Part shown: piece after piece, positions 1-64,000 of the stretch | Layout of the letters: each line of letters starts with the position of its first letter | Position numbering within the stretch: position 1 is the first letter of the stretch | Assembly: GCA_036517335.1 (NCBI GenBank) | Contig: DATDWX010000033.1 | Coordinates: 9-64,008, forward strand | Length of the DNA: 64,000 nucleotides | Direction: 5' to 3' | Source of the DNA: Minisyncoccota bacterium | GTDB lineage: Bacteria > Patescibacteriota > Minisyncoccia > Phycocordibacterales > UBA2100 | The notes under the pieces: model-generated | The model's input: the letters and a program-made list of their open reading frames with translations, nothing else | Told to the model about the DNA's origin: nothing | Databases searched by the model: none | Program-made: the position numbers and the translations under genes

Positions 1-233
1 AATTGAATCAACCGTATCGATTACTCGCTGAACCGGCGCGACGTCTGCCTTAATGGCATCCCTCTTTTCCAAAGATTCTCCCGCAATACGCGCGTGCTCT
101 TTTCCATTCGGTGTTAGATTTCCAGCTTCGTCTTTTTCGGCGTGTCTGGTAAAGATGGCGTGTATCTCAACATTACGCCCAAATCTTTCTTTGGATTCAA
201 CTGCATTTTCTAGTTTTGGTTCTCTTGATTCCA
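1..233 (-). CDS. Histidine phosphatase (PGAM-like) family protein, N-terminal part; the gene continues beyond the window start
   Basis: Reverse-strand translation gives MESREPKLENAVESKERFGRNVEIHAIFTRHAEKDEAGNLTPNGKEHARIAGESL... with an RH(A)E catalytic-motif context. The ORF is open to the window edge and is absent from the ORF track because it has no stop. Confidence 0.4.
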
Positions 234-305
234 TATTTAATACCATCTTATCACCCTTGGGTTCGTTTTCACAGAGCCACCGCATAAAAATCCGAAAAGG
301 AAAAA

Positions 306-410
306 CCCGCCCGCATTCATTCCCCAGACCCCTTTCTGCGGGCGGGAGAAGAGCCGAGGTTTTGCGAAATCCTTTTCCCCAGAAAATAGTTTTCGCAAAA
401 CCGAGCCCGC
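306..410. repeat. Nested GC-rich hairpins (cccgcccgca/tgcgggcggg; gccgaggttttgcgaaa/tttcgcaaaaccgagc), related to the palindrome inside the GT2 gene
   Basis: Inverted repeats read directly from the sequence. It shares the gcgggcggg and aggttttgc blocks with the 2335-2424 element. Confidence 0.6.
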
Positions 411-450
411 ATTGAAGCCCCGCCACACTGCCCGAATACTTGGAGGGCAG

Positions 451-541
451 AACCCCAAAAAGAAAAATGTCCTTTCCTTTTTCAGAGAAAATTAGTCGCG
501 CGCAAATCCGAAAAGCAAGGAACATTTTTCTTTTTGGGGTT
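451..541. repeat. 91-bp palindrome with 24-bp arms (aaccccaaaaagaaaaatgtcctt / aaggaacatttttctttttggggtt)
   Basis: Near-perfect inverted repeat with a partly self-complementary interior. Sits in the intergenic region between two minus-strand genes. Confidence 0.6.
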
Positions 542-683
542 GCCGAGCGGAGCGAGGCGGTGGCGGGGCTTTCTCGGAGCGTATGATTTAATTTAGAGCC
601 ACCACGCGCTCCGCGCGTGCGATTAGCCATCGTTACGAATTTTTGATAAAATAGGTTCGAGTGAAGTCATAAAGACACTCACA

Positions 684-1406
684 TTATTTTTTCTTCACCG
701 GTGTCGAGGTCGCGGCTTTTTGGAGGGTTTTGAGTTGCGGGAGGATTTTTTGAATATCGTCCGTATTTTTGAGGCCGTAATACACTTTGCCATTGATCAC
801 GAGCGCTGGCAGCTTATCCTTCACGTCGTTGATCGAGATCAGCGTCTGCAGCGCTCCGATACCCAAATTGTAGTCAAAGGAGTAGACGCGGAGCTGCGGG
901 TACGTTTGTGAAAGCGAAGTCAGCACGTACCCCTGATTCTCGCAGTCCTTGCAATCGCCCTTGTTCGAATAGAAATAGAGAATAAAAACTGGCTTCAATT
1001 TGCACTTTTCCGCGAGCTGTTGCATGAGGAGATAATCCTTGATCTCGAGCAGGGAATACAGCCGCTTCAGCCGCGTGACCTCCGATAGATTGCTCTGGCC
1101 CGGCAAGCCACCACCCTGCGCTTCCATATACGAGAGCTGATTGCCGAGGGAGGCAAGCTCAGACGGAAGGATGGTATTTTCGCCGATGTCGGTGCATGAG
1201 TGCTGCGCGAGGAGATCAAACTGCGTCTCGAGTGAAAGGATGTCGGTGGAAATGGTGTCTTGCGCGGCGCGAATATCGCTGATGCGTGCGTTGTTGAAAT
1301 AGTTGGATGCGTACAGAGCAACGGCAAACATGAGCCCCGTGATGAGGAGCGCGACTATGTAGCTTCCCCAGCGGGCCGTGCGTGTGTTGATGACGGGTTG
1401 TTCCAT
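684..1406 (-). CDS. Membrane-anchored protein with a C-terminal thioredoxin-like CxxC (CKDC) domain, possibly a thiol-disulfide oxidoreductase
   Basis: N-terminal TM helix, a CKDC motif in a Trx-like context (FILYFYSNKGDCKDCENQGY), 240 aa. Confidence 0.4.
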   Translation of the reverse strand: MEQPVINTRTARWGSYIVALLITGLMFAVALYASNYFNNARISDIRAAQDTISTDILSLETQFDLLAQHSCTDIGENTILPSELASLGNQLSYMEAQGGGLPGQSNLSEVTRLKRLYSLLEIKDYLLMQQLAEKCKLKPVFILYFYSNKGDCKDCENQGYVLTSLSQTYPQLRVYSFDYNLGIGALQTLISINDVKDKLPALVINGKVYYGLKNTDDIQKILPQLKTLQKAATSTPVKKK

Positions 1407-1407
1407 A

Positions 1408-2805
1408 CTATCGCCACCGTACGCCGGTTTGAAACACCGCCCGAAAGAGGGCAGTGCCCAGCCAGAGCGGAACGAGAAAACTGTAGAAAAGTAGGAAGAG
1501 CGGTGTCGCCTTGGGCGGCAAACGCTTATTCGTGCCGATCATCGTGCCTGCGCACAGGAGCACCACGATCATCGCAACCGCCATATACACGAGGAACCAC
1601 AACGCGCTTGTATTGAAGTAAAAAAGATCGAATGATAGCTCTGGATAGATGCCGGTCGCGTATGTTCTCTCGACGACCTCCGCAATCCATCGCGTCGAAA
1701 AAAAGGCAATGCGCGCGAAGAAATAGATGCCCGCGAAGACTGAGGTGATGGCAAAAGGTAAGATGACGAGCCCGAGATTGCCGAACTCACGATTGCCGAA
1801 CATGTGGCGATAGTCTACGGCATTGCGCAGCCACCCGTATGTCCAGCGTACACGCTGGCGGAAGAGACCGCGCAATTTCGCAGGTGTCGCAGTGTGTACG
1901 ATCGCAGTAGGTACGTTGGCGATCAAGAACCCCGCATTTTGTACCCGCAGTGCCATCTCCATGTCTTCGGTGGCGTGGCCACGCCGCCAGCCGCCAAGCT
2001 CGCGCACCACTGAGGCGCGAAAGAGTGAAAATGGCCCCGGTGTGATGAAGGCGCTTCCGAGCGCCGCAAGCATGAAGCGGTTGAAGATACTCAATCGGTA
2101 TTCGACATGTTGCATGTGTTGCAGGATTGTCTTCGGGTCTTTTACGTGAATGCCGGGGGTTGCAGCGGCGACTGTTGTGTTTTCAAACACCGGTGCCATT
2201 GCGCGCAGCGCCCCAGGCTCTACGACTGAATCGGCATCCAAGCACCCAACGATATCGGCGGATGTGCGCTCAAGCGCGAAGTTCATCGCCGAATGTTTGC
2301 CACCGTTGGCTTTGTGAAATACCCTGATATGAGGGCGGGCGGGCAAGGTTTTGCCGCCTGCGGGACTTCCCGCCTGCTGGCGGGTTCGGACAAAGTCCTC
2401 GTCGGCAAAACCTTGCCCGCCCGCTACCGCGTCCTCAAATGTCTGCGCGATTTTGAGGGTATTGTCGGTCGAGCCGTCGTCCACCACAATGATCTCAAAT
2501 TTCTCGCGTGGATAATCGAGCGCGAGCAGGGAAGCTACGGTGCCCGCTATCGTTTTTTCTTCGTTGAAACACGGCACAACGATCGCGACCGTGGGTAGTG
2601 TGCCGCTTCCTTTCGCTGGCGAGCGCGTGCCTTTCAACTGCCGTTCGATGAAGGCCGCAAGCAAAAAAACCTCGAAATAGAGGGAGGCGAAAAGAAATCC
2701 ATAGACGATCCATAGGTCGGCTGTCATGGCGAACGAGTATAGCAAAAAAGCGAGGATTTTGCTATATTTTTTGGATGCGTGGCCACATCCACCCGATTTC
2801 CTCAC
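1408..2805 (-). CDS. Family 2 glycosyltransferase, processive type (PgaC/cellulose-synthase-like), multi-TM
   Basis: VVPCFNEE...VVDDGSTDNT (DxD), a Q-R-V-R-W motif (QRVRWTYGW), and flanking TM helices. Confidence 0.8.
   Translation of the reverse strand: MRKSGGCGHASKKYSKILAFLLYSFAMTADLWIVYGFLFASLYFEVFLLAAFIERQLKGTRSPAKGSGTLPTVAIVVPCFNEEKTIAGTVASLLALDYPREKFEIIVVDDGSTDNTLKIAQTFEDAVAGGQGFADEDFVRTRQQAGSPAGGKTLPARPHIRVFHKANGGKHSAMNFALERTSADIVGCLDADSVVEPGALRAMAPVFENTTVAAATPGIHVKDPKTILQHMQHVEYRLSIFNRFMLAALGSAFITPGPFSLFRASVVRELGGWRRGHATEDMEMALRVQNAGFLIANVPTAIVHTATPAKLRGLFRQRVRWTYGWLRNAVDYRHMFGNREFGNLGLVILPFAITSVFAGIYFFARIAFFSTRWIAEVVERTYATGIYPELSFDLFYFNTSALWFLVYMAVAMIVVLLCAGTMIGTNKRLPPKATPLFLLFYSFLVPLWLGTALFRAVFQTGVRWR
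2335..2424. repeat. 90-bp GC-rich palindromic element inserted in frame in the GT2 gene (22-bp arms gcgggcgggcaaggttttgccg / cggcaaaaccttgcccgcccgc)
   Basis: Perfect 22-bp inverted arms. It encodes a roughly 30-aa insertion (VAGGQGFADEDFVRTRQQAGSPAGGKTLPARP) between the DxD region and the conserved HKANGGK block of GT2 enzymes. Confidence 0.75.
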
Positions 2806-3503
2806 TCATCCGCGAGGCCAATAAGATTTTCTTCGATACGGGGTTTACCTTTGTCGAAGGACCACTCGTAGAGAGCGAATGGTACAACTTCGATGCCCTC
2901 AATGTACCCAAGGATCATCCAGCACGTGATATGCAGGACACTTTTTTCATAAAGGACGAGAAGGAAATGGTACTGCGTACGCACACCTCACCAGTGCAGG
3001 TGCGTTACATGGAATCGCAAATGAAAAAAGGAATTCTTCCGCCATATCGCATCATCGTGCCAGGCAAAGTGTTTCGCAATGAAGCAACCGACATCACACA
3101 CGAAGCCGAATTTTTCCAATTAGAGGGATTGGTTGTTTCAGACGACACGACACTGGGGCACATGAAATGGACGATCAATCATTTTCTAAAAAAGGTATTC
3201 CGCGACATCGAGGTAGAGACCAGATACCGCCCCAGCTTTTTCCCGTTCGTCGAACCAGGACTTGAAGTGGATATGCAGCTCAGGGGAGCAAAGGCGCCTG
3301 AAAAATTACGTGATCGTTGGATAGAAATGATGGGCGCGGGCATGGTGCATCCCAATGTGCTGAAAAGCGCGGGCGTCGATTCCGAAAAGTACCGCGGTTT
3401 CGCATTTGGCATGGGCCTCGATCGCCTCGCAATTCTGCGCTGGGGCATAGACGACATCCGTCTCATGCACTCCGCGGATTTACGATTCATCAACCAATTC
3501 TGA
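2775..3503 (+). CDS. pheS: Phenylalanine--tRNA ligase alpha subunit (short form, catalytic core only)
   Basis: Class II motifs (FTFVEGP, DTFF, FPFVEPG, GAGMVHP, AFGMGLDRL). 242 aa. Confidence 0.85.
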   Translation: MRGHIHPISSLIREANKIFFDTGFTFVEGPLVESEWYNFDALNVPKDHPARDMQDTFFIKDEKEMVLRTHTSPVQVRYMESQMKKGILPPYRIIVPGKVFRNEATDITHEAEFFQLEGLVVSDDTTLGHMKWTINHFLKKVFRDIEVETRYRPSFFPFVEPGLEVDMQLRGAKAPEKLRDRWIEMMGAGMVHPNVLKSAGVDSEKYRGFAFGMGLDRLAILRWGIDDIRLMHSADLRFINQF

Positions 3504-3505
3504 TT

Positions 3506-5386
3506 ATGAAAGTTTCTCGCAATTGGCTCCAACGTTTCTTCAATGAAGAACTTCCGAGTGCGGCAGCCCTCGCCGAAGCGCTCACTTTTCATGCGTTTGA
3601 GATCGAAAGTGTCGAGGCACTGTCAAAGGGGAGTCCTCGAGCTGTAAGAGGGGAGTCCTCTGACAACGGTAATGATTGGATACTTGATGTAAAGGTCACG
3701 CCCAATCGCGGGCATGATTGCCTCTCGCACCACGGAATTGCCAAGGAGTTTTCTGCCATCTTGCAATTACCGATGAAAAGCGATCCACTGCGGGAGGAAG
3801 TTTCTCTTAAGCCGCGATATAGCGATATATCGCTACATATTGAAAATGCGAATCTGTGCCCGAGGTTCGTAGCCGCATATATTGCAAGTATCAAAGTCGG
3901 CCCGTCACCCGAATGGCTTCGCAAACACCTTGAATCCATCGGACAGAAATCGGTCAACAACGTTGTCGACGCGACTAATTTCGTCATGTTCGATCTCGGC
4001 CAACCCCTCCATGCCTTTGATGCTGGCAAACTTCATAAGAAAGACAATGTGTATTCATTGATCATTAGACCTGCAAAAAGAGGAGAGACCGTTACCGGTT
4101 TGGATGACAAAACATATGCGCTAAACGAGACAATGCTTGCCATCGTTGACGGGGTCGCATCGATCGTCGCGAGTATTGCGGGCATAAAGGGCGGGAAGCC
4201 AACAGGAATAGACGAGACGACGACGGACATTATTCTCGAAGGGGCGAATTGGAATGGGGCGAATATCCGGAAAACGTCGCAAGCACTCAAGCTTCGCACC
4301 GATGCGTCATCGCGATTCGAGCAGGTGATCTCGCCGGAGCTCGCTCCATACGGCGTGCGAGCATGCGCGGATCTTATCTGTGAGATCGCAGGTGGGGAAG
4401 TCGTTGGTTTCGTCGACGAGTACCCTAATAAACAGCAGCAAACAAGCATATCGGTCGATGCAGGGCGCATCAATGCTATTCTCGGCTCGAAACTCTCCGA
4501 TGCTGAAGTTGGGGGTGCGCTCACGCGCCTCGATTTGCCTTTTACCAAATCAGGCGACGCGTTCGTGATCGAACCTCCCTTTGAGCGGCTCGATCTTACT
4601 GTCCCCGAAGATATTGCCGAGGAAGTGGGTCGCATCACAGGGTACGACAAAATTCCGCCTGTTGAGTTGCCGCCCATGTCAACCAAACCTGAAGTCAATC
4701 CGAATTTTTATGCTGCCGAGCGTGCGCGTGAGGAGTACGTCGCGAAGGGCTACTCGGAAGTCTACACATCAATATTTGCCGACGACGGCGAACGTGTCAT
4801 CGCCAACAAGGTGGACGGCGTCCGGCCGTATTTACGAACAAATCTCGATATTGGTCTTGGAATTGCACTAGAGAGAAATGTCCGCAACAAAGATCTTCTA
4901 GGGCTTAAACAAGTGAAATTGTTTGAAATAGGAACTGTATGGAAAGATAATAAAGAAACAATCGTTTTTAACAGTTATTGCGAAACACCCACCAATAAAG
5001 ATAGCGTTGTGTCGGGCGAGCGATCAGGAGATAAACCGTTGACAGATTACATTTCTGAAATTCTAAAACAGTATGATGAATTGCCGCTGTCAGAAACAAA
5101 GCGCTATGTCCCGTTTTCTAAGTATCCATTCATTGTGCGCGATATTGCATTGTGGGTTTCTGCAGGTACGAAAGAAGACGATGTGCTTGAAATAATCCGC
5201 ACTCATGCGGGCGAATTGCTCGTCCTCAGCGAATTGTTTGACACGTTCAAGAAGGGCGAGCGCACCTCACTCGCCTTCCGACTCGTCTTCCAGTCCTTCG
5301 ACCGCACGCTTACCGATTTCGATGCAAATGAGCGGATGGCGAGTATTTCAAGTGCACTAAAAGCAAAAGGATTTGAGATTCGATGA
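3506..5386 (+). CDS. pheT: Phenylalanine--tRNA ligase beta subunit (short, 626 aa)
   Basis: Starts MKVSRNWLQRFF 3 nt after the pheS stop. B3/4, B5 and FDX-ACB-like C-terminus. Confidence 0.85.
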   Translation: MKVSRNWLQRFFNEELPSAAALAEALTFHAFEIESVEALSKGSPRAVRGESSDNGNDWILDVKVTPNRGHDCLSHHGIAKEFSAILQLPMKSDPLREEVSLKPRYSDISLHIENANLCPRFVAAYIASIKVGPSPEWLRKHLESIGQKSVNNVVDATNFVMFDLGQPLHAFDAGKLHKKDNVYSLIIRPAKRGETVTGLDDKTYALNETMLAIVDGVASIVASIAGIKGGKPTGIDETTTDIILEGANWNGANIRKTSQALKLRTDASSRFEQVISPELAPYGVRACADLICEIAGGEVVGFVDEYPNKQQQTSISVDAGRINAILGSKLSDAEVGGALTRLDLPFTKSGDAFVIEPPFERLDLTVPEDIAEEVGRITGYDKIPPVELPPMSTKPEVNPNFYAAERAREEYVAKGYSEVYTSIFADDGERVIANKVDGVRPYLRTNLDIGLGIALERNVRNKDLLGLKQVKLFEIGTVWKDNKETIVFNSYCETPTNKDSVVSGERSGDKPLTDYISEILKQYDELPLSETKRYVPFSKYPFIVRDIALWVSAGTKEDDVLEIIRTHAGELLVLSELFDTFKKGERTSLAFRLVFQSFDRTLTDFDANERMASISSALKAKGFEIR

Positions 5387-5485
5387 GGGGCCTAAACGCG
5401 CCTCTATTGAGCCACATATTGGGTATTGCAGGGCTGGCAATCTGCTCCGTTTGGAGTATACTGGAGGGGCGGGACTTTTTCATTT

Positions 5486-7525
5486 ATGGCAGACAAAAAA
5501 AAGAAGAAGGCGGGTTCATACAACGCCGCGGACATCACCGTCCTCGAGGGATTGGAGGCGGTACGGAGGAGGCCGGGGATGTACATCGGCACGACCGACA
5601 CGTCGGGCTTGCATCATCTTGTCTGGGAAGTATTCGACAATTCGCGCGACGAGGCGATGGGTGGTTTTGCAAACGACATCGAAGTGGCGCTCCTTCCCGA
5701 CGGCTCGGTGCGCGTCGCCGACAATGGTCGCGGCATTCCAGTAGACGTCCATTCGAAAACAAAAGTCTCCGCGCTCGAAACGGTAATGACAAAATTGCAC
5801 GCCGGTGGCAAATTCGGTGGTGAAGGCTACAAGGTATCCGGCGGCTTGCACGGCGTGGGTGTCTCGGTCGTCAATGCGCTTTCGGATGCGGTGCGTGCGG
5901 AAGTGCATCGTGATGGCGGCGCATACGTGCAGGAATATAAAAATGGTGGCACGCCCGTGAGTAAGATCAAAAGAATGGGCTCGTCGGATCTGCACGGCAC
6001 CATCATCCGCTTTCGCCCCGATTCTTCGGTCTTTCCGGAACGCACATTCAATTGGGAGACGATCGTGGCACATATGCGCCAGCAAGCGTACCTCGTGCGC
6101 GGTTTGAGGATCTCTATCCTCGATCTGCGGCAGGTGCCCAAAGTCGACGTAGAGGACGCGTTCTATGTTCGTGAGCTGGGCATCGAAGCTCCCTCGGTGA
6201 GCTTTTATTTCGAGGGTGGTCTCCGCAGTCTCGTGGCGTTCCAGAATCGTCATCAGGAGCCCATCCACAAAACTATTTTTTACGTGGAGAAGGAAGAAGA
6301 CAACGTGCAGGTGGAGATAGCACTGCAGTATGTAGACGACATCAACGCGCGTCTTTCCGCTTTTGCAAATAATATCTACACTGCCGAAGGCGGTATGCAT
6401 GTGACCGGTTTCAAGGGCGCTCTCACCCGTTCGCTGAACGCACAAATAAAGAACGGTGGTGGCAAGGAGAGCGAGAGTTTTACCGGCGACGACTGCCTGG
6501 AGGGGATGACGGCGGTCATTTCGGTAAAGCTGCGTGAGATCCAATTTGAGGGACAAACGAAAGCCAAGCTCGGCTCGGTAGAGGCGCGCGCCGCGACGGA
6601 GGCGGTGTTTGGGGAAGCATTCAGCGCTTTTCTCGAAGAGCATCCTGACGAAGCCCGGGCAATCATCGCGAAAGTAAGCTTGGCCATGAAGGCGCGCAAG
6701 GCAGCCAAGGCCGCTAAGGATTCGATCCTGCGCAAAGGCGCCCTAGACGGCATGACACTGCCGGGCAAACTTGCCGACTGCCAAACGAAATCAGCAGAGG
6801 AATCCGAGCTGTTTATCGTCGAGGGGGATTCCGCCGGTGGCACTGCCAAAGCAGGTCGCGATCGCCGTACACAGGCGATATTGCCGCTGCGCGGAAAGAT
6901 CCTCAACATCGAGCGGGCGCGACTCGACAAAATGCTCGCCTCCGAGCAGATACGAAATCTTGTGGTCGCTCTCGGGACAGCGATAGGGGATATTTTTGAC
7001 ATTTCCAAATTGCGGTATCACAAGATCATTATCGCCACCGATGCCGACGTGGACGGCGCGCACATCCGCACGCTGCTCCTTACGCTTTTATTCCGACACT
7101 TCCGTCCGGTCATTGACGGCGGCTTTCTCTACATTGCGCAGCCGCCGCTCTACAAGATCAGAAAGGGGAAGGAAGTCGCGTATGCATACAGCGAGGCCGA
7201 AAAGGTTGGCATTGCGGGGAAAGATACCCCGATTGAAGAAGAAACATCGGGGCAAGGGGAGCCAGAGATTCAAGAGGCGACGCCTCTTGAATCTGGGAAA
7301 CGAACTCCAAAAATTTCGGTACAACGCTACAAAGGTCTGGGTGAGATGAATGCCGAGGAATTGTGGGAGACAACGATGGATCCGGCCAAACGCGTGCTTA
7401 TGCAAGTCACCATCCTCGATGCCCAAGAGGCCGACCAGGTCTTCGATATGCTCATGGGCACCGACGTCCCAGCCCGCAAGTCATTCATCCAGTCTCACGC
7501 GCGCGAAGCGACGCTGGATATTTAG
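5486..7525 (+). CDS. gyrB: DNA gyrase subunit B
   Basis: MADKKKK..YNAADITVLEGLEAVRRRPGMYIG, the GHKL ATPase, a TOPRIM (EGDSAGG) and QRYKGLGEM. Confidence 0.95.
   Translation: MADKKKKKAGSYNAADITVLEGLEAVRRRPGMYIGTTDTSGLHHLVWEVFDNSRDEAMGGFANDIEVALLPDGSVRVADNGRGIPVDVHSKTKVSALETVMTKLHAGGKFGGEGYKVSGGLHGVGVSVVNALSDAVRAEVHRDGGAYVQEYKNGGTPVSKIKRMGSSDLHGTIIRFRPDSSVFPERTFNWETIVAHMRQQAYLVRGLRISILDLRQVPKVDVEDAFYVRELGIEAPSVSFYFEGGLRSLVAFQNRHQEPIHKTIFYVEKEEDNVQVEIALQYVDDINARLSAFANNIYTAEGGMHVTGFKGALTRSLNAQIKNGGGKESESFTGDDCLEGMTAVISVKLREIQFEGQTKAKLGSVEARAATEAVFGEAFSAFLEEHPDEARAIIAKVSLAMKARKAAKAAKDSILRKGALDGMTLPGKLADCQTKSAEESELFIVEGDSAGGTAKAGRDRRTQAILPLRGKILNIERARLDKMLASEQIRNLVVALGTAIGDIFDISKLRYHKIIIATDADVDGAHIRTLLLTLLFRHFRPVIDGGFLYIAQPPLYKIRKGKEVAYAYSEAEKVGIAGKDTPIEEETSGQGEPEIQEATPLESGKRTPKISVQRYKGLGEMNAEELWETTMDPAKRVLMQVTILDAQEADQVFDMLMGTDVPARKSFIQSHAREATLDI
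7267..7293. repeat. 27-bp perfect palindrome GATTCAAGAGGCGACGCCTCTTGAATC lying in frame in gyrB (encodes IQEATPLES)
   Basis: Exact palindrome. It sits in the variable loop before QRYKGLGEM, which is about 25 aa longer than in the B. subtilis GyrB. Confidence 0.8.
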
Positions 7526-8592
7526 TACATCACGATAGCGGCTTGGTTGTTGGTCTTGATGGATTCGACTACCTGGCCGATCGGATCCACGATAACGGTG
7601 AAAGTGCCGCCACGGATCGCTTGCGAGAAGCGCAGGGTGTTGACGATATGTTCTCCAGGCGCGAGGGGAATTTGTTCTACGGACGTGTAGGTAGAGGGTG
7701 CCGGGATGGGGAGAAGCGCCTGGAAATACCAAGTGTTCGTCTTCGTGCCGCCGATATTCGCGATGTCAAACTCCACCCCGACGATGTCGTAAGGAGATGT
7801 GGGCGCGCGGTTGATGAGGGCGCCCGAAGAGGGGTCTATCACCCCGATCGCGATGATAACTACCCGCAGGTCTGCCGGCCCGCTCGCAGCATGCGCGACC
7901 AGGTTGGCGGCAGGACGTTTGGCCTTGTATGAATAGGTGGGTGCTGATTTTTTTACCACTGGCTTTGCGGGTGTTTGGGTAGCTGGCTTCTGCACGGGCA
8001 GCATGACCGCAGGCTGCGCCTGTGCCTTCGGCGCGATGACGATCGTTGCGCTGCCTTCCGCGCGCGTACCGGTCGCGCTTGGGGTGAAGAAGATTGAGAT
8101 GGGGACGGAAACAGAGTTCATGCCACTCAAAACGGGCACGAGCACCGCAGCGGTGGACGAGGCAACGTTGATCGAAGCGCCGCAGGGGACGCGGCTCACG
8201 GCCCCACCTCGTCCTTGTGTGGTGAATTCAAAACCCTTCTCGCACTTGTAGAGGAACGAGTAGGAGCCAGCCTGCGCAGCCGATCCAGCACTCGTCGGCG
8301 TGATTTTCCATGAAATGGTTATTGGCTCACTTGAAGTCGCGTTTTTCGGAGCGGTAATCTCCACTTTTGGCGCAGACCGCAGCCACGACCAAACGGAAAA
8401 ATTGGAAAGGGAAGCGATGTGCACCACGCCCCACATGATGATGAATGTCAGTATGATAAAGCCGGCAATCGCGAGTGCGTTGGACACGAAGCTCATGCTC
8501 GCGCTCTCCTGGGGGCTTGGGAGGAGCTTTTGTGGGGGTTTTGGTGCTTCAGCCATGGCGATATTTTTACAGAATAATGATCGGTGTGTCAA
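7522..8592 (-). CDS. Hypothetical N-terminally anchored extracellular protein (beta-rich)
   Basis: TM helix near the N-terminus, Thr/Ser/Pro-rich linker, beta-rich C-terminus. Confidence 0.45.
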   Translation of the reverse strand: MTHRSLFCKNIAMAEAPKPPQKLLPSPQESASMSFVSNALAIAGFIILTFIIMWGVVHIASLSNFSVWSWLRSAPKVEITAPKNATSSEPITISWKITPTSAGSAAQAGSYSFLYKCEKGFEFTTQGRGGAVSRVPCGASINVASSTAAVLVPVLSGMNSVSVPISIFFTPSATGTRAEGSATIVIAPKAQAQPAVMLPVQKPATQTPAKPVVKKSAPTYSYKAKRPAANLVAHAASGPADLRVVIIAIGVIDPSSGALINRAPTSPYDIVGVEFDIANIGGTKTNTWYFQALLPIPAPSTYTSVEQIPLAPGEHIVNTLRFSQAIRGGTFTVIVDPIGQVVESIKTNNQAAIVMY

Positions 8593-8616
8593 ATGATCGT
8601 TGGGCGGGGCACTGGG

Positions 8617-8646
8617 TTGACAAGTACCCTTATATCATGGTAATAT
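8617..8646 (+). promoter_or_regulatory. Sigma70-type promoter (TTGACA-18-TAATAT) upstream of the sortase gene
   Basis: Hexamers read directly. The ATG is 13 nt downstream of the -10 box. Confidence 0.45.
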
Positions 8647-8658
8647 CCCACTGTCAAT

Positions 8659-9342
8659 ATGACTAGACCTTCCTTACAGACTCGTCCCAAAGCACCCGCT
8701 TCTGTCTTTCTCGCCGCCACGGTGCTGATATTCTTCTTGTCGCTTTCGGCCGCTGATTCAGTGGGTTTTGTGCCGAGCTACATCGATGGCTCTTCGCCCG
8801 CTGGCGAATCGTTTGCCGCCAACGAAATTTCACTCGCTGACCTTCCACAGCTGGGAGAAGCTGATACTGCGCCAGTCAACGCGCCTGCACGCGTGGCTCT
8901 TACGGCGCTCCCCGTGCGTATCAACATCTCCTCTGTCGGCATTGACTTGCCCGTGCAAAATCCCAAAACGACCGAGGTCGGCGCACTTGATGCGCTTCTC
9001 AAGAAAGGTCCCGCGCGCTACGCCGATTCGGCGCGACTTGGCGAGAATGGCAATGTAGTCCTCTTCGCACATTCTTCACACTTGCCGATCGTCCGCAATA
9101 AAATGTACCAAGCGTTCAACAACATCCCCGACGCACAAGCGGGAGACATTGTGATCCTCACGGGCTCTGACGGCAGAGAATACATCTACAGCGTGGACTC
9201 GGTGGTCAAAGCGAGCACCAATGACGGTACGACCATCCCACTCACGGCCGCGGGCGCCAAGCTCACCTTGGTAACCTGCGACACCCTTACCGGCAAATCT
9301 GCTCGCTATATTCTGACCGCAAGCTTCGTCGGGACCGACTAA
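8659..9342 (+). CDS. Sortase family transpeptidase
   Basis: N-terminal TM anchor, catalytic His (LFAHSSH), TLVTC cysteine motif and downstream Arg. Confidence 0.8.
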   Translation: MTRPSLQTRPKAPASVFLAATVLIFFLSLSAADSVGFVPSYIDGSSPAGESFAANEISLADLPQLGEADTAPVNAPARVALTALPVRINISSVGIDLPVQNPKTTEVGALDALLKKGPARYADSARLGENGNVVLFAHSSHLPIVRNKMYQAFNNIPDAQAGDIVILTGSDGREYIYSVDSVVKASTNDGTTIPLTAAGAKLTLVTCDTLTGKSARYILTASFVGTD

Positions 9343-9645
9343 TCACTCGGTACCCAGCTGTTTTTTCAGGTCGGCGATGTGCGCCTGGTCGTCGAGTTTT
9401 CTATCCTCGACGGCAAGATCGCGCAGAGCCTGTAGTCCTTCCTGTTGCATTCGTCCAATTTCTTTCGTGGCAGCTGCCCGACTGCGCAGCGCATCTTCGA
9501 AAAAGATAAGTGTGAGGCGTTCTTGTACGTCTTCGGGGAATTCGGCGAAGTGATCTGTCAAGTAAGCGCGTGCCGCCGCTTCGTCCCCGCTCTCAACAAA
9601 ACCAAGAAAGGTTTTGTATAGTGACATCGTAGCAATCGGTTCCAT
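9343..9645 (-). CDS. Hypothetical alpha-helical protein
   Basis: ORF only. Tightly packed with the next gene. Confidence 0.35.
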   Translation of the reverse strand: MEPIATMSLYKTFLGFVESGDEAAARAYLTDHFAEFPEDVQERLTLIFFEDALRSRAAATKEIGRMQQEGLQALRDLAVEDRKLDDQAHIADLKKQLGTE

Positions 9646-9654
9646 AGATGAAGT

Positions 9655-10746
9655 TTATTTAAATCTTTTGGTCTTCAAGGCTCCACCAAATAGGAAGAGT
9701 GCAAATGCAGCCCACATGCCCGTGCCTTTTGCCGCCACCCGTTGCCTCATCGTTTCTTGGTACTCTTCTTCGAAGTGCGCTCGTTCAAGATCTTTATCGT
9801 ACTCACTCATACGACCCCAGTTTCGGATAGTCATCTTGTGATTTTGCCAGTCAGCATCCATCTGTGTCTCCGTTGGCAGAATGGTGTAAAGGTCTTTAAG
9901 CGGCATCTGGGGAGCACGTTCTGGATTTTTACCGACGATCTCAAGCATGAGAGCACGTCGAACCTCCAAATTTTCCTCCAACATCAATCCCATCAAGTTA
10001 CCCACCCCTTCAGTTCTTCGCTGTATCTCCGTTTTTGCCGTTTGGATATCTCCTCCAAGAGCCTGAAATTCTTTGAAAGTTTTTTCGCTGGTGAAAAGTC
10101 CACGCCAGAACCCAAGTTGAGAATTAATTTCAGCCCGCAACTCTTGAGTGCGTGTGTGTGGATTGGGGTCATTGAGAATGCGGACAATCGTGCTTGTATC
10201 TGGCTCTATGTGACGCTGCTTACAAATCTTTTCAAACTCTCCTTTTAATCGCGCCGATTCAGTTGCTTGCCACGCCGCTAGAGCATTTTGATCTGTTCGC
10301 ATCTCCTCAAACCTTACTGGATCGCTAATCGCTAGTTCCGACAATTGCTTCTGAATAAACGCCGTCATTTGCTTCGCGCCCCGGACCTTGATCGCATTTT
10401 GTAGCTCGGGGGAGGAGGTCGCGAGATCATCAATATTCCCCTCTGTTACCGTTTCGGCTATCTCCTTGGCGTGTGCCACCTGTTCGCCGTAAATCTCTTG
10501 TGCTCGGGCCAATTTTGCTATGTCTCCAGGTGCGACTGTTTCTGGTTGTGCCAGCAAATCAATAATGACACCAGGATCCAATCCTTCTGCACGCAAGAGG
10601 TCTCCCTGCTCAAGCATTTTAGTGAACCGCGTTTGATCTTCCGGCTTGTTTAGTATGTCAGAGAACTTCGGCTGCTCTGGTCCTGCTGGAGCCGCGGCTG
10701 CGGCGACTTCTTTATCGTGTTTGATCGACTCCTCCAAAATATCCAT
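9655..10746 (-). CDS. Hypothetical tail-anchored alpha-helical protein
   Basis: 363-aa ORF with a C-terminal TM (MWAAFALFLFGGAL) followed by KTKRFK. Confidence 0.45.
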   Translation of the reverse strand: MDILEESIKHDKEVAAAAAPAGPEQPKFSDILNKPEDQTRFTKMLEQGDLLRAEGLDPGVIIDLLAQPETVAPGDIAKLARAQEIYGEQVAHAKEIAETVTEGNIDDLATSSPELQNAIKVRGAKQMTAFIQKQLSELAISDPVRFEEMRTDQNALAAWQATESARLKGEFEKICKQRHIEPDTSTIVRILNDPNPHTRTQELRAEINSQLGFWRGLFTSEKTFKEFQALGGDIQTAKTEIQRRTEGVGNLMGLMLEENLEVRRALMLEIVGKNPERAPQMPLKDLYTILPTETQMDADWQNHKMTIRNWGRMSEYDKDLERAHFEEEYQETMRQRVAAKGTGMWAAFALFLFGGALKTKRFK

Positions 10747-10821
10747 TACAAAACTGTATCATGCACTTAACAATGGAACCAACGAGTATTGTGGGCGAGG
10801 GGTGAAAGGTGAGATTTGAGC

Positions 10822-10849
10822 TTGACAAGGCACAATAAAGTGATATAAT
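10822..10849 (+). promoter_or_regulatory. Consensus sigma70 promoter TTGACA-16-TATAAT
   Basis: Exact hexamers about 75 nt upstream of the small-peptide ATG. A GGAGAAGAAGACG RBS is present. Confidence 0.55.
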
Positions 10850-10925
10850 CCCAACTAGTCTGGCGGGAGACCGTCCTGGCCAGTCGAAACCGGCTCTGCG
10901 GAGTCATAACACGGAGAAGAAGACG

Positions 10926-11180
10926 ATGAAGACGACGATGACGGCCGCCCTGGCGCTTGTCGCGTTGTGCGGTTTGGCCTCCTCGGCGGAGGCACGCTGG
11001 GTGTGCCAGCAGTGGCATCATCGGACCTGCGTAAGGGCAGTGTGGGTGCAACCGCCCCCGCAGGCGCAAACCGTCTACGGGCCGACGACGAGGTCCGCAC
11101 CCACGAGCACGTACCAGGCGTGCTGGGTCAACGGGGTCCGACGTACGGACATCCCCGAGAGTCAGTGCCGCGCGCACTAA
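10926..11180 (+). CDS. Small secreted cysteine- and tryptophan-containing peptide (84-aa precursor, about 61-aa mature, 4 Cys)
   Basis: Signal peptide MKTTMTAALALVALCGLASSAEA. High-GC codon usage. Strong promoter and RBS. Confidence 0.5.
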   Translation: MKTTMTAALALVALCGLASSAEARWVCQQWHHRTCVRAVWVQPPPQAQTVYGPTTRSAPTSTYQACWVNGVRRTDIPESQCRAH

Positions 11181-11392
11181 CGTTCCCAAGGTGTGGCCAG
11201 CTTCGCAGTGATCTGCAGGCTGGCCCACCAATCCATTCTTTTGTTCTTTTTCGTGTTCTTTTTCGCGAAAGTCTGTTTGCGAGCAACCATCTTATTCGGT
11301 TCTCAAACAGACCTTCACGAGATGAAGGTTTCGCAACGGGACCAACCGCTGCGGTTGGTCTTTGATATCTTACCGCAAATGGGAGAAATGCG

Positions 11393-11920
11393 ATGCATGT
11401 ATCCGATATTTTTTCGCGGCATGAACGCCGCGAAGCGATGGTCACTTTTTTCGTGGAGGCCGGTGCCAGCGACGCGCAGTCCTACGGGGCGATCGTAGCC
11501 TTGATTGTTCCAATCCTTGGTCTACTCGATCCATCCCTCGAGATACGGCTCTTCGCGGCAGCCATTTTCTTCGCCATCGGGCACGTCTACTGGTGGATCG
11601 AGGCCGGATGGATCACGGCCGAAATCCAACGGCACGGCGTGCTCGACACCAACGACGTGAGTTATCAGCGTCGCACGATGTACTGGCTGTATTACGGCGT
11701 CATCTTCGCTGTCGTCGTATGGCTCCTGTCGATGGTCGGATGGTTTGCCGGAGGTTGGCCCCATTTGCACTACGGCCTTGTGGAATGGGTGATACTAATC
11801 CATACCATTATGGTTGGGAGGGGGGCAATCGGTACCATAAATCACCTCTTCGACCAGTACCTGCAGGCCACGGCGGCTCAAAAGAGGTACGAGACGGAGG
11901 AGAGGCCACCTCGGCAGTGA
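11393..11920 (+). CDS. Hypothetical 4-TM membrane protein
   Basis: ORF with four hydrophobic helices in the high-GC islet. An alternative start is at 11438 (MVTFF). Confidence 0.45.
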   Translation: MHVSDIFSRHERREAMVTFFVEAGASDAQSYGAIVALIVPILGLLDPSLEIRLFAAAIFFAIGHVYWWIEAGWITAEIQRHGVLDTNDVSYQRRTMYWLYYGVIFAVVVWLLSMVGWFAGGWPHLHYGLVEWVILIHTIMVGRGAIGTINHLFDQYLQATAAQKRYETEERPPRQ

Positions 11921-11943
11921 GATACTTGCCGGTGCAACAAAAA

Positions 11944-11972
11944 GGCGGGGACCCAACCCCGCCATTTTTCTA
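11944..11972 (+). terminator. Rho-independent terminator (ggcgggg acccaa ccccgcc atttttct)
   Basis: GC stem plus T-run directly after the 11393-11920 gene. Confidence 0.55.
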
Positions 11973-11973
11973 C

Positions 11974-12001
11974 TTGACAATTCGTATTCGTTTGTTATAA
12001 T
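11974..12001 (+). promoter_or_regulatory. Consensus sigma70 promoter TTGACA-16-TATAAT
   Basis: Exact hexamers upstream of the 12076 gene. Confidence 0.55.
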
Positions 12002-12075
12002 AGAAAGTGGACTAAGAAGCCCTCATACGACCGGGGCTTTAAAATTCGGTCGCGTTCATTGGGAGATAGATAAGC

Positions 12076-12726
12076 ATGTCCGACACCTCTGGTACGTCGC
12101 GTACCCCGCGTCGCGTTCGTCGCCACCATGTGGCGTTGGTCATCCTCGTTCTGCTTGTGGCAACCGTCGCAGGTGGTTGGGGTCTAGGCGTTTTTTCGAT
12201 CAACAAAGACAAGGCCGCCGAGATTGGCCAACGTGCGGGCATCGGTGGCGGCCCATCGGCTCCCCTCGACCCGGCTTTCAAGGTCAAGGCCGACGCGGCC
12301 GAGCAGGAAAACGCTCGCCTCAAGGCCGAGGTGGTGGAGCGGAAACGCGTCGCCAAGATCGAGGCCGAAAACGCCGAGCTCAGGGCGAAGCTGTCTGGCC
12401 AAAAGTCGCCAGCAGCGCCTGATTCGACCGCTTCGGCACCGCCAGCGGCACCAGTGCCTCCGCAGTCGACGCAGCCGCCCGCGGGAAACCCTCGCGAGCA
12501 AATGGCTGCCCGCGCCTACGAGAAGCTTGGCCCTGCTCCGGAAGGTTCGCGCCTTTACGAGCACCAGGTCAACCCTGCGCAGCCCGCCCTTAAGGCTGCA
12601 CAGAAGGTGGCCGCGACGCCGCCCGCAGGCTACACGGGCTGTGAGATTCACAGCCAGGTGGACGATCCGGTCACGCACGAGCTTCACACCCGCTGGAAGA
12701 ACTGCGTTCCCGCAAAAGGCAAATAG
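12076..12726 (+). CDS. Membrane-anchored coiled-coil, Pro/Ala-rich protein
   Basis: N-terminal TM, coiled-coil segment (ENARLKAEVVERKRVAKIEAENAELRAKL), PA-rich linker. High-GC. Confidence 0.5.
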   Translation: MSDTSGTSRTPRRVRRHHVALVILVLLVATVAGGWGLGVFSINKDKAAEIGQRAGIGGGPSAPLDPAFKVKADAAEQENARLKAEVVERKRVAKIEAENAELRAKLSGQKSPAAPDSTASAPPAAPVPPQSTQPPAGNPREQMAARAYEKLGPAPEGSRLYEHQVNPAQPALKAAQKVAATPPAGYTGCEIHSQVDDPVTHELHTRWKNCVPAKGK

Positions 12727-12740
12727 GACTTCGGTCCGGT

Positions 12741-12780
12741 GCGGGGGGTGGCTGAGCTGCCCCCCGCATTTCTCTTTTTC
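12741..12780 (+). terminator. Rho-independent terminator (gcgggggg..ccccccgc + atttctctttttc)
   Basis: 8-bp GC stem and a T-rich tail. Confidence 0.6.
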
Positions 12781-12885
12781 ACTTCAAGAAATCTTTCGTG
12801 GACGGCTGATTGTGTGCTACAAATGCACAGCCAGGCTTTCATGAAATCTGCGCACCATGCGTGGATATAGCGCAAGGAGGAAGCC

Positions 12886-13269
12886 ATGCTGATCTTTATA
12901 AGAATGGCGACGGTTTTTTCCTTCGCCACAATCATTGCCTTTACGGCTCACGCGCAGAGCTCACCGCCGCGGTGCGTTGACACTGGAAACAGTATTGACA
13001 TCCAGACACCTGACGGTAAGCCATTCCATGTTCAGATTCCGATTGGAAAGGAGCTCAAACAAGAACTCTTCTTCTCGTGGGCGTATTCGATCGATGGCAC
13101 GGGCTGCATCGAAGAACGCCCGCGCAAGGTCTGCGATAGGGAGCTCAAAAAACGCGGTCTGCCTCCGCATCGGTGGAAAAGAACCGAAACGTGCGAGCAT
13201 TTCGTCATTCCAAGCAACGCGGGACACGACCACCGGAGGGAGAACCAGCGTAGGGGCAGGAGACAATAA
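12886..13269 (+). CDS. Hypothetical secreted protein (4 Cys)
   Basis: Signal peptide (MATVFSFATIIAFTAHA). A GGAGGAAGCC RBS precedes the start. Confidence 0.45.
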   Translation: MLIFIRMATVFSFATIIAFTAHAQSSPPRCVDTGNSIDIQTPDGKPFHVQIPIGKELKQELFFSWAYSIDGTGCIEERPRKVCDRELKKRGLPPHRWKRTETCEHFVIPSNAGHDHRRENQRRGRRQ

Positions 13270-13333
13270 AGGGAGGGACGTTGGCGGAATTGTCGACGTC
13301 CCCCCACCCCCTAACTTGGGCGGAGGCGGGTAC

Positions 13334-13361
13334 TTGACAAGTCAAAAAAAAGCATTATAAT
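13334..13361 (+). promoter_or_regulatory. Consensus sigma70 promoter TTGACA-16-TATAAT
   Basis: Exact hexamers. The first in-frame ATG overlaps the -10 box, so the true start is more likely the ATG at 13402. Confidence 0.5.
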
Positions 13362-13401
13362 GGCTAAGGAACTTGAAGTTATCAAATTTATTAGAAATAT
13401 T

Positions 13402-14856
13402 ATGAAGTCAATCATGCAACGGGAAAATTCGATCGGGCTTATGTTCAGCATTGTCATGCTGTTTGCTTTGTTTGCCGTCACAGGAGTGTTTCCGATGCAG
13501 GCGCATGCCCAATTTGTTGATACGACCACTCCCTATGGTGATGGAGGCGGGTTTTTGGGTGATACGAACGGCGGATACGGAATTTTCGGCTCGCAAGGAG
13601 GTTTTGTTGATACAACTACGCCGTATGGCGGAGGTGGATACGTTGATACAACTACACCATACGATTACTCCGGTTACGTAGACACCACTACTCCTTACAA
13701 TTATGGAGGTTATGTCGATACAACTACTCCTTACGGCAGCATTACGCCGATCGGCGACACATACACTCCTGAATACAGCTACAGGCCCGGCGACACGTAC
13801 ACGCCCGAGTACAGTTACACCCCGGGCAGTACATACACGCCCGAGTACAGCTATTCGACGTATTCCCCGTACTCTTCAATTCCGTCGTACGCTTCGCAGT
13901 ACATTCCTACCTACGCGGCACAGTACATGCCGAGCTACACGATACCAACATTCACTTCGACACAGGTGCAGACACAGCGCGCGCCGACGTTTACCACGGC
14001 CGCTCCGCAGACACAGACGCAGAGTCAGTCGCAGGCGAGCACGAATACGAACGTGAATCCGAATACAAACACCAACGTCAACACCGCTTCGACAGGTGCG
14101 ATCACCATCAACAACACGGTCAACGCAGCGCCGGTCGTGCAGGCACAGCCGCAGCGCCCGATCCAGTACACGTTCCCGAGCCCTGCCTGCACCATCTACG
14201 CTTCCAACGCCTATAGCTACAACACCTACAATTACAATCAACCGATCACTCTTACGTGGTCTTCCAGCAACGCCACCAGCGCATATATCTCGCCGAACGT
14301 CGGCACCGTCAACACCTCTGGCTCGACCACGGTGTACCCGAGCGGCTACACGACCTACACGCTCACGGTCAGCGGCGCGGGCGGCACCGCGACCTGTCAG
14401 ACGACTGCCAACTATGCCTATGCTGCGCCGACCTACGTTGCTCCGACCGTCGCAACTCCCGTAGCTCCATACGTCTCGCTCACGCAGATCCCGTACACAG
14501 GCCTCGATTACGGCCCGGTGGGCAACGCGATCTACTGGCTCTCGATGCTCTCGTTTGCAGTTGCGGCCGGATATCTGATGGTCTATTATCGTGGTGGCGC
14601 CTTCGCCTTCGCTTCGAGCATGCTCGGTTCCGCCAAGGGGGGGACTCGCAATGACTCGTACGATTTCTCGGATGATGGTGGTGCTTCATCCGCTGTCGAA
14701 ACAGAAGCGTCGGCAGAAGTTGCCCCTGAAATGATAAAAAGTCCGATCACTGTAGGTATGCTTCCGACCATCGAGAACCGCCGCATCACGACCGACTCGA
14801 TGATCATTGAAAGTTCGATTGGCAGTGCACCTCGCATCGTGATTGCGCGGGGTTAA
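13402..14856 (+). CDS. Secreted low-complexity surface protein with tandem (F/Y)VDTTTPY and PEYSY repeats, Thr/Tyr/Asn-rich, with an internal TM near the C-terminus
   Basis: Signal peptide, 6x YVDTTTPY repeats, 3x TYTPEYSY repeats, an IPYTG motif followed by a hydrophobic segment. Confidence 0.6.
   Translation: MKSIMQRENSIGLMFSIVMLFALFAVTGVFPMQAHAQFVDTTTPYGDGGGFLGDTNGGYGIFGSQGGFVDTTTPYGGGGYVDTTTPYDYSGYVDTTTPYNYGGYVDTTTPYGSITPIGDTYTPEYSYRPGDTYTPEYSYTPGSTYTPEYSYSTYSPYSSIPSYASQYIPTYAAQYMPSYTIPTFTSTQVQTQRAPTFTTAAPQTQTQSQSQASTNTNVNPNTNTNVNTASTGAITINNTVNAAPVVQAQPQRPIQYTFPSPACTIYASNAYSYNTYNYNQPITLTWSSSNATSAYISPNVGTVNTSGSTTVYPSGYTTYTLTVSGAGGTATCQTTANYAYAAPTYVAPTVATPVAPYVSLTQIPYTGLDYGPVGNAIYWLSMLSFAVAAGYLMVYYRGGAFAFASSMLGSAKGGTRNDSYDFSDDGGASSAVETEASAEVAPEMIKSPITVGMLPTIENRRITTDSMIIESSIGSAPRIVIARG
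13495..13740. repeat. Tandem roughly 27-bp coding repeats (YVDTTTPYG units)
   Basis: Six degenerate direct repeats read in the DNA and in the translation. Confidence 0.7.
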
Positions 14857-14921
14857 TAAAACAATTGACGGGTGCGAGCTCTCCTGCTTCGCCAAGGCTT
14901 CGCAGGACAAGAAAGTGAACG

Positions 14922-14950
14922 AAAAACCGCCCCAAAGGCGGTTTTTCGTT
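14922..14950 (+). terminator. Rho-independent terminator (aaaaaccgcc ccaaa ggcggttttt)
   Basis: Perfect stem with a flanking T-run after the repeat-protein gene. Confidence 0.7.
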
Positions 14951-15012
14951 GTGCCCAGGGGGTGTGTAGGCAACCCTCCACGGTGGCAATGTATGGTTTA
15001 TACTGACGGGGT

Positions 15013-15387
15013 ATGGCAAAAAGGATCCTCGTGGGTGAAGACGACTCGCTGCTTTCTTCGATGATCGTGAGGCGTTTGGATGCCGAAGGGTACGACACCG
15101 AGGCCACGTACGACGGCGAACAAACGATCAAGAAGATACGAGACTGGAAGCCCGATCTCTTGCTCCTCGACATTCTCATGCCTGGTAAAAGTGGCTACGA
15201 TGTCTTGGAAGTGATGCGCGCCGAGGGCATACACGCGAGCATGCATGTCATCATTCTCTCAAACTTGAGTGCCAAAGAGGATATCGCTCGCGCGCAGAAA
15301 TATGGCGTGACCGACTTTCTCGTCAAGGCTCGAACTACGCTCGCAGAAGTGGCCGAGAAGGTAAAGAGCGTACTTTCCGCCTCCTAA
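15013..15387 (+). CDS. Stand-alone response-regulator receiver domain (CheY-like)
   Basis: ILVGEDD...DLLLLDILMPGKSGYDVL...VIILS...DFLVKA with conserved Asp and Lys positions. Confidence 0.8.
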   Translation: MAKRILVGEDDSLLSSMIVRRLDAEGYDTEATYDGEQTIKKIRDWKPDLLLLDILMPGKSGYDVLEVMRAEGIHASMHVIILSNLSAKEDIARAQKYGVTDFLVKARTTLAEVAEKVKSVLSAS

Positions 15388-15392
15388 ATTCC

Positions 15393-16508
15393 GTGGAACA
15401 GCCGATGAAGAGCAGGCTCCTCTTTTTTCCACTCTGGTTGAAACTTGTTGTCGTGATCGTGGTGGCCGCGTTGCCCCTCGCTGCGCTTACTTTGCTACTC
15501 TCGGATGTGTGGAGTTTCCTCGGTGTTTCTGGTCTCTTCGTACGTACCGACCTTACCCATATCGGGCAGTACGAAGTACCGCTGGTATATGTGGCGGGCG
15601 GTAGCGCCTTATTACTCGCCCTCTTACTCGGCCTCATCGCATCAGAAGCGCTCTTCCTCACCTCCGCCCGTCGTACTTTGCGGTGGCTTCTCGAATTGCG
15701 TCGGGGAGAATTTAAGGTCGTGCCACCGCTTGGAAGGACCGGAGCAGATGAGATCGGAGAAATAGGCCGGCAAGTGGCCTTCGCGGCGCTCACCTTCTCG
15801 CGTCAAAAAGAGCAAAGCGATGCATCCATCGAGCAGCGCTCACTCTTCCTCATGACCGCCGCACATCAGCTCCGCACACCGCTCACGGGTCTTCTGTGGA
15901 CCATCGACACGCTTCAGAATGCTGCCACATCGGAAGCGGAGCGGGCGAGATCACTGCTTGCGGTGGGCGAGAGTGTGCGGCGCATGCGGCTCGTGATCGA
16001 ACACATTCTCGCGAGCGCCAGTATCGAGGAAGGAAAGTACGGCTACGTGTTTGAACAGGCCGATATGGTCCCCGTGATCGAGGAGCTCGTATCAGAACTG
16101 AAGCCACTTTCGGAGCATCATCAGATAGACCTTGCATTCTTGCACGAGGGAAGCGTACCTGCGCACATAGATAAAGAGCGTATTTCGCTCGCGCTCTTCG
16201 ACCTGATGTCCAATGCTATTCAGTACACGCCTGCGCGCGGACACGTACGCGTGTCGCTCAATGCGGCGGGTGGGCGCGTGGAGGTAGCCATCGAAGATAC
16301 TGGTATCGGCATTTCGGAGGATGAACGCGCACTCCTTTTTAATAAATTTTATCGCGGGGAACGCGCGCGACACATGCATCCCGACGGCTCGGGCCTCGGA
16401 CTCTACCTGGCGCGCACGATCATCCAGAAACACGGATCGGACATCGCTATACAATCTGCCGAAGGAAAGGGGACCCGCATCTCTTTTTTCCTGAAGTCGA
16501 AGCGTTGA
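15393..16508 (+). CDS. Sensor histidine kinase (membrane-bound)
   Basis: H-box HQLRTPLTGL, N/G boxes (DTGIGI, GSGLGLYLA), N-terminal TM helices. Confidence 0.8.
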   Translation: MEQPMKSRLLFFPLWLKLVVVIVVAALPLAALTLLLSDVWSFLGVSGLFVRTDLTHIGQYEVPLVYVAGGSALLLALLLGLIASEALFLTSARRTLRWLLELRRGEFKVVPPLGRTGADEIGEIGRQVAFAALTFSRQKEQSDASIEQRSLFLMTAAHQLRTPLTGLLWTIDTLQNAATSEAERARSLLAVGESVRRMRLVIEHILASASIEEGKYGYVFEQADMVPVIEELVSELKPLSEHHQIDLAFLHEGSVPAHIDKERISLALFDLMSNAIQYTPARGHVRVSLNAAGGRVEVAIEDTGIGISEDERALLFNKFYRGERARHMHPDGSGLGLYLARTIIQKHGSDIAIQSAEGKGTRISFFLKSKR

Positions 16509-16511
16509 ACC

Positions 16512-17753
16512 TCACACCCTGCCCTCGATCTCGCCTTTCAGTCGCGAAATAATTTCTGGCACTGACAACTCACCTATCTTTCCACCACGCCCCTCCAGAG
16601 TCGCCGTCTGCGCACTCACTTCCTCATCGCCGACGACCAGGAGGTAGGGGACTTTTTCCACCTTTGCGCTCCGAATTTTCTTGCCGAGCGTTTCGTCGCT
16701 TTCATCTAGCTCCGCTCGAATGGAAGCCCCGCGCAATGCTTCCAAGATGCCTCGTGCGTACTCGGCGTGTTTTTCAGAGATTGGAATGACTTTCGCTTGC
16801 ACGGGTGAGAGCCAGAGGGGGAATACGCCTGCGTAGTGTTCGATGAGGAATGCAACCGTGCGCTCGATGGCACCGATAGAGGAGCGATGTACGACGAACG
16901 CGCGATGCTTTTGCCCGTCCTCGCCAATGTACGTGAGGTCGAAACGGTCGGGCATGCAAAAGTCGTACTGGACCGTAAAGGCCGTGTCTTCTTTTCCGTT
17001 CACATTTTTCACTTGGATGTCTATCTTGGGGCCGTAGAAAGCGGCTTCGTCTTTCGCCTCCACGTATTGCGCACCACGTTGCTCGAGCAATTCACGCAGC
17101 ATCTTCTCGCCTTTTTCCCATGCAGCGTCATTTTTATAATATTTTTCGCTGTTGTCCGGGTCGCCAAGCGACAAGCGGTAGTGGTAGTCGGTGCCGTACT
17201 GCAGGCCGAACACGCCCGCCGCATACTGTATGAGGTCGAGCGCCGAGCCAATCTCTTCCATCGCCTGTTCCTCGCTCGCGCAGATAATGTGCGCGTCAGA
17301 AAGGCAGAACGATCGCACGCGCTGTAAGCCCATCAGTTCGCCGGATTGTTCGTAGCGGTAGAGCTTGGCTAGTTCCGCGATGCGCATCGGCAGCTCGCGG
17401 TAGCTGCGCGGGCGCGAGAGGTAGAGCTCGAAATGGTGCGGGCAAGTCATCGGCCGCAGCATATATTCCTCGTCGTCTATGATGATGGGCGCATACATGG
17501 AATCCTTGTAGTGCGGGTAGTGGCCGCTTTTTCGGTAGAGATCGAGCTTAGCGATATCGGGGGTGCATACGTGTTGGTAGCCGCGCTTGATCTCCTCATC
17601 TACTATGAAGCGCTCAAGCTCGCGGCGTATCGTCGCGCCCTTTGGGAGCCACAGCGGGAGGCCCTTGCCCACCTCATCGGAAAACGTAAAAAGCTCCAGC
17701 TCGCGACCCAATACCTTGTGGTCATTCTCTTTCGGCTGCTTGTCGTCAGACAT
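16512..17753 (-). CDS. thrS: Threonine--tRNA ligase, truncated form (catalytic and anticodon-binding domains only, 413 aa)
   Basis: Class II ThrRS core (RGYQHVCTPDIAKLDLYRKSGHYPHY, CPHHFELY, FTVQYDF) and a C-terminal anticodon-binding domain. Confidence 0.85.
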   Translation of the reverse strand: MSDDKQPKENDHKVLGRELELFTFSDEVGKGLPLWLPKGATIRRELERFIVDEEIKRGYQHVCTPDIAKLDLYRKSGHYPHYKDSMYAPIIIDDEEYMLRPMTCPHHFELYLSRPRSYRELPMRIAELAKLYRYEQSGELMGLQRVRSFCLSDAHIICASEEQAMEEIGSALDLIQYAAGVFGLQYGTDYHYRLSLGDPDNSEKYYKNDAAWEKGEKMLRELLEQRGAQYVEAKDEAAFYGPKIDIQVKNVNGKEDTAFTVQYDFCMPDRFDLTYIGEDGQKHRAFVVHRSSIGAIERTVAFLIEHYAGVFPLWLSPVQAKVIPISEKHAEYARGILEALRGASIRAELDESDETLGKKIRSAKVEKVPYLLVVGDEEVSAQTATLEGRGGKIGELSVPEIISRLKGEIEGRV

Positions 17754-17774
17754 GGGGAGATGATAACAACTTTA

Positions 17775-17822
17775 GTGGTAGGTGTAAAAGTAAACACGCC
17801 CCATAAAAGGAGGCGTGTTCCC
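17775..17822 (-). terminator. Intrinsic terminator on the minus strand (acacgcc...ggcgtgt stem, T-rich tail on minus)
   Basis: Hairpin plus tttacttttac on the minus strand, downstream of the 17862-18305 gene. Confidence 0.4.
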
Positions 17823-17861
17823 GCGAGCGAGCCGCGGGCAAAGTTCGTTGTCGCTTACAGA

Positions 17862-18305
17862 TCAGCTTGCGGCCTCGGAATCCTGGGATTGGCGAGGCAG
17901 CACTTCCAACAGCTCCATCCGCATCGCGATGCAGATTTCGGCGGCACGTTCGCGTCGAGGTGCGTCCCTGTCGATGCGAAGCTTCTTGGGGCGTCGAGAG
18001 AATGTCTGCATAGCTCTAATCCAGCCCCACAGCTCGCCATAGATGTGGTCCAACTTGGCTGTGCCGAGCGGGTTGCAAACCTTCTTCCAGCCCCCGATCA
18101 GAACGTCACAATCGCCAGCTCCACCCATCCCATGCTCGCGCACGAACACGGCCTGCTCTTTGCCAATGATCGAGCTTGCGATATGGGCGCATCTGGCGAT
18201 ACTCCCATAATCGACATTTGGGTTTTGCCGATTGAGTTCGCGGAGTGCATTGGCCGCATCCCCCAGTGCTGCGACCGCGGTCCTATCAAACAGAACAAGC
18301 GTCAT
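17862..18305 (-). CDS. Hypothetical protein (147 aa)
   Basis: ORF with an upstream promoter-like TTGACT. No confident family. Confidence 0.4.
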   Translation of the reverse strand: MTLVLFDRTAVAALGDAANALRELNRQNPNVDYGSIARCAHIASSIIGKEQAVFVREHGMGGAGDCDVLIGGWKKVCNPLGTAKLDHIYGELWGWIRAMQTFSRRPKKLRIDRDAPRRERAAEICIAMRMELLEVLPRQSQDSEAAS

Positions 18306-18453
18306 CTCGCGTTTCCCCTTTTAGCGTAACCTTGGCCTCTCAGGACCAACTTCAAAATACCTCCACTTTTGCAAACAGTCAATCACAAAGCTTTCGCTTT
18401 TTCCACAACCCCGAACCAAAGCAAAGCTTGGTACGGGGCAGGCAAAACTCGGC

Positions 18454-21400
18454 TTACAGTGCTTTCGCTCGCTCTACGACAAAGCTGGGCTCGCCGTTTC
18501 TTTCAGAAATTCTGCCTTTCAGCATGACGCAGGTGCCGGGGGCGAGGAGGGCTTCGTGTTCTTTTAAGATGCGGGGAAACGCGACGGCTTCGATGCCACC
18601 GGAGAGGTCGGCGAGTTTGAGGAAGAGCATACGCTCGCCGTTTTTCGTTAGGATATACTGCACGCTTTCGATGAATCCGGCGATGACCGTCTCGACGCCG
18701 CGCAGATTTTCTTTGGCATGCTGGATGGTTGTTTTCTGATTCGCCAATTTTTCTTTGTGCTTATCGAGCGGGTGACCGGAAATATAGAGGCCGAGCAATT
18801 CCTTTTCCCACACCAACCGTTGATCCATCGTCGCCGGAGGTGCGGGCGGCAACTTCAGCGCCGCAGGCGCTGAAGTTGCCGCTCCGAACAAAGAACCCTG
18901 ATCGGTCGGCGCCTTCATGTGTTCGCGATGATAGGTGAGGAGCAGTTCAACGTTGGCAAAAAGCGCTCCGCGCTCTCCCAGATCATCTAATGCACCACAT
19001 TGGATCAGCGCCTCAAGGGACTTCTTGTTCAAGTTCTTATCGGGGATACGGGAGATAAAGTCGGCAATATCTTTGAACGCGCCGCCCGACTCTCTGGCGG
19101 CAATGATCGAATCCCCCACTCCTGTGCCGAAATTTTTGATGGAGTAAAGACCAAAGCGGATATTCGTCTGATCTACCACAGTAAACACGCCACCACTCTC
19201 ATTGACTGAAGGCGGCCACACGTGGATACCCATTCGTTTGCATTCCGCGACCGCTTCAGCGATTTTTTCCACGTCGCCGGCGTCAGCTGTTAGCACCGCA
19301 GCCATATAGTCCACAGGGAAGTTGGCCTTCATGTACGCCGTTTTGTACGCGAGCGAGCCGTAAGAAGCCGCATGGGCTTTGTTGAATCCGTATGCAGCGA
19401 ATGTCTCTATTTGCTCCCATAATTTTTTTGCTGCATCTGGCTTCATGCCGTTATGTATACAGCCAGTAGTAAAACGCTCTTTCTGTGCCGCCATTTCTTT
19501 CGGCACTTTCTTTCCCATTGCTTTGCGGAATTTGTCGGCCTCGCCCCATGAGTACCCTGCGAGCTGCACAGCTATCATCATCACGTCGTCCTGATAAATG
19601 AGGACGCCATACGTAGGCTTCAAGATTTCCTCCAGACGCGGATCGAGATAGCGCACGCGTGCTGGATTTTTCTTGCGCTCAATGTATTCAGGGATGAAGG
19701 CCATGGGGCCTGGCCGGTAGAGAGCGACCATCGCATTCAAGTCATGGATGACGGTCGGCTTTAGCTCTTTGAGATACGACGTCATACCGCCACCCGCCAT
19801 TTGAAAGACGCCGAGGGTTTCGCCGCGGGTGAGCATCTCGTACACTTTCCCATCGTCGAGCGGAATGCGATCGAGATCCACTTCTTGCCCGAGCCGCGCG
19901 CTCACGCGCGCGACGGAGTCGGCGAGGACCGACAGGTTGGTGAGTCCGAGGAAGTCGAATTTGAGAAGGCCCACGCCGCCATATTCGTCGGCGATAGAGT
20001 ACATGTCGTACTGGGTGATCATTTTGCCACCTTTCGGGTCCATTTGGATCGGCGAGTAGTTGACCACAGGCTCCGGCGCGAGGATCACACCCGCCGCGTG
20101 CACACCGACATGCCGCGCGTTGCCCTCTATCTTTTGCGCAAAGTCAATAATTTCTCGCGCGTCGGGATCATTCTCATACACTTGTTTGAGTTCTGGCACG
20201 CTCTCTAGTGATCCCGCAATAGAGACAGGGAAGCCCTGCTTGCCGAAGGGGATCATTTTGGCCAGAGAATCGCCCTTGCCGTAGGAGTGCCCGAGTGCTC
20301 GCGAGACATCCCGCACTGCAGCGCGCGCCATCATCGTGCCGAACGTGCCGATCTGTACCACTTTGTTCTCGCCGTACTTTTCTCGCGCGTACTCTATTAG
20401 TTCGTCGCGGCGAAAGGCGTCGATATCCATGTCGATATCCGGCGCGCTCGGCCTCTCGGGATTGAGGAAGCGCTCGAAGGGCATGTTGAACTCGAGGGGA
20501 TTGACGCTCGTGATGCCGCAGAGATAGGAGACCAAGGAGCCAGCTGCGGAGCCGCGCGTATTAGTGAAAATGCCTCTCCCCCGTGCCCACGCGAGGAGAT
20601 CAGCGACGATGAGGAAGTACGATGCGTAGCCCTTTTGCCTGATAATGTCGAGTTCATAATTGACCCGCGCCCACATCTCGTGCGATTCCGTGAGTTCGCG
20701 CTCTTTGATGCCGCGCTCAGTGAGCACTCGCAGCTCATGATCGTCCGTGGACCCTGGGGGAATGGGGAAGTTGGGAAAAATGACCTTGCCCAGCGTGAGC
20801 TTGAGGTCGCAGAGATCGGTGATTTTTTGTGCATTTTCGAGCGCCTCGGGCGTGTCGGCGAAAAGTTCAGCAGCGCGTTCGCTTGTAATGAATGAAAAAT
20901 CCGGGCCACTGCCCGCCGATTCACGATCAAGCGTACCCCCCGTGCGTATCTTGATGACGAGCTCGCGCGCGGCCGCGTCCTCTTTCTGCATATAGTAAAC
21001 GTCGTGCGCCGCCACCAATTCGACAAGCTCATGGCGAGCTAGTGTGACAATACGGCGCATCTTTTCCTCGTGTCCTTCGACTTCCGGGTGGTGGGTGATT
21101 TCGATGAAATATTTTTCTCCATACAATTTTTTGTACCACGCCAGGATTTCTTTCGCACGTTCGACATTCCCGTCCGCCAAAGCGCGGGCATGCTCACCCG
21201 AAAAGCTGGGCAGTATCGCAATCAATCCATCGCGGTGTTGCTCCATCAATTCCCTATCAATGCGCGGGCGATAATAAAATCCTTCGAGATACGATTTTGA
21301 TACGAGCTGGAGAAGATTGTGATACCCCGCCTCATTCGCCGCGAGCAACACAAGCCGCGAGTGTCTATCGTCCACCCGGTGCTCTTTATCGCGCCGCGTG

Positions 21401-21645
21401 CGCGGCGCAACATAAAAATCCACGCCGATGATGGGCTTGATTTTCTGCTCCTTGCACTCTTTGTAGAATTCAATGGCGCCGTACAGATTGCCATTATCCG
21501 TCAAAGCCAAAGCCGTTTGTCCATCAGCTTTGGCCGCCGCAACCAGCTCCGGAATTTTCGGCAGCGCTTCGAGCAAGGAATAATGCGAATGGACATGCAA
21601 ATGGACAAAGCCGCGCGCGCTCATGCCAGCAGTATAGCTCATCGA
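18454..21645 (-). CDS. dnaE: DNA polymerase III alpha subunit (compact, about 1064 aa)
   Basis: PHP domain (FVHLHVHSHYSLLEA), palm/fingers (GVHAAGVI, FDFLGL) and a C-terminal OB fold. Confidence 0.9.
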   Translation of the reverse strand, partial: SMSYTAGMSARGFVHLHVHSHYSLLEALPKIPELVAAAKADGQTALALTDNGNLYGAIEFYKECKEQKIKPIIGVDFYVAPRTRRDKEHRVDDRHSRLVLLAANEAGYHNLLQLVSKSYLEGFYYRPRIDRELMEQHRDGLIAILPSFSGEHARALADGNVERAKEILAWYKKLYGEKYFIEITHHPEVEGHEEKMRRIVTLARHELVELVAAHDVYYMQKEDAAARELVIKIRTGGTLDRESAGSGPDFSFITSERAAELFADTPEALENAQKITDLCDLKLTLGKVIFPNFPIPPGSTDDHELRVLTERGIKERELTESHEMWARVNYELDIIRQKGYASYFLIVADLLAWARGRGIFTNTRGSAAGSLVSYLCGITSVNPLEFNMPFERFLNPERPSAPDIDMDIDAFRRDELIEYAREKYGENKVVQIGTFGTMMARAAVRDVSRALGHSYGKGDSLAKMIPFGKQGFPVSIAGSLESVPELKQVYENDPDAREIIDFAQKIEGNARHVGVHAAGVILAPEPVVNYSPIQMDPKGGKMITQYDMYSIADEYGGVGLLKFDFLGLTNLSVLADSVARVSARLGQEVDLDRIPLDDGKVYEMLTRGETLGVFQMAGGGMTSYLKELKPTVIHDLNAMVALYRPGPMAFIPEYIERKKNPARVRYLDPRLEEILKPTYGVLIYQDDVMMIAVQLAGYSWGEADKFRKAMGKKVPKEMAAQKERFTTGCIHNGMKPDAAKKLWEQIETFAAYGFNKAHAASYGSLAYKTAYMKANFPVDYMAAVLTADAGDVEKIAEAVAECKRMGIHVWPPSVNESGGVFTVVDQTNIRFGLYSIKNFGTGVGDSIIAARESGGAFKDIADFISRIPDKNLNKKSLEALIQCGALDDLGERGALFANVELLLTYHREHMKAPTDQGSLFGAATSAPAALKLPPAPPATMDQRLVWEKELLGLYISGHPLDKHKEKLANQKTTIQHAKENLRGVETVIAGFIESVQYILTKNGERMLFLKLADLSGGIEAVAFPRILKEHEALLAPGTCVMLKGRISERNGEPSFVVERAKAL

Positions 21646-21722
21646 CATTACTCGATTTTTCTTGCAGCGTGGTTCGCGAGCAGCCTCCTTCATTTTGCCT
21701 GCCTGCCAGTGGGCAGGATACT

Positions 21723-22337
21723 ATGGAACAGATGAAATACCTCATCGGCATCGACGAGGCGGGGCGGGGGCCTTTGGCTGGGCCGGTTGCCGTGGGGGCG
21801 GTTGTTGTTCCTCGGAATTTTGATTGGAAGCTCGTCGCTGGTGCCAAGGATTCCAAGCAGATGACCCCGGCGGGGCGGGAGAGCTTGTACTCCACGATGA
21901 GCGAATTGCGCAAGGAGGGAAAACTCGATTTTGTCGTTGCATTTTCCTACCCAGCCATGATTGATCGGCAGGGCATTGTTCCGGCGATCCAAAGCGCCCT
22001 CAACCGAGCCCTGAGCAAAATTCAAGAGGCGTCGCCTCTTGAATGCGAGGTGCGGCTCGACGGGAATCTCAAGGCTCCCTCCGAGTTCGTTCATCAAACC
22101 ACTATCATCCGCGGCGACGAGTCGGAGTCTGTCATTTCCCTAGCCTCGATCGCTGCCAAGGTGGAGCGTGATCTCCTGATGGCGCGGCTTGCTACGAAGT
22201 ATCCGGCGTACAGATTTGAAAAACACAAGGGGTACGGCACCGCAGAGCACAGGCGGAACATCCGGGAGTTTGGGCTCTGCAAAATTCACCGGGCCACATT
22301 TTGCACACGTTTGCTTCTTGGCTCAAATGCAGTATAA
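21723..22337 (+). CDS. rnhB: Ribonuclease HII
   Basis: IGIDEAGRGPLAGPV, DSKQ, the LDGN..., KGY motifs. Confidence 0.85.
   Translation: MEQMKYLIGIDEAGRGPLAGPVAVGAVVVPRNFDWKLVAGAKDSKQMTPAGRESLYSTMSELRKEGKLDFVVAFSYPAMIDRQGIVPAIQSALNRALSKIQEASPLECEVRLDGNLKAPSEFVHQTTIIRGDESESVISLASIAAKVERDLLMARLATKYPAYRFEKHKGYGTAEHRRNIREFGLCKIHRATFCTRLLLGSNAV
22020..22044. repeat. 25-bp perfect palindrome ATTCAAGAGGCGTCGCCTCTTGAAT in frame in rnhB (encodes KIQEASPLE)
   Basis: Exact palindrome. Same family and same coding phase as the gyrB and tsaD copies. Confidence 0.8.
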
Positions 22338-22345
22338 TCGCGGCG

Positions 22346-22612
22346 ATGGTAGTACGAATGCGGGCCAATCGCTCGAAGACTGGTATGCGCCGCTCCCATG
22401 CGGCTGTTTTGGCCAGTCGGGCAGCTCTGTGCAGCTGCGGCGCTTTGCGCCTCGCACACCGCGCGTGTCCTTCATGCGGAAAATACAATGGCAGGGTTAT
22501 CATTGATATTGTGGCACGCACCAAGCGTGATCAGCGTCGCACCAAACGGCGCGAAAAGGCGCTGCGCGAGAGCGGTCAGATTACAGAATCTAAAGAACAA
22601 GTAAAAACCTGA
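22346..22612 (+). CDS. rpmF: 50S ribosomal protein L32 with a basic C-terminal extension
   Basis: MVVRMRANRSKTGMRRSHAA...CPSCG zinc-ribbon. Confidence 0.7.
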   Translation: MVVRMRANRSKTGMRRSHAAVLASRAALCSCGALRLAHRACPSCGKYNGRVIIDIVARTKRDQRRTKRREKALRESGQITESKEQVKT

Positions 22613-22677
22613 TATCCACATGATTGTCCGTTGCTCTTTCTGTTTGCTGTAAACTGTTCACTGTTCACTTGCTCTTT

Positions 22678-23757
22678 ATGTCCAACAGACACCTCGCTCG
22701 CTCCGTCGTCCTCCAAGTCCTCTTTGAGAGGGATCAATCCGCCAGCACCAAGAGTCTCGATGAATGCATCGGCCGCCTCGCAGAGTATGCGAGCGAATTT
22801 GGAGCGCGCGAGAGCGACATGCCGTTTATGAAGCAATTACTCCAAACGGCAATCGCGAAACAAAAAGAAATAGACGAAGTGATCATAAAAGCGGCGCCTG
22901 AGTGGCCGCTCGAAAGAATAGCCGCGATCGATCGCAATATCTTGCGGGTCGGGCTCACGGAGCTCCTCTTCGCCGACCGCGCGCACGTACCGGCGAAAGT
23001 GGCGATCAACGAAGCGATCGAGCTCGCCAAATCATTCGGTGGTAGCTCCTCTAGCAGGTTTGTCAACGGCGTCCTCGGAGCCGTGTATATTGAGCTTGGC
23101 GAGCCTGGTAAGGACGAAGGTACGGCGCGTAAAAAAGGTGGGACAAATCCGAGCAAAATGCCGACCGAGCATTTGGCTGGCGCGGTCGTGTACGCGCGGA
23201 GCGAAGGTGAGACATATCTGGCTTTCGTACACGATATTTTTGGACACTGGACCATCTCGAAAGGCAAAATAGAGAATGGGGAAGACGTAGCGGCGGGAGC
23301 CATTCGCGAGATCAAAGAGGAAATGGGGCTCGATATGAAGATCGTGCAAGAATTGGGGGTCAATGAATACATCGCCAACGATTCCAAGATCGAGGGTGGC
23401 AAAAAGCGGAAACGCGTGACCTATTTTTTGGCGGAGTCACCATTCTCCGAGCTCCGGCTCGGGCCCTCGGGCGGCCTCGACGACGCCCAGTGGTTTCCGC
23501 TCTCCTCGGTGGGTGATCTCAATTTCTATGACGATACGCTCAAGATCATCATTCCGGCTATTAATGCGCTTGCTCGTAGGAGCGATGATCCTCAAGTGCA
23601 GAAAGAGCGGGAGCAGAAAAAAGAAGATCAAGAGCGCATTGAAAATCAGAAGCGATTGGAAGACGAAGAGGAGGTAGAGGAAGAGGAAAAAACGGAAAAC
23701 CGCGAGGAGACCGTAGAATCAAGAGTAGAAAGGAGAGGGGGGAGGAGGAGGCGTTGA
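22678..23757 (+). CDS. Fusion of a NusB-like antitermination domain, a NUDIX hydrolase and an acidic/basic low-complexity tail
   Basis: N-terminal NusB family (HLARSVVLQVLFE...PAKVAINEAIELAK). NUDIX box GKIENGEDVAAGAIREIKEEMGL. C-terminal EDEEEVEEEEK...RRGGRRRR. Confidence 0.7.
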   Translation: MSNRHLARSVVLQVLFERDQSASTKSLDECIGRLAEYASEFGARESDMPFMKQLLQTAIAKQKEIDEVIIKAAPEWPLERIAAIDRNILRVGLTELLFADRAHVPAKVAINEAIELAKSFGGSSSSRFVNGVLGAVYIELGEPGKDEGTARKKGGTNPSKMPTEHLAGAVVYARSEGETYLAFVHDIFGHWTISKGKIENGEDVAAGAIREIKEEMGLDMKIVQELGVNEYIANDSKIEGGKKRKRVTYFLAESPFSELRLGPSGGLDDAQWFPLSSVGDLNFYDDTLKIIIPAINALARRSDDPQVQKEREQKKEDQERIENQKRLEDEEEVEEEEKTENREETVESRVERRGGRRRR

Positions 23758-23777
23758 AGTGAGACGTTCTTTTTGCT

Positions 23778-24464
23778 ATGGATTTCAAACCGTTTGAAAA
23801 AAAAATTGGCCGGAAGTTTAAGGATAAAGGTTTGCTGGAACAAGCCTTCACGCACCGCTCCTACCTCAATGAGAATCGGCAATCCGGCCGTGAGCATAAT
23901 GAGCGTCTCGAATTTTTGGGCGATGCGGTGCTTGAGCTAGTCGTGACGGAATTCTTGTTTGCGAAGTATCCCGAAAAGGCAGAAGGGGAATTGACCGCAG
24001 TGCGCGCGGCACTGGTCAACACCACATCTATATCGGCCGCGGCTGTGGCGCTCGGTATGAATGAGTACCTCTTACTCTCCCGTGGCGAAGCCAAGGACAC
24101 CGGCCGCGCGCGCGCCATCATTCTCGCGAATGCCTTCGAGGCGCTTATCGGTGCCATTTATCTCGATGCCGGTTACAAGCCTGCAAGGGACTTCATCGCC
24201 GAGCAGCTCTTCGGCATGGCCGACGAAGTGGTAGCAAAAAAATTGTGGCAGGATGGGAAGAGCAAATTCCAAGAGCTCGCGCAAGAGAAAACCGGCATTA
24301 CGCCGTCGTACCAAATGCTCCAGCAGTCGGGGCCCGATCATGACAAACGATTTGTGGTGGGCGTCTTCATCGGGCAAGAAAAGGTAGCCCAAGGCGATGG
24401 CCGCTCCAAGCAAGAGGCGGAGCAGGCTGCCGCAGAGAAAGGCCTTGCAGCAAAAGGCTGGTAA
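23778..24464 (+). CDS. rnc: Ribonuclease III
   Basis: ERLEFLGDAVLELVV signature and a C-terminal dsRBD. Confidence 0.9.
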   Translation: MDFKPFEKKIGRKFKDKGLLEQAFTHRSYLNENRQSGREHNERLEFLGDAVLELVVTEFLFAKYPEKAEGELTAVRAALVNTTSISAAAVALGMNEYLLLSRGEAKDTGRARAIILANAFEALIGAIYLDAGYKPARDFIAEQLFGMADEVVAKKLWQDGKSKFQELAQEKTGITPSYQMLQQSGPDHDKRFVVGVFIGQEKVAQGDGRSKQEAEQAAAEKGLAAKGW

Positions 24465-24475
24465 AATAAAGAGCG

Positions 24476-26671
24476 ATGTATCTAAAGTCGATAGAGCTCG
24501 CGGGGTTTAAATCATTTGGGAAGAAGACCGAACTGGTTTTTGGCAGCGCTATTGCCGCGATCGTGGGGCCCAACGGGAGTGGCAAGAGCAATGTGGCTGA
24601 TGGTTTCCGATTTGTACTTGGCGAGCAGTCTATGAAGAGCATGCGTGGCAAGCGCGGCGAGGACATGATATGGGGTGGCTCACCTGCGCTTGCACGCATG
24701 AATAGGGCGTCGGTCAAATTGGTATTCGATAATTCAAAGCGACTGCTTGATATTGATTTCAAAGAAGTAGTGATTGAGCGCGTGGTGTATCGCGACGGGC
24801 AGAATGAATACGTGCTGAACGGCACCGTTGTACGGCTCAAAGACGTGATACGACTCTTGGCGGGAGCCAATATCGGCGGCTCGGGATACCAGATCATCTC
24901 GCAGGGTGAAGCCGATCGGATATTAAATGCGTCGCCCAAAGAACGGCGCGAGATGGTGGAAGATGCGCTGGGATTAAAATTGTACCAGCACAAAAAAGCC
25001 GAGAGCGAGAGAAAGCTCGAGGAGACGGCGGTCAATATCGACAAGACAAAATCGCTCCGGCGCGAGATCGCACCTCATATCCATTTTCTGCGCGTGCAAG
25101 TGGAAAAAATCGAGAAAGCGCGGGAAATGAAAGAAGAACTGGCTGCGAAATTGGCCGAGTACCTCGCGCGTGAGGATGCGTGGATCACAGCGGAAAACGC
25201 GCGGCTCCTGCAAGACGCACATGCACATGAAGAAGAGATCGCGGGGCTCAAACTGCGGCTCTTGGATACGCGATCCACCAGCAGTGGGGGCTACACTACA
25301 CGGGTTACTGATCTCCAAGTGAGTTTGAATGACGCGGAAGCGAAAGCGAGTGTGCTGCGCAGAGAAAGTGCTGAATTATCGCGCGATTTGGGGCGCGCCG
25401 AGGGCGCGCTTGAGGCCAATACGGTGACGGTGGAGCAGATCGTGGCTGTGCCGCATGTGCGACAATTTGCACGGGAGATCGAGGGAGTGCTCGCCGAAGC
25501 AGAAAAAGGTGAAGATGTTGTGGCGCTCCGGGGCGTTCTTATGCATGTGCGAGGGCGCATCCGTTCGTTCGTCGAGGGTTTGACGGGCGCTGCACCCGTC
25601 ACTTCGCACGAAGCGAAAGCGCACGTGGATGAGCTGGGCGCGAAACTCGAAAGGAAGCGCAAAGAGGAAGAAGTGTCGGCGGAAGCGATTGTCCAGCTTC
25701 GCAAAGAGATCGCGCATGCCCGCGAAGCGGGATTTGCCGCTCAGCGCGATGTTGTCGAGCTCGAAGGGCAGATTCGTGCCTTGCAGGCTACGCTCGCCTC
25801 GGTGAATACTGCGCGCGCTGGTGTGGCTGCGCTGCGCACCAGATTTGAGGAGGAAGTACGGGAGGGGATTGTGCTCTTGGGCGCGGCCATACACAACTGG
25901 AAAAGGGAGCAGATGCCGCAGGGTGCGCTCTCCGAAGACCGAAATGAACAGGAGAAGCGGAGGCGCGCGATCGAGCGGCTCAAGATCAAGATCGAAGAGT
26001 CGGGGATCGGCAACGGCGACGCAGTGGTGAAAGAATTTACACAGACAAAAGAGCGCGACGAATTTCTGGCACGCGAATTAGCCGATCTCGAGGCATCTGC
26101 CAAATCACTGAAAGACATGATTGCCGATCTCGAAAAAACTATCGATGAGCGGTTCAAAGAAGGCCTCCACCTCATCAACGCGGCCCTCAAGGAATTCTTC
26201 GCCAAGCTCTTTGGGGGTGGAGAGGCCAAGCTCACCATTGAGACGCCTCGGCGCTCGAAGCAAGATCTTGATGAAGGGGAAGAAAGGGAGGAATGGGAGG
26301 AAAGGGACGAATTATACGCGGGCCTCTCCGTATCTGTGCATCTGCCACGGAAGAAAGTGCACGGATTGGAAGTGCTCTCCGGCGGCGAGCGCGCGCTCAC
26401 CTCGATTGCCCTCATCTTTTCCATGAGCCAGGTGAATCCCCCGCCATTTCTTATTCTCGATGAGACCGATGCTGCGCTCGACGAGGCCAATAGCAAACGC
26501 TACGCCGACATGATCGAAGGCTTAGGCAAGAAGAGCCAACTCATCGTCATCACCCACAATAGGGCCACCATGGCCGCCGCGGGCGAGCTCTACGGAGTCA
26601 CGATGGGGCAGGATGGGGTTTCCAAATTGTTGTCGGTCAAACTGGAGGAAGCAGAGCGGGTAGCAAAGTAG
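24476..26671 (+). CDS. smc: SMC-family ATPase, unusually short (731 aa) with no recognisable hinge
   Basis: Walker A GPNGSGKSN, C-terminal LSGGERALTSIAL signature and Walker B LILDETDAALD. Canonical rnc-smc synteny. Confidence 0.75.
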   Translation: MYLKSIELAGFKSFGKKTELVFGSAIAAIVGPNGSGKSNVADGFRFVLGEQSMKSMRGKRGEDMIWGGSPALARMNRASVKLVFDNSKRLLDIDFKEVVIERVVYRDGQNEYVLNGTVVRLKDVIRLLAGANIGGSGYQIISQGEADRILNASPKERREMVEDALGLKLYQHKKAESERKLEETAVNIDKTKSLRREIAPHIHFLRVQVEKIEKAREMKEELAAKLAEYLAREDAWITAENARLLQDAHAHEEEIAGLKLRLLDTRSTSSGGYTTRVTDLQVSLNDAEAKASVLRRESAELSRDLGRAEGALEANTVTVEQIVAVPHVRQFAREIEGVLAEAEKGEDVVALRGVLMHVRGRIRSFVEGLTGAAPVTSHEAKAHVDELGAKLERKRKEEEVSAEAIVQLRKEIAHAREAGFAAQRDVVELEGQIRALQATLASVNTARAGVAALRTRFEEEVREGIVLLGAAIHNWKREQMPQGALSEDRNEQEKRRRAIERLKIKIEESGIGNGDAVVKEFTQTKERDEFLARELADLEASAKSLKDMIADLEKTIDERFKEGLHLINAALKEFFAKLFGGGEAKLTIETPRRSKQDLDEGEEREEWEERDELYAGLSVSVHLPRKKVHGLEVLSGGERALTSIALIFSMSQVNPPPFLILDETDAALDEANSKRYADMIEGLGKKSQLIVITHNRATMAAAGELYGVTMGQDGVSKLLSVKLEEAERVAK

Positions 26672-26725
26672 TTGCTTTCTATAAAGTTCAAGTATAGAGT
26701 CCTTCTTCAGAAGAGGGAGGTGCAC

Positions 26726-27049
26726 ATGGCCGACATTTCCGCAAGGGCCGGGGGATATTGGCTCCTGGCGACGCAAGGCGATCCCCTCGGAGCAAAGACT
26801 TTGGGCGTATACTTGTTGAACCCGACCAAGCTAGTGTACGTGGTATGGTTTAGGCGCAAACATCCGGTGATACCCTGGAATTTGGTACCGATCGCCGAGT
26901 ATGGCACTGAGCCGTACATTATCGATGGGGCCCTAACGAGCAATTTCCGGAGCGTCAAGGACGTTTATAAATTCGGTTCGGATTCGGAGGTGCGCGAAGC
27001 CGTTCTCAACGCTCGCATAACCATCAAAGGCACCTCTATTCTTGACTAG
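26726..27049 (+). CDS. Hypothetical protein
   Basis: ORF only. Confidence 0.3.
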   Translation: MADISARAGGYWLLATQGDPLGAKTLGVYLLNPTKLVYVVWFRRKHPVIPWNLVPIAEYGTEPYIIDGALTSNFRSVKDVYKFGSDSEVREAVLNARITIKGTSILD

Positions 27050-27119
27050 TGCAAGACTGGCCGGCGTGGGAATCCTCCTGCTTGAAACTTTATAGATTCC
27101 TGATACAGTGCTCCGACAT

Positions 27120-27578
27120 ATGTTGAAAATCCGGATGCAGCGGACAGGGCGTATTAATATGCCCTCGTATCGCATTGTCGTCATCGAGCACGCCCGGAGC
27201 CCCCAAGCAGGCAAATACCTCGAGCGGCTAGGCTCTTACGACCCCAAGAGCAAACAGCGCGTCCTCTCCGAAGAGCGCATCAAATACTGGATGTCGGTCG
27301 GTGCCAAGCCCTCGGACACGGTACATAATATGCTCGTCTCCGCCGGTATTTTGAGTGCTAAAAAGATCAATGTGTTGCCGGCGTTTAAGGCGCCAACGAA
27401 ACCCGCCGACGCGGAAGGCTCTGGCGTGGCGAAGGAAGAATCCGCTGTCGAAATACCCGTCGAAGCCGCGCTTGCGATCGAGGCAGCCGCTTCCGTCGAA
27501 GACTCCGGCGAGCCGAAGGCTGGCGAAGCGCCTGCGGAAGCCGCTCCCGAGCCATCCCCCGAAAAAGTCACAGAGTAG
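27120..27578 (+). CDS. rpsP: 30S ribosomal protein S16 with an Ala/Glu/Pro-rich C-terminal extension
   Basis: MLKIRMQRTGRINMPSYRIVV... Confidence 0.85.
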   Translation: MLKIRMQRTGRINMPSYRIVVIEHARSPQAGKYLERLGSYDPKSKQRVLSEERIKYWMSVGAKPSDTVHNMLVSAGILSAKKINVLPAFKAPTKPADAEGSGVAKEESAVEIPVEAALAIEAAASVEDSGEPKAGEAPAEAAPEPSPEKVTE

Positions 27579-27616
27579 TTGACACTTTCTTCATACCCAA
27601 GCAAACTGCTCATAAT

Positions 27617-27991
27617 ATGGAACAAGATCAGACATTTCTGGAATACGTGGTCAAAGCGCTGGTAGACAACCCGGTGGATGTGAAGATCGTGCGCACGCTC
27701 GACGAGATGGGAGTCTTGCTCACACTCACGGTGCACAAAGATGACATGGGCAAGGTCATCGGCCGCTCGGGTGCCACCGCCAAGGCCATCCGCACCATCC
27801 TGCGCGTGGTGGGTATGAAGCACGATGCGCGTGTAAATCTCAAGATAGAAGAGCCGGAAGGCAGCGAGCCCCGTGAGGCTCGTAGTATGACCGGCGAGCG
27901 CACGAGCACCGTCACTATGGAAAGGCCACCACGCGCTGCCTCGCGCGATCGCTCGGTGGACGATGTCATTGATGAGTTGAAGACAGATTGA
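27617..27991 (+). CDS. KH-domain RNA-binding protein (YlqC/UPF0109-like) with a C-terminal extension
   Basis: VKIVRTLDEMGVLLTLTVHKDDMGKVIGRSGATAKAIRTIL. Conserved position between rpsP and trmD. Confidence 0.7.
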   Translation: MEQDQTFLEYVVKALVDNPVDVKIVRTLDEMGVLLTLTVHKDDMGKVIGRSGATAKAIRTILRVVGMKHDARVNLKIEEPEGSEPREARSMTGERTSTVTMERPPRAASRDRSVDDVIDELKTD

Positions 27992-28665
27992 TGTTGCATT
28001 TTCACGTCATTACTCTCTTTCCTGAATCAATCGAGCCATACCTGAAAAGCTCGATCATCGGCCGCGCGCAGCAAGCGAAGAAAATTAAGATTTCTTATTA
28101 CGATCCGAAGAAGTTCACTCGCGACAAATACGGCAGGGTAGATCGCCGCCCGTATGGAGGAGGGCCGGGGATGGTGTTGGAAGCTGATGCAATGCTCCGC
28201 GCGGTTGATGCCGCTCTCAAAAAAGGTAAAAAGCCGCAAGGCGACACCTTGCTGGTTTTCTTCTCGACTGACGGGAAACAGTTTGATGAAGCGATGGCAA
28301 AGAAAATGGCAGGAAATTCGAGAGGTGTCGCCTCTCGGAAACACATCGTACTGATCTGCGGGCATTATGAGGGGGTGGATGCGCGAGTGCAGAAAATACT
28401 CAGGGCGAAGAAAGTTTCCGTGGGACCGTATGTGCTCACGGGTGGAGAATTACCGGCGGCAACGGTGATAGACGCCGTAGCCCGCTTCGTACCGGGCGTA
28501 CTCGGAAAGAGCGAATCCCTCGAAGCCTCTCGAGTCTCCAGCCCGGAGGTCTACACGCGCCCGGAAATCTTGGTATGGAAAAAGAAAAAGTATCGCGTAC
28601 CAAAAGTTCTCCTCACTGGCCATCATGCGAAGATCGAAGAGTGGAAAAAGAAACGACGGAAATAG
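27988..28665 (+). CDS. trmD: tRNA (guanine37-N1)-methyltransferase
   Basis: HFHVITLFPE...YGGGPGMVL...ICGHYEGVDARV. Confidence 0.9.
   Translation: MMLHFHVITLFPESIEPYLKSSIIGRAQQAKKIKISYYDPKKFTRDKYGRVDRRPYGGGPGMVLEADAMLRAVDAALKKGKKPQGDTLLVFFSTDGKQFDEAMAKKMAGNSRGVASRKHIVLICGHYEGVDARVQKILRAKKVSVGPYVLTGGELPAATVIDAVARFVPGVLGKSESLEASRVSSPEVYTRPEILVWKKKKYRVPKVLLTGHHAKIEEWKKKRRK
28317..28340. repeat. 24-bp palindrome TTCGAGAGGTGTCGCCTCTCGGAA in frame in trmD (encodes NSRGVASRK, about an 8-aa insertion relative to the E. coli TrmD)
   Basis: Inverted repeat with 7-9 bp arms. A divergent member of the TTCAAGAGGCG family, in a different coding phase. Confidence 0.6.
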
Positions 28666-28713
28666 TTCGATATGACAGCATAACTCGCACCTGCGTATAA
28701 AAGTGTCATATCG

Positions 28714-28763
28714 GCATCATGCGAAGATCGAGGAGTGGAAGAAAAAGAAACGCTCGAAATAAA
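28714..28763 (+). repeat. Near-identical duplicate of the trmD 3' end (HHAKIEEWKKK...*), 50 bp downstream of the real stop
   Basis: 28618-28665 versus 28714-28763. The intervening 48 bp carry a 9-bp terminal inverted repeat (gatatgaca/tgtcatatc). Confidence 0.6.
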
Positions 28764-28783
28764 AAGAAAGCGCCCCCTCCGTC

Positions 28784-28814
28784 GCGAAACGAAGAGGTTG
28801 CTTCTTCGTTTCGC
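28784..28814 (+). terminator. Hairpin (gcgaaacgaaga ggttgc tcttcgtttcgc), a possible terminator lacking a U-tract
   Basis: 12-bp perfect stem downstream of the trmD duplicate. Confidence 0.35.
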
Positions 28815-28827
28815 CCGGAAAGGGGCG

Positions 28828-29076
28828 TTAGCAGCGGCGTGTAAGGGCCGCGAGGAGTTGTTGCGTGTGCTGACCACCTGTGGTCAACAGGTCGGCGCCA
28901 ACGGCGATACAAGCGACGGCACCGAAGAACCACATCGTGGTTTCGCCGTCGCTCGGCGCGCTGATTTGACGCTGATACGACGGGGTGCCGAAGCTTTTCG
29001 CACCCCACGCGGCTGCAAAGCCAAGGCCGGTGCCGACGAGCAGGAGGGCAGACCCTCCAATCAGTTGACCAAACAT
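28828..29076 (-). CDS. Hypothetical small 2-TM membrane protein
   Basis: 82-aa ORF with a GGAG about 10 nt upstream. Weak support. Confidence 0.3.
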   Translation of the reverse strand: MFGQLIGGSALLLVGTGLGFAAAWGAKSFGTPSYQRQISAPSDGETTMWFFGAVACIAVGADLLTTGGQHTQQLLAALTRRC

Positions 29077-29138
29077 GGTTTTCTTGCTCCCAAAGTTAAC
29101 CTCTTGGAGTGTAGCATATATATATCACCATGTCAAGG

Positions 29139-29166
29139 TTGACGACAAGGCCTTTACTGATACAAT
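29139..29166 (+). promoter_or_regulatory. Sigma70-type promoter TTGACG-16-TACAAT upstream of rpoB
   Basis: Hexamers read directly. Confidence 0.5.
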
Positions 29167-29322
29167 GCCGCCACATTTGCTCGCATGCCGAATGAGTTGC
29201 GGTTGCGCCTTCGAGTGAAGAATCGTTAGTGTGGGGTGGAAGCCATGCTGACATTTTTAATAATCCAACTCATATAGATCGACGCTCTGCGCCTCGACGT
29301 TTTGCGTTTGACTACATACAAA

Positions 29323-32300
29323 ATGGCGAAAACCAAAGCGGTGCGACCGCAGAAATTCTTCGGCAAGTTTCGCGAGCCTCTCGTGAAAATGCCAAATCTC
29401 GTGGACAGCCAGCTGGCCAGCTTCCGCGAGTTCATCGAAGGTGGCGCGGAGCGCGTTTTTAAAGAGTTCTCGCCGATATCGGACCACGCCGGAAAGAAAT
29501 TTGAATTGAAACTCGTCAAATTCACCTTTGGTGATGTGCGCTGGGACGAGCACTACGCCAAGCGGACGATGCGCACGTATGAAGCGCCGCTCTCGATGGT
29601 GGTGAAATTGAAGAACAAAACGACGGGCGAGGAAAAGGAGCAGGAAATTTTCTTGGCGGATTTTCCGTGGATGACGGCGCACGGCTCGTTCATCATCAAC
29701 GGCGTTGAGCGTGTCGTCGTGTCGCAGCTCGCTCGCTCGTACGGCGTCTTTTTTGAAGCGGTGCCGATAAAGGGCAAAACATATTTCGCGGCAAAAATAA
29801 TCCCCGCTCGCGGCGTGTGGATCGAGATCGAGAGCGATCCGGATGGCGGCATGTACGTGAAGGTAGATCGCAAACGCCGCTTCCCTATCACTACTCTCCT
29901 GCGCTGCCTCGGGCTCACGACCGATTCGGAGATCCAAGGTCATTTTTCCCAATCAGCCCCCGCCTGCGACGCTGTGAACGCAACTTTGCAACACGACACC
30001 GCGAAGACGCCGGAAGAGGCGTTTGTAGAGATCTACCGCCGATTGCGCGATGGTGACATCGCCACAGCCGACAACGCGCGTGATCACGTGCAGACCATCC
30101 TCTCGGGAGAGCGCTATGATCTTTCGAAAGTGGGCCGTTTTCACTTCAATCGCCGCTTCGGTTTGCCTACCGGAGAGAAAGAGCTCACTGGTTCGACTCT
30201 CACGCAGGGCGACGTCGTCCGGATCGTGACACATATCGCTGAACTAAACGCCGATCCAAAAGCAGAAGGCGACGACATCGACCACCTCGGCTTCCGTCGC
30301 GTGCGATTCGTCGGCGAGTTGCTTGAGCAGCGGATGCGCGTGGGACTCTCGCGCATGAAGCGCAATATCCAAGACAGGATGGCGATGGTGGACGCGGAGA
30401 CGTCGAGTCCGGTTTCTATGATCAATCCTCGCCCCTTCCAGGCCGCGATACGCGAATTCTTCACCACCGACCAGCTATCGCAGCTCATGCAGCAGTACAA
30501 CACACTCGATGAGATAGAACACCTCCGCATTCTCTCCACGCTCGGCCGGGGCGGCCTCACCTCGGAGCGCGCTGGTCTTGAGGTGCGCGACGTGCACTCG
30601 TCGCACTACGGCAGGGTTTGCCCCATTCACACACCAGAAGGCAAGAACATCGGCCTCGTCTTGCACCTTTCGCTCTACGCGAGACCCAACGAGTTTGGCA
30701 TCATCGAGACCCCGTATGCCAAAGTGGAAAAGGCCGTCGTAAGCGACAAGATCCTGTATTTGAACGCATTCGAGGAAGAACAGTACGCGATCGCGCACGC
30801 AGCGACCGCGCGCGACGAACACGGCAAGATCATCGAAAAAATGGTCGAGGCGCGCAAGGGCGGCAAACCGACCCTCGTCCCGCGCGACGAAGTAGATTTT
30901 ATGGAAGTGGCCACCAACCAGCCGTTCTCGGTCGCGACGTCCCTCATCCCATTCGTCGAGAATGACGACGCGAACCGTGCGCTCATGGGTTCCAACATGC
31001 AAAAGCAAGCAGTGCCTCTGGTCGTCCCCGAGGCGCCCGTGGTCGCAACAGGTGTTGAAGCGGCCGCCGCGCACGACTCTGGTCGCCTCGTCCTTGCAGA
31101 CGAAGCAGGAGAAATCGTGTACGCCGATGCGCGGATGGTCAAGGTGAAAAATCAGGACGGTAAGACCAAGCAATATGATCTCGTAACCTTTTTGCGCACC
31201 AATGGCTTCACGACGCTCAATCAACGCCCAGCCGTTCGAGCAGGAGATCGCGTCAAGCGCGGAGACATACTCGCCGATATGTCTACATCGGTCGGCGGCC
31301 AGCTCTCGATCGGGCAAAACGTCCGGGTAGCATTCTTGCCGTGGTTTGGCGCTAATTACGAAGACGCAATCGTCATTTCAGAGCGTCTCGCGAAGACGGC
31401 GAAATTTACCTCCATCCACATGGAAGAATTCGTCTCCGTCGTGCGCGACACGAAGCTCGGTCCTGAAGTCACGACGCACGACATTTCCAATGTATCCGAA
31501 TTCAAGCTCCGCAATCTCGATGAGGACGGGATCGTGCGCATTGGCGCCGAGGTGCGTCCCGGCGATATTTTGGTAGGCAAAGTAACGCCCAAGGGCGAGA
31601 CGCAGCTGACTCCCGAAGAGCGGCTTTTGCACGCGATATTCGGCGAGAAAGCAAAGGACGTGAAAGACACTTCACTGCGTATGGAAGGCGGCAAGCGCGG
31701 CCGCGTCATCGGGGTCAAGGTGTTTTCGCGCGAGTCTGGCGACAATTTGGAGAGCGGCGTTATCAAACGCGTGCATGTGGAGGTGGCGCAGCTGCGCGCG
31801 ATCTCGGTGGGCGATAAGCTTGCCGGCCGTCACGGCAACAAGGGTGTCATATCGCGCGTCCTGCCGGAAGAAGACATGCCGTTCGACGAAGACGGCAACC
31901 CCGTGGATATTATTCTTACGCCACTTGGCGTGCCGAGCCGCATGAATCTCGGGCAAATTTTGGAGTTGCACCTTGGGCTCGCGGCAGGTGCCCTCGGATA
32001 CCAAGCAGTGGTGCCGTCATTCGCCGGTGCGACCGAAGTCGAGATCAGGGAAGAATTGAAAAAGGCCGGTTTCCATGAGAGCGGTAAGCGCAAGCTCTTC
32101 GACGGTCGCACCGGCGAAGCGTTTGCGCAGCCGGTATCGGTGGGCGTGATGTACATGCTGAAGTTGCACCACATGGTGGAAGACAAGATCCACATGCGCT
32201 CAATCGGTCCGTATTCGCTCACGACACAGCAACCTCTCGGCGGCAAAGCGCAAAACGGCGGCCAGCGGGTGGGGGAAATGGAAGTCTGGGCGTTCCTCGG

Positions 32301-32502
32301 CTACGGCGCCGCATACTCACTGCGTGAGATCCTCACGATCAAATCCGACGACATTCTCGGCCGCTCCGCCGCCTTCGATGCAATCGTTAGTGGCAAACGC
32401 ATTGTGGAGAGCAATACGCCCGCGACCTTCAATGTGCTCGTGCGGCACCTGCGCGGACTTGGCATTGATATGGAGTTTATGAGCGAATCAGCGAACCAAT
32501 AA
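29323..32502 (+). CDS. rpoB: DNA-directed RNA polymerase beta subunit (compact)
   Basis: MAKTKAVRPQKFFGK..., NADFDGD-adjacent regions and GEMEVWA. Confidence 0.95.
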   Translation: MAKTKAVRPQKFFGKFREPLVKMPNLVDSQLASFREFIEGGAERVFKEFSPISDHAGKKFELKLVKFTFGDVRWDEHYAKRTMRTYEAPLSMVVKLKNKTTGEEKEQEIFLADFPWMTAHGSFIINGVERVVVSQLARSYGVFFEAVPIKGKTYFAAKIIPARGVWIEIESDPDGGMYVKVDRKRRFPITTLLRCLGLTTDSEIQGHFSQSAPACDAVNATLQHDTAKTPEEAFVEIYRRLRDGDIATADNARDHVQTILSGERYDLSKVGRFHFNRRFGLPTGEKELTGSTLTQGDVVRIVTHIAELNADPKAEGDDIDHLGFRRVRFVGELLEQRMRVGLSRMKRNIQDRMAMVDAETSSPVSMINPRPFQAAIREFFTTDQLSQLMQQYNTLDEIEHLRILSTLGRGGLTSERAGLEVRDVHSSHYGRVCPIHTPEGKNIGLVLHLSLYARPNEFGIIETPYAKVEKAVVSDKILYLNAFEEEQYAIAHAATARDEHGKIIEKMVEARKGGKPTLVPRDEVDFMEVATNQPFSVATSLIPFVENDDANRALMGSNMQKQAVPLVVPEAPVVATGVEAAAAHDSGRLVLADEAGEIVYADARMVKVKNQDGKTKQYDLVTFLRTNGFTTLNQRPAVRAGDRVKRGDILADMSTSVGGQLSIGQNVRVAFLPWFGANYEDAIVISERLAKTAKFTSIHMEEFVSVVRDTKLGPEVTTHDISNVSEFKLRNLDEDGIVRIGAEVRPGDILVGKVTPKGETQLTPEERLLHAIFGEKAKDVKDTSLRMEGGKRGRVIGVKVFSRESGDNLESGVIKRVHVEVAQLRAISVGDKLAGRHGNKGVISRVLPEEDMPFDEDGNPVDIILTPLGVPSRMNLGQILELHLGLAAGALGYQAVVPSFAGATEVEIREELKKAGFHESGKRKLFDGRTGEAFAQPVSVGVMYMLKLHHMVEDKIHMRSIGPYSLTTQQPLGGKAQNGGQRVGEMEVWAFLGYGAAYSLREILTIKSDDILGRSAAFDAIVSGKRIVESNTPATFNVLVRHLRGLGIDMEFMSESANQ

Positions 32503-32506
32503 TAGT

Positions 32507-35500
32507 ATGGCTGCTCCAAAAAGAAAAGACATGATCCCGCAAGAATTCGATGCCGTGACGATGAGGCTTGCCTCACCCGAGCGCATGCTCGAGTGGTCGC
32601 ACGGAGAGATCACGAAGCCGGAAACCATCAACTACCGCACCCAGCGGCCCGAGAAAAACGGTCTCTTCGATGAACGTGTCTTCGGTCCCGAAAAAGACTA
32701 CGAATGTTATTGCGGTAAATACCGCGGCATCCGCTTCCGCGGCATCATTTGTGAGAAGTGCGGCGTGGAGATCACGCGTGCCATTGTACGGCGCGAGCGC
32801 ATGGGCCACATTGATCTCGCAACTCCCGTGACCCACATCTGGTTCCTCCGGGGAATCCCTTCGAGGATCGCGCTCATGCTTGGCCTTTCTGCCGCAGAGG
32901 TGGAGAAAGTCGTCTATTTCGCTGGGTACATTGTCACATCGGTGGCAGAAGCAGAGCGGACGCGCCTCTTGAAAGACCTTGAGCAGGAGTTCCAGATGAA
33001 AACGAAGTCAGCTGCGAACGCAGAAGAGAAGACGCGGCTCAAGGATCTTGCGCAAAAAGCAAAGAAGGAAATTGAATCAATCAAGGAAGGTTCTGTTCTC
33101 GATGAGGCATCGTACCACCTTTTTGCCGTCAAGTACGGCGCAATGTTCCGTGCCGCGATCGGTGCCGAGGCCCTGTTCAATATAATGAAACATCTCGATC
33201 TTAAGGCGTTCATCAAGCGGCTGAAAGGAGAGCAGGGGACGGCGGGAGCGGCCGAGCGCGAAAAATTGCGCAAGCGCCTCGCGCTCGCCGAGTCTTTGCA
33301 GCGAGCAGGCGTGCGACCGGAGTGGATGTTTATCACGCGCCTGCCCGTCGTGCCGCCAGCCTTGCGACCCATGGTCGCCCTCGAAGGCGGCCGCCACGCG
33401 TCGTCGGATCTCAACGATCTCTACCGTCGTGTCATCAATCGCAACAACCGCCTCAAGCGACTGCAACAGATCAATGCACCCGAGGTCATTTTGCGCAATG
33501 AAAAGCGTATTTTGCAGGAAGCTGTGGACGCACTTCTCGACAACTCTATGCGCCGCGGAGCGGGCATTTCCGGCATTTTGGGCGGCCGAAGGCGTGCCTT
33601 GAAATCTCTGGCAGATTATTTGAAAGGCAAACACGGCTATCTTCGGCAAAATTTGCTCGGCAAGCGCGTAGATTATTCGGGCCGCTCCGTCATTGTGGTC
33701 GGCCCCGACCTCGCGCTCGACCAGTGCGGATTGCCCAAGCACATGGTCTTGGAGCTCTTCCGCCCCTTCGTTATTCAAGGGCTTCTCGCACGCGAGCTCG
33801 CCTACAACATCCGTGGCGCCGGACGCCTCATCGAAGACGAATCACCGGATGTGTGGCCGATCCTCGAAGAGGCGATCGAAAATAAGTACGTCCTCTTAAA
33901 CCGCGCGCCGACACTCCACCGTCAATCCATTCAGGCGTTCCGGCCCGTATTGATCGAAGGCAACGCGATCCAGGTGCACCCATTGGTGTGCCCCGCATAC
34001 AATGCCGACTTCGACGGGGACGCCATGGCGGTGCACGTGCCACTGACGGAGGCTGCGCAGCTCGAGGCGGCGCAGATCATGTCTGCCAACAAAAACATTT
34101 TGAAGCCGGGAAGCGGCGACGTGGTTGTTGCATCGAAGCTCCTCGACATCGTCCTTGGCTGCTACTGGATGACGAAGTCGGTGGACAAAATGAAAGGCGA
34201 AGGCACTGCCTTCCCTTCCACCAACGCCGCAATAACAGCCTTCGATTTCGGCGCGATCGATCTGCGCGCGAAGATAAAAGTCTTGCCGAGTACCAATAAA
34301 AAATATGCACAATTCAAGGGCGCGATCTTCGAGACCACGGTCGGGCGGCTCCTCTTCAACTCCGTCCTGCCCAATGTTTTCCCGTACCTTAATGAAGAGA
34401 TCACCAACAAGCGTATGCTTGCCCTGGTGCAGAATCTAGTCACCGAATACAAGCTGGACGGCATTCCGGCGATACTCGACAAGATCAAGACCTTCGGTTT
34501 TCGCTACGCGACGCACGCGGGCATTACGTGGTCCATCTCCGACGTTGTTGTTCCCGACATCAAGAAAGAATTGGTCGCAGGAGGTCAGGCGCACGCAGCG
34601 CGCGAACAAGAAAATTACCGGGACGGACTCCTCACGGAAGAGGAGCGTAAGCGAATGACGATCGAGATCTGGGCCAAAGTATCTGCCGACCTGCGCAAGT
34701 ACGTCGTCGAGTCACTCGACCCCAACGGCTCCGTACACGACATGATCCAGTCCGGCGCTCGTGGCTCCGTCGTGCAATTGCACCAGATGGTCGGCATGAA
34801 GGGACTCATCACCAACCCGCGTGGCGAGATCATTGAGTTCCCCGTCCGTTCGTCCCTGAAAGAAGGTCTTACTCCGATCGAATACTTCATCTCGACACAC
34901 GGCGCTAGGAAGGGTCTTGCCGACACGGCTCTTAATACAGCGCGCGCTGGCTACCTCACGCGCCGTCTCTTCGACGTCGCGCATGACGTTGTCATTTTAG
35001 AGCCCGATTGTGGCGTCAAAGACGGTATCGCGATCGCACGGCCGGGCAAGGAAAACATCGGCGAGAGTTTTGCGGACCGCCTTGCGGGGCGGGTGCTTGC
35101 CGAGGACATCGATGGAAGCTTCTCCGCCTCCGGCGGGAAGCGAGGCCGTCTTCTCACGCGGGACGACGCGCAGGCTATAGAAGATAATTCAAAGATCAAG
35201 GAGGCTGTCGTGCGCTCCCCCATGCACTGCAAAGTTGCTCGCGGCGTGTGCCAAAAATGCTATGGCGTGGATCTGGCAAGCGGCGAGCTTGTGGATCTCG
35301 GCGAGGCTGTGGGGGTGATTGCGGCGCAAGCGATCGGGGAGCCGGGTACGCAGCTCACGATGCGTACCTTCCACACAGGAGGCGTGGCACAAAGTGGTGG
35401 CGACATCACGATGGGCTTGCCGCGCGTCGAGGAAATATTCGAATGTCGCATGCCAAAATCGCCTGCCCTTCTCGCGCGCGTATCGGGCGTCGTCTCTGAT

Positions 35501-36202
35501 ATTACTCGCGATGGCGAAGAGCACGTGATCACCATTGTCCCCGAGGTCGCCAGCACCAAAACAGCCAAGGCTGCAAAGAAAGAGACCGAATACAGAGCCA
35601 CCGCTTTCCGCCAAATCGTCGTGAAAGTAGGGCATAGTGTGGTGAAGGGCGACTACCTAACAGACGGCTCGGCAGACCTCGACGAGCTCTACATGCTCGC
35701 GGGCAAAGAGCGCGCGCAAAATTACATCATCAGTGAAGTCACTCGCATCTACGAACTGCAGGGCGTGTCGACCGCGCGCAAACACTTGGAAATTATCGTG
35801 AAGCAAATGTTTAGCCGCGTATCGGTCGTCTCTCCCGGCGATACGGGGGTTTCCGCGGGAGAAATTCTTGCCGACTTCAAATATGAGCAGCTCAATGAGA
35901 GTGCAAAGGAAACGGGCAGCGAGAAAGCGGTGGGTAAGCAGCTGCTTCTCGGCATCACCGAAGTGTCGCTCACCAGGGCGTCGTTCCTCTCCGCGATCTC
36001 ATTCCAAAACACACCGCGCAAGCTCGCAGAAGCCGCCGTCTCGGGTGCCGTGGACCGACTCGTCGGTCTCAAAGAAAACGTGATCATCGGCCGCCTCATC
36101 CCCGCAGGCACGGGCTTCCCGGGCAGCAAGAAGCACAAAATGATCGAAGATATGGAAACAAGCCTCGCGGCGAGTGTTCCAGCGGAAGCGGAAGGGGCGT
36201 AA
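32507..36202 (+). CDS. rpoC: DNA-directed RNA polymerase beta-prime subunit
   Basis: Zn-finger CEKCGVEIT and NADFDGDAMAVHVP. Confidence 0.95.
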   Translation: MAAPKRKDMIPQEFDAVTMRLASPERMLEWSHGEITKPETINYRTQRPEKNGLFDERVFGPEKDYECYCGKYRGIRFRGIICEKCGVEITRAIVRRERMGHIDLATPVTHIWFLRGIPSRIALMLGLSAAEVEKVVYFAGYIVTSVAEAERTRLLKDLEQEFQMKTKSAANAEEKTRLKDLAQKAKKEIESIKEGSVLDEASYHLFAVKYGAMFRAAIGAEALFNIMKHLDLKAFIKRLKGEQGTAGAAEREKLRKRLALAESLQRAGVRPEWMFITRLPVVPPALRPMVALEGGRHASSDLNDLYRRVINRNNRLKRLQQINAPEVILRNEKRILQEAVDALLDNSMRRGAGISGILGGRRRALKSLADYLKGKHGYLRQNLLGKRVDYSGRSVIVVGPDLALDQCGLPKHMVLELFRPFVIQGLLARELAYNIRGAGRLIEDESPDVWPILEEAIENKYVLLNRAPTLHRQSIQAFRPVLIEGNAIQVHPLVCPAYNADFDGDAMAVHVPLTEAAQLEAAQIMSANKNILKPGSGDVVVASKLLDIVLGCYWMTKSVDKMKGEGTAFPSTNAAITAFDFGAIDLRAKIKVLPSTNKKYAQFKGAIFETTVGRLLFNSVLPNVFPYLNEEITNKRMLALVQNLVTEYKLDGIPAILDKIKTFGFRYATHAGITWSISDVVVPDIKKELVAGGQAHAAREQENYRDGLLTEEERKRMTIEIWAKVSADLRKYVVESLDPNGSVHDMIQSGARGSVVQLHQMVGMKGLITNPRGEIIEFPVRSSLKEGLTPIEYFISTHGARKGLADTALNTARAGYLTRRLFDVAHDVVILEPDCGVKDGIAIARPGKENIGESFADRLAGRVLAEDIDGSFSASGGKRGRLLTRDDAQAIEDNSKIKEAVVRSPMHCKVARGVCQKCYGVDLASGELVDLGEAVGVIAAQAIGEPGTQLTMRTFHTGGVAQSGGDITMGLPRVEEIFECRMPKSPALLARVSGVVSDITRDGEEHVITIVPEVASTKTAKAAKKETEYRATAFRQIVVKVGHSVVKGDYLTDGSADLDELYMLAGKERAQNYIISEVTRIYELQGVSTARKHLEIIVKQMFSRVSVVSPGDTGVSAGEILADFKYEQLNESAKETGSEKAVGKQLLLGITEVSLTRASFLSAISFQNTPRKLAEAAVSGAVDRLVGLKENVIIGRLIPAGTGFPGSKKHKMIEDMETSLAASVPAEAEGA

Positions 36203-36276
36203 GGTTGATTCAGTTCACATTGTCTTGTATTGTTGATTTGGACTGCGGGCAACAACGCCTGCAGAAAGGAGGCGTA

Positions 36277-36534
36277 ATGCCGTCGCAAGATACCGACAGT
36301 TTGCACGTTTGGGCGTCGCGCCAGCGTGCCGAGACTGAGATCGAAGGCGCCGAGCTGACAGAAAAATTCAAAGGCTACCCGCACATTCTGCGGTGGATCA
36401 AGCTCTGGATCTTGGTCAGACCATCGGGTATCGAATTTTTGGAAAAGATGGATTTCGACAATCCGCCGTTCGATTTGCGCCATCTTGATAATATCTTGAA
36501 GGTTTTCGTCTTCGATGTCTTGCCACCGCTTTAG
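36277..36534 (+). CDS. Hypothetical small protein
   Basis: Strong RBS AAAGGAGG 7 nt upstream of the ATG. Confidence 0.4.
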   Translation: MPSQDTDSLHVWASRQRAETEIEGAELTEKFKGYPHILRWIKLWILVRPSGIEFLEKMDFDNPPFDLRHLDNILKVFVFDVLPPL

Positions 36535-36581
36535 GATGCGGCCAACCTCGGAAGGGCCTACTCGTGCGGCTAAGGAAGAAA

Positions 36582-36623
36582 CCCCGGTCGGCGAATTAAT
36601 CTGCCGACCGGGGTTCGCTTTCC
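36582..36623 (+). terminator. Rho-independent terminator (ccccggtcggc gaattaatct gccgaccgggg ttcgctttcc)
   Basis: 11-bp perfect stem and a T-rich tail, ending the rpoBC transcription unit. Confidence 0.75.
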
Positions 36624-36642
36624 GGTCTTATGGCCTGACGTA

Positions 36643-36673
36643 AATATTAGTGGTTTACGAAACCACTAATATT
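36643..36673. repeat. REP-like 31-bp palindrome AATATTAGTGGTTTACGAAACCACTAATATT overlapping the RAYT1 stop codon
   Basis: 14-bp perfect arms. Copy 1 of 3 of this family. Confidence 0.75.
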
Positions 36674-37328
36674 CCAGGCGGTACTCCTTGAGAGAGCTTG
36701 CTTGGTTGGATCGCAAGAATGACGAGATTTCTTTTTTGTAGTCCTTAAAGACGTCGGAGAAGAGTTCGGTTGTCAGAATTGATGGAAAATTGTGTGTCCC
36801 CGTGTAGTCGAGGTAGCTGCTCCACTTATATTTTTCAAGAGTTTGCAATGCAGCTGTAGCACTCTGCAAACCATGTTGCCGCCATTCCTTGCCGCCGCGA
36901 GAAAAGTCGAGTGGATTACTATGAATGTAATTGAGAATGTGCAAAAAATGTGCGTCGGTATGGATGTGAACCTTCTTGCTGCGTCCCTGAAAAAGCGTGC
37001 CTTGCCGTTTATATCGCTCGTTAAAGTAATTGGCATATCCCACGTTCAGGCGACGAATAAACTTTGTAAGGCCGCCGTCTATCCGTTCAGATATGAGAAG
37101 GTGATAGTGATTTCCCATAAGACACCATGCATGCAGATCAACGATCCGCTCCTTTGCCATATAGTGGTTTCGTAAACCACTAATATCAGACGCGCGATGC
37201 CAAACATTTTTTGCGTCTTCAACGTCATTGAATTCCCACATGTCGTGTACGAACCGGGCCCTGTCCTTGTCATCAAGGAATAATGATCGCTTATCAACGC
37301 CGCGATTCAAAACGTGGTACAGCTCCAT
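36666..37328 (-). CDS. REP-associated tyrosine transposase (RAYT) / IS200-like HUH-Y1 transposase, copy 1
   Basis: HUH motif (AWCLMGNHYHLLI) and a Y1 motif (LNYIHSNPL; compare YIYINPV in E. coli RayT). 220 aa, flanked by REP-like palindromes. Confidence 0.8.
   Translation of the reverse strand: MELYHVLNRGVDKRSLFLDDKDRARFVHDMWEFNDVEDAKNVWHRASDISGLRNHYMAKERIVDLHAWCLMGNHYHLLISERIDGGLTKFIRRLNVGYANYFNERYKRQGTLFQGRSKKVHIHTDAHFLHILNYIHSNPLDFSRGGKEWRQHGLQSATAALQTLEKYKWSSYLDYTGTHNFPSILTTELFSDVFKDYKKEISSFLRSNQASSLKEYRLEY
37159..37186. repeat. REP-like palindrome (ATATAGTGGTTTCGTAAACCACTAATAT) inside the RAYT1 coding sequence (encodes DISGLRNHY)
   Basis: Same arms as the flanking copies with a complementary centre. 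Confidence 0.7.
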
Positions 37329-37337
37329 ACCATCATT

Positions 37338-37369
37338 ATATATTAGTGGTTTACGAAACCCCTAATATT
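37338..37369. repeat. REP-like palindrome ATATATTAGTGGTTTACGAAACCCCTAATATT immediately upstream of the RAYT1 start
   Basis: One mismatch relative to copy 1. Confidence 0.7.
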
Positions 37370-37518
37370 CGGGCGGGGTTGATTGTCGAACGCTGATCAT
37401 GCCCAAAGGGGCGACCCGTTCGCCCTTTTTGTTTTCCGGATGAGAGGAGCCCCACAGGGGAACTGCTGTTTGTATTCAATCGCTTCGCGCTCGGACAAAG
37501 AGGGAGCATAATGGGCGC

Positions 37519-39300
37519 ATGTCAGATACTGTGCAGCAAATTAAGGATAGGTTGTCTATTACGGATGTGGTCAGCCAGTACGTGAAATTGGAACGAGCGG
37601 GCTCGACACTCCGCGCCCGTTGCCCTTTCCACGCCGAGAAAACACCCTCCTTTTTCGTCTCGCCCGAACGCGGCACCTACCACTGCTTCGGTTGCAATGT
37701 GGGCGGCGACATATTCTCGTTCGTCGAGCAGATCGAGGGACTGGATTTTAAAGGGGCGCTGAAGATTCTTGCAGAAAAAGCCGGCGTGGAGATCGTGTAC
37801 CGGGGCAAGGGTGAGTCTCGGGAGGGCAGGGATGAACGCGACCGATTATTTGCGCTTATGGAAACGGCCGCGATCTTTTATGCGTCGCGCTTGAGCGACG
37901 GGGCGCGGAGTTATTTACAGGGACGCGGCGTCGAAGACGCCACCGTACACGCTTTTCGTATTGGCTGGGCAGGCAATGAGTGGAGCGAGGCGTCGGATTA
38001 TCTGAAAGGCAAAAGGTTTACCGACAAAGAAATGATTGACGCCGGTATTGCAAAGAAAAACGAACGTGGCAACCTGACCGACAAATTCCGCAACCGCATC
38101 ATGTTTCCTATTGCGGATTCAGCCGGGCGCGTGGTGGCTTTTTCTGGTAGAATTTTTGGTGAGCACGCCTCTCCCGAGGCACCCAAATATTTGAATAGCC
38201 CCGAGACGCAGCTGTATCACAAATCCCGGATACTCTACGCATTCGACCGCGCCAAAATGGCTATCCGCAAGGCTGCTTGCGCGGTCTTGGTGGAAGGACA
38301 GATGGATCTCATTATGAGTCACCAAGCAGGATGGACCAACACCGTTGCCGTTTCGGGTACCGCCTTCACGCAGGAGCACGCAGCGCTTATTCGGCGGATG
38401 ACGGATAATCTCGTGCTTGCCCTCGACGCTGATCAGGCGGGTATAAAAGCAGCGGGTCGCGCTGCCCGGGTGGCCCTGCAGGGCGGACTCAATGTGAAAG
38501 TAGCCCAGTTGCCCGAGAATATGGACCCCGCCGACCTCATCGCGAAGCGCGGCATTGATGCGTGGAAAACAGCAATTCGTGAGGCTAAAGACATCATCAC
38601 CTTTTTGCTTGATGTGCTCGAGAAGCACCTGCCTGCGCAGGCAGGTGCCCAGCACAGCGACCGATTTCGCCGTGCGGTGGAGACGGTCGTACTGCCGTTT
38701 GTGGTGGATGTGGGAAGCCCGATTGCGCGTGAGCAGTATATGCGGCAAATCGCAGGGCGCCTCGGCGTCTCGGAGAGCGCAGTCGCAGAGGCGCTGAAGC
38801 GCGTGCCGACCGAGTCTCTCACGACAGGCACCAAGGGAATGGTGGCACCGCCTGAAAGTGGGACAACCACACTGAAGGGTCTCGATAGGGTACAGCCCTC
38901 CTTCGCCAAAGGTTTCGAGAGGACGCGGCATGGATATGCCTTGCTCCTTCTGCAAACTTCGATGCCAAAACCGGACATTGATATTGTGCAATACGCGCGA
39001 GAGCTTGAGGTCGCAATAGGCAAAGAGGCATTCAAAGCTCTCGAAGCCTTGAGCGAATCCGAAAAGGAAGTCCTTCGTTTTTCTGCCGAACGCTTGTACA
39101 GTGCGAGCAAGAATGTAGTGCGTGACGCCCATGAGCTCGTGAAGATCCTCCACGAGGAACGATTGCGGCGCGAACTTGCCGAAGTGGTCAAACTGCAGCA
39201 AAAGGCCGAACGCGCAGGTGGCAAGGCCGAACTGGCCACGCTGGAGAAGCGATCGAAGGTGTTGATAGCCAAGATTGCACAATTGCACGGAAAGGGATAG
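37519..39300 (+). CDS. dnaG: DNA primase
   Basis: Zn-ribbon CPFHAEKTPSF...CFGC and a TOPRIM (VEGQMD, DADQAG). Confidence 0.9.
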   Translation: MSDTVQQIKDRLSITDVVSQYVKLERAGSTLRARCPFHAEKTPSFFVSPERGTYHCFGCNVGGDIFSFVEQIEGLDFKGALKILAEKAGVEIVYRGKGESREGRDERDRLFALMETAAIFYASRLSDGARSYLQGRGVEDATVHAFRIGWAGNEWSEASDYLKGKRFTDKEMIDAGIAKKNERGNLTDKFRNRIMFPIADSAGRVVAFSGRIFGEHASPEAPKYLNSPETQLYHKSRILYAFDRAKMAIRKAACAVLVEGQMDLIMSHQAGWTNTVAVSGTAFTQEHAALIRRMTDNLVLALDADQAGIKAAGRAARVALQGGLNVKVAQLPENMDPADLIAKRGIDAWKTAIREAKDIITFLLDVLEKHLPAQAGAQHSDRFRRAVETVVLPFVVDVGSPIAREQYMRQIAGRLGVSESAVAEALKRVPTESLTTGTKGMVAPPESGTTTLKGLDRVQPSFAKGFERTRHGYALLLLQTSMPKPDIDIVQYARELEVAIGKEAFKALEALSESEKEVLRFSAERLYSASKNVVRDAHELVKILHEERLRRELAEVVKLQQKAERAGGKAELATLEKRSKVLIAKIAQLHGKG

Positions 39301-39441
39301 AATGGTCCTTCACGCTCGATTCATCCGATTTTGAAATAAAAGGGGGTGTGAGGAGCGTATCATAGGCGTAAGCAGCCCTTCTCGAAGAGGGGGTTGCCGC
39401 TTTGTCTGTATTTTTTATTACATCCAGTCCCACCTCATAAT

Positions 39442-40767
39442 ATGGCAGCAAAAAAATCAAAGAAAACAGGCAAGCGCAAACAGGTGAGCCGCCCAAGGCG
39501 CGCGAAGCTTTCGAGGGTCAAGCCGCGCGCGCGGCGTCGCTCCAGCTCCGCACAAACGGCGATGCGCCGAAGGGCTGCCCGCGTGCGGGCTGCGCGTGCT
39601 TCACGTGTACGCGCTCCTTTACCCGCCAAAAAATCCACGGCGACCAAGCCCCTGCCGGGTGAGAGGATCTTCGGCGGAGAGGCAGGACAGCGCAAATACC
39701 AGACTAAAGTCGAGGGGCTCATCCGCCTCGGACGCGAACGCGGCTACGTGACCTATGATGAAATTCTTCGCGAATTTCCCACGATCGAGGAAAACGTTCT
39801 TTTGCTCGAAGAAATGTACGAGCGCTTCGGATCGGCGGGCATCGATGTCTTAGAAGGAGGGGGCATGCTCGGAGATACGACGGCCGACGAAATATTGGAG
39901 AAGAAAAAATTGCAGCACCGCCGCGCGGACGCTGGCTTCGATTCAGTGCAGATGTATCTGCGCGAGATCGGCCAGTACCCGCTCTTGAACGGCGATCAGG
40001 AAAAAACGCTCGCGAAGCGCATTGTGGAAGGTGATCAAGAAGCGCGCGGCATTCTCGCCCGCTCCAACCTTCGTCTGGTCGTATCGATCGCCAAGAAATA
40101 CGTGAATCGCTCGCCCGACCTCACACTCCTCGACCTCATTCAGGAGGGCAATCTCGGCCTTTTCAAGGCGGTGGACAAATTCGATTGGACCAAGGGCTAC
40201 AAATTCTCCACCTATGCGACTTGGTGGATCCGCCAAGCCATCACCCGCGCGCTGGCCGATCAGAGCCGCACCATCCGCATCCCCGTCCACATGGTCGAGA
40301 CCATCGCCAAGTACAAGCAAAAGGTGCGCGAGCTTTCCCAGCACCTGGGGCGCGACCCGCTGCCGGAGGAGATCGCGGCGGAAATGGGCATCGAGATCGA
40401 GAAGATCTACACCATCCAGAAGATCAACCAAGACACCGTGTCTCTCGAGAGCCCGGTGGGTGAAGACGACGACGAGCGCTCCACCTTGGGCAGCTTCATT
40501 GCCGACGACACCATCGCGAGCCCCGATATGGACGCTTCGCGCCGCATCCTCGGCGAGCAAATGATGGACATTCTCGAAGAGCTCTCACCGAAGGAGCGCA
40601 AGATACTCGAAATGCGCAATGGTCTCACCGACGACGGCGTCTGCTCCACCCTCGAAGAAGTAGGCCGAGAATTCGGCGTGACGCGCGAAAGAATTAGGCA
40701 AATTGAGGCAAAGGCGCTAGAGAGAATAAGGTTCCACGAACGCGCAAAACAGCTCCGGAGCTACTAA
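39442..40767 (+). CDS. rpoD: RNA polymerase sigma factor RpoD with a basic N-terminal extension
   Basis: Regions 1.2-4 ([44 protein letters not shown]). Confidence 0.9.
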
Positions 40768-40864
40768 TTTTAGAGTGTACGTACCGTTGGGAGTTAAGGT
40801 GAGATAGTGTATATTGCTGGGTATGGCTTGGTTTGGATACAAAAAGGATACAGAAACAGAAACA

Positions 40865-41149
40865 ATGCAGATGGCGGTAGACCTGCCAGTATCTTTTATT
40901 GAAGAGGGTAATTCTGTTATTGCCTACACGCCAGCCCTCGATCTGTCGACCTGCGGAAGCACTCATGAAGAAGCCAAACAAATGTTTGACGAAATAGTTA
41001 AAATTTTCTTTAAAGACTTAGTTGAGAACAATACAACTGATGAGGTGCTGTCTTCCTTGGGGTGGACCAAAAAGACCCAGACGGCAAACTGGATGCCGCC
41101 TAAAATTTCACAAGAATCTATCGGGGTCCAAGTTCCGATCCCTGCCTGA
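40865..41149 (+). CDS. hicB: HicB-like antitoxin (UPF0150 fold)
   Basis: VIAYTPALDLSTCGSTHEEAKQMFDEIVKIFF matches the HicB N-terminal domain pattern. Immediately followed by a HicA-like gene. Confidence 0.55.
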   Translation: MQMAVDLPVSFIEEGNSVIAYTPALDLSTCGSTHEEAKQMFDEIVKIFFKDLVENNTTDEVLSSLGWTKKTQTANWMPPKISQESIGVQVPIPA

Positions 41150-41157
41150 CTTCCCGT

Positions 41158-41391
41158 ATGAAGGGGGTCGGTAAGATAAGTTGGCAGAGGTTTGAAAAAT
41201 TTCTCCTCGCGATTGGTTGCGAACTTAAAAGCCAAGAAGCCAGTCATCGCAAATACAAAAAGGCCGGAATTCTAAGGCCGATCATTGTTCCATGCTACAA
41301 AGAAATTCCAGATTTTGTCATTCTTAATAATTTGAGAACGCTCGGGATCTCAAGGGAGTACTTTGAGAAAACGATTAAAAGTTTCCGCTAG
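41158..41391 (+). CDS. hicA: HicA-like mRNA interferase toxin (YcfA family)
   Basis: FEKFLLAIGCELKSQEASHRKYKK...IVPCYKEIPDFVILNNLRTLGISREYF matches the HicA family pattern. Confidence 0.6.
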   Translation: MKGVGKISWQRFEKFLLAIGCELKSQEASHRKYKKAGILRPIIVPCYKEIPDFVILNNLRTLGISREYFEKTIKSFR

Positions 41392-41460
41392 ACAAGAGAG
41401 AATTCTCGCACTCATCCGCCAGACCTGCCCCGTTAGAGGCGAATGCTCTCTAACGGAGTC

Positions 41461-41523
41461 GAAGCCAAAGCCCTCGAACGCATCCGCTTTCACGAACGTG
41501 CCAAGCAACTGCGGAGCTATTAA
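41461..41523 (+). repeat. Synonymously recoded duplicate of the last 20 codons plus stop of rpoD ([20 protein letters not shown])
   Basis: Identical peptide to 40705-40767, but almost every codon differs at the third position or in Arg codon choice. Preceded by the hairpin cgttagag..ctctaacg. Confidence 0.75.
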
Positions 41524-41528
41524 AAATG

Positions 41529-42548
41529 TTAGTGCACCCCTATATTAAAAAGAATATAAGTTACAGCCCCTGCGAGAACTACGTTGATAAAGGTGTTCAC
41601 ATAGGCAGTCAGATTTTGCCAGAAGTTTGATCGCTTGCTCACTGCAAAATCCAAAAGGCTTTTAACTGACGCAATCGGATAGTTTCTGAAATTGCGGCGC
41701 GCATTGTCGTTGTATTCCCGCAGATACTCTCGCGGAGGGTTATAAGTATCCTCAAACCGATCATTGATAAGGTGCGGCAACAACACAGAATCTGATTCAA
41801 ACTCAATCAACTGCTCCATAACTTCAGCAATGTGATCGTTCAGGATGAACCACTTAGCACTTTGTCCAGCGACGAGCAGATTTTTTTCCTCAATATTTGA
41901 CCACTTTTTAACTCGTGACGCCTCGATTTCGCGCATCATATAAAAGAGATTCAGCTCAGACCTGAGCTCTTCAAATATCTGATCCTTGATGTCGAGAAAT
42001 TTGAGCTTATCTACGAATACCTGAACGCGGTCATATCCAGATTGCTTCTCTATCTCCACACCAAAGAAATTGGTTGGGATTACGAAGAAGTCGGCGTGAA
42101 AAGGAGAGGGACCAATTACTTCCAATTCGAAATTACTTCGAAGGTATTTCCGAATGTATCCACGCACCTTTACAATTCCCGTGCTGGGATCTGCGGAGGT
42201 GGTGAGGGGAAAAACGAGCGTAACTGGCGTGTCGTATTCCGATTGGGTCCATAAACTGTACCGGGTATCCGATCCACGAAAATTATGATCAGAGCTCAGA
42301 TCAATATGAAATGAGAAATTCAAAAACCTGAGAGGATGTGTTCCTTCGAGAAGAGCTGGCGGTGCATCAAGATCAGCCTCTATGTGAAGGTTTGATAGAC
42401 CTGGTATATTCCTCAACGCTTCAGAAAGGTTGAGTATTTGTTCCTCCAAAGTTATTGGCACTGCAGATGTTATTTGAAAAAAGAACGAACCTATACCAAA
42501 TGAAAAATTAGTACCTACTGGCAAATTTTCTTTATTCACAAAGCGCAT
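41529..42548 (-). CDS. Hypothetical protein with a C-terminal TM; markedly AT-rich gene
   Basis: 339-aa ORF. Local GC is well below the window average. Convergent with hicA. Confidence 0.5.
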   Translation of the reverse strand: MRFVNKENLPVGTNFSFGIGSFFFQITSAVPITLEEQILNLSEALRNIPGLSNLHIEADLDAPPALLEGTHPLRFLNFSFHIDLSSDHNFRGSDTRYSLWTQSEYDTPVTLVFPLTTSADPSTGIVKVRGYIRKYLRSNFELEVIGPSPFHADFFVIPTNFFGVEIEKQSGYDRVQVFVDKLKFLDIKDQIFEELRSELNLFYMMREIEASRVKKWSNIEEKNLLVAGQSAKWFILNDHIAEVMEQLIEFESDSVLLPHLINDRFEDTYNPPREYLREYNDNARRNFRNYPIASVKSLLDFAVSKRSNFWQNLTAYVNTFINVVLAGAVTYILFNIGVH

Positions 42549-42615
42549 GCTACTCCTTCATGATTGGCTTGTCCAAAACGAGAGACCCGTACCGGCGACG
42601 ATGTGGCGGTACGGG

Positions 42616-43074
42616 TCAGTGTTTCGACCTATTATTGTTGAGGAGGAATTTCCGAGTCCATTGCCAGCCGGAACGATGAGCGAGGTTTCGAGCCGCTAAG
42701 TTGACGAATAGACTGGTCGAACCGCTGAGCGCCGTTGGCGCAAAGCAGCTCCACAAGAATTCCGGTGTCCCATTCAGAAAGTGAGCGAGAGCAACGAAGA
42801 CGAGAGTCATTGCTGCAGGCACCGCGCTGCCCCAAAAATAGGCAGGAAGAGGCTTTTGTATCTTGCAGGAAATGAGCTGTGCGACACCTGCGGTCACTCC
42901 CGTTAGTAGAGCGGATACTGGTGCCTGCGATCCACCGGCCCGAAGGTATTCTATGATGCCGTGGTCCCAGTTGATCAGGGCAACCATAACTCCCTGGAAA
43001 ATGCCCGAGACCAAAGCAAGCTTCCAGTTAAAGACGTCGCGGCAGAAAGCCACGACGTTGCTGAGCAACTTCAT
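42616..43074 (-). CDS. Hypothetical 4-TM membrane protein
   Basis: ORF. A GGAGG RBS 6 nt upstream of the ATG on the minus strand. Confidence 0.45.
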   Translation of the reverse strand: MKLLSNVVAFCRDVFNWKLALVSGIFQGVMVALINWDHGIIEYLRAGGSQAPVSALLTGVTAGVAQLISCKIQKPLPAYFWGSAVPAAMTLVFVALAHFLNGTPEFLWSCFAPTALSGSTSLFVNLAARNLAHRSGWQWTRKFLLNNNRSKH

Positions 43075-43250
43075 GACTTCCTCCCAAAATGCGATTCGAG
43101 GAACAGGCCGACCGGAATCCTACACCCCGCCGCGGGCTTGTCCAAATACTTATGGTATTTGTTAATTCCCTTCTCCGCCAAGGCTACGAAAGGGCACGGC
43201 AAACGAATAAGCAAATACAGTTCATCAAAAACGAAGCGGCCGGTTCCTTT
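43075..43250 (-). promoter_or_regulatory. Conserved roughly 150-nt 5' leader (copy 1 of 2) upstream of the 42616-43074 gene
   Basis: Shares blocks (gtatttgcttatt..tgccg.gccctttc.tagcc..gcggagaa.ggaattaacaaatacca...tatttggac...ggtgtaggatt.cgg) with 43717-43995. Confidence 0.5.
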
Positions 43251-43287
43251 GGCGGGGAACTCGGCCTTCTTGCTCGTAATGTCCGAG

Positions 43288-43716
43288 CTAGTCGGACGGA
43301 GCGGTTGGGTGTTGCGATGCCCAGCGATCGCAGACTGCGCAATAAATCACATCGCCTAGCACTTGGACACCCAGGGCTTCGAACTCAAGGATAAGGTGGC
43401 CGAGCTTCAGACTATCTGCGAGCACAACGCTGGGCTGAGCAGGATGCGCCGCGAGAGCTTTGGCGAGCTTCGCACAACCTTCCCGCATATACCCCGTATA
43501 CAGCTGGTATTCATCGGAGATGTACACCAACTGCAGAGACGGATGCTCTTGAATATAGCTGACTGCATCGTGAAAGAGCGTTCGGCAGCTGACAGTGGAG
43601 GACCACACGCCGGGCTCGGTGGTCTCCAAGCAGAAGTGAAGCATTCCTTCCAAATGGTGACGCCCCATACTGCTCGCCGCCACCATGAGGATGTGTGTGG
43701 CCTTCATCGGAGCCAT
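43288..43716 (-). CDS. Hypothetical small alpha/beta protein, paralogue A (DUF134/NifX-like or DsrE-like; unassigned)
   Basis: Start chosen at the ATG preceded by AGGAGG. Paralogous to the 44042-44434 gene (LVYISDEY...VVLADSLKLG versus FVFIGNEY...VVFANEGLHD). Confidence 0.4.
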   Translation of the reverse strand: MAPMKATHILMVAASSMGRHHLEGMLHFCLETTEPGVWSSTVSCRTLFHDAVSYIQEHPSLQLVYISDEYQLYTGYMREGCAKLAKALAAHPAQPSVVLADSLKLGHLILEFEALGVQVLGDVIYCAVCDRWASQHPTAPSD

Positions 43717-43995
43717 GAGGTTCCTCCTGAGAAGAGCGGACGTTCTCCAGCCGGAGCTATTCCGCCGCAATCCTACACCACGCCTCGAGTTTGCCAAGCC
43801 CCCGTAGCTCCGCCGGAGGCTGATGGTACCGGGGTCCAAATATTATTTTGGTATTTGTTAATTCCTTTCTCCGCCCGGGCTATGAAAGGGCGCGGCAATC
43901 AAATAAGCAAATACGGTTGGTCCAAAATCGGATTTTCAATTCTCTAATTCGCGCGAATAAGCGAATAGTTTGAAATGTCCAAAAATGAAGCGGTC
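43717..43995 (-). promoter_or_regulatory. Conserved 5' leader (copy 2) upstream of paralogue A, with a roughly 70-nt insertion relative to copy 1
   Basis: Blockwise similarity to 43075-43250 seen in the sequence. Confidence 0.5.
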
Positions 43996-44041
43996 GGATC
44001 TTCCCCTTTGATCCGGCCGTTTTATAGTTTGCCGCGTACCG

Positions 44042-44434
44042 TCATGCAGCGTGCCCGTCTTGCGCCCACCCAGCGACCACGACGAGTTCGGAGAGATTGC
44101 GAGCGACTTGCGCGCCTGCGAAGATCGGCGCGTAGAGGTCATGAAGTCCTTCGTTGGCGAACACGACCCGTGGATGCGGCCTGGCCCCCGCTACGGCTTT
44201 AGCGATACCTTGGCAAAACATTTCCATAATATGGGTGTCCACAACTCCATACTCGTTCCCGATGAATACGAAATGGAGGATTCCAGCTCCCTGTATCGCC
44301 GCAGGAGCGTTTGCAAGGTTCTTAAGGTGGTCTAGATCGGGCACCAAACCTTCTCGCAGCTCGACCGCCATCTTCAGAAGAACGGTGTCGCGCGTTTCTC
44401 GTCCCACGCCAATAAGCAAACCACGAACAACCAT
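44042..44434 (-). CDS. Hypothetical small alpha/beta protein, paralogue B
   Basis: Paralogous to 43288-43716. The start is uncertain. Confidence 0.35.
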   Translation of the reverse strand: MVVRGLLIGVGRETRDTVLLKMAVELREGLVPDLDHLKNLANAPAAIQGAGILHFVFIGNEYGVVDTHIMEMFCQGIAKAVAGARPHPRVVFANEGLHDLYAPIFAGAQVARNLSELVVVAGWAQDGHAA

Positions 44435-44569
44435 GTGACTCCCTCCGGAAGGACCGGCAGGACATCTCCCACCAGGCATCAACTCAACACATGCTACACC
44501 CGTTCCCGATTTGTCAAAACGAAGAGGCCGGTCCTCCGGGGGAGGGCCGGCTGCCTGGATGCTGCGAAT

Positions 44570-44914
44570 TTAGGCGGCGTAGGATTTTTCGGCCTCTTGC
44601 TCGAAGACGAAGGTACGGGCTCCTGGGGTGGGCGGGGCGATGGGGATAGTTATCTGGTATTTCGACAACTCTCTTTCGAGCTCGTTCTTTTCTGCCTCAA
44701 GCTTTTTCACCAGGCTTTCGCTGCGATACACGGTGGGGAGGAGCCCAAGCAGTGTCGCAATTACAGCGACGCCGATCACGCAGAGGAGCACGAAGGCGAG
44801 CGGTGCGCTGAAGTGCCAGGCAAGGAGGCTCACGCTCGCAAGAGTAGCGTTTTGGAGGGTAAAGACGGTGAGGCCTGCGCCGAGAATAATGCCCAATATT
44901 AAAGCCAATATCAT
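44570..44914 (-). CDS. LapA/DUF1049-like small membrane protein (2 TM plus coiled coil)
   Basis: Two N-terminal TM helices then a KKLEAEKNELERELSKYQ coiled coil. Confidence 0.4.
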   Translation of the reverse strand: MILALILGIILGAGLTVFTLQNATLASVSLLAWHFSAPLAFVLLCVIGVAVIATLLGLLPTVYRSESLVKKLEAEKNELERELSKYQITIPIAPPTPGARTFVFEQEAEKSYAA

Positions 44915-45031
44915 ATGTGCAATTGTTATCTGCTAATATGTGCATGCCTTAAGACGTATGACAGGCGCAAGTATTTCAGAATGATGGAGTTTGTCCAAAG
45001 CGGGACACCATAGTACGATTTCGACAATATT

Positions 45032-46087
45032 ATGACGGGCACAATAGATTTAGTGAAATTCATACTCGATCGCAACAAGGCGCAGAGCAAGGAATTTTGC
45101 ACGCCCGGCAGCCAGCTCGGCCGCCGCCTCTACCGCGCCCAGCATCCGAGCGAGATAATCGCGCTCAAATGCATGGACGGTCGGCTGAATCTTTCGGTCA
45201 TGACGAATACGCCGCAGGGCATCATCAAACCGTACCGAAATATCGGCGGCAAGTTCGATCTCGGCTGGCCATTCTTCGGGCGATTGATGCTTGAGGATAT
45301 CGAGTTTGCCGTATCGAGAGGTCGGACGACGATCGTGCTTTCCACATACCACTTTTCAAAAGGCGATCAGCATCGCAGTTGCGCTGGCTATGCGTATGAC
45401 AGCGATGCCGCGCGCGCGGGCGCTACCGCACTGTGTGATCAATTCACACGAGCGTTCGGGGGCAACCATGTGGCTGTCTTTCCCATAGTTGTGGGTATCG
45501 AGACCGATGAAGGCGGACTTGTATTCCATGGAGGAGGGAAACGTACCTTTAACATTGCGAATCATGTCGGCGCCAACGCGGAAAATCTGCGAAGCGAATT
45601 GCGGCATATGTATGCAGACATGCCCGAGCACATCATTGATGACCTTATGCCGCTCGTCGTGGGCAATCAGCATTACGTGATCGCTATTCGCGCGCAGAAG
45701 CGGCCGGTGGAAGATATGGAACACAAGGAGCAGATAATCGCCGTGGGGCGCGGATTTGATTGGCTGCATTTGCCGAATCGCGCCCTCATCATCGGGCCGT
45801 ATGACCCGCGCTGGGAAGACGCTGTTGCTACCGCTGGCGCGATCGTGCTGGGCAACATGAAGGCAAAAAGAATTCCGGAGGAAAGCGGCGTATTGCTTCT
45901 CGTTACTGCGCCGTACCGTACCGTGGGGGCCGATCAGGGCGTTGCTGAAGAAAAGGCGCTTTTCCTCGCTCGCGAAGCCGACCGCATTTTCAAGGAGCGC
46001 GTGCCAGCCATACTGGAAAAACTGAAGGTGCTCGTCGGTATTGTTGATCTGAACACAAGGAATTTCAACGTGTTAAAAAAAGCCTAA
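45032..46087 (+). CDS. Hypothetical protein with divergent beta-carbonic-anhydrase-like Cys/His motifs (C-M-D-G-R ... H-R-S-C-A-G)
   Basis: Motif resemblance only. Assignment is weak. Confidence 0.3.
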   Translation: MTGTIDLVKFILDRNKAQSKEFCTPGSQLGRRLYRAQHPSEIIALKCMDGRLNLSVMTNTPQGIIKPYRNIGGKFDLGWPFFGRLMLEDIEFAVSRGRTTIVLSTYHFSKGDQHRSCAGYAYDSDAARAGATALCDQFTRAFGGNHVAVFPIVVGIETDEGGLVFHGGGKRTFNIANHVGANAENLRSELRHMYADMPEHIIDDLMPLVVGNQHYVIAIRAQKRPVEDMEHKEQIIAVGRGFDWLHLPNRALIIGPYDPRWEDAVATAGAIVLGNMKAKRIPEESGVLLLVTAPYRTVGADQGVAEEKALFLAREADRIFKERVPAILEKLKVLVGIVDLNTRNFNVLKKA

Positions 46088-46183
46088 ATCTTGCTATAAC
46101 GGTGGTCCCTCTTTTTTGATGATGTAAAGGCGGGGACGTTCGAGGAGGTTTGTCGGGTGTGAGATACTCGATATACTCGCCTC

Positions 46184-47038
46184 ATGGCGAGGAAAAAAAC
46201 GGCATTGCCCATAACCCACTGGAGCTACTCCTCGTTAATGTCTTATTTGCGCAATCCTTTGGCTTGGTACAAGCGCTACGTAGAGCACGTGTACGACACG
46301 CCTTCGTCGCCCGCGGGTATCATTGGCCGGGCGGGGCATGTGGCCTTGCAACATTTCTACAGCGGGATAGCGAAGGAGGGCGCGATTGATCTAGGATTGG
46401 AATATTTGCGCAGCGTGCCGGACTTTGAGATCAATTTTGGCAAGCTAAAGTCCCTGCCTGCCGGCAGGCAGGGTGCCGCGCAAAGGAGAAAGCGCCAGCT
46501 GATGGGACGCGAATACCTGCAGGCGGTCGCTTTCTACTTGGAGAAGCCGCCACGCTACGATGTCTTGGGCGTGGAGGTCAGGGCCGACGCACTAGTACAA
46601 GGATTGCCCCTGCCGATACGTGCGGTATCCGATCTCGTCGTGCGGTCAAAGGGGGAGCGGGATGCGCTTGATGTCGTAGATCACAAATTTGTGGATTCTT
46701 TCAGCGCGCTCGGCGCTGGCAAGACGCTCTTCGTCATCCAAGCCATCTTCAACTACTACACCGTCTCACAGATGTACGATAGACCTGTACGCCGCTTCAT
46801 TCTGCAGGAGTGCAAAAAAAGAAAAAACGCCGACGGCTCACCCCAAATGCGCAAATATGTAATCAACTTCGACGAACGAGCCGAAGATTTCGCCCTCTTC
46901 CACCGTTTAATCAAGGAAACAACGGCCGATCTCGCAAAGCGACAACACTTCCTCCCCAATCCATCTGATATGTTCGAAGGCGAGAATTCCTTTGATATTT
47001 ATCGGCTTGGATTGACTGGTAAAAATCACACGTTATAA
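46184..47038 (+). CDS. PD-(D/E)XK nuclease superfamily protein (RecB/Cas4-like N-terminus, no Cys cluster)
   Basis: N-terminal HWSYSSLMSYLRNPLAWYKRYV and a D...D-x-K-like motif (ALDVVDHKF). Confidence 0.5.
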   Translation: MARKKTALPITHWSYSSLMSYLRNPLAWYKRYVEHVYDTPSSPAGIIGRAGHVALQHFYSGIAKEGAIDLGLEYLRSVPDFEINFGKLKSLPAGRQGAAQRRKRQLMGREYLQAVAFYLEKPPRYDVLGVEVRADALVQGLPLPIRAVSDLVVRSKGERDALDVVDHKFVDSFSALGAGKTLFVIQAIFNYYTVSQMYDRPVRRFILQECKKRKNADGSPQMRKYVINFDERAEDFALFHRLIKETTADLAKRQHFLPNPSDMFEGENSFDIYRLGLTGKNHTL

Positions 47039-47151
47039 CGCGTACGGTAGCAAATTCGCTATCGCTTGAAAAAGGACGCTAGCTTTGCAAAGACGGGGAG
47101 GATATACTGCCAGCAGAATGAACCGGGAGTTTATTTATAATTTTATCTATC

Positions 47152-50100
47152 ATGCAAAGCTCAATACACACGAATGTCGGGCGCGTTTTTAGGGTCGGTT
47201 TTATTACTTTGATCATCCTTGCTGCAGTGGCTTTGGTGAGCGTTCCATCGGCGGACGCAGCCGTGGCGTACCGCGCTTCGGCCGCGACCTGCAACGCGAC
47301 AGCGAATACTTCCGTGAGCGTTCCTTCTGGCACGATAAACGGCGATGTGATGCTCATGGTCATCAATTCCAAAGACAATGCGGTGCAAGCCACATCTACC
47401 GGCTGGACACGGATCGGTACCCAGCTCAACAACGGCAGCTCGCTGACGACAAGCATCTTCTATCGCGTCGCAAGTAGCGAACCAGCGAGTTACTCGCCTG
47501 CCACGACGGCAGTGTCGCACTGTCTTAGCATCTCATCTTTTAGCGGCGCAGACGCGACTTCTCCCATCAATGCTTCAAGTCAGCGCGCCAACGCATCTTC
47601 TATCACTGTTACCGCAAATGCAATTACGCCAAGTATCGCCGATACACAAATAGTATTTATTTCCGGGTACGGAGACAACAGTACCCATAGCAGTTATAGC
47701 GGAACCAACCCCACCTTTACCGAGCGTTTTGATGTACGTACATCGCTGGGCACGGATAATGCCATTGCGCTTGCATCGGGCGCAAAAACAGACACGACGA
47801 GCACCGGCAACAGGACGGCGGTCGCCACGTCTCCTGCCGCAGTCAACAACGGCTACCTTATCGCCCTTGCGCCGGGAGCGCCCTCGACACTAAGCATCTC
47901 GGGCACCTGTAAGCAGCACGACAACATCACCAACTGTACCGACACGGGGACGGTGCGTGTGGCCGTTGACGGCGTCTTACAGGGGCAAACGCAAGCCACC
48001 GTCGCTGGCTCATGGACCATCTCGGGCGTGACCGCCTCTGCCGGTGCCGTGATTACGGTGTTTATCGACGGCGTCGCCTCGAGCGAAGAGCGCGCAGTAG
48101 CCGTCACCACGTATGTAGGCAGCGGTGACGTGGCAGGGCTCGAGCTCATCGAAGGAGCGCTCAGCCTCGGCAGCAGCGAAAACCGCACCCTCACTAATGC
48201 CAACATCGCGCAGTATGACAATTCGGTATCCGGAGATGCTGATATATTCGACGACGTAAATGCGGGCAACGACCTCACCGTCGATGCCAATAGCTCGATA
48301 ACCGGCGAATTGCTGTACGTAAAAAGCGGCAATACGTACCGCCCCGACAGCACGAGCTCCGGATTCATGACGACGCACGACCTCGAAAACCGAGGAACAC
48401 TTCAGACAGACGGTAATACCATTACGCTCGACGGCTCGTGGAAAAATAGCGGCACGTTTACGGCAAACACTTCGCTGGTCACGTTCAATTCTGCTGTCGG
48501 CGGAACAGTGAGCGGCACCTTAAGCGGCACGTCTGCGTTCAACAAAGTACTATTTGATGGCGGCGGCGCATGGACGATTCAAAATGCTATGAAAGTATCG
48601 GCTGCAAATGCTACTGACACATTTGTGATCAAAAACGGCACGACCACCATCGGCGATTCGAGTGGCGACAATTTGGAAGTAAATGGCAAACTCGTCATCG
48701 CAGGAACCGCCGGAGAAATGGGTACGTTGCAAACTGCGGCCCTCCCACAAGGTAGCACCATCACGATCGACCTCAACAACAACACATCTCCCGCTACATG
48801 CGCCAACTGCATCATTTCTGTCGGTGCTTCTTCTGGCGCTGGCGCTGGCAGCTTGAAGCTGAAGAAAAACACGATTTTGAGGCTCAATCCTCGATCGACG
48901 GCAACAGCATCAGATACCGGTGTCGAAGTACAGTCGACTGGGTATCTGGAGATCCTCGGCAGCCAGGAGGCCACCAACACGGTCGCCTCCCTTACACAAA
49001 ATACATCGGGCACCACGATCACCGTAGCCGGTACGCCGTTTTCTTCTGGCCAGTGGGACGGTATGGCGGTTCGCTTCACGTCTTCGAGCACGCCAAGCTT
49101 CGGCAAAATATACACGGCAACCAGCACGGCAAGCAGCAGTATCACCATCACCGCCGTGACTTCTCCCACCGATTCAGATGCACAGGTACGGGGCGCTGAC
49201 ACGGCCTGTGCAGGAAGCGGCAACTGCACGGTCGATGTTGCGGATACGCTTTTTAGTGCAACCGGTCAGTATGTCGGCAGCTATCTCCACAACATTACCG
49301 ACGACAAGTACTACCTCATAGCAAGTACGACCGAGGCGACCACCGACTCGGTACGCATCGTCAGCAACTCACCGGACGATTTTGCGACGATGAACGATGG
49401 TGACGATGTCGAGATTACCGACGGTATCCGCTCTGGTGATGCGTTCGAGGTCATTGACTACGCCCACGTTACCGCCGAGAGCGGTACCGCATGCACCTCA
49501 GCCATCAATCAGGGCGGTGAGGCGTACATCGCTGGAAAGGCGGGTTCAGAAACAGTGATTCGCTATGCCGATATGTGCAATCTCGGCAAGGGTGTCACAA
49601 GCAAGTTCGGACTTACCTTCGAGAGCGTGAATGGCGCGGGTGCAGGAGAAGGCGTCACGGTCGACGACTCGCGAATACGTAAGGGCATGCGCGGTATCGC
49701 GCTCATCAGTTCGTCGGGGAATAGCGGAGGGAAGGGTATAACCAACAACACTATCGAGAATAGTTTTGATTATGGCCTGCACCTCAACGCCAGTTCCAAT
49801 AATGCCATTTCGTCTAACCTCAGCTCCGATAACCTGGTCGGTATGCTCCTCGAGGCTAGCAGCAACAGCAATACGGTAGCAAGCAACAAGGTGTCTCGCA
49901 GCACCGCACACGGCGTCGCCCTCGTTACCTCTTCGGGTAACTCGGTTACGGATAACAGCATCTTCCACAATGGCACCGTCTACGAAAGTCACCACGGCCT
50001 CTTTTTGCTCGGTACTTCCAACAACAACGTACTTGATGGAAACAAGGTGTACGACAACATCACCTGGGGCGTCGCACTCTTCAACGGCGCATCAAACAAC

Positions 50101-51474
50101 ACCGTCTCCAACAACGACGCGCACAACAATCGCAAATCGGGCATTGTCATCGGAGAATATGACAACACGATTTTCAGCAACCAAAGCTTCAATAACGGCT
50201 ATCACGGCATGACACAAGTCTGCCCCAATGCTGACAACCTCAATACCATTCTCTTCAACAATTCGTTCTACCAGAACGATAAGCTCGGCCTCATGCTCGA
50301 GAGCGGTTTCGATTGTCTCGCTACCGTCATCCATGACAACTACGGCGGGCAGGGCGCCAACGCCGTAGCCGATCTCTGGATGGCCGCCGCAGGAGCGCCA
50401 ACACCGGGAGATCACAAGATGGTGCTGTACGACACGACGCTCGCCTCTCCGACCGAGTCCAACTTTACCGAGGTGGCGAACGTAAACGCGTACGCGATAT
50501 CAAAGAAGCACGACGGGGCAAGCGGCGCTACGCAAATCTGGGGTAAGTACGCGGTACCGGCAAATGATTCCGAAACGCCGCAAAATGAAAGCATCGCAGC
50601 GTACAATTATGCAAACAATCTCTGGGAGAAGAGCGCATCGCCCCACGGCTACGCGGGTACGGGAACCGAAGACAGCAATCTCAACTACGATCTCTCTACT
50701 GCAACGCTCTCTGGAGGTCCCTACCACTACCGAGCCACAGTCAAGACCGCCGGCAGTGCAAACTGCGCGACCGCAGCCGAGTTTGACGTATATCGCAACA
50801 ATGTAGACGTGGGCGATGCTACGTGCGGCAGCACCTTTACCGACGCCACGACCGGGGTATCGTTCAAGATCGACGGCGGAGCGACCGGGTACGCAGTCGG
50901 CGATTCGTACACGTTTACCGCATGGGACGCTTCAGGCGACAGCAGCACACAAAAGACCGTGACCATGATGCAGGATAAGGACACCTTCACCACTCCTGTG
51001 TCCACAACACTAGAACTGAAAGGTGAATCTGCCAGCCTCAATCCTACACTCATTACTCGCGGCGGCACCGGCGGGTACCAGTTTGCAATTAACGGTACGC
51101 TCGATGCCGATAGCTACCAATTCGACTACCTCGGCGGTACCGGGCAGAGCGCCGGACTGCTCCTCAACAGCGGCTCGACGATTGCCTCGCTCGATAACGG
51201 CAGCTTCGACAACTTCGGGGTAGGCAGCGGCAGCGCCGATGCCTTTGTCCAAGTGGCCAGCTCGCTCATCGGCTCGAGTACGCCCGCCCTCCTTATCTCT
51301 GGCACAAACTTCGCAAATTCCGGCTCAAATGCGGAGTGTAACCTCAATGCAAGTGGGTCAGCAGCGGGCTACTGGGAATTCCAGAGCTTCACGGGAGCGT
51401 TCGCGGGAGAGAACTTCGATTGTCAAAACGGCTCAGCCGATTCCGACCCGGGCAACTTCGTCTGGACACCGTAG
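47152..51474 (+). CDS. Giant secreted/anchored right-handed beta-helix (PbH1 repeat) surface protein, 1440 aa
   Basis: Signal/TM at the N-terminus. Numerous N-x-[IV]-x-x-N parallel beta-helix repeats (NNTIENSFDYGLHLNASSNNAISSN...). Confidence 0.7.
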   Translation: MQSSIHTNVGRVFRVGFITLIILAAVALVSVPSADAAVAYRASAATCNATANTSVSVPSGTINGDVMLMVINSKDNAVQATSTGWTRIGTQLNNGSSLTTSIFYRVASSEPASYSPATTAVSHCLSISSFSGADATSPINASSQRANASSITVTANAITPSIADTQIVFISGYGDNSTHSSYSGTNPTFTERFDVRTSLGTDNAIALASGAKTDTTSTGNRTAVATSPAAVNNGYLIALAPGAPSTLSISGTCKQHDNITNCTDTGTVRVAVDGVLQGQTQATVAGSWTISGVTASAGAVITVFIDGVASSEERAVAVTTYVGSGDVAGLELIEGALSLGSSENRTLTNANIAQYDNSVSGDADIFDDVNAGNDLTVDANSSITGELLYVKSGNTYRPDSTSSGFMTTHDLENRGTLQTDGNTITLDGSWKNSGTFTANTSLVTFNSAVGGTVSGTLSGTSAFNKVLFDGGGAWTIQNAMKVSAANATDTFVIKNGTTTIGDSSGDNLEVNGKLVIAGTAGEMGTLQTAALPQGSTITIDLNNNTSPATCANCIISVGASSGAGAGSLKLKKNTILRLNPRSTATASDTGVEVQSTGYLEILGSQEATNTVASLTQNTSGTTITVAGTPFSSGQWDGMAVRFTSSSTPSFGKIYTATSTASSSITITAVTSPTDSDAQVRGADTACAGSGNCTVDVADTLFSATGQYVGSYLHNITDDKYYLIASTTEATTDSVRIVSNSPDDFATMNDGDDVEITDGIRSGDAFEVIDYAHVTAESGTACTSAINQGGEAYIAGKAGSETVIRYADMCNLGKGVTSKFGLTFESVNGAGAGEGVTVDDSRIRKGMRGIALISSSGNSGGKGITNNTIENSFDYGLHLNASSNNAISSNLSSDNLVGMLLEASSNSNTVASNKVSRSTAHGVALVTSSGNSVTDNSIFHNGTVYESHHGLFLLGTSNNNVLDGNKVYDNITWGVALFNGASNNTVSNNDAHNNRKSGIVIGEYDNTIFSNQSFNNGYHGMTQVCPNADNLNTILFNNSFYQNDKLGLMLESGFDCLATVIHDNYGGQGANAVADLWMAAAGAPTPGDHKMVLYDTTLASPTESNFTEVANVNAYAISKKHDGASGATQIWGKYAVPANDSETPQNESIAAYNYANNLWEKSASPHGYAGTGTEDSNLNYDLSTATLSGGPYHYRATVKTAGSANCATAAEFDVYRNNVDVGDATCGSTFTDATTGVSFKIDGGATGYAVGDSYTFTAWDASGDSSTQKTVTMMQDKDTFTTPVSTTLELKGESASLNPTLITRGGTGGYQFAINGTLDADSYQFDYLGGTGQSAGLLLNSGSTIASLDNGSFDNFGVGSGSADAFVQVASSLIGSSTPALLISGTNFANSGSNAECNLNASGSAAGYWEFQSFTGAFAGENFDCQNGSADSDPGNFVWTP

Positions 51475-51616
51475 AAAGACCCTGAGGTTTGAAAAGACGC
51501 AGCAACTCATTTCCGCGAACCCTCGAAAATGGAGGGTAGATACGTAGAATGGAACTGGAGCCCACGACACTCGACAATTGTCTTCTTCACTTTCTTTACT
51601 GCGTTCGCACCTTTAG

Positions 51617-51673
51617 CAGGTCACACCACTTCCTCCCCAACCCGTCAGATATGTTCGAAGGAGAGAACAGTTT
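51617..51673 (+). repeat. Synonymously recoded duplicate of the PD-(D/E)XK nuclease 3' end (HFLPNPSDMFEGENSFDI*)
   Basis: Same peptide as 46946-46999 with synonymous substitutions (tcc to agt Ser, ttt to ttc, gat to gac, and others). Lies 4.6 kb downstream, after the giant gene and immediately before REP-B/RAYT2. Confidence 0.7.
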
Positions 51674-51707
51674 CGACATTTAACGTCTTGGGTTATTGGA
51701 AAAATAA

Positions 51708-51744
51708 TGAAAGACATCGGATGTTGGACATCCGATGTCTTTCA
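51708..51744. repeat. REP-like palindrome TGAAAGACATCGGATG-ttgga-CATCCGATGTCTTTCA upstream of RAYT2
   Basis: 16-bp perfect arms. Shares the GACATCCGATGTC core with 52426-52452. Confidence 0.7.
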
Positions 51745-51759
51745 TGGTATCATTGGGGT

Positions 51760-52422
51760 ATGGATCTGTACCACATTTGCAATCGGGGTGTCGATAAGCG
51801 AGAGGTGTTTCTTGATGATGGCGATCGCACACGATTCGTTCATGACCTGTATGTAATGAACGATGTGCATTCGGTGCCGAATCACGGCCGTCATGAGCTA
51901 GGCAACATATCAGATGCAGGACACGAACGAGAGCCACTTGTTCATTTGTACGCATGGTGTCTCATGCCCAACCATTACCACCTACTCCTGTCCCCGGTCG
52001 ACGATGAGCCCGCGAATCTGTCTTTGTTTGCGCAGAAAGTGGGCATGGGCTACTCGAAGTTTTTCAATAAAAAATACAAACGATCCGGTGCCCTTTGGCA
52101 GGGGAAACATAAAAAGGTGCATATACAACGAGACGCTCATTTCCTCTATATTCCGTTCTATATCCATCTTAATCCTCTCGACCTATCGATTCCGGAATGG
52201 CGTCACGGGCGGGTGAAGGATGTGGACAAGGCCTTGGAACAACTAAGCGGCTATCGCTGGAGCAGTTTTCTCGACTATACTGGAGTAAAAAATTTCCCGT
52301 CCCTTATCGACAAACCTCTGCTTACAGATATGCTCGGTTCGCGCAAGAAACAAAGCAAGATAATAGCGGATATCATCGGCGACGGAATATTGGCAAATTC
52401 CAGCTGGGCATTAGAGATGTAG
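51760..52422 (+). CDS. REP-associated tyrosine transposase (RAYT) / IS200-like HUH-Y1 transposase, copy 2
   Basis: AWCLMPNHYHLLL (HUH) and FYIHLNPLD (Y1). 220 aa, a paralogue of 36666-37328. Confidence 0.8.
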   Translation: MDLYHICNRGVDKREVFLDDGDRTRFVHDLYVMNDVHSVPNHGRHELGNISDAGHEREPLVHLYAWCLMPNHYHLLLSPVDDEPANLSLFAQKVGMGYSKFFNKKYKRSGALWQGKHKKVHIQRDAHFLYIPFYIHLNPLDLSIPEWRHGRVKDVDKALEQLSGYRWSSFLDYTGVKNFPSLIDKPLLTDMLGSRKKQSKIIADIIGDGILANSSWALEM

Positions 52423-52425
52423 AAC

Positions 52426-52452
52426 AATGAGGGACATCCGATGTCCTTCATT
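52426..52452. repeat. REP-like palindrome AATGAGGGACATCCGATGTCCTTCATT immediately downstream of RAYT2
   Basis: 13-bp arms with one mismatch. Confidence 0.65.
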
Positions 52453-52464
52453 GGTAAAGGATTG

Positions 52465-52782
52465 TTACTGGATTAAATGCGGCGCGAATATCAGGGCGAA
52501 TGTAAAAAAGAGTAGAAAAAGCCACAATGGGGAAGTTAATACGACAAGAATTACCCATCTTCGTTTGATGAACGTATCGGTGACCCGATTGCTTAAACTG
52601 GATGAGTCAGGTCTAGCCTTGAATGCGAAAAGGATAGAAGCACCTATGGCTATGCTAGTTAACCCAACAAGACGGACCATTCCTTCATCGCACTGTCCTG
52701 AACCTGCTCCACAGGGCGCCAAACTAATTAAGAGAATGATAAAACCAATCGCAAAGAAAACGGCTGCGGAAAGTGCCCTCAT
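52465..52782 (-). CDS. Hypothetical 3-TM membrane protein
   Basis: ORF only. Confidence 0.3.
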   Translation of the reverse strand: MRALSAAVFFAIGFIILLISLAPCGAGSGQCDEGMVRLVGLTSIAIGASILFAFKARPDSSSLSNRVTDTFIKRRWVILVVLTSPLWLFLLFFTFALIFAPHLIQ

Positions 52783-52792
52783 GATACATCGT

Positions 52793-53296
52793 TTACCGAG
52801 CGCGGACTTTGAGTTTGGTCTGCCGAGCCTTATTGATCTTTGGCAGGCGGATCATGAGGATGCCGTGCTTTTCACTAGCTTCGGCCAGGTCCACGTCTAC
52901 TTCTTCGGGGAGGAGGATGGTGCGGGAAAATGAGCCCCAGTAGAGCTCCTTTTGATAGTAGTTGTCTTCCTCGACTTCTTTTTCATCCTGCCTTGTGCCC
53001 GATACGGTCAGCGTCTCACGCGTGAGAGAAATGTCTACAGAATTTGGCTGCACGCCAGCAATGAGCGCTTTCACCACGATGGCGTCCGGCGTCTGGTATA
53101 CGTCTACCGCTAATTCCCCAGCCACATCATCACCCGCTTCCTTCGGCCAGCTTTCGCCCTTGGTACTGATATGCGCGTGGCGCTCGCCGCCTGCCCCATG
53201 GAAAACGGCCGGCGTGCCAGCTGCAAAAGTGTCATCGGAATAATCATCATCGCTACCGCCCGCGAGCCTTGAGAAAAAAGATTGTTTTTTCACCAT
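52793..53296 (-). CDS. Small heat-shock protein (Hsp20/alpha-crystallin family)
   Basis: Alpha-crystallin domain (LAVDVYQTPDAIVVKALIAGV...SFSRTILLPEEVDVDLAEASEKHGILMIRLPK). Confidence 0.75.
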   Translation of the reverse strand: MVKKQSFFSRLAGGSDDDYSDDTFAAGTPAVFHGAGGERHAHISTKGESWPKEAGDDVAGELAVDVYQTPDAIVVKALIAGVQPNSVDISLTRETLTVSGTRQDEKEVEEDNYYQKELYWGSFSRTILLPEEVDVDLAEASEKHGILMIRLPKINKARQTKLKVRAR

Positions 53297-53327
53297 ATAT
53301 TCGTTTCCATTATACACTAGCTACACA

Positions 53328-54017
53328 CTACCGATGTCGCGGAATGCGTTTGATGAATTCCAACAAGGCGAGGAGCGCTATGAGACCGAGCCACACGAAT
53401 GCAAAGGTGCGGATCATATGCTCCGGCGCCGTGTTCATTATGAGGAAGTTGAAGAGACCATGCAAGAGAATGGAGAGGATAACTCCGGCAAGGAGATAAC
53501 GGACGCGGATACGCCACGGTCTGTAGAACGAAAACGCGAGCGAAGCGCCGATCGCAGAGGAGGCAAGTACATGCAAGAGCGTCGCGCCGACGAACCGAAA
53601 GTCTCCGGTAATAATCGTTTGGCTAAGCGAAATGCCGGAGAGCGGGGAGAGGAGAAAGAGGGTGTTTTCTGCTGCAGCAAATCCGAGCGCGACGGCAAGC
53701 ATGTAAATGATGGGATCGATCGGCTCGTCGTTTTCCCTCCTGCGTAGTACCGTGATCCACGCCACGGCAAATTTCATCAATTCTTCGATCGCCGACCAAG
53801 CGACGAAGATGAGCGTTTGGCTGACAAGGAGGCCAGCGACCCACTGCTCGATGGGGATCACCAGCCCCACTGCCACCATTCCTGCCAAGAACGCAAGGGC
53901 GATCAGCTTGCGCGGCTCAGGATGTTTGGAATCCTCGCGCAGCCAAAACCACAGCCACAAGAAGGTGGGCAATACGCCGCCGCCGGCCGCGATGAGAAAA
54001 GGAAAAGCTTCGTCCAC
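53328..54017 (-). CDS. Multi-TM protein, possibly a PrsW-family intramembrane protease
   Basis: E-E-x-x-K (IEELMK), F-x-x-x-H...H (FRFVGATLLH, HGLFNF) in TM segments. Confidence 0.45.
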   Translation of the reverse strand: MDEAFPFLIAAGGGVLPTFLWLWFWLREDSKHPEPRKLIALAFLAGMVAVGLVIPIEQWVAGLLVSQTLIFVAWSAIEELMKFAVAWITVLRRRENDEPIDPIIYMLAVALGFAAAENTLFLLSPLSGISLSQTIITGDFRFVGATLLHVLASSAIGASLAFSFYRPWRIRVRYLLAGVILSILLHGLFNFLIMNTAPEHMIRTFAFVWLGLIALLALLEFIKRIPRHR

Positions 54018-54024
54018 TTCCGAA

Positions 54025-56148
54025 TTATTGCACAGTTGGCCATTTTGCGACCATCAGCAATCCACACTCTTTCTCCGGCAGCTCTTGCCAGATCGCTTCG
54101 GTGACGAAGGGCATGAAGGGGTGGAGGAGTTTTAGAATTACAATCAGCGATTGATATAATGCAACTGCACGGGACTGAACCGTCTCGGGATTGTTTAAGA
54201 TGGACTTGCTTTCTTCTATGACCTGGCTCGCGAAATAATCCCAAACATATGGGTATAAAATGCCGATTGCCATGTCGAATCGATATTTTTCAATCTGCGC
54301 AGTAACTTCCGCGGCCTTTTGATAAGCCTCGTCTACAATTTGTTTGTCTTGTCCTCTAAGTTCTACTTCTGAAGAAACATAATGATCAAGAATAAATCGC
54401 GTTATATTCCATAATTTGTTTGCGAACTTTTTGTAGGCGATAGTTTTTCTTGTATCAAGATTGAGATCGGTGCCTGGCGTGTTGCCCACGATGAGCCCCA
54501 TGCGCAATGCATCGGTACCGAATTCTTTCGATACCTCCAGAGGAGAAATAACGTTGCCCCTTGATTTGCTCATCTTTTGTCCTTTTGCATCTCGCACGAG
54601 ACCGTGGAGGTAGACGTGTTTGAACGGAACCTCGCCCGTGACATAGAGGCCGAGCATGATCATGCGCGCCACCCAGAAAAAGAGAATGTCGGCGCCCGTT
54701 TCCATCACACTTGTCGGATAGAATGCTTTGAAATCTTCACCGTCTGGCCAACTCAGCGTGATGAATGGCCACTGACCCGATGAGAACCACGTGTCGAAGG
54801 TGTCGGGGTCCTTGGTCCAGCCATCGCCGGGAGAATTTTCTTGGATCTTCCACTCATCGTTTTTTTGCCATGCAGGGATAGGTATACCCCAGACGATCTG
54901 GCGCGAAATGTTCCAGTCTTGGATGTTCTCTAGCCAGTGCAACAATATTTTCTCGTGCGACTCGGTGAGTATCTTGACACCGCCCTCTTTGACCGCTGCT
55001 ATCGCCCGCTCGGCAAGCGGCTGCATTTTGACGAACCACTGCGCCTTCACCTGCGGCTCTATTTCGCGAGCGCATTTATAGCACACGGGCACCTCGTGCT
55101 CGTATTTTTCGTCGATTTTTACCAAAAGTCCCTTCTGTTCCAAATTCGCGACGATTTTTTCTCGCGCCTCTTTGATATTCATTCCGGCAAATTCGCCAGC
55201 TATGGGGAGTAGCTTCCCGCGCCAGTCAATGATTTGTTCAAACGGAAGATTGTGCCGCTGCGCTATCTCAAAATCAATTGGATCGTGCCAGGGCGTGATC
55301 GTCATAACGCCGCTTCCGAGCTCCATGTCGATAGCCTCATCCTTGACCACGGTCGCGGTAATTTTCCCGTTGATCCATTCCACCTCGAATTGCTGGCCTT
55401 CTTTGTACTCCGCGTAGCGCTCGTCCGCCGGATGCATCACGACGTATTTGTCGCCGAACTTAGTCTCCGGTCGTGCGGTCGCGATGACGAACGGGCCGTA
55501 TTGGAGGTAGTAGAATTTGTCGGTACGCGTCTGTCGCTCGGTCTCGAGATTCGAAAGTGAGGTCTGATGCTTGGGGCACCAATTGACGATGCGGGAGCCT
55601 CGGTAGAGAAGCCCATCATCCGAAAGTTTTTGAAATGTTGCATACACTGTCTTGACCACACGTTCATCAAGTGTGAAAAGTTCGCGCGACCAATCACACG
55701 AAGCGCCGAGCGCTCGCAGCTGGCCTCCCATAAACGATTTATTTTCTAGCGTGAAGGTCAATATTTCCTTGTATAGTTCCTCCGGTTCCATGTCGAAGCG
55801 CGAACGGCCCTCTTTTTCAAGCTTTTTTTCGTACACCACCTGCGTCTCGAATCCCGCATGATCCGCACCCGGAAGCCATAGCGCCTTCTTGCCACGCATG
55901 CGCTGGTAGCGAATCATAATGTCTTCTAGTGTCACGAAAAGTGCGTGGCCGGCATGCAAAGAACCATTCGCATTGGGCGGCGGCATTATGATCGTGAATG
56001 GTTCACGATCACCCTGAGCGGAGTCGAAGGGTTGTACCTTGTCGGGGTTAAAGTAGCCGCTGCGCTCCCAGCGGGTGTATACCGCGCTTTCGTGGTCGGC
56101 TGGATTATATGGCTTGAGAAAAATCTCGGGGGCTTTAGATGGCTCCAT
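54025..56148 (-). CDS. valS: Valine--tRNA ligase (compact, 707 aa)
   Basis: PPPNANGSLHAGHA (HIGH), KMSKS, WLPGADHAGFETQ. Confidence 0.85.
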   Translation of the reverse strand: MEPSKAPEIFLKPYNPADHESAVYTRWERSGYFNPDKVQPFDSAQGDREPFTIIMPPPNANGSLHAGHALFVTLEDIMIRYQRMRGKKALWLPGADHAGFETQVVYEKKLEKEGRSRFDMEPEELYKEILTFTLENKSFMGGQLRALGASCDWSRELFTLDERVVKTVYATFQKLSDDGLLYRGSRIVNWCPKHQTSLSNLETERQTRTDKFYYLQYGPFVIATARPETKFGDKYVVMHPADERYAEYKEGQQFEVEWINGKITATVVKDEAIDMELGSGVMTITPWHDPIDFEIAQRHNLPFEQIIDWRGKLLPIAGEFAGMNIKEAREKIVANLEQKGLLVKIDEKYEHEVPVCYKCAREIEPQVKAQWFVKMQPLAERAIAAVKEGGVKILTESHEKILLHWLENIQDWNISRQIVWGIPIPAWQKNDEWKIQENSPGDGWTKDPDTFDTWFSSGQWPFITLSWPDGEDFKAFYPTSVMETGADILFFWVARMIMLGLYVTGEVPFKHVYLHGLVRDAKGQKMSKSRGNVISPLEVSKEFGTDALRMGLIVGNTPGTDLNLDTRKTIAYKKFANKLWNITRFILDHYVSSEVELRGQDKQIVDEAYQKAAEVTAQIEKYRFDMAIGILYPYVWDYFASQVIEESKSILNNPETVQSRAVALYQSLIVILKLLHPFMPFVTEAIWQELPEKECGLLMVAKWPTVQ

Positions 56149-56595
56149 CTCGCCATCCTAGCAGGAAGATGAACCATTTTCGAGGACTAAGCGCGACCCA
56201 ACCGCGTGTACCGATGGAATCTATCTCTACATGCAAAAAAAACGCAGCGACAGGTATAAGCTGCCGCTGCAAGTGTTGGCTGTCAAACGGAATGACCCTT
56301 GTTAAGCTTTGGGGCGTACCCATTTTCGTATGGTCTTGTCCCATACGAGCATGGGCAGCCCGCTCGAGGCAGTTCTTGGATCGGGGCACTGGGTAACACC
56401 CCGCTCTAGGAGGAAGCGCTCTATTACTCCGAGTTCTTCCGCGCGGGGCGGCGAGTTCCGCACGGGAGAGGACTTGGTCCGCGGTTGCGGATTGGCAACA
56501 TGTGGACGCGGAGCCGGCAACGAGGTTCTCCGCACTCCCCGCTCCAGCGCAGGCGTGCGATCTGCTCCAGACGCGCGGTCCGTTTCTTCGGTTGG
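56149..56595 (-). promoter_or_regulatory. Roughly 450-nt structured, GC-rich 5' leader of valS with an internal intrinsic terminator (candidate T-box or attenuator)
   Basis: Non-coding. A terminator sits about 75 nt upstream of the valS ATG. AGUAAUAGAG and AGGGU...CCG blocks are present, but there is no clean T-box consensus. Confidence 0.4.
56236..56271 (-). terminator. Rho-independent terminator on the minus strand (gcagcggcag cttatac ctgtcgctgc + UUUUUUUU)
   Basis: 10-bp stem and 8 U. Located inside the valS leader. Confidence 0.65.
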
Positions 56596-57078
56596 TTACG
56601 ATTCGGCTACAATGCCAGAAATAATGTACCCCTGGCCCCATTGCCCCTCGATCTTTGCCGGCGTCAACTGACGCCGCAACTTTGCCATGAGCCCGCGCAC
56701 CGCCGTCTGCCCAGGAGGAGGGTTATTACCGTACAGATGCCGGAGCAATTGCGCGTGCGGGACAAGTTGTCCCGGCGTCCTTGCCAGACGCTGCAACGCA
56801 CGACTTTCCTTGGGCGTTAAGTTCACTCGCTTACCATCGACGGCTGCATTTCCCTCCGCGTCGACATAAACCACATGCTGGTCGTCCAGGGGTGTTGGAG
56901 TAAGCTCGAAGCCCAGCCCCGCCGCCCATTTGACGAGCTCGTCTGCCGAAGGCTGTTGGCCGCCGCTCTCCCATGCCATCAGCACGTCTGCACTGACACC
57001 ACATTTTTTGCTGGTCGCCTGCACCAATTGACCGGTTTGTTCGCGCAGCTCGCGCAACTTAAGGATCAGCGAATTCAT
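56596..57078 (-). CDS. Transcriptional regulator: XRE-type HTH fused to an OmpR/PhoB-type winged-helix DNA-binding domain (no receiver)
   Basis: N-terminus LILKLRELREQTGQLVQATSKKCGVSADVLMAWESG (HTH_XRE). C-terminus LTPKESRALQRLARTPGQLVPHAQLLRHLYG...VRGLMAKLRRQL...GQGYII (trans_reg_C). Confidence 0.55.
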   Translation of the reverse strand: MNSLILKLRELREQTGQLVQATSKKCGVSADVLMAWESGGQQPSADELVKWAAGLGFELTPTPLDDQHVVYVDAEGNAAVDGKRVNLTPKESRALQRLARTPGQLVPHAQLLRHLYGNNPPPGQTAVRGLMAKLRRQLTPAKIEGQWGQGYIISGIVAES

Positions 57079-57182
57079 CGTCCGTCTCCTCTCCTGTCTC
57101 CCGAATTCGTGGGTCTCGGAACATCCTACACCTTCATGATTGAGATCAAAAGGTCGCATTTATCATTAATTGCTCACCGCGC

Positions 57183-58385
57183 TTACACGTTTGCCAGCCT
57201 TAAATTCCCACTGGCGCGAAGAGATGCCGGATCGGCGAATTCTTTTTTGAGAGCGTGGAAATAGCCGGCTAGCGCGATCATGAGGGCGTTGTCGGTGGCC
57301 CATTCGGGTGCGGGGATGAGGAGTTGGACATCCTGTTCATCGAGTGCTTCTTTGAGCCGTTGTTTGATATGCGTGTTGGCCGAGACGCCGCCGCCAACTA
57401 AGACCGTTTGTGCGCCATGTTCCTCCACGGCTCGCAGGGTTTTCGCGACGAGCACGTCGGCGGCGGCGTCTTCAAATTCGCGCGCGATTTCTATTTTCTT
57501 TGCATACGTGAGCGTTCGACCGCCGATCACATTGCGCACTGCTGTTTTCAATCCCGAGAATGAAAAGTCGTAAGATTCATCCTTCATCATCGGCCGCGGC
57601 AATTCAAGAGGCGACACCTCTTGAATCTGACGCGAGCGAGAGGCAAGCCGTGCGATCTCCGGCCCGCCAGGATAGGGAAGTCCCATCATCCGCGCAATTT
57701 TATCAAACGCTTCGCCCACCGCATCGTCGCGCGTCTCACCAATCGTTTTAAACTTTGGCCATTCAGTAATCAAATCCAATTCCGTGTGCCCACCCGAGAT
57801 GAGTAGCGCAATGGCGGGGAATCCGGACTCGTCGATTCTTAATCCCGATACTTCGTTATATAACGAAGTATCGGGATTTGAGACTATCGCCATGGCAATA
57901 TGACCCTCCAGGTGGTTCACAGGTACGATCGGAATATTCCATACTGCGCTCAGCGCTTTTGCAAAATTTACCCCGACCCACAGCGCGGGCTCAAGGCCGG
58001 GGCCGTGCGTCACCGCGATCGCATCAATATCAGGCCTCCCATGTGTTTTTAAAAATTCTTCGAGCGCCTGAAAAAGTTCCGGTTCTCGCACCAGCAATTC
58101 CCGGATGTTCAAGGACCGTCCTTGAACCAATTGGATCAAGGACGGTCCTTGAACAGCTTGAGCGGACTGTGCGAGTACTTCACTTAGAAGCGGGACGAGA
58201 TTTTTTGCATGCTCGCGCTTGGCGAGATTGGGAAAGATGCCGCCGTAGGGGGCATGAGTCGCGATTTGTGAGTGGAGTGCGTTGCCCAGCACTTGAAATT
58301 TGAACGATGCGCCAAATGATCCTTCGGCCTCGATCAAACAAACAGCGGTTTCATCGCACGAGGTCTCTATCCCTAAAATCTTCAT
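57183..58385 (-). CDS. tsaD: tRNA N6-adenosine threonylcarbamoyltransferase TsaD (400 aa, about 55 aa longer than typical)
   Basis: MKILGIETSCDETAV, HLEGHI, GGVSAN. Carries two in-frame palindromic insertions. Confidence 0.85.
   Translation of the reverse strand: MKILGIETSCDETAVCLIEAEGSFGASFKFQVLGNALHSQIATHAPYGGIFPNLAKREHAKNLVPLLSEVLAQSAQAVQGPSLIQLVQGRSLNIRELLVREPELFQALEEFLKTHGRPDIDAIAVTHGPGLEPALWVGVNFAKALSAVWNIPIVPVNHLEGHIAMAIVSNPDTSLYNEVSGLRIDESGFPAIALLISGGHTELDLITEWPKFKTIGETRDDAVGEAFDKIARMMGLPYPGGPEIARLASRSRQIQEVSPLELPRPMMKDESYDFSFSGLKTAVRNVIGGRTLTYAKKIEIAREFEDAAADVLVAKTLRAVEEHGAQTVLVGGGVSANTHIKQRLKEALDEQDVQLLIPAPEWATDNALMIALAGYFHALKKEFADPASLRASGNLRLANV
57602..57626. repeat. Palindrome ATTCAAGAGGCGACACCTCTTGAAT in frame in tsaD (encodes QIQEVSPLE on the minus strand)
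   Basis: 10-bp arms. Same family and phase as the gyrB and rnhB copies. Confidence 0.75.
58107..58154. repeat. 48-bp compound palindrome GTTCAAGGACCGTCCTTGAAC-CAATTG-GATCAAGGACGGTCCTTGAAC in frame in tsaD
   Basis: Two 21-bp palindromes in inverted orientation around CAATTG. Encodes VQGPSLIQLVQGRSLNI. Confidence 0.75.
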
Positions 58386-58451
58386 ATATTAAGCTACAGA
58401 ATAGCGCAAAGCGAGGATTTACGCTAGAATAAAGTAATCATCTTCCCCTTT

Positions 58452-60236
58452 ATGACAACGAATACAGACATGTGGCGCAGTGACATCCCCATCGGCAAAA
58501 GTCCGTGGCGTTTTTTCCTTTTCTCGTCGCGTCCACATTGGAGGGCCGCCGTTCTCGCCATCGCGCTCGCTGGTGCCGCTGCTGCCGTCTCTGCCAGCGT
58601 CGCCTATGTATTCAAGCTCATTGCGAACGCTGCGATCGCGATCCGTGTGGGCGGTTCGTTCGACGCACTCTTTCTCTGGTGTGGCGTCTCGATCGCGCTC
58701 CTCGCGGTGGCCAAAATATTCTGGCGCGCCGGGGGATTCGCTGCGGCTCGCTGGGCGACGGGTGCCTCCGCTACTGCCCGCTTTGCGCTGATCTCCTATG
58801 TGACGCTCCATAGCCGCGCATATTTCTCGGACCGCTTTGCCGGCTCCATCATGAACAAGATCCGGCACGCCGCAACCGGCATGCGCGAGGTCGTCGACAT
58901 CTTCCTCTGGGAGTTTCTCGAGCTGGGCGTCAACGTGATCGCGAGCTTCGTTATCGTGTTTATCGTGAGTCCTCTTGTAGCATGGATCTTCCTCGGGTGG
59001 GTGGTGCTGATACTCGCGATCAACGCCTACATGGGCCTCAAGCGCGTGCCGCTCGCGATCGAAGCGCACAATATCGAGACACTCATCAACGGCGCTACAG
59101 TGGATCTCCTGACCAACGTCTCGGCGATGCAGGAGTACGCGCGCCGTGAGTACGAGATCGAGCGCCTGCGAAGCACGACAGAAAGGCGGCGCTACGCGCA
59201 TTTGCGCAGTTGGTATTTTGGCGAGTGGACGCGGGTTATCAATAGCGCTCTTCTCGTCATCTTCGGTACGGCGATGGTGTTTACCACGGTCGCGCTGGCT
59301 CAAGGTGGGTTCGTGTCGCTCGGCGACGTACTCTTGGTCGTGACCATCATCTTCCGCATCGAGGGGCTTTTGCAGTCGCTTGGCTCCAATTTTAATAAAT
59401 TTGCAGAAACATGGGGCGAGATACAGGAGAGTCTGGAAGAGATCATTGAGCCGCACGAGATACCTGACGCCCCAGAGGCCGCCGCGCTTCAGGTACCAGC
59501 GGGCGAGATCGATCTGCGTGACGTGTCATTCTCGTACGGCGGGCACCATGTGTTTGATACCATGAATCTGCATATTCCTGCACAGCAGCGCGTGGGACTC
59601 GTCGGTCGCTCGGGAGCCGGGAAATCCACACTCATGCGCCTCCTGCTTCACCACCACGATCTGCAGGCAGGCACGATCACGATAGACGGGCAGAATATCG
59701 CAGGCGTGACGCAGGAAAGTTTGCGGGAATCGATCGCGATCGTGCCGCAGGAGCCGCTGCTCTTCCACCGCACCATCAGTGAGAATATTGCGTACGGTAA
59801 TCCTAAGGCGACGCAAGAAGATGTAGAAAAGGCTGCAAAGCTCGCACAGGCGCATGAATTCATCTTACGTCTGCAGCAGGGATACGAATCCTTGGTCGGC
59901 GAGCGCGGGGTCAAGCTCTCCGGCGGCGAGCGCCAGCGGGTGGCTATAGCGCGCGCGATACTAAAGAACGCTCCCATCCTCCTACTAGATGAAGCCACCT
60001 CCTCGCTCGACAGCGAGAGCGAAGTTGCTATCCAAAAAGCGCTCGCGGAGTTGATGAAAGGGAAAACGGTAATAGCGATTGCCCACCGCCTCTCTACTCT
60101 GCGTGGTATGGACCGTCTCATCGTTCTCGATCGCGGCAAGATCATCGAAGAAGGCACACATGAAGAGTTGGTCGCACGTGGCGGCACTTATGCCGAGCTC
60201 TGGCGCCACCAGGCCGGCGGCTTCTTGCAGGATTAG
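58452..60236 (+). CDS. ABC transporter, fused permease/ATPase (MsbA-like exporter)
   Basis: 6 TM, Walker A GRSGAGKST, signature LSGGERQRVAIARA, Walker B ILLLDEATSSLD. Confidence 0.8.
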   Translation: MTTNTDMWRSDIPIGKSPWRFFLFSSRPHWRAAVLAIALAGAAAAVSASVAYVFKLIANAAIAIRVGGSFDALFLWCGVSIALLAVAKIFWRAGGFAAARWATGASATARFALISYVTLHSRAYFSDRFAGSIMNKIRHAATGMREVVDIFLWEFLELGVNVIASFVIVFIVSPLVAWIFLGWVVLILAINAYMGLKRVPLAIEAHNIETLINGATVDLLTNVSAMQEYARREYEIERLRSTTERRRYAHLRSWYFGEWTRVINSALLVIFGTAMVFTTVALAQGGFVSLGDVLLVVTIIFRIEGLLQSLGSNFNKFAETWGEIQESLEEIIEPHEIPDAPEAAALQVPAGEIDLRDVSFSYGGHHVFDTMNLHIPAQQRVGLVGRSGAGKSTLMRLLLHHHDLQAGTITIDGQNIAGVTQESLRESIAIVPQEPLLFHRTISENIAYGNPKATQEDVEKAAKLAQAHEFILRLQQGYESLVGERGVKLSGGERQRVAIARAILKNAPILLLDEATSSLDSESEVAIQKALAELMKGKTVIAIAHRLSTLRGMDRLIVLDRGKIIEEGTHEELVARGGTYAELWRHQAGGFLQD

Positions 60237-60316
60237 GCATGTTTCGGTTATGCACAGTCTCCTTGTCCCTTCTCCCTTGCCTTCTATGTCGCCAGTGTTA
60301 TCCTGAACCCATCGTT

Positions 60317-60838
60317 ATGGTGAAGAAAATCTGCTCGGGAGCAACCGCACTTCTTTTTCTGGCGTCACCCTCATTTTCCCTCGCCGCCATCCAATCATTT
60401 CCCTCTGCATGCCCCACCCTCGCACGCACGCTCGCGCGCGGTGCCCGCGGAGCCGATGTTTCCGCACTCCAAACGTTTCTCATCGCCCGGGGACTCCTTG
60501 CCAGCGATTCTGCTACGGGATTCTTCGGCGCGCTCACACAGACAGCAGTACAAAAGTTCCAAGCATCACAAGCAATCGTCTCGTCAGGGACTCCCGCCTC
60601 GACCGGCTACGGCTTGGTGGGCAAAAAGACACGCGCTGCAATCGGCCTTGCATGTACGCATACCAATTACTCCATGAACTCTGCCTCCAGCTCTGCACCC
60701 AAAGCCGCTCCTCCATCATCGCTGCAACCAGAGTGTCCTCTCGTCGCACTCCCTATCGGCAAGTCATGCAGCGGCTCATGGAAAGAAGTGAAAGACACCA
60801 AAGGCTGCACGGCTTCGTGGCAGTGTGTTGCTCAATAA
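60317..60838 (+). CDS. Secreted protein with a peptidoglycan-binding (PG_binding_1) domain
   Basis: Signal peptide. DVSALQTFLIARGLL...GFFGALTQTAVQKFQ. Confidence 0.6.
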   Translation: MVKKICSGATALLFLASPSFSLAAIQSFPSACPTLARTLARGARGADVSALQTFLIARGLLASDSATGFFGALTQTAVQKFQASQAIVSSGTPASTGYGLVGKKTRAAIGLACTHTNYSMNSASSSAPKAAPPSSLQPECPLVALPIGKSCSGSWKEVKDTKGCTASWQCVAQ

Positions 60839-60840
60839 AT

Positions 60841-63800
60841 ATGGATACACTAAAACATATAAAGCGACTCCAGATGTACACTCTTCTTTTTCTTCTTGCT
60901 GTTGCGTGTATGTTTGCACTTCTTCGTCCAACTACAGCATCCGCTGCGTGCGGGACATTGGCGAGCGGCGCCTCGCTCACACCAGGGCAATCCATAGTTT
61001 CCTGCAACGGTGCATACACCCTTGCTTTCCAAACCGACGGCAACGTCGTGCTCTATGTAGGAAAAGTATTCACCCCAGAGTACGCGCTCTGGAGCACCAA
61101 GACAAATGGCGAAGCAGCAACCCTCTTTGCCATGGAAACCGACGGCAATCTTGTCCTTTACAAAACAGGATCGCAGACCAACGACAATGCGCTCTGGGCG
61201 TCCGGATCAACACCACCAACGTTGAAGTCTGGCGGTGGGACATTCGGTAAGCCTGGTTATCTTGCCGTGCAAGACGATGGCAATCTCGTTGTCTATGCGA
61301 CGTCTGACGCCTCTGTTCTGTGGGCATCAAACACAGTACCGCGAGTGCTGAAAGAAGCGTGTGAGGTCAATTTGCCGCTGGATGGATATACGTGTTCACA
61401 CATAGCCCCTCCTTCAGCCTCTTCTCTCACGATGGACGATCTGCAGGCGATCTTAGAGGAGCAGGGACCGAATACCCCCTACGTCGAACTCTATGGAGCT
61501 TCGGCTGATGGCATTGGAATGGACGGCCTCAAAATTGTTGAAACACCCATCGGAAGCACCTATCCGTATCTTGGAGTGTTCCACCAATTGGTGGGTAGTG
61601 CTTTTGACACCTATGCCGCATATTCGACCGATCTCAAGACGTGGCACCTCCTCGGAACAATCAGGGGCGGTACTTCCGGCCAACCAGATATCCGCATTTT
61701 ACCAGACAAGTCGGTCTTGGTGGCGTACGAAATGCCATCCTTCTTTACATCGCACATTACCGTCAAATATTACTCATCGGTCGATTCATTCATCACAAAT
61801 CCGTCGGGTGCGACCGCCACCATTGATCTGCCGATGGTACCGGGCAACCAAAACAACGGAACTCCCGTCTTTGGCACGATTATTTACAATGGCAATATCT
61901 ATGATTCCACGATACAGATCACGCATCACTGGAGGAATCAACGCAGTATGGATCAGGTCGCCATTGGATACCTGACCAATTTCAGCAGCTGGACATCTTC
62001 CTCCGATAATGCAGTCAACAACAAGCTTGCCGCGCTCGGGCGCCTTCAGGTAGGCGATCGTGACGTATTTCAGGTCGGCGACACGGTTTATGAGATAGTC
62101 GAGGCCAACGCCCATGAGCCTATAGGAAATTCGGGCTGGGATACCTGGCGTAACTACCTTATCAACAGAGGATCTTCAGGTTTGGAGGTCCTGGATACGC
62201 GCAAGCTCGTGCCGATAATCCCGGGAGGTGCCTACTCGCTCGGCAATCCCACCGCTTCATTTCTCCATCTGCCAGATGGTCGCCCAGCCCTCGCATTCAC
62301 ACACTACTTATTTTATCAAGGAGCAGCCAACACACCGGCCGGTCCGCACTTGTATGTGTACCCACTCAGCACTTCCTACATTGCCCCCACATCCACCACC
62401 CCAACCCCTCTCCCTCTCCGCACCGGCGCTCTCACCGTCACACTCACCGCCAACGGAGTCACTAACCCCACCGTCGCCGAAGGTGATTCACACACTCTGG
62501 AGTGGTACAGTGCCAATGCCTCATCTTGTACGCTCTCCTACTCGCTGCCAGGCGTAAGCACCATAGGAACTATCTCACTAATACCAAATGCAGCAGGGAG
62601 CGGGACATCGCAGGCCGGCGGTACGCGGACTATCACCTGCATCGGTACCTACGGCACGACTATCACAAAGACCATAACGATCACGGTAACCCCCCCCATT
62701 ACCGCAACTTCAAACTACCCCCGCGGCTACATCGAATCCTCAACCTACGCGACTATCACCGGCTGGGCGCAGGACCAAGACATCCCGGACTCACCGATCG
62801 ATGTCCACTTCTACATCGACAAGCCACCCACAGACACCGACTTCTCTGGCTACGCGGGAATGGTGAGTGCCAAAGACTACCGAGCCGATCTGTGTAACGA
62901 AATCGGCTCCTGCAACCACGCTTTCTTATTTACTGTTCCTGCAAAATTCAAAGACGGCCTAGCGCACACAGTCTATGCTTACGGTATGGATGAAGACGGT
63001 GTCGGCGCTCACAACCTGGCACTCATACCATACGCAAGCACATCCAACATATTCCAATACCTCGCTGCTACCACGACCACATCCACCGCCACCCTCACCG
63101 CAGGTAAGCAGTCCGTAGTCTCGGGCGAGACTGTCATCCTCGTATGGGAATCCACCAACACCTCATCGTGCACTGGAACCAACTTCTATACGGGAGGAAA
63201 GAGGTTCGGGTTAGCGGGCCCCTATCCGAAAGCTACTACCACCTACTCCATCACCTGCGCTGGGAACGACGACACCTCGCCTACAGCGAGCGTGACCGTG
63301 GGGGTCGGCGCCGCAACCACCAACATATTTTATCCCCGCGGCTACATCGAATCCTCAAACTACGCGACTATCACCGGCTGGGCACAAGACCGAGACATTC
63401 CCGACTCTCCGATCGACGTCCATATTTACATCGACAAGCCACCCACCGCCACCGACTTCTCTGGCTACGTGGGAATGGTGAGTGCCAAAGACTACCGGAG
63501 CGATCTGTGTACTAACGCCGGTTCCTGCAACCACGCTTTCACATTTACTACTCCCACAAAATACCAAGACGGTATTCTGCACACCGTCTACGCCTACGGC
63601 ATGGATGAAGACGGTGTCGGCGCGCACAACTCGGCACTCACCCCATATTCAAGCACCTCCAACACATTCAAATACCTCGCTGTTACCACCAGTGCCCCCA
63701 CCATCACCTCCATCTCACCCTCCTCCGGCTCCGGTAGCGTCCCCATCACCATTACGGGCACGGGCTTCAACGCCACCCAGAACCTCGTCTTCCTAGGAGG

Positions 63801-64000
63801 AATCGGCGGCCTGTGCGGTCTCTCGTACCTCACCTCGACCGCAAGCGGCACCAGTATCGCCTGCACGCTCGGCCTCGGCGGCTGGTCAGCAGGCACCTAC
63901 TCGCTCACCGTCAAGAACGTGACGACCGGCCTTACCTCCACCGGAGTGAACTTCACTGTCAGCGCGCCGAGAGTCCTCTCGATTACCACTGTCTCTCCGA
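60841..64000 (+). CDS. Giant secreted protein: N-terminal triple bulb-type (mannose-binding) lectin, central domain, two 220-aa internal repeats and Ig/TIG-like modules; 3' end beyond the window
   Basis: Continuous ORF read by hand from the ATG at 60841 to the window end (absent from the ORF track because it has no stop). QxDxNxVxY-like bulb-lectin repeats (AFQTDGNVVLY, AMETDGNLVLY, AVQDDGNLVVY). Confidence 0.7.
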   Translation, partial: MDTLKHIKRLQMYTLLFLLAVACMFALLRPTTASAACGTLASGASLTPGQSIVSCNGAYTLAFQTDGNVVLYVGKVFTPEYALWSTKTNGEAATLFAMETDGNLVLYKTGSQTNDNALWASGSTPPTLKSGGGTFGKPGYLAVQDDGNLVVYATSDASVLWASNTVPRVLKEACEVNLPLDGYTCSHIAPPSASSLTMDDLQAILEEQGPNTPYVELYGASADGIGMDGLKIVETPIGSTYPYLGVFHQLVGSAFDTYAAYSTDLKTWHLLGTIRGGTSGQPDIRILPDKSVLVAYEMPSFFTSHITVKYYSSVDSFITNPSGATATIDLPMVPGNQNNGTPVFGTIIYNGNIYDSTIQITHHWRNQRSMDQVAIGYLTNFSSWTSSSDNAVNNKLAALGRLQVGDRDVFQVGDTVYEIVEANAHEPIGNSGWDTWRNYLINRGSSGLEVLDTRKLVPIIPGGAYSLGNPTASFLHLPDGRPALAFTHYLFYQGAANTPAGPHLYVYPLSTSYIAPTSTTPTPLPLRTGALTVTLTANGVTNPTVAEGDSHTLEWYSANASSCTLSYSLPGVSTIGTISLIPNAAGSGTSQAGGTRTITCIGTYGTTITKTITITVTPPITATSNYPRGYIESSTYATITGWAQDQDIPDSPIDVHFYIDKPPTDTDFSGYAGMVSAKDYRADLCNEIGSCNHAFLFTVPAKFKDGLAHTVYAYGMDEDGVGAHNLALIPYASTSNIFQYLAATTTTSTATLTAGKQSVVSGETVILVWESTNTSSCTGTNFYTGGKRFGLAGPYPKATTTYSITCAGNDDTSPTASVTVGVGAATTNIFYPRGYIESSNYATITGWAQDRDIPDSPIDVHIYIDKPPTATDFSGYVGMVSAKDYRSDLCTNAGSCNHAFTFTTPTKYQDGILHTVYAYGMDEDGVGAHNSALTPYSSTSNTFKYLAVTTSAPTITSISPSSGSGSVPITITGTGFNATQNLVFLGGIGGLCGLSYLTSTASGTSIACTLGLGGWSAGTYSLTVKNVTTGLTSTGVNFTVSAPRVLSITTVSP
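62700..63700 (+). repeat. Two roughly 380-bp direct repeats (62700-63090 and 63330-63700, about 90% identical) inside the lectin-protein gene
   Basis: Both encode YPRGYIESS.YATITGWAQD.DIPDSPIDVH.YIDKPPT.TDFSGY.GMVSAKDYR.DLC... Confidence 0.7.

Follow-up and report, generated by a model that had tools for sequence, protein, structure and literature searches.

In E. coli, the HUH-Y1 protein TnpAREP/RayT and its REP/BIME sequences form the 'REPtron' (structure 4ER8; Nunvar 2010, PMC2817692; Messing 2012, PMC3479197). For subclass 2.4 of the TnpAY1 proteins, tnpAREP genes that contain REPs in frame have already been reported, at a site other than the one described below, and the definition of class 2 by the motif Y-x3-NP used throughout was taken from the same study (PMC6006769). 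Reports on subclass 2.1, which corresponds to Bertels Group 1 or TIRYT (Di Nocera 2013, PMC3733652; Quentin 2018), describe genes that lack REP-like hairpins or have terminal inverted repeats, and proteins whose C-terminal domain is HTH/DnaA_C-like. For Patescibacteria, no description of REP/RAYT-type systems was found in the literature searched. Palindromes residing inside genes of Rickettsia, the Rickettsia palindromic elements (RPEs), were reportedly described by Ogata (2000). The RPE-1 elements measure some 100-150 bp and are not known to be associated with an enzyme.

The window, i.e. the whole 64-kb stretch of DNA that was analyzed, carries between rpoC and dnaG a gene for a protein of this kind, referred to as RAYT1, together with three copies of one palindrome that are located upstream of the gene (U), inside it (I) and at its downstream end (D).

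The RAYT1 gene and its three palindromes

The features of the locus are as follows.

32507-36202: rpoC
36643-36673, no strand assigned: D, downstream palindrome with a 14-bp stem and a 3-nt loop, exact 31-mer AATATTAGTGGTTTACGAAACCACTAATATT
36666-36668, minus strand: TAG stop codon of RAYT1
36666-37328, minus strand: RAYT1 coding sequence, 220-aa class-2 HUH-Y1 (RAYT-like) protein (open reading frame, Pfam, AF2 model)
36927-36929, minus strand: catalytic Tyr134 in the motif YIHSNPL
37101-37109, minus strand: HUH motif NHYHLL with H74/H76
37159-37186, no strand assigned: I, internal palindrome in the coding sequence, codons 47-55 (DISGLRNHY), with 37162-37186 being 100% complementary to 36644-36668
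37335-37340, minus strand: TATAAT, a hexamer resembling a -10 box and placed 6 nt before the ATG, recognized by sequence, with no Shine-Dalgarno motif
37339-37369, no strand assigned: U, upstream palindrome with 2 mismatches to D, ending 11 nt before the ATG
37519-39300: dnaG

RAYT1 is a member of the HUH-Y1 superfamily according to its Pfam score, its conserved motifs and its predicted fold. An earlier note on this DNA had placed a 220-aa protein with HUH and Y1 signatures between the rpoBC terminator and dnaG and had pointed to Y1_Tnp and RayT profiles as a check. Location and signatures were borne out, while the profiles gave a divided answer: RAYT1 scored 33.5 bits against Pfam Y1_Tnp (PF01797; gathering cutoff 23), with residues 57-137 aligned to profile positions 35-120 of 121, and reached 40 bits against the NCBIfam RayT equivalog (NF047646, REP_Tyr_transpos), which is under the cutoff of 80. 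In an alignment of 21 sequences (A2), N73-H74-Y75-H76 as well as Y134, H136, N138 and P139 were invariant. The tyrosine motif is of the class-2 form Y-x3-N-P, reading YIHSNP in RAYT1 and YIHLNP in the family consensus, and a C-terminal Leu-Glu is near-invariant in the family. The AF2 model (pLDDT 79.7, pTM 0.81) found its best PDB fold match in E. coli RayT with REP (4er8_A, E = 1.2e-5, target-normalised TM 0.67), followed by the TnpA proteins of ISDra2 and IS608. A sequence profile search of the PDB with RAYT1 returned neither RayT nor TnpA, and the link to these structures was thus made via the fold search only. PADLOC defense models matched neither RAYT1 nor its paralogue RAYT2.

The palindrome covering the RAYT1 stop codon was present as described in the earlier note, with its left arm supplying the last two codons and the TAG. 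The upstream copy was found too, although it starts at 37339 rather than 37338 and is not identical to D, and the third copy was recovered inside the reading frame at the coordinates and with the residues proposed. The core of the palindrome, TAGTGGTTTNNNAAACCACTA, occurs three times, including 37162-37182 in the open reading frame, compared with 0 expected occurrences (100 shuffles). I is the reverse-complement form, with the loop CGT on the plus strand versus ACG in U and D; its loop is therefore inverted, while U and D have the same orientation in the window. It is also without one base of the outer arm, and the absence of this base removes an in-frame TAA. Hairpins of the RAYT1 palindrome are predicted to be stable on single-stranded DNA (-7 to -11.6 kcal/mol), with values of -11.6 kcal/mol (z = -8.4) for D and -8.2 kcal/mol (z = -4.3) for U. 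In the protein, I corresponds to the alphaA-beta2 loop before the HUH motif (74-76). This is the segment to which the model gives its lowest pLDDT (<50), following helix 20-32 and preceding strand 63-70. GTGG is present in the palindrome of RAYT1 only as part of the paired stem. Both U and D are single palindromes and do not form inverted REPIN doublets, no T-tract follows the RAYT1 palindromes, and an Rfam search of 36000-38000 (E-value mode) gave no match.

U adjoins or overlaps the -10-like box of RAYT1. Because a sigma-70 consensus scan at RAYT1 detected neither a full -35/-10 promoter nor a -35 element, we can only infer from the sequence that TATAAT would be the promoter of a leaderless RAYT1 mRNA. 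The sole argument for the leaderless reading is the enrichment of the -10-like box among the family loci: the pattern TAnnnT ended 4-10 nt before the start codon in 32 of 63 loci, compared with 12% at random positions, and the strict form of the box was observed in 14 of 63, compared with 0.8%. An SD-like motif was found in one of the 63 loci.

Relatives, orthologues and dispersed copies

The family was sampled by 63 relatives from Patescibacteria metagenomes. In 53 of the 63 loci, U and D had an identical stretch of 12 nt or more in common, versus 1.6% of cross-locus pairs, and the same was true of U and I and of I and D in 31 loci each, versus 1.3-1.5% across loci. The same comparison of U with the rest of the gene yielded such a stretch in only 4 of 63 loci. 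Stems vary from locus to locus, but those of U, I and D at any one locus match, and a central CG is retained at the apex. About 33 of the 63 relatives carry the internal copy at one fixed site: in 22 loci its center falls on the position of RAYT1 residue 53, and about 33 loci have it within residues 45-56. Of 48 members of a deep clade, 33 have retained I at this site, including proteins with as little as about 35-40% identity, and in about 15 it was lost or decayed, including RAYT2 and, partly, the orthologue L025, with the gene kept. The view that an intragenic copy is unusual, as expressed in the earlier note, was therefore wrong at the level of the family, since the copy is conserved in position and co-varies with the flanking copies in about half of the sample. 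With the layout of U, I and D recurring in 33 of 63 relatives and the hairpin differing each time, the locus is a variant of known REP/RAYT systems and no one-off oddity.

No consistent pattern over the loci was apparent in the loop orientation of U, I and D (U and I opposite in about 11 and the same in 8). Mismatches in the stems displayed no strand bias on the sense strand (32 G.T versus 26 A.C), and this test gave no evidence of an RNA-level or single-strand-specific role. A clean presence/absence indel at the internal site was not seen either. The loop has a median length of 29 residues with the internal palindrome and 25 without, and since loops with I are only about 4 residues longer, no simple insertion event is visible. 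Neither a target-site duplication nor a common target motif was seen around solitary and internal copies, and the listed hairpins of the 63 loci had no foot motif in common, a conserved 5' GT[AG]G foot being absent from the family. Among 93 pattern-matched candidate stretches on viral contigs, none encoded a relative.

The window contains a second gene of the family with its own palindromes.

51707-51745, no strand assigned: RAYT2 upstream palindrome, 18-bp stem, core GACATC-N-GATGTC, ssDNA fold of -19.7 kcal/mol
51760-52422, plus strand: RAYT2, paralogous 220-aa HUH-Y1 gene, 49% identical to RAYT1
52425-52453, no strand assigned: RAYT2 downstream palindrome with the same core, starting 2 nt past the stop codon, ssDNA fold of -10.3 kcal/mol

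The palindromes of RAYT2 are unrelated in sequence to that of RAYT1. RAYT2 differs from RAYT1 in the segment of the internal copy, as the earlier note had stated. No internal palindrome was recognizable in RAYT2, and the internal copy was absent in all four sampled members of the RAYT2 subclade.

Orthologues of RAYT1 were compared for five lineages (the window, L007, L110, L022 and L025). Called rpoC and dnaG genes were located on either side in three of them (the window, L007 and L110), while for L022 and L025 the reading frames suggest only that the gene adjoins dnaG. Synonymous sites of the orthologues were saturated, with a dN/dS of about 0.04, and all three palindromes were kept where the surrounding intergenic DNA is unalignable. 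At I, 6 of 9 third codon positions were invariant among four orthologues, compared with 17% gene-wide, which is the peak of the gene. In L110 a derived arm, AAACCAATA, is common to all three copies, and this sequence pattern supports a concerted change of the three. The internal copy of L025 is degenerate, which fits a passenger and weakens the claim of strict homogenization. RAYT1 is low in copy number and its paralogue is divergent, and synteny with saturated dS indicates that it is vertically inherited.

Neither the RAYT1 nor the RAYT2 palindrome has a further copy in the 64-kb window, and the flanks of the relatives, 201 kb in all, contained only 6 extra palindrome copies. Based on these numbers the palindrome population is tiny and copying must be rare. 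GTDB species genomes held at most about 3 exact copies of the palindrome in any one genome, and solitary exact copies numbered only 1-2 per genome; the source genome is not among the GTDB representatives, and all copy counts therefore refer to other genomes, the window and the flanks of relatives. Of 15 GTDB matches to the core, 10 had the same CGT/ACG loop, all from CPR or unclassified-bacterium MAGs. Seven were solitary. In-frame palindrome copies were observed inside a mutY-like and a beta-lactamase-like gene. Many 10-mers of the palindromes in mutY and tsaD recur in the cognate palindromes of further relatives in the sample (pairs L106-L034, L108-L032, L109-L045 and L109-L028/W1). In both the mutY-like gene and tsaD the palindromes are located at fixed sites across species, with different palindromes reusing the same sites. 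In-frame palindrome units span 21-50 nt (7-18 codons). Solitary in-frame palindromes were also found in gyrB, rnhB, dnaE and dnaG of the window, with no more than a weak or putative link to a RAYT-like enzyme. A third palindrome family of the window has a weak link to L085 through common central 10-mers, and no enzyme gene cognate to it was matched among the first 120 homologues.

Origin and maintenance of the internal palindrome

We favor, with a probability of roughly 0.68, the reading that RAYT1 is a domesticated, vertically inherited class-2 HUH-Y1 ssDNA nuclease/ligase of the RAYT/TnpAREP kind from a Kaiserbacteria/Paceibacterota lineage of the Patescibacteria, with its cognate palindrome in the upstream half of the promoter, in a disordered loop before the HUH strand and at the stop codon, and that I is an ancient in-frame copy. 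By analogy with E. coli TnpAREP and IS608, the enzyme would bind the hairpin that the palindrome forms in single-stranded DNA and cut next to it by means of an HUH-bound metal and Tyr134, giving a 5'-phosphotyrosine before the strands are rejoined. Such cutting and rejoining, again judged from these two enzymes, might seed new copies and overwrite old ones, so that U, I, D and the dispersed copies would stay alike (concerted evolution). I would be an old in-frame member of this hairpin population. Having lodged early in the clade in a tolerant loop, it would have stayed in register through the same copying, and some lineages, RAYT2 among them, would have let it decay. With U placed against the -10 box of a putatively leaderless gene, the protein probably also represses its own transcription.

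The conservation of I could alternatively be that of a selected cis-regulatory site. The protein would then bind U as well as I, which lies 150 nt inside the gene, and possibly also D, and would repress itself by looping or as a roadblock, comparable to the auxiliary operators of lacZ, or limit itself by nicking when abundant, with recognition keeping the match of I to U and D. Retention of I at the same position by 33 of the 48 deep-clade members, synonymous-site conservation that is highest at I, the placement of U against the -10 box of an apparently leaderless gene and the heavy down-regulation of E. coli TnpAREP (PMC3479197) are all in line with this explanation. We nevertheless consider it possible but unlikely, as about 15 of the 48 members lost I or let it decay while retaining the gene, as the fixed-site palindromes of the mutY-like gene and tsaD imply that persistence of a site needs no regulatory role, and as known HUH-Y1 enzymes bind single-stranded hairpins and not duplex operators. 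A canonical REP/REPIN-RAYT system, in which a single-copy RayT spreads high-copy extragenic palindromes and the internal copy is accidental, appears improbable. The earlier note had described the locus as a canonical RAYT plus REP doublet, and this description holds with regard to the HUH-Y1 assignment, the fold nearest to RayT, Y-x3-NP and the cognate flanking palindromes, to which vertical inheritance can be added. It does not hold for the NCBIfam RayT score, the inverted doublets, which are absent at the gene, the GT[AG]G foot or the abundance of the palindrome, given that the 64 kb contain none beyond the three at RAYT1 and that GTDB genomes reach about 3 exact copies at most, and the internal copy is a family-wide rather than an accidental feature.

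Placement next to dnaG in all five orthologue lineages, in three of them with called rpoC and dnaG on either side, and saturated dS are difficult to reconcile with an insertion sequence of the IS200/IS605 type, still active and about 730 bp long, for which U and D would be the subterminal hairpins of the ends. The two copies in the window are moreover only 49% identical and have different hairpins, the tyrosine motif is Y-x3-NP instead of the Y-x3-Q of IS200 transposases (PMC6006769), tnpB is missing, and none of the 93 viral-contig candidates encodes a relative. A compact unit in which each gene end has a hairpin at a distance of 0-50 nt and the same loop orientation of U and D in the window would be expected of such an element, as would the many relatives on contigs of about 1 kb, though short contigs are the norm in that collection; overall we regard it as very improbable. 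Least probable of all is an incidental adjacency of the HUH gene to palindromes that are host signals, either terminators or operators of another factor. Palindromes are common as regulatory sites, and D at the 3' end as well as U in the promoter region occupy suitable positions, but the stems vary from one protein lineage to the next and agree at any given locus, copies reside inside coding sequences, and neither a T-tract nor an Rfam match was detected.

Beyond the locus itself, the palindromes in host genes allow a more tentative proposal, which we consider a possibility worth stating. In gene-dense Patescibacteria, RAYT-like hairpins might live mainly inside proteins, as in-frame modules 7-18 codons long that occupy fixed, tolerant positions in replication/repair genes and in the enzyme's own gene. 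The sites would persist across species, and the hairpins would be overwritten to match the resident enzyme. If true, this would imply an enzyme-mediated mechanism of hairpin replacement (conversion) in situ and would provide dozens of natural orthogonal enzyme-hairpin pairs.

The RAYT1 family extends REP/RAYT-type systems to the ultra-small (CPR) Patescibacteria. A hairpin at promoter, coding sequence and stop codon in some 30-50 lineages, with a different stem each time, represents a covariation set for the reading of hairpins by HUH-Y1 enzymes, and the family could supply orthogonal HUH-hairpin pairs for protein-DNA tagging. Shared changes of the three copies and the reuse of sites in host genes bear on how REPs are copied and kept uniform, while the in-frame palindromes in gyrB, rnhB, dnaE, dnaG, the mutY-like gene and tsaD affect the annotation and protein alignment of CPR genomes.

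Comparison with described systems

RAYT1 and E. coli TnpAREP/RayT have the HUH-Y1 fold and Y-x3-NP in common. In both cases the gene is low-copy, vertically inherited and flanked on both sides by the cognate palindrome, and the protein has a C-terminal extension, which contains the autoinhibitory Glu161 in E. coli and the near-invariant Leu-Glu in the RAYT1 family. On the other hand, sequence identity is only about 12%, the family is without the GTAG foot, the bulged stem and the REPIN/BIME doublets, its palindromes number a handful instead of hundreds, and a position-fixed in-frame copy lies inside the gene.

This last feature is approached by TnpAY1 subclass 2.4 (Bertels Group 4 RAYTs; Quentin et al. 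2018, PMC6006769), where the enzyme's gene contains in-frame cognate REPs that map to a peripheral loop and flanking copies are present as well. Subclass 2.4 is characterized by the motifs NH[IFV]H / WQ / YIxNNP, by GTAG-footed REPs and by hosts among Cyanobacteria and Bacteroidetes, whereas the RAYT1 family has its site before the HUH motif, at about residues 47-56, the motifs NHYH / FQ(WQ) / YIH[LSC]NP, no GTAG and hosts among Patescibacteria. By motifs only, the family resembles subclass 2.1 (NH[YF]H, FQ, Y[IV]HLNP and an 'SS' tail), with NHYH, LFQG, YIH[LSC]NP and WSSY as its counterparts in alignment A2, and the two are also alike in a length of about 220-240 aa and in low-copy flanking repeats. 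The C-terminal domain reported for subclass 2.1 was not recognized by Pfam in RAYT1, however, and clear hairpins flank the genes.

With the TnpA proteins of IS200/IS605 (IS608, ISDra2) the family shares the catalytic fold, hairpins near both gene ends and presumably the cutting and rejoining of single strands. These elements differ in having Y-x3-Q, obligate dimers and many near-identical mobile copies, often with tnpB, in contrast to the divergent paralogues and the fixed synteny without tnpB in the RAYT1 family. Finally, RPEs and intragenic REPs (Di Nocera 2013, PMC3733652) are comparable in that they are inserted in-frame in functional genes, many of them in replication/repair, like the palindromes in gyrB, rnhB, dnaE, dnaG, the mutY-like gene and tsaD. 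Compared with RPE-1, the units described here are shorter (21-50 nt), and those of mutY and tsaD match the cognate palindromes of specific HUH-Y1 genes.

RAYT1 and its palindromes

The window has a G+C content of 54%, and its population belongs to Candidatus Kaiserbacteria/Paceibacterota (Patescibacteria, CPR). A protein identical to RAYT1 was found on nine contigs, recorded as 'MAG TPA: transposase [Candidatus Paceibacterota bacterium]'; the listed occurrences are in assemblies from ENA, JGI and Logan, and in each the gene lies between rpoC and dnaG. Its placement in the HUH-Y1 family by the earlier note was confirmed by the Pfam profile Y1_Tnp (33.5 bits, cutoff 23), with the NCBIfam RayT equivalog scoring 40 bits, under its cutoff of 80. 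A profile search of PDB sequences with RAYT1 returned nothing relevant, and PADLOC gave no match for RAYT1 or RAYT2. The AlphaFold2 model, for which 21 family members were used (pLDDT 79.7, pTM 0.81), predicted a fold whose top structural match was REP-bound E. coli TnpAREP/RayT (4er8_A, E = 1.2e-5), ranked ahead of ISDra2 and IS608 TnpA. The HUH motif, Tyr134 and the N-P following it were invariant in the family alignment. Y-x3-NP marks class 2 (RAYT-like) and Y-x3-Q the IS200 class (Quentin et al. 2018, PMC6006769); RAYT1 is assigned by motif to the former because it carries Y-x3-NP, and the motif set of its family (NHYH / FQ / YIHLNP / SS) fits the subclass 2.1 signature of the same study. 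Searching 1.84 billion cluster representatives yielded 162 clusters at E ≤ 1e-30 and 17,137 at E ≤ 1e-3, and RAYT1 is therefore part of a modest clade within a very large superfamily.

Features of the RAYT1 and RAYT2 loci (window coordinates; palindromes carry no strand)
36666..37328, minus strand: RAYT1 coding sequence, 220 aa, motifs NHYHLL and NYIHSNPL
36643-36673: downstream copy (D), exact 31-nt palindrome AATATTAGTGGTTT-ACG-AAACCACTAATATT, left arm encoding ...E-Y-TAG
37162-37182: core of the internal copy (I), exact 21-nt palindrome inside the RAYT1 ORF
37339-37369: upstream copy (U), 31-nt palindrome with 2 mismatches to D
37335-37340: TATAAT, 6 nt from the RAYT1 ATG
51760..52422, plus strand: RAYT2, 220 aa, 49% identical to RAYT1
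51707-45 and 52425-53: RAYT2 palindromes, core GACATC-N-GATGTC, unlike the RAYT1 palindrome

Relative to the flanking copies, the internal one is reverse-complemented (loop CGT against their ACG), has one outer-arm base fewer, by which an in-frame TAA is avoided, and encodes DISGLRNHY. Dinucleotide shuffles gave 0 matches, and single-stranded DNA folding of the three copies gave -11.6, -7.0 and -8.2 kcal/mol (z = -8.4, -5.8 and -4.3). No convincing internal copy was present in the RAYT2 gene, and an Rfam search around RAYT1 returned no family.

G+C-rich terminator-like hairpins bracket the RAYT1 unit (36580-36615 and 37405-37429). Between rpoC and RAYT1 lies a 109-aa ORF (36205-36534, plus strand) with no Pfam match; source records instead annotate this region with an 85-aa gene in the other orientation, and the ORF is absent at the CG10 orthologous locus. 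Most relatives end in a nearly invariant Leu-Glu plus stop (LEY* in the RAYT1 group, 36669-36674), regardless of whether the downstream hairpin overlaps the stop. C-terminal Glu161 is autoinhibitory in E. coli TnpAREP (PMC3479197), and the Leu-Glu end may be analogous, a lead only; residues 214-220 are unreliably modelled.

The three-copy layout among relatives and orthologues

A metagenome scan recovered 80 loci with relatives at 29-60% identity, while a scan of a viral collection found none. For the 63 complete genes with flanks, the best hairpins were listed upstream, at gene nt 90-240 and around the stop, and nearly every gene had a palindrome of its own.

Palindromes present three times at their own locus (loci of relatives)
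L027: ATGATGGACTT-acg-AAGTCCATCAT
L031: ACTTTTGGACTT-cgt-...
L051: ACTATTGAAGTC-g-GACTTCAATAGT
L071: ATGTTGAGAGTT-c-...
L075: CGGGGTC-a-GACCCCG

With a shared word defined as an identical run of 12 nt or more, U and D had one in common at 53/63 loci versus 1.6% across loci, U and I at 31/63 versus 1.3%, and I and D at 31/63 versus 1.5%; in the control, U and the rest of the gene did so at 4/63. In 22 loci the internal copy was centred on RAYT1 residue 53; in about 33 its centre fell within residues 45-56. The three-copy layout is thus a family trait, and the intragenic copy is not the unusual feature for which the earlier note had taken it. The encoded peptide tracked the DNA, GLRN corresponding to GGTTTACGAAAC and GFVN to GGTTTCGTAAAC, one hairpin with its loop flipped. 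Within subclades the apex, nearly always with a central CG, was conserved and the distal stems varied; loop orientation of U, I and D followed no fixed rule across loci, and stem mismatches showed no strand bias. In a neighbour-joining tree the internal copy occurred throughout one large clade, was absent in deep outgroups and was missing in sublineages including the RAYT2 clade. Loops that carry the copy exceed those that lack it by only about 4 residues, which is consistent with an ancient gain and later decay at the site.

A more distant 283-aa Y1 protein was encoded by near-identical genes in tandem, two at L089 (2317-3168, 3925-4776) and three at L091 (184-1035, 2965-3816, 4573-5424), with a spacing of about 1.6 kb. 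No shared flanking palindromes were detected, and the behaviour of this protein looks different, IS-like or array-like.

RAYT1 orthologues (85%, 84%, 77% and 76% identical) came from other Kaiserbacteria-like genomes. Called rpoC and dnaG genes flank two of them (L007 and L110), while dnaG adjacency at L022 and L025 is inferred from reading frames only; the group is fixed in the chromosome and vertically inherited. Synonymous sites were saturated (dS 1.4 or not computable; dN 0.05-0.18; the only computable dN/dS was 0.04) and intergenic DNA was unalignable, yet all three palindromes were retained. Third codon positions were invariant at 6/9 of codons 49-57 versus 17% of codons overall, which made this the top window of the gene, coinciding exactly with the internal palindrome. 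These codons specify the part of the model with the least confidence, where pLDDT is < 50 at residues 43-52, after helix 20-32 and ahead of strand 63-70, and the constraint is therefore on nucleotides rather than peptide. There is also evidence of coordinated change among copies: all three in L110 had the derived arm AAACCAATA where other orthologues had AAACCACTA or AAACCATTA, AAACCATTA was common to the internal and downstream copies of L007, and in the window and L110 the upstream copy repeated the GAA that is the last Glu codon in the downstream copy. Templated copying between copies would be the economical explanation of the stem matches, given that each locus has six arms and stems wholly unlike those of other loci.

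Palindromes away from the enzyme genes

Scanning 185,579 species genomes for TAGTGGTTTNNNAAACCACTA (18 specified bases) gave 15 loci, near chance expectation. The loop, unspecified in the query, was CGT/ACG in ten, all CPR or unclassified-bacterium MAGs; three were flanks of RAYT1 orthologues and seven were solitary, with 1-2 in each genome, and JACPLD01 and CAYVHJ01, two genomes with such a copy, also carry the enzyme gene. One solitary copy was in frame within the gene of a mutY-like glycosylase, encoding ISGLRNHY as in RAYT1, and another was in frame within a beta-lactamase-fold gene. The 201 kb flanking the 63 relatives held only 6 further copies of locus-specific palindromes, two of which, at L029 (3586-3606 and 3674-3694), formed the only REPIN-like doublet seen; their loops are inverted, they lie 88 nt apart, and the enzyme gene is about 1.1 kb upstream of them. 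No target-site duplication was seen. The 64-kb window held no further copies of the RAYT1 or RAYT2 palindrome; with so few solitary and flanking copies, these palindromes are dispersed but very low-copy. A further solitary RAYT1-type copy, next to gyrA (L018 2596-2616), provides a 105-aa ORF with its final ...S-Q-Y-TAG, as D does for RAYT1.

In-frame palindromes in host genes
L014 5009-5029: mutY-like linker, type of RAYT1
L106 10001-10816: mutY-like linker, type of the L034 enzyme gene
L108 5536-6522: mutY-like linker, type of the L032 enzyme gene
57841-57878: window tsaD, 19-bp stem, encodes NPDTSLYNEVSGL
58106-58155: window tsaD, 50-nt double palindrome, encodes AVQGPSLIQLVQGRSLNI
7268-7292, 22020-22044, 57602-57626: third palindrome family, one each in gyrB, rnhB (RNase HII) and tsaD
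38625-38648: dnaG, perfect palindrome
46452-46473: PD-(D/E)XK nuclease gene, perfect palindrome
18844-18884: dnaE, perfect palindrome, 19-bp stem, between HHH and OB domains

In 15 mutY-like orthologues one linker held either no segment or the peptides NDLRSRY, NDLRGRY or NDLRCRY, typical of other palindromes. Two of these inserts (CATAACGAC-ttacgat-GTCGTTATG and GAATAACGACCT-acg-AGGTCGTTATTC) had 15-18 overlapping 10-mers in common with the cognate palindromes of the L034 and L032 enzyme genes. The window tsaD (57183-58385, minus strand) carries three in-frame palindromic inserts, at sites where 31 orthologues showed hypervariable inserts. In the L109 orthologue, GAAATTGGACGTC-c-GACGTCCAATTTC matched the palindrome of the L045 enzyme, and two copies of GGGGTTT-acg-AAACCCC (L028/RAYT1 type, peptide GFTKPLS) were confirmed at the DNA level. 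Because mutY-like and tsaD sites hold differing enzyme-matching palindromes, the RAYT1 internal copy is one case of a wider habit of in-frame hairpin modules in tolerant loops, whose sites in host genes persist while their content changes. The word CCTGCCTGC was common to the dnaG and nuclease-gene palindromes.

Judged from the protein alone, the peptide GFTRPNDRSHSVGRAKPLS at site 3 of another tsaD orthologue (P0251) resembles a palindrome-encoded GFTKP...KPLS interrupted by an additional insert, which would be a nested insertion. The window holds 3 copies of the third palindrome family (ATTCAAGAGGCG-N-CGCCTCTTGAAT) against 0 expected by chance. All are in the same reading frame (IQEA[T/S]PLE or IQEVSPLE), and the gyrB copy lies in the segment that links the Toprim domain to GyrB_C. 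Its centre shared 10-mers with the flanking palindromes of a distant enzyme gene (L085); no enzyme gene for it lies in the window.

Maintenance of the copies and relation to known systems

IS608 and E. coli TnpAREP bind hairpins on single-stranded DNA, cleave through a tyrosine and transfer the strand. By analogy with both (PMC3479197 for TnpAREP), RAYT1 would bind its hairpin on single-stranded DNA, cleave through Tyr134 and carry out strand transfer, and the covariation suggests that palindromes are copied or overwritten between sites. We favour, at a probability of roughly 0.5, the internal copy as a passenger kept by such copying or overwriting. That it is a selected autoregulatory site acting with U is a more doubtful alternative, to which the placement of U is relevant. 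In 32/63 genes a TAnnnT hexamer ended 4-10 nt upstream of the start codon, versus 12% at random positions, and TA[TC]A[AC]T in the same placement in 14/63 versus 0.8%; a Shine-Dalgarno-like motif was present in only 1/63. On these grounds the family genes look leaderless, with U as the putative upstream half of the promoter, a reading kept conditional because a consensus promoter scan at RAYT1 found no -35 element. The start of the downstream copy falls between -8 and about +30 nt relative to the stop, and no T-tract follows it.

It is established that REPs flank RAYT genes, that one genome can hold several RAYTs with a separate REP for each, and that inheritance is vertical (PMC2817692, PMC5581495, PMC6006769). 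Rickettsia RPEs have also been described, as have REPs inside genes, many of which act in replication and repair (PMC3733652). The literature search found no paper on a three-copy HUH-Y1/palindrome layout in Patescibacteria; as far as it shows, the Patescibacteria clade, the fixed palindrome site before HUH, the quantitative three-way covariation over dozens of lineages, the promoter placement of U, the very low palindrome copy number and the in-frame host-gene palindromes tied to specific enzyme genes appear to be new. PMC6006769 calls in-frame REPs within tnpAREP 'a unique feature of subclass 2.4', where they lie between HUH and Y in Cyanobacteria and Bacteroidetes hosts, whereas those of the RAYT1 clade lie before HUH in Patescibacteria and, unlike classical REPs, belong to palindromes of very low copy number.

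Follow-up and report, generated by a model that had tools for sequence, protein, structure and literature searches.

Phage 21 and e14 integrate into the 3' end of the E. coli icd gene with a replacement end, and the displaced native end persists as a pseudo-copy. Homology-facilitated illegitimate recombination in natural transformation is known from Acinetobacter and pneumococcus, usually with deletion of recipient DNA and scattered joints. Integron cassettes, often toxin-antitoxin pairs, are gathered at one site by IntI, and their attC hairpin has an extrahelical base and boxes of the form RYYYAAC ... GTTRRRY. REP elements are associated with RAYT transposases, and the Rickettsia palindromic elements (RPEs, 100-150 nt) are found inside ORFs; we know of no member of either family that comes with a replacement gene end. 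The atp6 gene of Allomyces is an example of a mobile ORF with a C-terminal duplication. In fungal mitochondria, mobile ORFs form hybrid genes with a duplicated C-terminal part and encode a homing endonuclease (PMC3630166).

The CPR/Patescibacteria have tiny genomes with few recognisable mobile elements, and their gene gain is poorly understood. In literature searches, neither palindromic elements nor stacked rpoD ends were found to have been described for CPR bacteria. The stacked ends described here are related to gene-end replacement, and they occur repeatedly in related CPR bacteria, with a tiny widespread palindrome and without an integrase.

The duplicated rpoD end and its surroundings

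Coordinates are positions in the window, the whole 64,000-nt stretch of DNA that was analysed. The functional rpoD gene (39439..40767, + strand) encodes the primary sigma-70 factor, with Pfam domains Sigma70 r1.1, r1.2, r2, r3 and r4, and ends with copy 1 of the duplicated segment. A first-pass annotation had reported that the last 20 codons and the stop codon of rpoD are present twice and encode the same peptide. Coordinates and translation agree with this: copy 1 (40705-40767, +) is contiguous with rpoD, copy 2 (41461-41523, +) is distal, and a repeat search of the window recovered the same pair. The two copies share 45 of 63 nt (71% identity), and no identical run is longer than 8 nt. The 18 differences are all synonymous and lie where the annotation had placed them, 16 at third positions and two at first positions (Arg AGR versus CGC), with none at second positions.

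The rare-codon stretch of the functional end is longer than copy 1 and covers RIRQI as well (40690..40767, +; spelled AGA ATT AGG ... AGA ATA AGG). Its codon score is -1.26 to -1.36, compared with a genome mean of -1.08, and its first half is similar to the ends with AGR/ATA spelling at the cargo-free loci of family 1. The rare codons of copy 1 account for small shares of their own codon families (AGA 5%, AGG 7%, ATA 14%, CTA 4.5%). In the codon-adaptation comparison that had been proposed, copy 1 ranks at the 10th percentile of 20-codon windows and copy 2 at the 61st; the described use of rare codons in copy 1 is correct. The additional claim of AT-richer third positions in copy 1 is not, as GC3 is 0.65 in copy 1 and 0.60 in copy 2. 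The rare-codon spelling is specific to one allele, because in L200, a co-occurring strain, the cassette is the same and copy 2 does not differ, but copy 1 is spelled CGC/ATC.

The cargo between the copies had been annotated as a HicBA-like pair. The HicA toxin gene (41158..41391, +) is well identified, since its match to Pfam HicA_toxin (PF07927, E 2.3e-7) is above the curated cut-off. The preceding gene (40865..41149, +) encodes a 94-aa protein (P0001) that is called HicB-like from homolog names ("HicB family" in JGI) and a fold match. The GC3 of the gene is 0.48, versus 0.73 in rpoD. The best folds for its AlphaFold2 model (pLDDT 86) are the antitoxin-type structures 3k6q and 2yzt, with a probability of ~1 and E of 0.2-0.3 over ~50 residues. 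The protein has no Pfam match, no DNA-binding domain was identified in it, and a PDB sequence search returned spurious repeat-protein matches only. A consensus scan predicted a sigma-70-like promoter for the cargo (TTGGGA-17-TATATT, 40787..40815, +), and this segment is kept in L200 and L201.

A palindromic repeat of 35 nt, CCTGC-CCCGTTAGAGGC-GAAT-GCTCTCTAACGG-AG (41424-41458, +), splits the old rpoD end. The remnant before it, CATCCGCCAGA (41413-41423, +), contains the codons of R-I-R-Q-I, and without the palindrome it reads straight into the sequence from 41459. The old copy, first delimited as 20 codons and a stop, therefore extends 11 nt further upstream, with the hairpin inserted inside it. 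A short pre-hairpin piece of rpoD (9-12 nt) is also found in L008, L085, L086, L179, L133 and L136. The 35-nt element folds as DNA at -10.3 kcal/mol with a bulged T, and its hairpin (CGTTAGAG-N9-CTCTAACG, 41431-41455) occurs only here in the window. The displaced old end (41459..41523, +) is untranslated. Its reading frame differs from that of copy 1, an in-frame TAG lies upstream (41434-41436), and no start codon is conserved, the sole in-frame ATG (41443) being in the hairpin loop and missing in relatives. The displaced end is 100% identical in L200 and L210-L212, and copy 2 is wholly lost in L202.

Beyond copy 2 lies a 339-aa ORF on the opposite strand (41529..42548, -), which has low GC (GC3 0.44), no Pfam or PADLOC match and its own promoter-like site in the promoter scan (42575-42547); it is possibly the cargo of an older event. 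This ORF belongs to a variable region between rpoD and a LapA-like gene (44570-44914), and the DNA downstream of rpoD is unrelated from species to species (D identity ~0.24). Neither the tRNA/tmRNA scan nor the Rfam scan of 36-46 kb gave a match. An assembly artefact is ruled out because an identical 1-kb segment is present on contigs from several samples.

Stacked ends and the palindrome family in related bacteria

Extra rpoD ends (1-3 each, with or without cargo) were found in 7 of 17 Kaiserbacteria species representatives and in 0 of 63 more distant Paceibacterota. Further metagenome examples are L081, L085, L086, L104, L133, L136, L141, L179 and L185. The inserts range from 0 to ~1.5 kb, and their cargo includes HicA, PemK, DUF5678 with an aspartyl protease, and unknowns. 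Cargo-free loci, with versions of 107 nt, have the layout rpoD-stop, 9 nt, palindrome and old end. Several loci are arrays: four ends are stacked in L081, three in L085/L157 and L179, and three cargo-free units are present in L129, which is from another lineage. L085 and L157 have the same sequence, so they were rejected as a before/after pair. In L129/L139, three hairpins recur with a period of ~72 nt; a CRISPR array was rejected, because what look like spacers are the rpoD end repeated in succession and not unrelated sequences.

The junctions within rpoD lie at G|VTRER, RIRQ|IE and ERIR|FHER. Across at least seven independent origins, the last position of the new end falls precisely on a stop or start codon. 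The old sequence restarts 8-12 nt before the palindrome. Duplicated termini of other genes, for which a search had been suggested at the outset, are present in topA, trmD and others. They reach precisely to the edge of the ORF, the point beyond which species no longer share homology, and the trmD case lies in the window.

The palindrome abutting copy 2 had been described as a feature of this site. The hairpin is indeed there, but it belongs to a widespread family with at least 119 metagenome matches. The family has no match in Rfam. Its members are found inside ORFs (16 of 105 in frame), in terminator loops and beside the re-spelled end duplicates of topA and trmD. Among intergenic copies inspected by eye, a target-site duplication around the hairpin was seen in a few cases (L089, GGAATTTG) and is not general. 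A DNA-uptake sequence was considered and rejected on density, at 1 per 64 kb.

The empty-site comparison proposed at the start found unoccupied rpoD genes in the related species L001, L003, L005, L007, L014 and L214. A search by exact rpoD protein yielded no empty allele from the same species: P0052, the protein of the window, is in an occupied locus on each of its 8 contigs, and all 24 contigs with another rpoD protein (P0123) are unoccupied. In L133 and L085/L157 the distal copy adjoins a ~100-aa gene, and the same gene directly follows rpoD in the unoccupied L214. The distal copy thus still sits beside the usual rpoD neighbour, which agrees with the original proposal that copy 2 is the displaced former 3' end of rpoD and that the contiguous copy with hicBA arrived later.

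Origin of the replacement ends

Divergence between copy 1 and copy 2 is ortholog-like (71% identity, compared with 70-84% between species). Among six intact displaced copies there are at least 24 substitutions and none is nonsynonymous, while the random expectation is 22% synonymous. These all-synonymous differences indicate that each displaced copy was the working end until recently. Other displaced copies form a decay series, with one change each in L185 and L136 and heavy decay in L002, L004, L011, L012, L081 copy 1, L133 and L213; some are interrupted by further palindromes or cut off. The decayed copies are relics and not second functional ends.

Recombination between strains is evident at the locus. 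The HicA gene holds two strain-level breakpoints, at 41196 and ~41234. Rightward of 41196 the window and L200 have 0 mismatches over 3953 nt, and leftward they diverge by ~15%; L213 is the mirror of L200, with identity to the window on the left and divergence on the right. Each of the two is thus a mosaic of the window allele, and they co-occur: metagenome ERZ4903055 contains the window-type, L200 and L213 alleles.

The explanation that we favour, with slightly better than even confidence, is that copy 2 is the former rpoD end and that copy 1 and hicBA are DNA from a related Kaiserbacterium, acquired by rpoD-anchored capture with a non-homologous right joint and no integrase. On the left, the crossover would be ordinary homologous recombination in region 4 of rpoD, whose coding sequence is highly conserved. 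On the right, the joint would be non-homologous and would form 9-12 nt upstream of the palindrome, which may have a role in placing it. Because the incoming piece would carry a complete gene end, rpoD would stay intact and the old end would be pushed downstream. Repeated capture would build a stack of old ends with cargo between them, and occupied alleles would then spread and be reshuffled among lineages by homologous recombination. Natural competence is assumed as the route by which the foreign DNA would be taken up. The ~100-aa neighbour gene of rpoD is itself the captured cargo in L004 and L011, as expected if a donor rpoD end was captured together with its downstream DNA. Two results count against this explanation: the displaced copies have no donor-like sequence gradient beside the hairpin, and the same-species contigs gave no empty allele.

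The main rival reading, which we consider possible but distinctly less probable, is that the unit of replacement end, stop, cargo, 9 nt and palindrome is a non-autonomous mobile element that a recombinase acting in trans inserts precisely between two codons. The palindrome would be the recombination site, and the carried gene end would render insertion into an essential gene harmless. The geometry is constant in at least seven independent origins and in both gene-end orientations, and this regularity, which counts against the favoured explanation, resembles a joint set by an enzyme more than illegitimate joining at random. Different cargo is held at the same stop|9-nt junction at different loci, and the hairpin family occupies three different rpoD-end positions as well as other genes. 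Structure points the same way: a stem pair covaries among 105 palindromes (A-T 65, G-C 38, mismatched 2), the bulged T is conserved and a strand-specific G.T wobble is present in 92 of 105, which indicates a structure read on one strand. Genomes with ~82% identity in rpoD have 91-98% identity in the hairpin together with the short piece of old sequence before it (B*). At four cargo-free loci, the new ends are about half as diverse as their flanks (12 substitutions/60 nt versus 14/33 and 21/60), which suggests that new end, stop, 9 nt and hairpin travel as one unit. Palindromes nested in one another's loops (L100) would also fit. Candidate enzymes would be a Y1/HUH transposase of the RAYT/IS200 type or an enzyme similar to that of integrons, working on single-stranded DNA in folded form. 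Two Y1_Tnp genes are present in the window (36666-37328 and ~51760-52353).

Several observations argue against such an element. Each unit has one hairpin and the left junction has none, the 9 nt are preceded by varied triplets (TAA, TAG, TCA, GCG and GCA) and not by a conserved cleavage motif, and some cargo cassettes have no hairpin at all (L004, L081 copies 1 and 3, L085 copy 1). Y1_Tnp genes are not enriched near the hairpins (4 of 119 loci) or near rpoD (3 of 80 loci), and the palindromes adjoining the two genes of the window are other sequences than the hairpin family. The 64-kb window has no second member of the family, IMG/VR viral contigs gave 0 matches, and the strain mosaics show plain homologous recombination. 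If the palindrome and its 9-nt flank are nevertheless the working end of an undescribed class of tiny mobile cassettes in CPR, which we put forward tentatively, these would carry a re-spelled end of the target gene, which could be its final codons with the stop, or its start codon with the codons that follow. Such cassettes could enter essential genes (rpoD, topA, trmD and others) without killing them, and an enzyme in trans would move them, at times with cargo such as toxin-antitoxin pairs, which would make the rpoD end an integron-like landing pad without an adjacent integrase gene.

The first-pass annotation had read the locus as the scar of an element that integrated into the rpoD terminus with its own replacement end, possibly a remnant or the homologous replacement of a cassette. 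A classical integrase island or prophage with its own rpoD end, as in icd, could have lost its integrase and most of its other DNA by later deletion, and insertions of this type characteristically displace a 3' end that differs mostly at synonymous sites; the low-GC block from ~40690 to ~42600 would fit as well. However, Pfam and PADLOC searches, which covered the window cargo and 18 cargo ORFs from related arrays, gave no recombinase in any of more than 15 occupied loci, and no integrase is present in 36-46 kb of the window or in the arrays, as the annotation had itself noted for this locus. Cargo-free 107-nt units exist, several junction positions are used, an identical att core could be at most 8 nt and the hairpin is absent from viral contigs. 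The reading as the scar of one integrase-borne element is therefore largely refuted, and we regard it as very improbable.

Another reading is that the gene end was duplicated in tandem at the site, perhaps when the palindrome inserted, and that the copies then diverged in place. This would account for a duplicated segment that always begins 8-12 nt before the hairpin and for the two trmD copies in the window, which are only ~10% apart; it is disfavoured and very improbable here, as a silent relic should have collected mostly nonsynonymous changes, yet 18 of 18 and at least 24 of 24 are synonymous, and the copies differ as much as species do. Equally improbable is that both ends are functional, with selection preserving copy 2 as a signal in RNA or DNA or for reversible excision, through which it would at times be the working end. 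The frame is perfect in six displaced copies although their synonymous divergence is saturated, and in L081 the adjacent 9-nt piece has decayed and copy 2 has not, but the decay, truncation and interruption of many displaced copies, the loss in L202, the upstream stop, the altered frame and the missing start codon all speak against it.

These observations make the end of the primary sigma factor gene a recurrent entry point, without an integrase, for small cassettes that hold toxin-antitoxin pairs, unknown genes and their own promoters. Up to four successive gene ends provide a readable record of past events and a ready marker of recombination between lineages, and gene callers and pangenome tools will misread them. 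The palindrome, in frame in ORFs and beside re-spelled ends of essential genes, points to a general and undescribed route by which these genomes undergo invasion and patching. If it is an enzyme-recognised site aimed precisely at coding sequence, it would be of interest for genome engineering.

Comparison with known systems

Like integron cassettes, the rpoD cassettes are small, promoter-less or self-promoted, accumulate at one site beside a fixed gene, often contain toxin-antitoxin pairs and have a single distal imperfect hairpin with an extrahelical base. In contrast to integrons, they insert within coding sequence and bring a replacement gene end, and there is no IntI. With GTTAGAG ... CTCTAAC, the hairpin is in reverse order to the attC boxes, and an attC site was rejected because of this opposite order and the lack of IntI in 36-46 kb or in the arrays. 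A DGR was also rejected, since the copy differences are of all types and synonymous and no reverse transcriptase is among the neighbouring genes.

The palindrome resembles REP elements as a ~35-nt imperfect palindrome with a bulge that is spread over many genomes, with Y1/HUH genes present, and it resembles RPEs in its in-frame copies inside ORFs. It differs from REP elements in having one copy in 64 kb and in lacking a GTAG head beyond the stem, and no RAYT gene was found with members of the hairpin family on its flanks.

With homology-facilitated illegitimate recombination the locus shares one conserved anchor (rpoD region 4), a non-homologous joint and the absence of a recombinase. Unlike in the classical cases, the recipient end is retained and the joint lies 9-12 nt from a palindrome in many independent cases. 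As with e14 and phage 21, the gene stays intact, the replacement 3' end is mostly synonymous and the old end lies beyond the insert; the rpoD locus departs from them in its lack of an integrase and an att core, its inserts of 0 to ~1.5 kb, its several junctions and its serial stacking. Among published systems, the mitochondrial mobile ORFs are the nearest analogues. LAGLIDADG, GIY-YIG and HNH homing endonuclease ORFs are absent from the rpoD inserts, and a 35-nt palindrome marks the joint instead, but in both systems a foreign copy of the C-terminal coding part joins the gene in frame and moves the native part downstream, and the new arrangement is spread by recombination between genomes.

The duplicated rpoD end and its cargo

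The rpoD gene (39439-40767, plus strand) contains all five sigma-70 Pfam regions, and its last 20 codons and stop (40705-40767, copy 1) are present again at 41461-41523 (copy 2). The copies are identical at 45 of 63 nt, and the 18 differences (16 third-position and 2 first-position, Arg AGR/CGC) cause no protein change, which confirms the identical peptide claimed in the first-pass annotation. An assembly artefact is excluded because the identical kilobase around the duplicate recurs on contigs of several samples. A sigma-70-like promoter (40787-40815, promoter scan), a HicB-like gene (40865-41149) and a hicA gene (41158-41391, Pfam) lie between the copies, the latter two being the hicBA-like pair annotated there. 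The HicB-like gene has no Pfam match; its homologs are named HicB family by the sources, and its AlphaFold model (pLDDT 86) is predicted to resemble antitoxin-type folds (top matches 3k6q and 2yzt).

Copy 2 belongs to no gene. Its frame holds an in-frame TAG at 41434, and its sole in-frame ATG (41443) is located in the loop of a hairpin and is missing from relatives. The sequence CATCCGCCAGA at 41413-41423 is a host-style spelling of R-I-R-Q-I, and removing the 35 nt CCTGCCCCGTTAGAGGCGAATGCTCTCTAACGGAG (41424-41458) joins it seamlessly to TC GAA GCC... at 41459. The hairpin has therefore been inserted into the displaced end, 11 nt past its upstream boundary. It was correctly annotated next to copy 2, but the old end is longer than had been thought and is also present upstream at 41413-41423.

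Copy 1 had been described as AT-rich and copy 2 as host-like. Rare codons are indeed used in copy 1 (AGA 5%, AGG 7%, ATA 14% and CTA 4.5% of their families), and its codon score lies at the 10th percentile of 20-codon windows versus the 61st for copy 2, but the AT-richness did not hold (GC3 of 0.65 and 0.60, respectively). In L200, a related rpoD contig, copy 1 is spelled CGC ATC CGC, and the rare-codon spelling is a property of one allele, not of the cassette. Within the window copy 1, similarity to the new ends of the cargo-free family described below, with their AGR/ATA spelling, is limited to the first half, which fits a later crossover inside copy 1. Both the cargo and the 339-aa ORF downstream of copy 2 (GC3 0.44-0.48, versus 0.73 for rpoD) are foreign by composition.

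Three alleles, the window type, L200 and L213, were found together in one sample. From 41197 rightwards, L200 matches the window without a mismatch for 3953 nt, a stretch that takes in the 9-nt piece of old rpoD sequence before the hairpin, the hairpin itself, copy 2 and all sequence beyond it; to the left (5' hicA, hicB, copy 1 and rpoD end), divergence is ~15%. L213 shows the reverse pattern, being identical to the window left of ~41234 and diverged rightwards; two further small palindromes interrupt its decayed copy 2, and the DNA that follows is unrelated to that of the window. These mosaics indicate that homologous recombination between diverged occupied alleles, those with an extra rpoD end, reshuffles left and right halves.

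Displaced ends and palindromes in related loci

Among 80 species-representative genomes with related rpoD, 17 have a Kaiserbacteria-type end, and seven of these (L002, L004, L006, L008, L010, L011 and L012) carry one to three additional copies downstream. No additional rpoD ends were found in the 63 more distant genomes. Four loci (L008, L006, L002 and L010) are cargo-free, with the layout of rpoD and stop, 9 nt of old rpoD sequence, a 19-38 nt palindrome, and the remainder of the old end and stop. The palindromes of L008 and L006 belong to the window family, each interrupting the old end at a different codon, and L002 and L010 have other palindromes. Metagenome contigs yielded more cargo-free cases and arrays. 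In the L081/L138 array, rpoD is followed by a 234-aa gene, a decayed end, a PemK-like toxin, the hairpin, an intact end, a 183-aa gene and a partial end. L085/L157 (one sequence) and L179 each have three ends, two of those in L179 with hairpins at a third position, and L136 has a DUF5678 and aspartyl-protease pair where the window has hicBA. In L129/L139, from a different CPR lineage, three cargo-free units lie head to tail 3' of rpoD, each a synonymous re-spelling of DKINRLRGY and its stop. The phenomenon is more general than the single integration scar first proposed. No recombinase was found among the cargo genes of the window and the related occupied loci examined, consistent with the annotated absence of an integrase.

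The hairpin scan found at least 119 stretches in metagenome contigs and no matches in IMG/VR. In the 105 distinct instances among the matches listed, one stem pair covaries almost without exception (A-T in 65, G-C in 38, mismatched in 2), 92 have a G.T wobble (A.C mismatch on the opposite strand), the T bulge is conserved, and 16 instances are in frame within long ORFs, such as ribosomal protein L21 and GatC. Some copies are located in loops of terminator-like inverted repeats, and in L100 one is nested within another. The palindrome has no Rfam match, and no descriptions of such elements in CPR bacteria were found in the literature searched. The hairpin plus 9 nt is 91-98% identical between genomes with ~82% identical rpoD. 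Among four cargo-free loci, the new ends have 12 substitutions per 60 nt, the 33 nt upstream have 14 and the old ends 21 per 60 nt, which hints that new end and hairpin move together.

Other gene ends are also duplicated. The hairpin adjoins re-spelled ends of further genes, including the topA 5' end (L082) and a gene 3' end in L102. In the window, a second, independent duplicate follows trmD (27988-28665, Pfam tRNA_m1G_MT): after TT comes a different hairpin, unrelated to that of the rpoD end (28668-28715, CGATATGACA-N26-TGTCATATCG, 10-bp stem), and then a second copy of the last 15 codons (28716-28763, HHAKIEEWKKKKRSK and stop), ~10% diverged with one codon indel.

Several further repeats were observed. 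An 82-nt direct repeat (43112-43231 and 43765-43927; 85% identical, with a 29-nt repeat before) lies upstream of a minus-strand ORF each time, and two ORFs, 43288-43839 and 44042-44482, are apparent paralogs; small cassettes with a common leader or promoter may be arranged in tandem here. The motif GTTTGTCCAAA precedes minus-strand genes at 42569-42587, 44511-44529 and 44991-45009, and also occurs in L003, L009 and L157; its reverse complement gives TGGACA, a -35-like hexamer, with a promoter-scan match at 42575-42547. Two Y1_Tnp (IS200/RAYT-like) genes (36666-37328, minus strand; ~51760-52353, plus strand) are 48% identical, and perfect palindromes of other sequence adjoin them (36580-36615, 36643-36673 and 51707-51745). 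Small CCTGCC...GGCAGG-type palindromes are located at 38625-38648 and 46452-46473, one of them in frame within dnaG (encoding LPAQAGA); in L002 and L213, palindromes of this type interrupt the displaced rpoD end. ORF 57183-58385 (minus strand) has long near-perfect palindromes at 57841-57878 and 58106-58155 (arms of 19 and 25 nt, no spacer).

On related contigs, an IS630-like transposase (two ORFs; L136 2609-3813, rpoD-oriented) directly follows a displaced rpoD end without stop. Minus-strand cargo genes of L081 (12620-12760, 13930-14010) and L179 (4870-4990, 5400-5465; both rpoD-oriented) have a conserved block ACTATG..AAATAGGGAAGnCCGTCAAAC, which abuts a displaced RFHERAK fragment, reads in reverse complement as a promoter TTGACGG-N17-CATAGT and has three small hairpins of CCCTCGCAGG type before it. 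In L049 (3180-3760, minus strand), a gene 3' end is present as identical 48-nt direct repeats on either side of a ~330-nt GC-rich insert, which codes for a small protein on the opposite strand, alters the host gene C-terminus and has no recombinase. In L206-L209 (2980-3620), a hicBA homolog begins 15 nt past a histidine-kinase-like gene, and the 11-nt sequence CCTATGGCTTG, directly repeated at the start of hicB and past hicA, suggests another route of cassette movement.

Origin of the displaced ends

Unoccupied loci have a terminator after the rpoD stop (L001, L005, L015 and L021) or, in L214, a gene of ~100 aa whose leader is conserved. The same gene lies directly 3' of the distal copy in L133 and L157, so the distal copy is the native end. 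This neighbour supports the core of the first-pass interpretation, a displaced native end behind a replacement end; as a whole, that interpretation was borne out in part. In L004 and L011 the ~100-aa gene is itself cargo, as expected if a donor rpoD end was captured with donor downstream DNA.

In the rpoD body, identity between the window and all available relatives is 78-84%, which means that synonymous sites are saturated; the two copies, at 71% identity, are as diverged from each other as the genes of different species. Among six distinct displaced copies that are intact and have the same 9-nt piece and hairpin, there are at least 24 substitutions (20 third- and 4 first-position), none nonsynonymous, against a random expectation of 22% synonymous. 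One change was found in L185 and L136 (stop codon lost), and many changes, stops, truncations or extra small palindromes in L002, L004, L011, L012, L081 (copy 1), L133 and L213; in L202 the displaced copy is entirely lost. We read the displaced copies as relics of differing age, the intact ones probably being working ends until recently.

Homology-anchored capture without an integrase is the best-supported account, and we hold it with moderate confidence. DNA of a related lineage would pair with the recipient through the highly conserved rpoD region-4 coding sequence, the donor gene end and following DNA would be rejoined by a non-homologous joint near a palindrome, and the recipient's own rpoD end would be left downstream. 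Arrays could grow by repeated capture or by misaligned recombination between occupied alleles. Capture from a related lineage would explain the between-species-like, synonymous-only divergence of the copies, the cargo that is rpoD's native neighbour elsewhere, the strain mosaics, the variable junction codons, the lack of recombinases and the cassettes without hairpins. It would also explain why the boundary of the new copy falls precisely on the stop or start codon, where between-species homology ends.

Capture does not account well for the spacing in at least seven independent origins, where a palindrome lies 8-12 nt into the resumed old sequence. This spacing, together with the hairpin's single-strand signature and its conservation along with the 9 nt, lends some weight to a rival, a small non-autonomous cassette (new end, stop, cargo, 9 nt, hairpin) inserted by an enzyme acting in trans. 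A Y1/HUH transposase, a type encoded twice in the window, is a candidate, but no local association of such genes with the hairpins was found, and we consider such a cassette rather unlikely. A classical integrase remnant, an in-place duplication and a functional second end, to which the decay pattern does not point, share the small probability left.

Comparison with known systems

The elements e14 and phage 21 in icd carry a replacement gene end, so that the target gene survives; the rpoD-end arrangement is alike in the carried end but lacks their integrase. Endonuclease-bearing mobile ORFs in fungal mitochondria also carry a replacement gene end (PMC3630166), whereas the endonuclease is absent here. 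Integron cassettes share the single distal hairpin, the stacking beside a fixed gene and the toxin-antitoxin cargo, but differ in IntI and attC box order. REP elements share the palindrome but differ in copy number and cognate RAYT, and Rickettsia palindromic elements are similar in their in-frame ORF insertions. Because membership in each of the families compared fails on a defining feature, the rpoD-end arrangement is classed as a gene-end replacement distinct from those compared, and we only tentatively suggest that it could be a new kind of mobile cassette.

What the first reader, a model, noticed from the sequence alone, without database searches (positions are those of the whole stretch)
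46946..51673. Recoded duplicate of a PD-(D/E)XK nuclease gene terminus flanking the 4.3-kb giant beta-helix protein gene, next to RAYT2
HFLPNPSDMFEGENSFDI is encoded at the end of the nuclease gene (46946-46999) and again at 51617-51673. The second copy carries only synonymous changes (tcc to agt Ser, ttt to ttc, gat to gac, and others) and an earlier stop. The 1440-aa PbH1 surface-protein gene lies in between. The signature matches the rpoD case, which suggests a recurrent mechanism delivering cargo into gene 3' ends, or cassette exchange by homologous recombination at conserved termini.
Basis: partly seen in the sequence, partly recalled or inferred. Interest (0 to 1): 0.7.

Follow-up and report, generated by a model that had tools for sequence, protein, structure and literature searches.

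The report
Displaced old gene end marking DNA gain
A leftover copy of the last ~27 codons of a conserved nuclease gene sits behind a giant surface-protein gene because incoming DNA from a related bacterium brought its own gene end plus cargo and pushed the original end downstream; the same scar recurs at several conserved genes in this group of tiny uncultivated (CPR) bacteria.

Summary
The duplication is real, but copy 2 lies at 51627-51680, not 51617-51673. The DNA repeat is 46942-47024 versus 51623-51704 (79.5% identity, E 4e-12). All nine codon differences are synonymous. Copy 2 has TAT>TAA, and homology continues past it to a second stop at 51705-51707. No nuclease homology lies further upstream.

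Copy 2 is a vestige of the resident 3' end: its tail and stop are identical to the gene end of the closest relative. The functional end and 32 nt after it match another lineage (L007). They carry the flanks of a "130-aa gene" cassette, in which the giant gene has replaced the ORF.

The scar is recurrent in Paceibacterota:
- Nuclease: three other genomes.
- rpoD: this window and four others.
- rpoC: two genomes. trmD: this window. HSP20: three genomes.
- About 12 3'-end cases versus no 5'-end cases in 2 Mb.

Cargo is toxin-antitoxin pairs, RAYTs and membrane proteins, never an integrase. Joints vary in position and share no motif.

Best explanation: one homologous crossover in the conserved gene plus one illegitimate joint (HFIR-like "C-terminal displacement", proposed for Rhs and T6SS loci). 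RAYT2 is a resident neighbour, not the agent. This is a new variant of a known kind, of moderate interest.

The parts
46184..47038 (+). Functional PD-(D/E)XK nuclease gene (284 aa). It is a conserved core gene of Paceibacterota/Kaiserbacteria.
   Evidence: Pfam PF12705, E 2.4e-12. 2254 homologues were found, and the top 120 are 66-82% identical.
46897..47038 (+). 3' tract of the nuclease gene with 'A-type' (L007-like) affinity. This is the incoming replacement terminus.
   Evidence: Informative sites switch from 69 A / 67 B to 28 A / 7 B at about 46895; max-chi2 permutation p = 0.044. The tail TGKNHTL resembles P0003's TERDNMI.
46942..47024 (+). Repeat copy 1, inside the functional gene.
   Evidence: blastn against 51623-51704, 79.5% identity over 83 nt, E 4e-12.
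47045..47076 (+). Remnant 5' flank of the '130-aa gene' cassette that follows the nuclease gene in other lineages.
   Evidence: 94% identical to L007 1309-1340. The same motif precedes the 130-aa gene in L180.
47080..47151 (+). The giant gene's own upstream region, which travelled with the gene.
   Evidence: Aligns with the upstream regions of giant-gene homologues at other loci, L171 and L172.
47152..51474 (+). Giant 1440-aa NosD/right-handed beta-helix surface protein gene. It is the cargo now occupying the cassette slot.
   Evidence: Pfam PF05048 and PF13229. Homologues 80-84% identical lie at unrelated loci (sigma70-family - giant - NAD_binding).
51532..51556 (+). Remnant 3' flank of the 130-aa gene cassette (GGAGGGTAGATACGTAGAATGGAAC).
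   Evidence: Matches the sequence after the 130-aa gene in L007 (18 of 21 nt) and in L180.
51557..51622 (+). Spacer of unknown origin on the donor side of the joint. No coding or nuclease homology was found.
   Evidence: No blastn or tblastn match in 184 loci. The family HMM scores negative and DNA alignment is no better than shuffles.
51623..51707 (+). Vestigial resident ('B-type') 3' end of the nuclease gene: the last ~27 codons, with an inactivating TAT>TAA at 51681-51683 and the original stop at 51705-51707.
   Evidence: Profile match to HMM positions 247-276 of 277, E 9e-14. The tail GGGTTATTGGAAAAATAA is identical to the gene end of closest relatives L001/L002/L003/L090.
51707..51745 (.). 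Left REP-type hairpin of the resident RAYT2 unit. It abuts the vestige and is not part of the insertion.
   Evidence: Inverted repeat. The same hairpins flank the orthologous RAYT in L001/2/3, L089, L090 and L093.
51760..52422 (+). RAYT2, a Y1 (IS200-like) transposase-family gene. It is a resident neighbour.
   Evidence: Pfam PF01797, weak. 89% identical to the RAYT at the same locus in L001 and 72% to that in L093.
52793..53317 (-). HSP20 gene, the convergent neighbour that directly abuts the nuclease gene in relative L004.
   Evidence: Pfam PF00011. Synteny nuclease -> <- HSP20-PrsW-ValRS.
39394..40767 (+). rpoD. Its last ~300 nt are of different affinity from the body (the parallel case).
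   Evidence: Pfam sigma-70 regions. Breakpoint at about 40460-40480, p < 0.001 and p = 0.003. From codon 100 to 431 there are 26 Arg codons, all CGN (24 CGC). Four AGA/AGG codons then follow at codons 433-446.
40823..41391 (+). HicB-like plus HicA toxin-antitoxin cargo behind rpoD.
   Evidence: HicA is PF07927, E 2.3e-7, above the cutoff. HicB is inferred from position only, with no Pfam hit.
41430..41456 (+). Conserved hairpin at the 3' end of the hicBA cargo, immediately before the rpoD vestige.
   Evidence: Exact matches occur in L064, L161, L164 and L174. L180 carries a compensatory A-U>G-C change.
41458..41523 (+). Vestigial resident rpoD 3' end (21 codons plus stop).
   Evidence: 20 of 21 aa identical. 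It is closer to L001's rpoD end than the functional end is.
28714..28762 (+). Vestigial 3' end of trmD (27988-28665), 49 nt behind the real stop. A 10-bp inverted repeat lies in between (28668-28677 / 28704-28713).
   Evidence: blastn 28621-28664 versus 28715-28761, 85% identity. tblastn match of 13 aa. Sequence. trmD is PF01746.

Best explanation
The second copy is a scar of horizontal gene gain by '3'-terminal displacement'.

Inferred history:
- The ancestor had nuclease(B-type end) -> REP-RAYT2-REP -> <- HSP20.
- DNA from a diverged Paceibacterota lineage entered. It carried the 3' part of its own nuclease gene (A-type end) and the downstream '130-aa gene' cassette.
- Its left side recombined homologously within the conserved nuclease gene, at about 46895.
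- Its right end was joined illegitimately to the resident chromosome inside the last ~27 codons of the resident gene, at about 51609-51626.
- The gene therefore now ends in the imported terminus. The resident terminus was pushed downstream, lost selection and acquired TAT>TAA.
- The differences look 'recoded' (synonymous only) because both termini evolved under purifying selection in separate genomes before the event.
- Later the 130-aa ORF in the slot was replaced by the giant beta-helix gene, together with that gene's own upstream region.

Inferred selection filter:
- Only products that keep both flanking conserved genes intact survive.
- Only products with short, diverged repeats resist pop-out by recombination.
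- This would give short 3' vestiges.

Shown: the anatomy, the polarity, the recurrence and the absence of an integrase or a joint motif. Inferred: the recombination mechanism, DNA uptake by natural transformation, and the order of events.
For: Polarity:
- The vestige tail plus stop is identical to the closest relative's real gene end.
- The functional end plus 32 nt downstream matches L007.
- The rpoD case has the same polarity.

Left crossover upstream of the repeat:
- Nuclease switch at about 46895, p = 0.044.
- rpoD switch about 240 nt upstream of its repeat, p <= 0.003, with a codon-usage switch.

Illegitimate right joints:
- In L144, a truncated HSP20 3' end lies back-to-back with the truncated nuclease 3' end.
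- In L093, a truncated HSP20 3' end and the truncated nuclease 3' end flank the RAYT unit.
- L180-183 carry a truncated HSP20 3' end downstream of the 130-aa cassette.

No site-specific signature:
- Vestige lengths vary: 22-37 codons for the nuclease and 17-29 for rpoD.
- Joints share no motif.
- None of the cargoes holds an integrase.

Recurrence: about 12 3'-end cases in 2.0 Mb.

The synonymous-only pattern, with a near-intact vestige, excludes slow divergence after a local duplication (inference).

The same mechanism has been proposed for T6SS effector-immunity arrays and Rhs loci (PMC5361080; PMC2935791).
Against: - The nuclease breakpoint is only marginally significant, and the proxies are about 80% identical. 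The breakpoints could also reflect separate, later recombination.
- A purely mechanistic HFIR model predicts 5'-end vestiges too, yet none was found in 2516 ORFs. The 3' bias has to be explained by selection, which is untested.
- All vestiges are short (11-41 codons), which also needs the untested repeat-instability argument.
- In L029 the two copies are 63/64 identical. This fits a target duplication or a very close donor better than a diverged donor.
- No donor sequence spanning the right joint is available, so microhomology could not be checked.
- Natural competence of these organisms was not examined here.
Confidence: 0.55

Rival explanations
1. Campbell-type integration of a circular intermediate by RecA. 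A circle carrying a short copy of the conserved 3' end plus cargo integrates by a single homologous crossover inside the conserved terminus. Such a circle could be excised earlier by recombination between such repeats. Integration duplicates the terminus. This is the model proposed for Rhs C-terminal displacement.
For: - It explains the duplication, the polarity, the short repeat length (equal to the homology carried by the circle) and the 3' restriction once such cassettes exist.
- The near-identical 64-nt repeats in L029 fit it.
- Precedent: PMC2935791.
- The serial vestiges in L161/L164 resemble Rhs tip arrays.
Against: - The foreign tract starts upstream of the repeat in rpoD (about 240 nt) and probably in the nuclease gene (about 45 nt).
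- The truncated HSP20 end abutting the nuclease vestige in L144, and the truncated gene ends flanking the RAYT unit in L093, require an illegitimate event anyway.
- Natural transformation delivers linear single strands (own knowledge).
- No circle was observed.
Confidence: 0.2
2. Site-specific integration. Integrase-borne elements, or integrase-less cis-mobilisable cassettes served in trans, target the conserved 3' end and carry a surrogate terminus, as genomic islands do at tRNA and protein-gene 3' ends. The present cargos would be decayed remnants.
For: - The strict 3'-end bias: about 12 cases versus none.
- Direct repeats flank the cargo and a surrogate end restores the gene.
- The window and L029 repeats start within a codon of each other, at the F of FLPNPSD.
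- The targets are highly conserved sequences.
Against: - No integrase occurs in any of about 11 cargoes, most of which are only 0.7-1.4 kb.
- Repeat boundaries differ among events (22, 27, 37 codons for the nuclease; 17, 21, 29 for rpoD).
- Joints share no motif or inverted repeats.
- At least five different genes are targeted.
- Donor-side ends are arbitrary gene fragments (HSP20 remnants).
- The foreign tract extends upstream of the repeat.
Confidence: 0.15
3. RAYT/REP-mediated event. The neighbouring Y1 transposase, or its REP hairpins, generated the duplication or delivered the cargo.
For: - RAYT2 with its hairpin abuts the vestige.
- RAYTs lie within or next to the cargo in L093, L126 and L180.
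Against: - RAYT2 is an orthologous resident of this gap in relatives without any duplication, e.g. L001 at 89% identity and L089.
- L029, L144 and the window rpoD and trmD cases have no RAYT at the joint.
- Y1 (IS200/IS605-type) transposition makes no target duplication (own knowledge).
Confidence: 0.04
4. Local origin: the remnant of a tandem paralogue or an old target-site duplication that diverged in place. Alternatively, an assembly chimera.
For: The orientation is direct and the copies lie close to the parent gene.
Against: - No homology lies upstream of the last ~30 codons.
- In-place divergence would load the unselected copy with missense changes. Instead there are nine synonymous differences, no missense and one nonsense change.
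- The two tails match two different lineages.
- Seven independently assembled contigs carry the identical nuclease followed by the giant gene. The two that extend far enough also contain the vestige.
Confidence: 0.03

Closest known systems
C-terminal displacement at Rhs / polymorphic-toxin loci (Jackson et al. 2009, PMC2935791) and sequential displacement of T6SS effector-immunity modules in Vibrio (Kirchberger et al. 2017, PMC5361080)
   Same: - Incoming DNA recombines in a conserved part of a gene.
- It supplies a new 3' end plus downstream genes.
- It shunts the old 3' end downstream as a silent fragment that begins with a short piece of the conserved region.
- Serial events leave strings of fragments, as in L161/L164.
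- No dedicated recombinase is known.
- HFIR or homologous recombination with circles has been proposed.
   Different: - In those loci the displaced tips are variable toxin domains, and the point of the exchange is a new C-terminus.
- Here the C-terminus is invariant at the protein level (housekeeping nuclease, rpoD, rpoC, trmD, HSP20).
- Here only the downstream cargo changes, the vestiges are 11-41 codons long, and the hosts are CPR bacteria.
Homology-facilitated illegitimate recombination (HFIR) during natural transformation (Acinetobacter, Streptococcus, Pseudomonas; cited in PMC5361080)
   Same: - One homologous anchor plus one illegitimate joint.
- Foreign DNA is added next to a conserved gene.
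- Donor ends are arbitrary.
   Different: - Experimental HFIR usually deletes recipient DNA next to the anchor rather than duplicating part of it.
- Neither transformation nor microhomology at the joints could be shown here.
Integrative elements / genomic islands that insert into the 3' ends of tRNA or conserved protein genes and carry a surrogate 3' end, including integrase-less CIME-type derivatives
   Same: - Direct repeats of a gene 3' end flank the cargo.
- The functional end is element-derived and the native end is displaced.
- The bias to 3' ends is strong.
   Different: - There is no integrase and no conserved att core.
- Boundaries vary.
- Cargoes are often a single TA pair.
- Recombinant tracts extend upstream of the repeat.

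Membership tests
C-terminal (3'-terminal) displacement scars | An intact gene is followed, on the same strand, by a promoterless fragment that repeats only its 3' end. | tested here: met
   46942-47024 versus 51623-51704. No upstream homology.
C-terminal (3'-terminal) displacement scars | The attached end is the incoming one and the dissociated fragment is the former resident end. | tested here: met
   The vestige tail plus stop equals the closest relative's gene end, and the functional end plus flank equals that of another lineage. The rpoD case behaves the same way.
C-terminal (3'-terminal) displacement scars | Recurrence and serial arrays at the same gene in different genomes. | tested here: met
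   Nuclease in 4 genomes, rpoD in 5 and rpoC in 2. L161/L164 carry two successive rpoD vestiges.
C-terminal (3'-terminal) displacement scars | The exchanged C-terminal part is variable (toxin tip), as in Rhs/CdiA/T6SS. | tested here: not met
   The C-terminal peptide LPNPSDMFEGENSFDIYRLGL is nearly invariant in 120 homologues. Only the downstream cargo varies.
HFIR product | A homologous crossover within the shared gene, so that the recombinant tract begins inside the conserved gene. | tested here: inconclusive
   Breakpoints lie at about 46895 (p = 0.044) and about 40460-40480 (p <= 0.003). The proxies are distant, and later independent recombination is not excluded.
HFIR product | A second joint that is illegitimate, at microhomology, with an arbitrary donor end. 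| tested here: inconclusive
   Arbitrary truncated gene ends occur at the joints in L093, L144 and L180. Microhomology cannot be tested without the donor sequence.
Site-specific integrative element (island / CIME) | A recombinase gene in the element, or in related copies of it. | tested here: not met
   No integrase domain or integrase-sized ORF occurs in any cargo.
Site-specific integrative element (island / CIME) | A fixed crossover position with a conserved core and arm sequences at the joints. | tested here: not met
   Joint positions differ between events and no motif is shared.
REP/RAYT unit (for RAYT2 itself) | A Y1 transposase-family gene flanked by its own palindromic REP hairpins, single copy, syntenic in relatives. 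| tested here: met
   PF01797, weak. Hairpins at 51707-45 and 52425-53. Orthologue 89% identical at the same locus in L001.

The most novel reading that the evidence does not exclude
Paceibacterota (CPR) might possess a dedicated cassette-insertion process that specifically targets the invariant 3' termini of essential genes. It could depend on a trans-acting recombinase or be independent of any recombinase. It would always supply a surrogate terminus, giving a strictly 3'-polar 'gene-end docking' system for TA modules, RAYTs and surface proteins. This would be distinct from integrons, tRNA-targeting islands and random HFIR.
Probability: 0.12. Interest if true: 0.8.

Novelty: new variant of a known kind. 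Interest (0 to 1): 0.5.

Why it matters
CPR/Patescibacteria have tiny, compact genomes with few recognisable mobile elements. How they gain accessory genes such as defence or addiction modules and giant surface proteins is poorly understood.

These scars give a readable, directional record of gene gain next to conserved genes. They show which end is imported, where the crossover lay, and the order of successive events.

They suggest that recombination anchored in conserved gene termini, probably on DNA taken up from relatives, is a routine route of genome flexibility in this group.

They also warn annotators that short conserved gene-end fragments in these genomes are scars, not genes.

If the strict 3' polarity turns out to be mechanistic rather than selective, it would point to an undescribed insertion system.

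Tried and rejected
- Further nuclease homology upstream of copy 2. tblastn suggested a weak extension to 51573. The family HMM scores it negative and DNA alignment is no better than shuffles. Rejected.
- tRNA or known RNA at the site. ARAGORN and Rfam found nothing in the whole window.
- Donor arrangement 'nuclease followed by giant gene'. Giant homologues at 80-84% identity sit at other loci, so no such donor was found.
- Empty-site or strain variants. All 7 contigs with the identical nuclease carry the giant gene.
- Origin of spacer 51557-51622. No DNA or six-frame protein match in 184 loci.
- The rpoD hairpin as a dispersed recombination site. It occurs only at the rpoD site, with one match in the window. 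It is interpreted as the 3' hairpin of the hicBA cargo.
- Compositional foreignness of the giant gene. GC is normal at 0.558 versus 0.544. Its tetranucleotide profile is the least typical in the window (r = 0.70 versus 0.88 +/- 0.06). That can come from its Ser/Thr/Gly/Asn-rich repeats and is not evidence of foreign origin.
- Literature searches for the same phenomenon at housekeeping genes in CPR found no direct precedent. One search failed on syntax.
- Using the 5' edge of copy 2 (the CAC codon) to separate the Campbell model from HFIR. It is not diagnostic, because HFLP also occurs in other lineages.
Full report
**1. Observation**

The window is essentially one 64-kb contig of a Candidatus Paceibacterota (CPR) bacterium.

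- The PD-(D/E)XK nuclease gene is 46184-47038 (PF12705).
- HFLPNPSDMFEGENSFDI is encoded at 46946-46999 and again at 51627-51680.
- Nine codons differ and all nine differences are synonymous.
- At the DNA level the repeat is 46942-47024 versus 51623-51704: 79.5% identity over 83 nt, E 4e-12.
- The 'earlier stop' is a TAT>TAA change at 51681-51683. Behind it the homology continues (RLGL..K) to a second stop at 51705-51707.
- The 1440-aa NosD/beta-helix gene (47152-51474) lies in between.
- A profile built from 118 homologues matches only HMM positions 247-276 of 277 (window 51609-51698, E 9e-14).
- The piece upstream scores negative, and a DNA alignment of it against the gene body is no better than shuffles.
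- Seven independently assembled contigs carry the identical nuclease followed by the giant gene. The two that extend far enough also contain the vestige.

**2. Which copy is which**

The peptide LPNPSDMFEGENSFDIYRLGL is nearly invariant in 120 homologues, whereas the few residues after it vary.

- Copy 2 ends ...RLGLLEK-TAA. Its last 18 nt (GGGTTATTGGAAAAATAA) are identical to the real gene end of the closest long-contig relatives, L001/L002/L003/L090 (P0006, 81% identical).
- The functional end (…YRLGLTGKNHTL) and the 32 nt behind it (47045-47076) instead match L007 (P0003) at 94%.
- Copy 2 is therefore the former resident ('B-type') terminus, and the attached terminus is imported ('A-type').
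- The vestige has no missense change but nine synonymous differences. The two ends must therefore have diverged under purifying selection in different genomes.
- The displacement is recent relative to that divergence (inference).

**3. Synteny**

- In L004 the nuclease gene directly abuts the convergent HSP20-PrsW-ValRS block.
- In L001/L002 two genes lie in between, and in L089 a small gene lies in between. The nuclease/HSP20 gap is thus a variable hotspot.
- The gene with REP hairpins next to the vestige (RAYT2, 51760-52422) is 89% identical to the RAYT in the same gap of L001. It also occurs there in L089, L090 and L093.
- RAYT2 is a resident, not part of the insertion.

**4. What was inserted**

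- Giant-gene homologues at 80-84% identity sit at unrelated loci (sigma70-family - giant - NAD_binding). They share about 70 nt of their upstream region with window 47080-47151.
- The flanks outside that region belong to a '130-aa gene' cassette that follows the nuclease gene in L007 and L180-183. These flanks are 47045-47076 on the left and 51532-51556 on the right.
- The imported haplotype was therefore nuclease(A)-130-aa cassette. The giant gene later replaced the 130-aa ORF, or had already done so in the donor.
- The 66 nt between the cassette remnant and the vestige (51557-51622) match nothing.
- GC content of the giant gene is ordinary. Its tetranucleotide profile is the least typical in the window, but the protein's biased composition can explain that.

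**5. Recurrence**

I scanned 168 related loci plus the window (2.0 Mb, 2516 ORFs of at least 150 aa). The scan looked for same-strand downstream copies of each ORF's last 45 aa.

| Gene | Locus | Cargo or detail |
|---|---|---|
| Nuclease | window | giant beta-helix gene |
| Nuclease | L029 | HepT/MNT toxin-antitoxin; repeats 63/64 identical |
| Nuclease | L093 | HSP20 remnant plus REP-RAYT-REP; 37-codon vestige |
| Nuclease | L144 | membrane protein |
| rpoD | window | HicB-like/HicA |
| rpoD | L063 | two small genes |
| rpoD | L064 | no cargo, only a 44-nt hairpin segment |
| rpoD | L161/L164 | two serial vestiges |
| rpoD | L180 (found later) | RAYT plus HicBA |
| rpoC | L156 | BrnT/CopG-like pair |
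| rpoC | L126 | membrane protein plus RAYT |
| trmD | window | 49-nt insert with a 10-bp inverted repeat |

- Truncated HSP20 3' ends occur in L093, L144 and L180-183.
- Cargo identities rest on Pfam.
- The mirror-image control (first 80 aa, searched upstream) gave no genuine 5'-end duplicate.
- No cargo contains an integrase.
- Joint positions vary: nuclease 22, 22-24, 27 and 37 codons; rpoD 17, 21 and 29 codons.
- The joints share no motif.

**6. Mechanism**

Three observations favour one homologous crossover plus one illegitimate joint.

(a) The recombinant tract starts upstream of the repeat.
- In rpoD the informative sites switch from L001-like (151:49) to L064-like (34:23) at about 40460. 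That is about 240 nt before the repeat (p < 0.001; p = 0.003 with L180).
- From codon 100 to 431 there are 26 Arg codons, all CGN (24 of them CGC). Four AGA/AGG codons then follow at codons 433-446.
- In the nuclease gene the switch is at about 46895, giving 28:7 on the right (p = 0.044).

(b) The donor side of several joints is an arbitrary fragment.
- In L144 an 11-13-codon HSP20 3' remnant abuts the truncated nuclease 3' end, broken side to broken side.
- In L093 a 28-codon HSP20 remnant and the truncated nuclease 3' end flank the RAYT unit.
- This is the outcome of a staggered illegitimate crossover between two haplotypes of the convergent nuclease/HSP20 junction.

(c) There is no recombinase and no att-like core.

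This corresponds to homology-facilitated illegitimate recombination. HFIR has been proposed for the sequential displacement of T6SS effector-immunity modules (PMC5361080). It also resembles Rhs 'C-terminal displacement', for which a circular intermediate and homologous recombination were proposed (PMC2935791).

I infer that selection and repeat instability shape what is seen:
- Products must keep both flanking conserved genes intact in a genome with almost no intergenic space.
- Long repeats would recombine and delete the cargo.
- Only short 3' vestiges would therefore persist.

Open points:
- The strict 3' polarity and the uniformly short vestiges are explained only by this untested argument.
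- The near-identical repeats in L029 fit a Campbell-type or target-duplicating event better.
- A circle/homologous-recombination model (0.20) and a site-specific model (0.15) therefore remain alive.
- RAYT involvement, a local paralogue and an assembly artefact are effectively excluded.

**7. Comparison and novelty**

- Functionally this works like Rhs/T6SS C-terminal displacement and like the surrogate-end logic of 3'-targeting genomic islands.
- It fails the defining features of site-specific elements (recombinase, fixed core).
- It differs from Rhs-type displacement because the displaced terminus is protein-invariant and belongs to housekeeping genes. The variable part is only the downstream cargo.
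- Two full-text searches found no description of this at housekeeping genes in CPR bacteria.
- I rate it a new variant of a known kind. It is of moderate interest as a recurrent, directional record of accessory-gene gain in CPR genomes.

Noticed in passing
window 27988-28762: A third 3'-end duplicate in the window. trmD (PF01746) ends at 28665. Then come 49 nt containing a 10-bp inverted repeat (28668-28677 / 28704-28713). Then comes a second copy of the last ~15 codons (28714-28762, HHAKIEEWKKKKRSK*). No cargo gene lies in between.
   Followed up: partly
window 41413-41457; L064 8765-8807; L161 3444-3486; L180 ~2680-2712: A 43-nt segment with a 9-bp-stem hairpin (CCGTTAGAG..CTCTAACGG) always precedes the 21-codon rpoD vestige. 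L180 carries a compensatory A-U>G-C change in the stem, which suggests a selected hairpin. It is probably the 3' end of the hicBA transcript. In L064 and L161 the hicBA genes are gone but the hairpin remains.
   Followed up: partly
window 36641-36674, 36666-37328 (-), 37337-37370; 51707-51745, 51760-52422 (+), 52425-52453: There are two RAYT paralogues, 48.5% identical. Each is flanked by its own, different REP-type hairpin (ATATTAGTGGTTTACGAAACCACTAATAT versus GACATCCGATGTC). Both sit in variable gaps behind conserved genes.
   Followed up: partly
window 7268-7292, 22020-22044, 57602-57629: A third palindromic repeat family (ATTCAAGAGGCGAC/TGCCTCTTGAAT) is present three times in the window without an adjacent RAYT. 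Further long palindromes lie at 57841-57878, 58106-58155 and 18846-18882.
   Followed up: no
window 62716-63074 vs 63331-63689: A 359-nt direct repeat at 85% identity lies near the end of the window. It looks like a tandem paralogous or repeated coding segment. It was not analysed.
   Followed up: no
window 43140-43231 vs 43834-43927: A 92-nt direct repeat at 84% identity lies in the gaps between three small minus-strand ORFs (42616-43074, 43288-43839, 44042-44482; no Pfam hits). It suggests a tandem array of related small genes with a repeated upstream or downstream region.
   Followed up: no
L093 1169-1252 and 2057-2164; L144 11548-11651; L180 8481-8546: Truncated HSP20 3' ends (11-28 codons) are the mirror-image scars on the other side of the nuclease/HSP20 gap. 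In L144 the HSP20 remnant directly abuts the truncated nuclease 3' end, broken side to broken side. In L093 the two remnants flank the REP-RAYT-REP unit.
   Followed up: yes
window 47152-51474: The giant beta-helix gene has the least typical tetranucleotide profile of any 4.3-kb segment in the window (r = 0.70 versus a mean of 0.88), although its GC content is normal. The next most atypical segment is 40-45 kb (hicBA and the unannotated 339-aa gene 41529-42548).
   Followed up: partly
window 51529-52422: The mechanical 297-aa ORF that runs through the vestige into RAYT2 is an artefact of ORF extension. Orthologues in L093 and L001 show that RAYT2 starts at the ATG at 51760 (MDLYHICNRG).
   Followed up: yes
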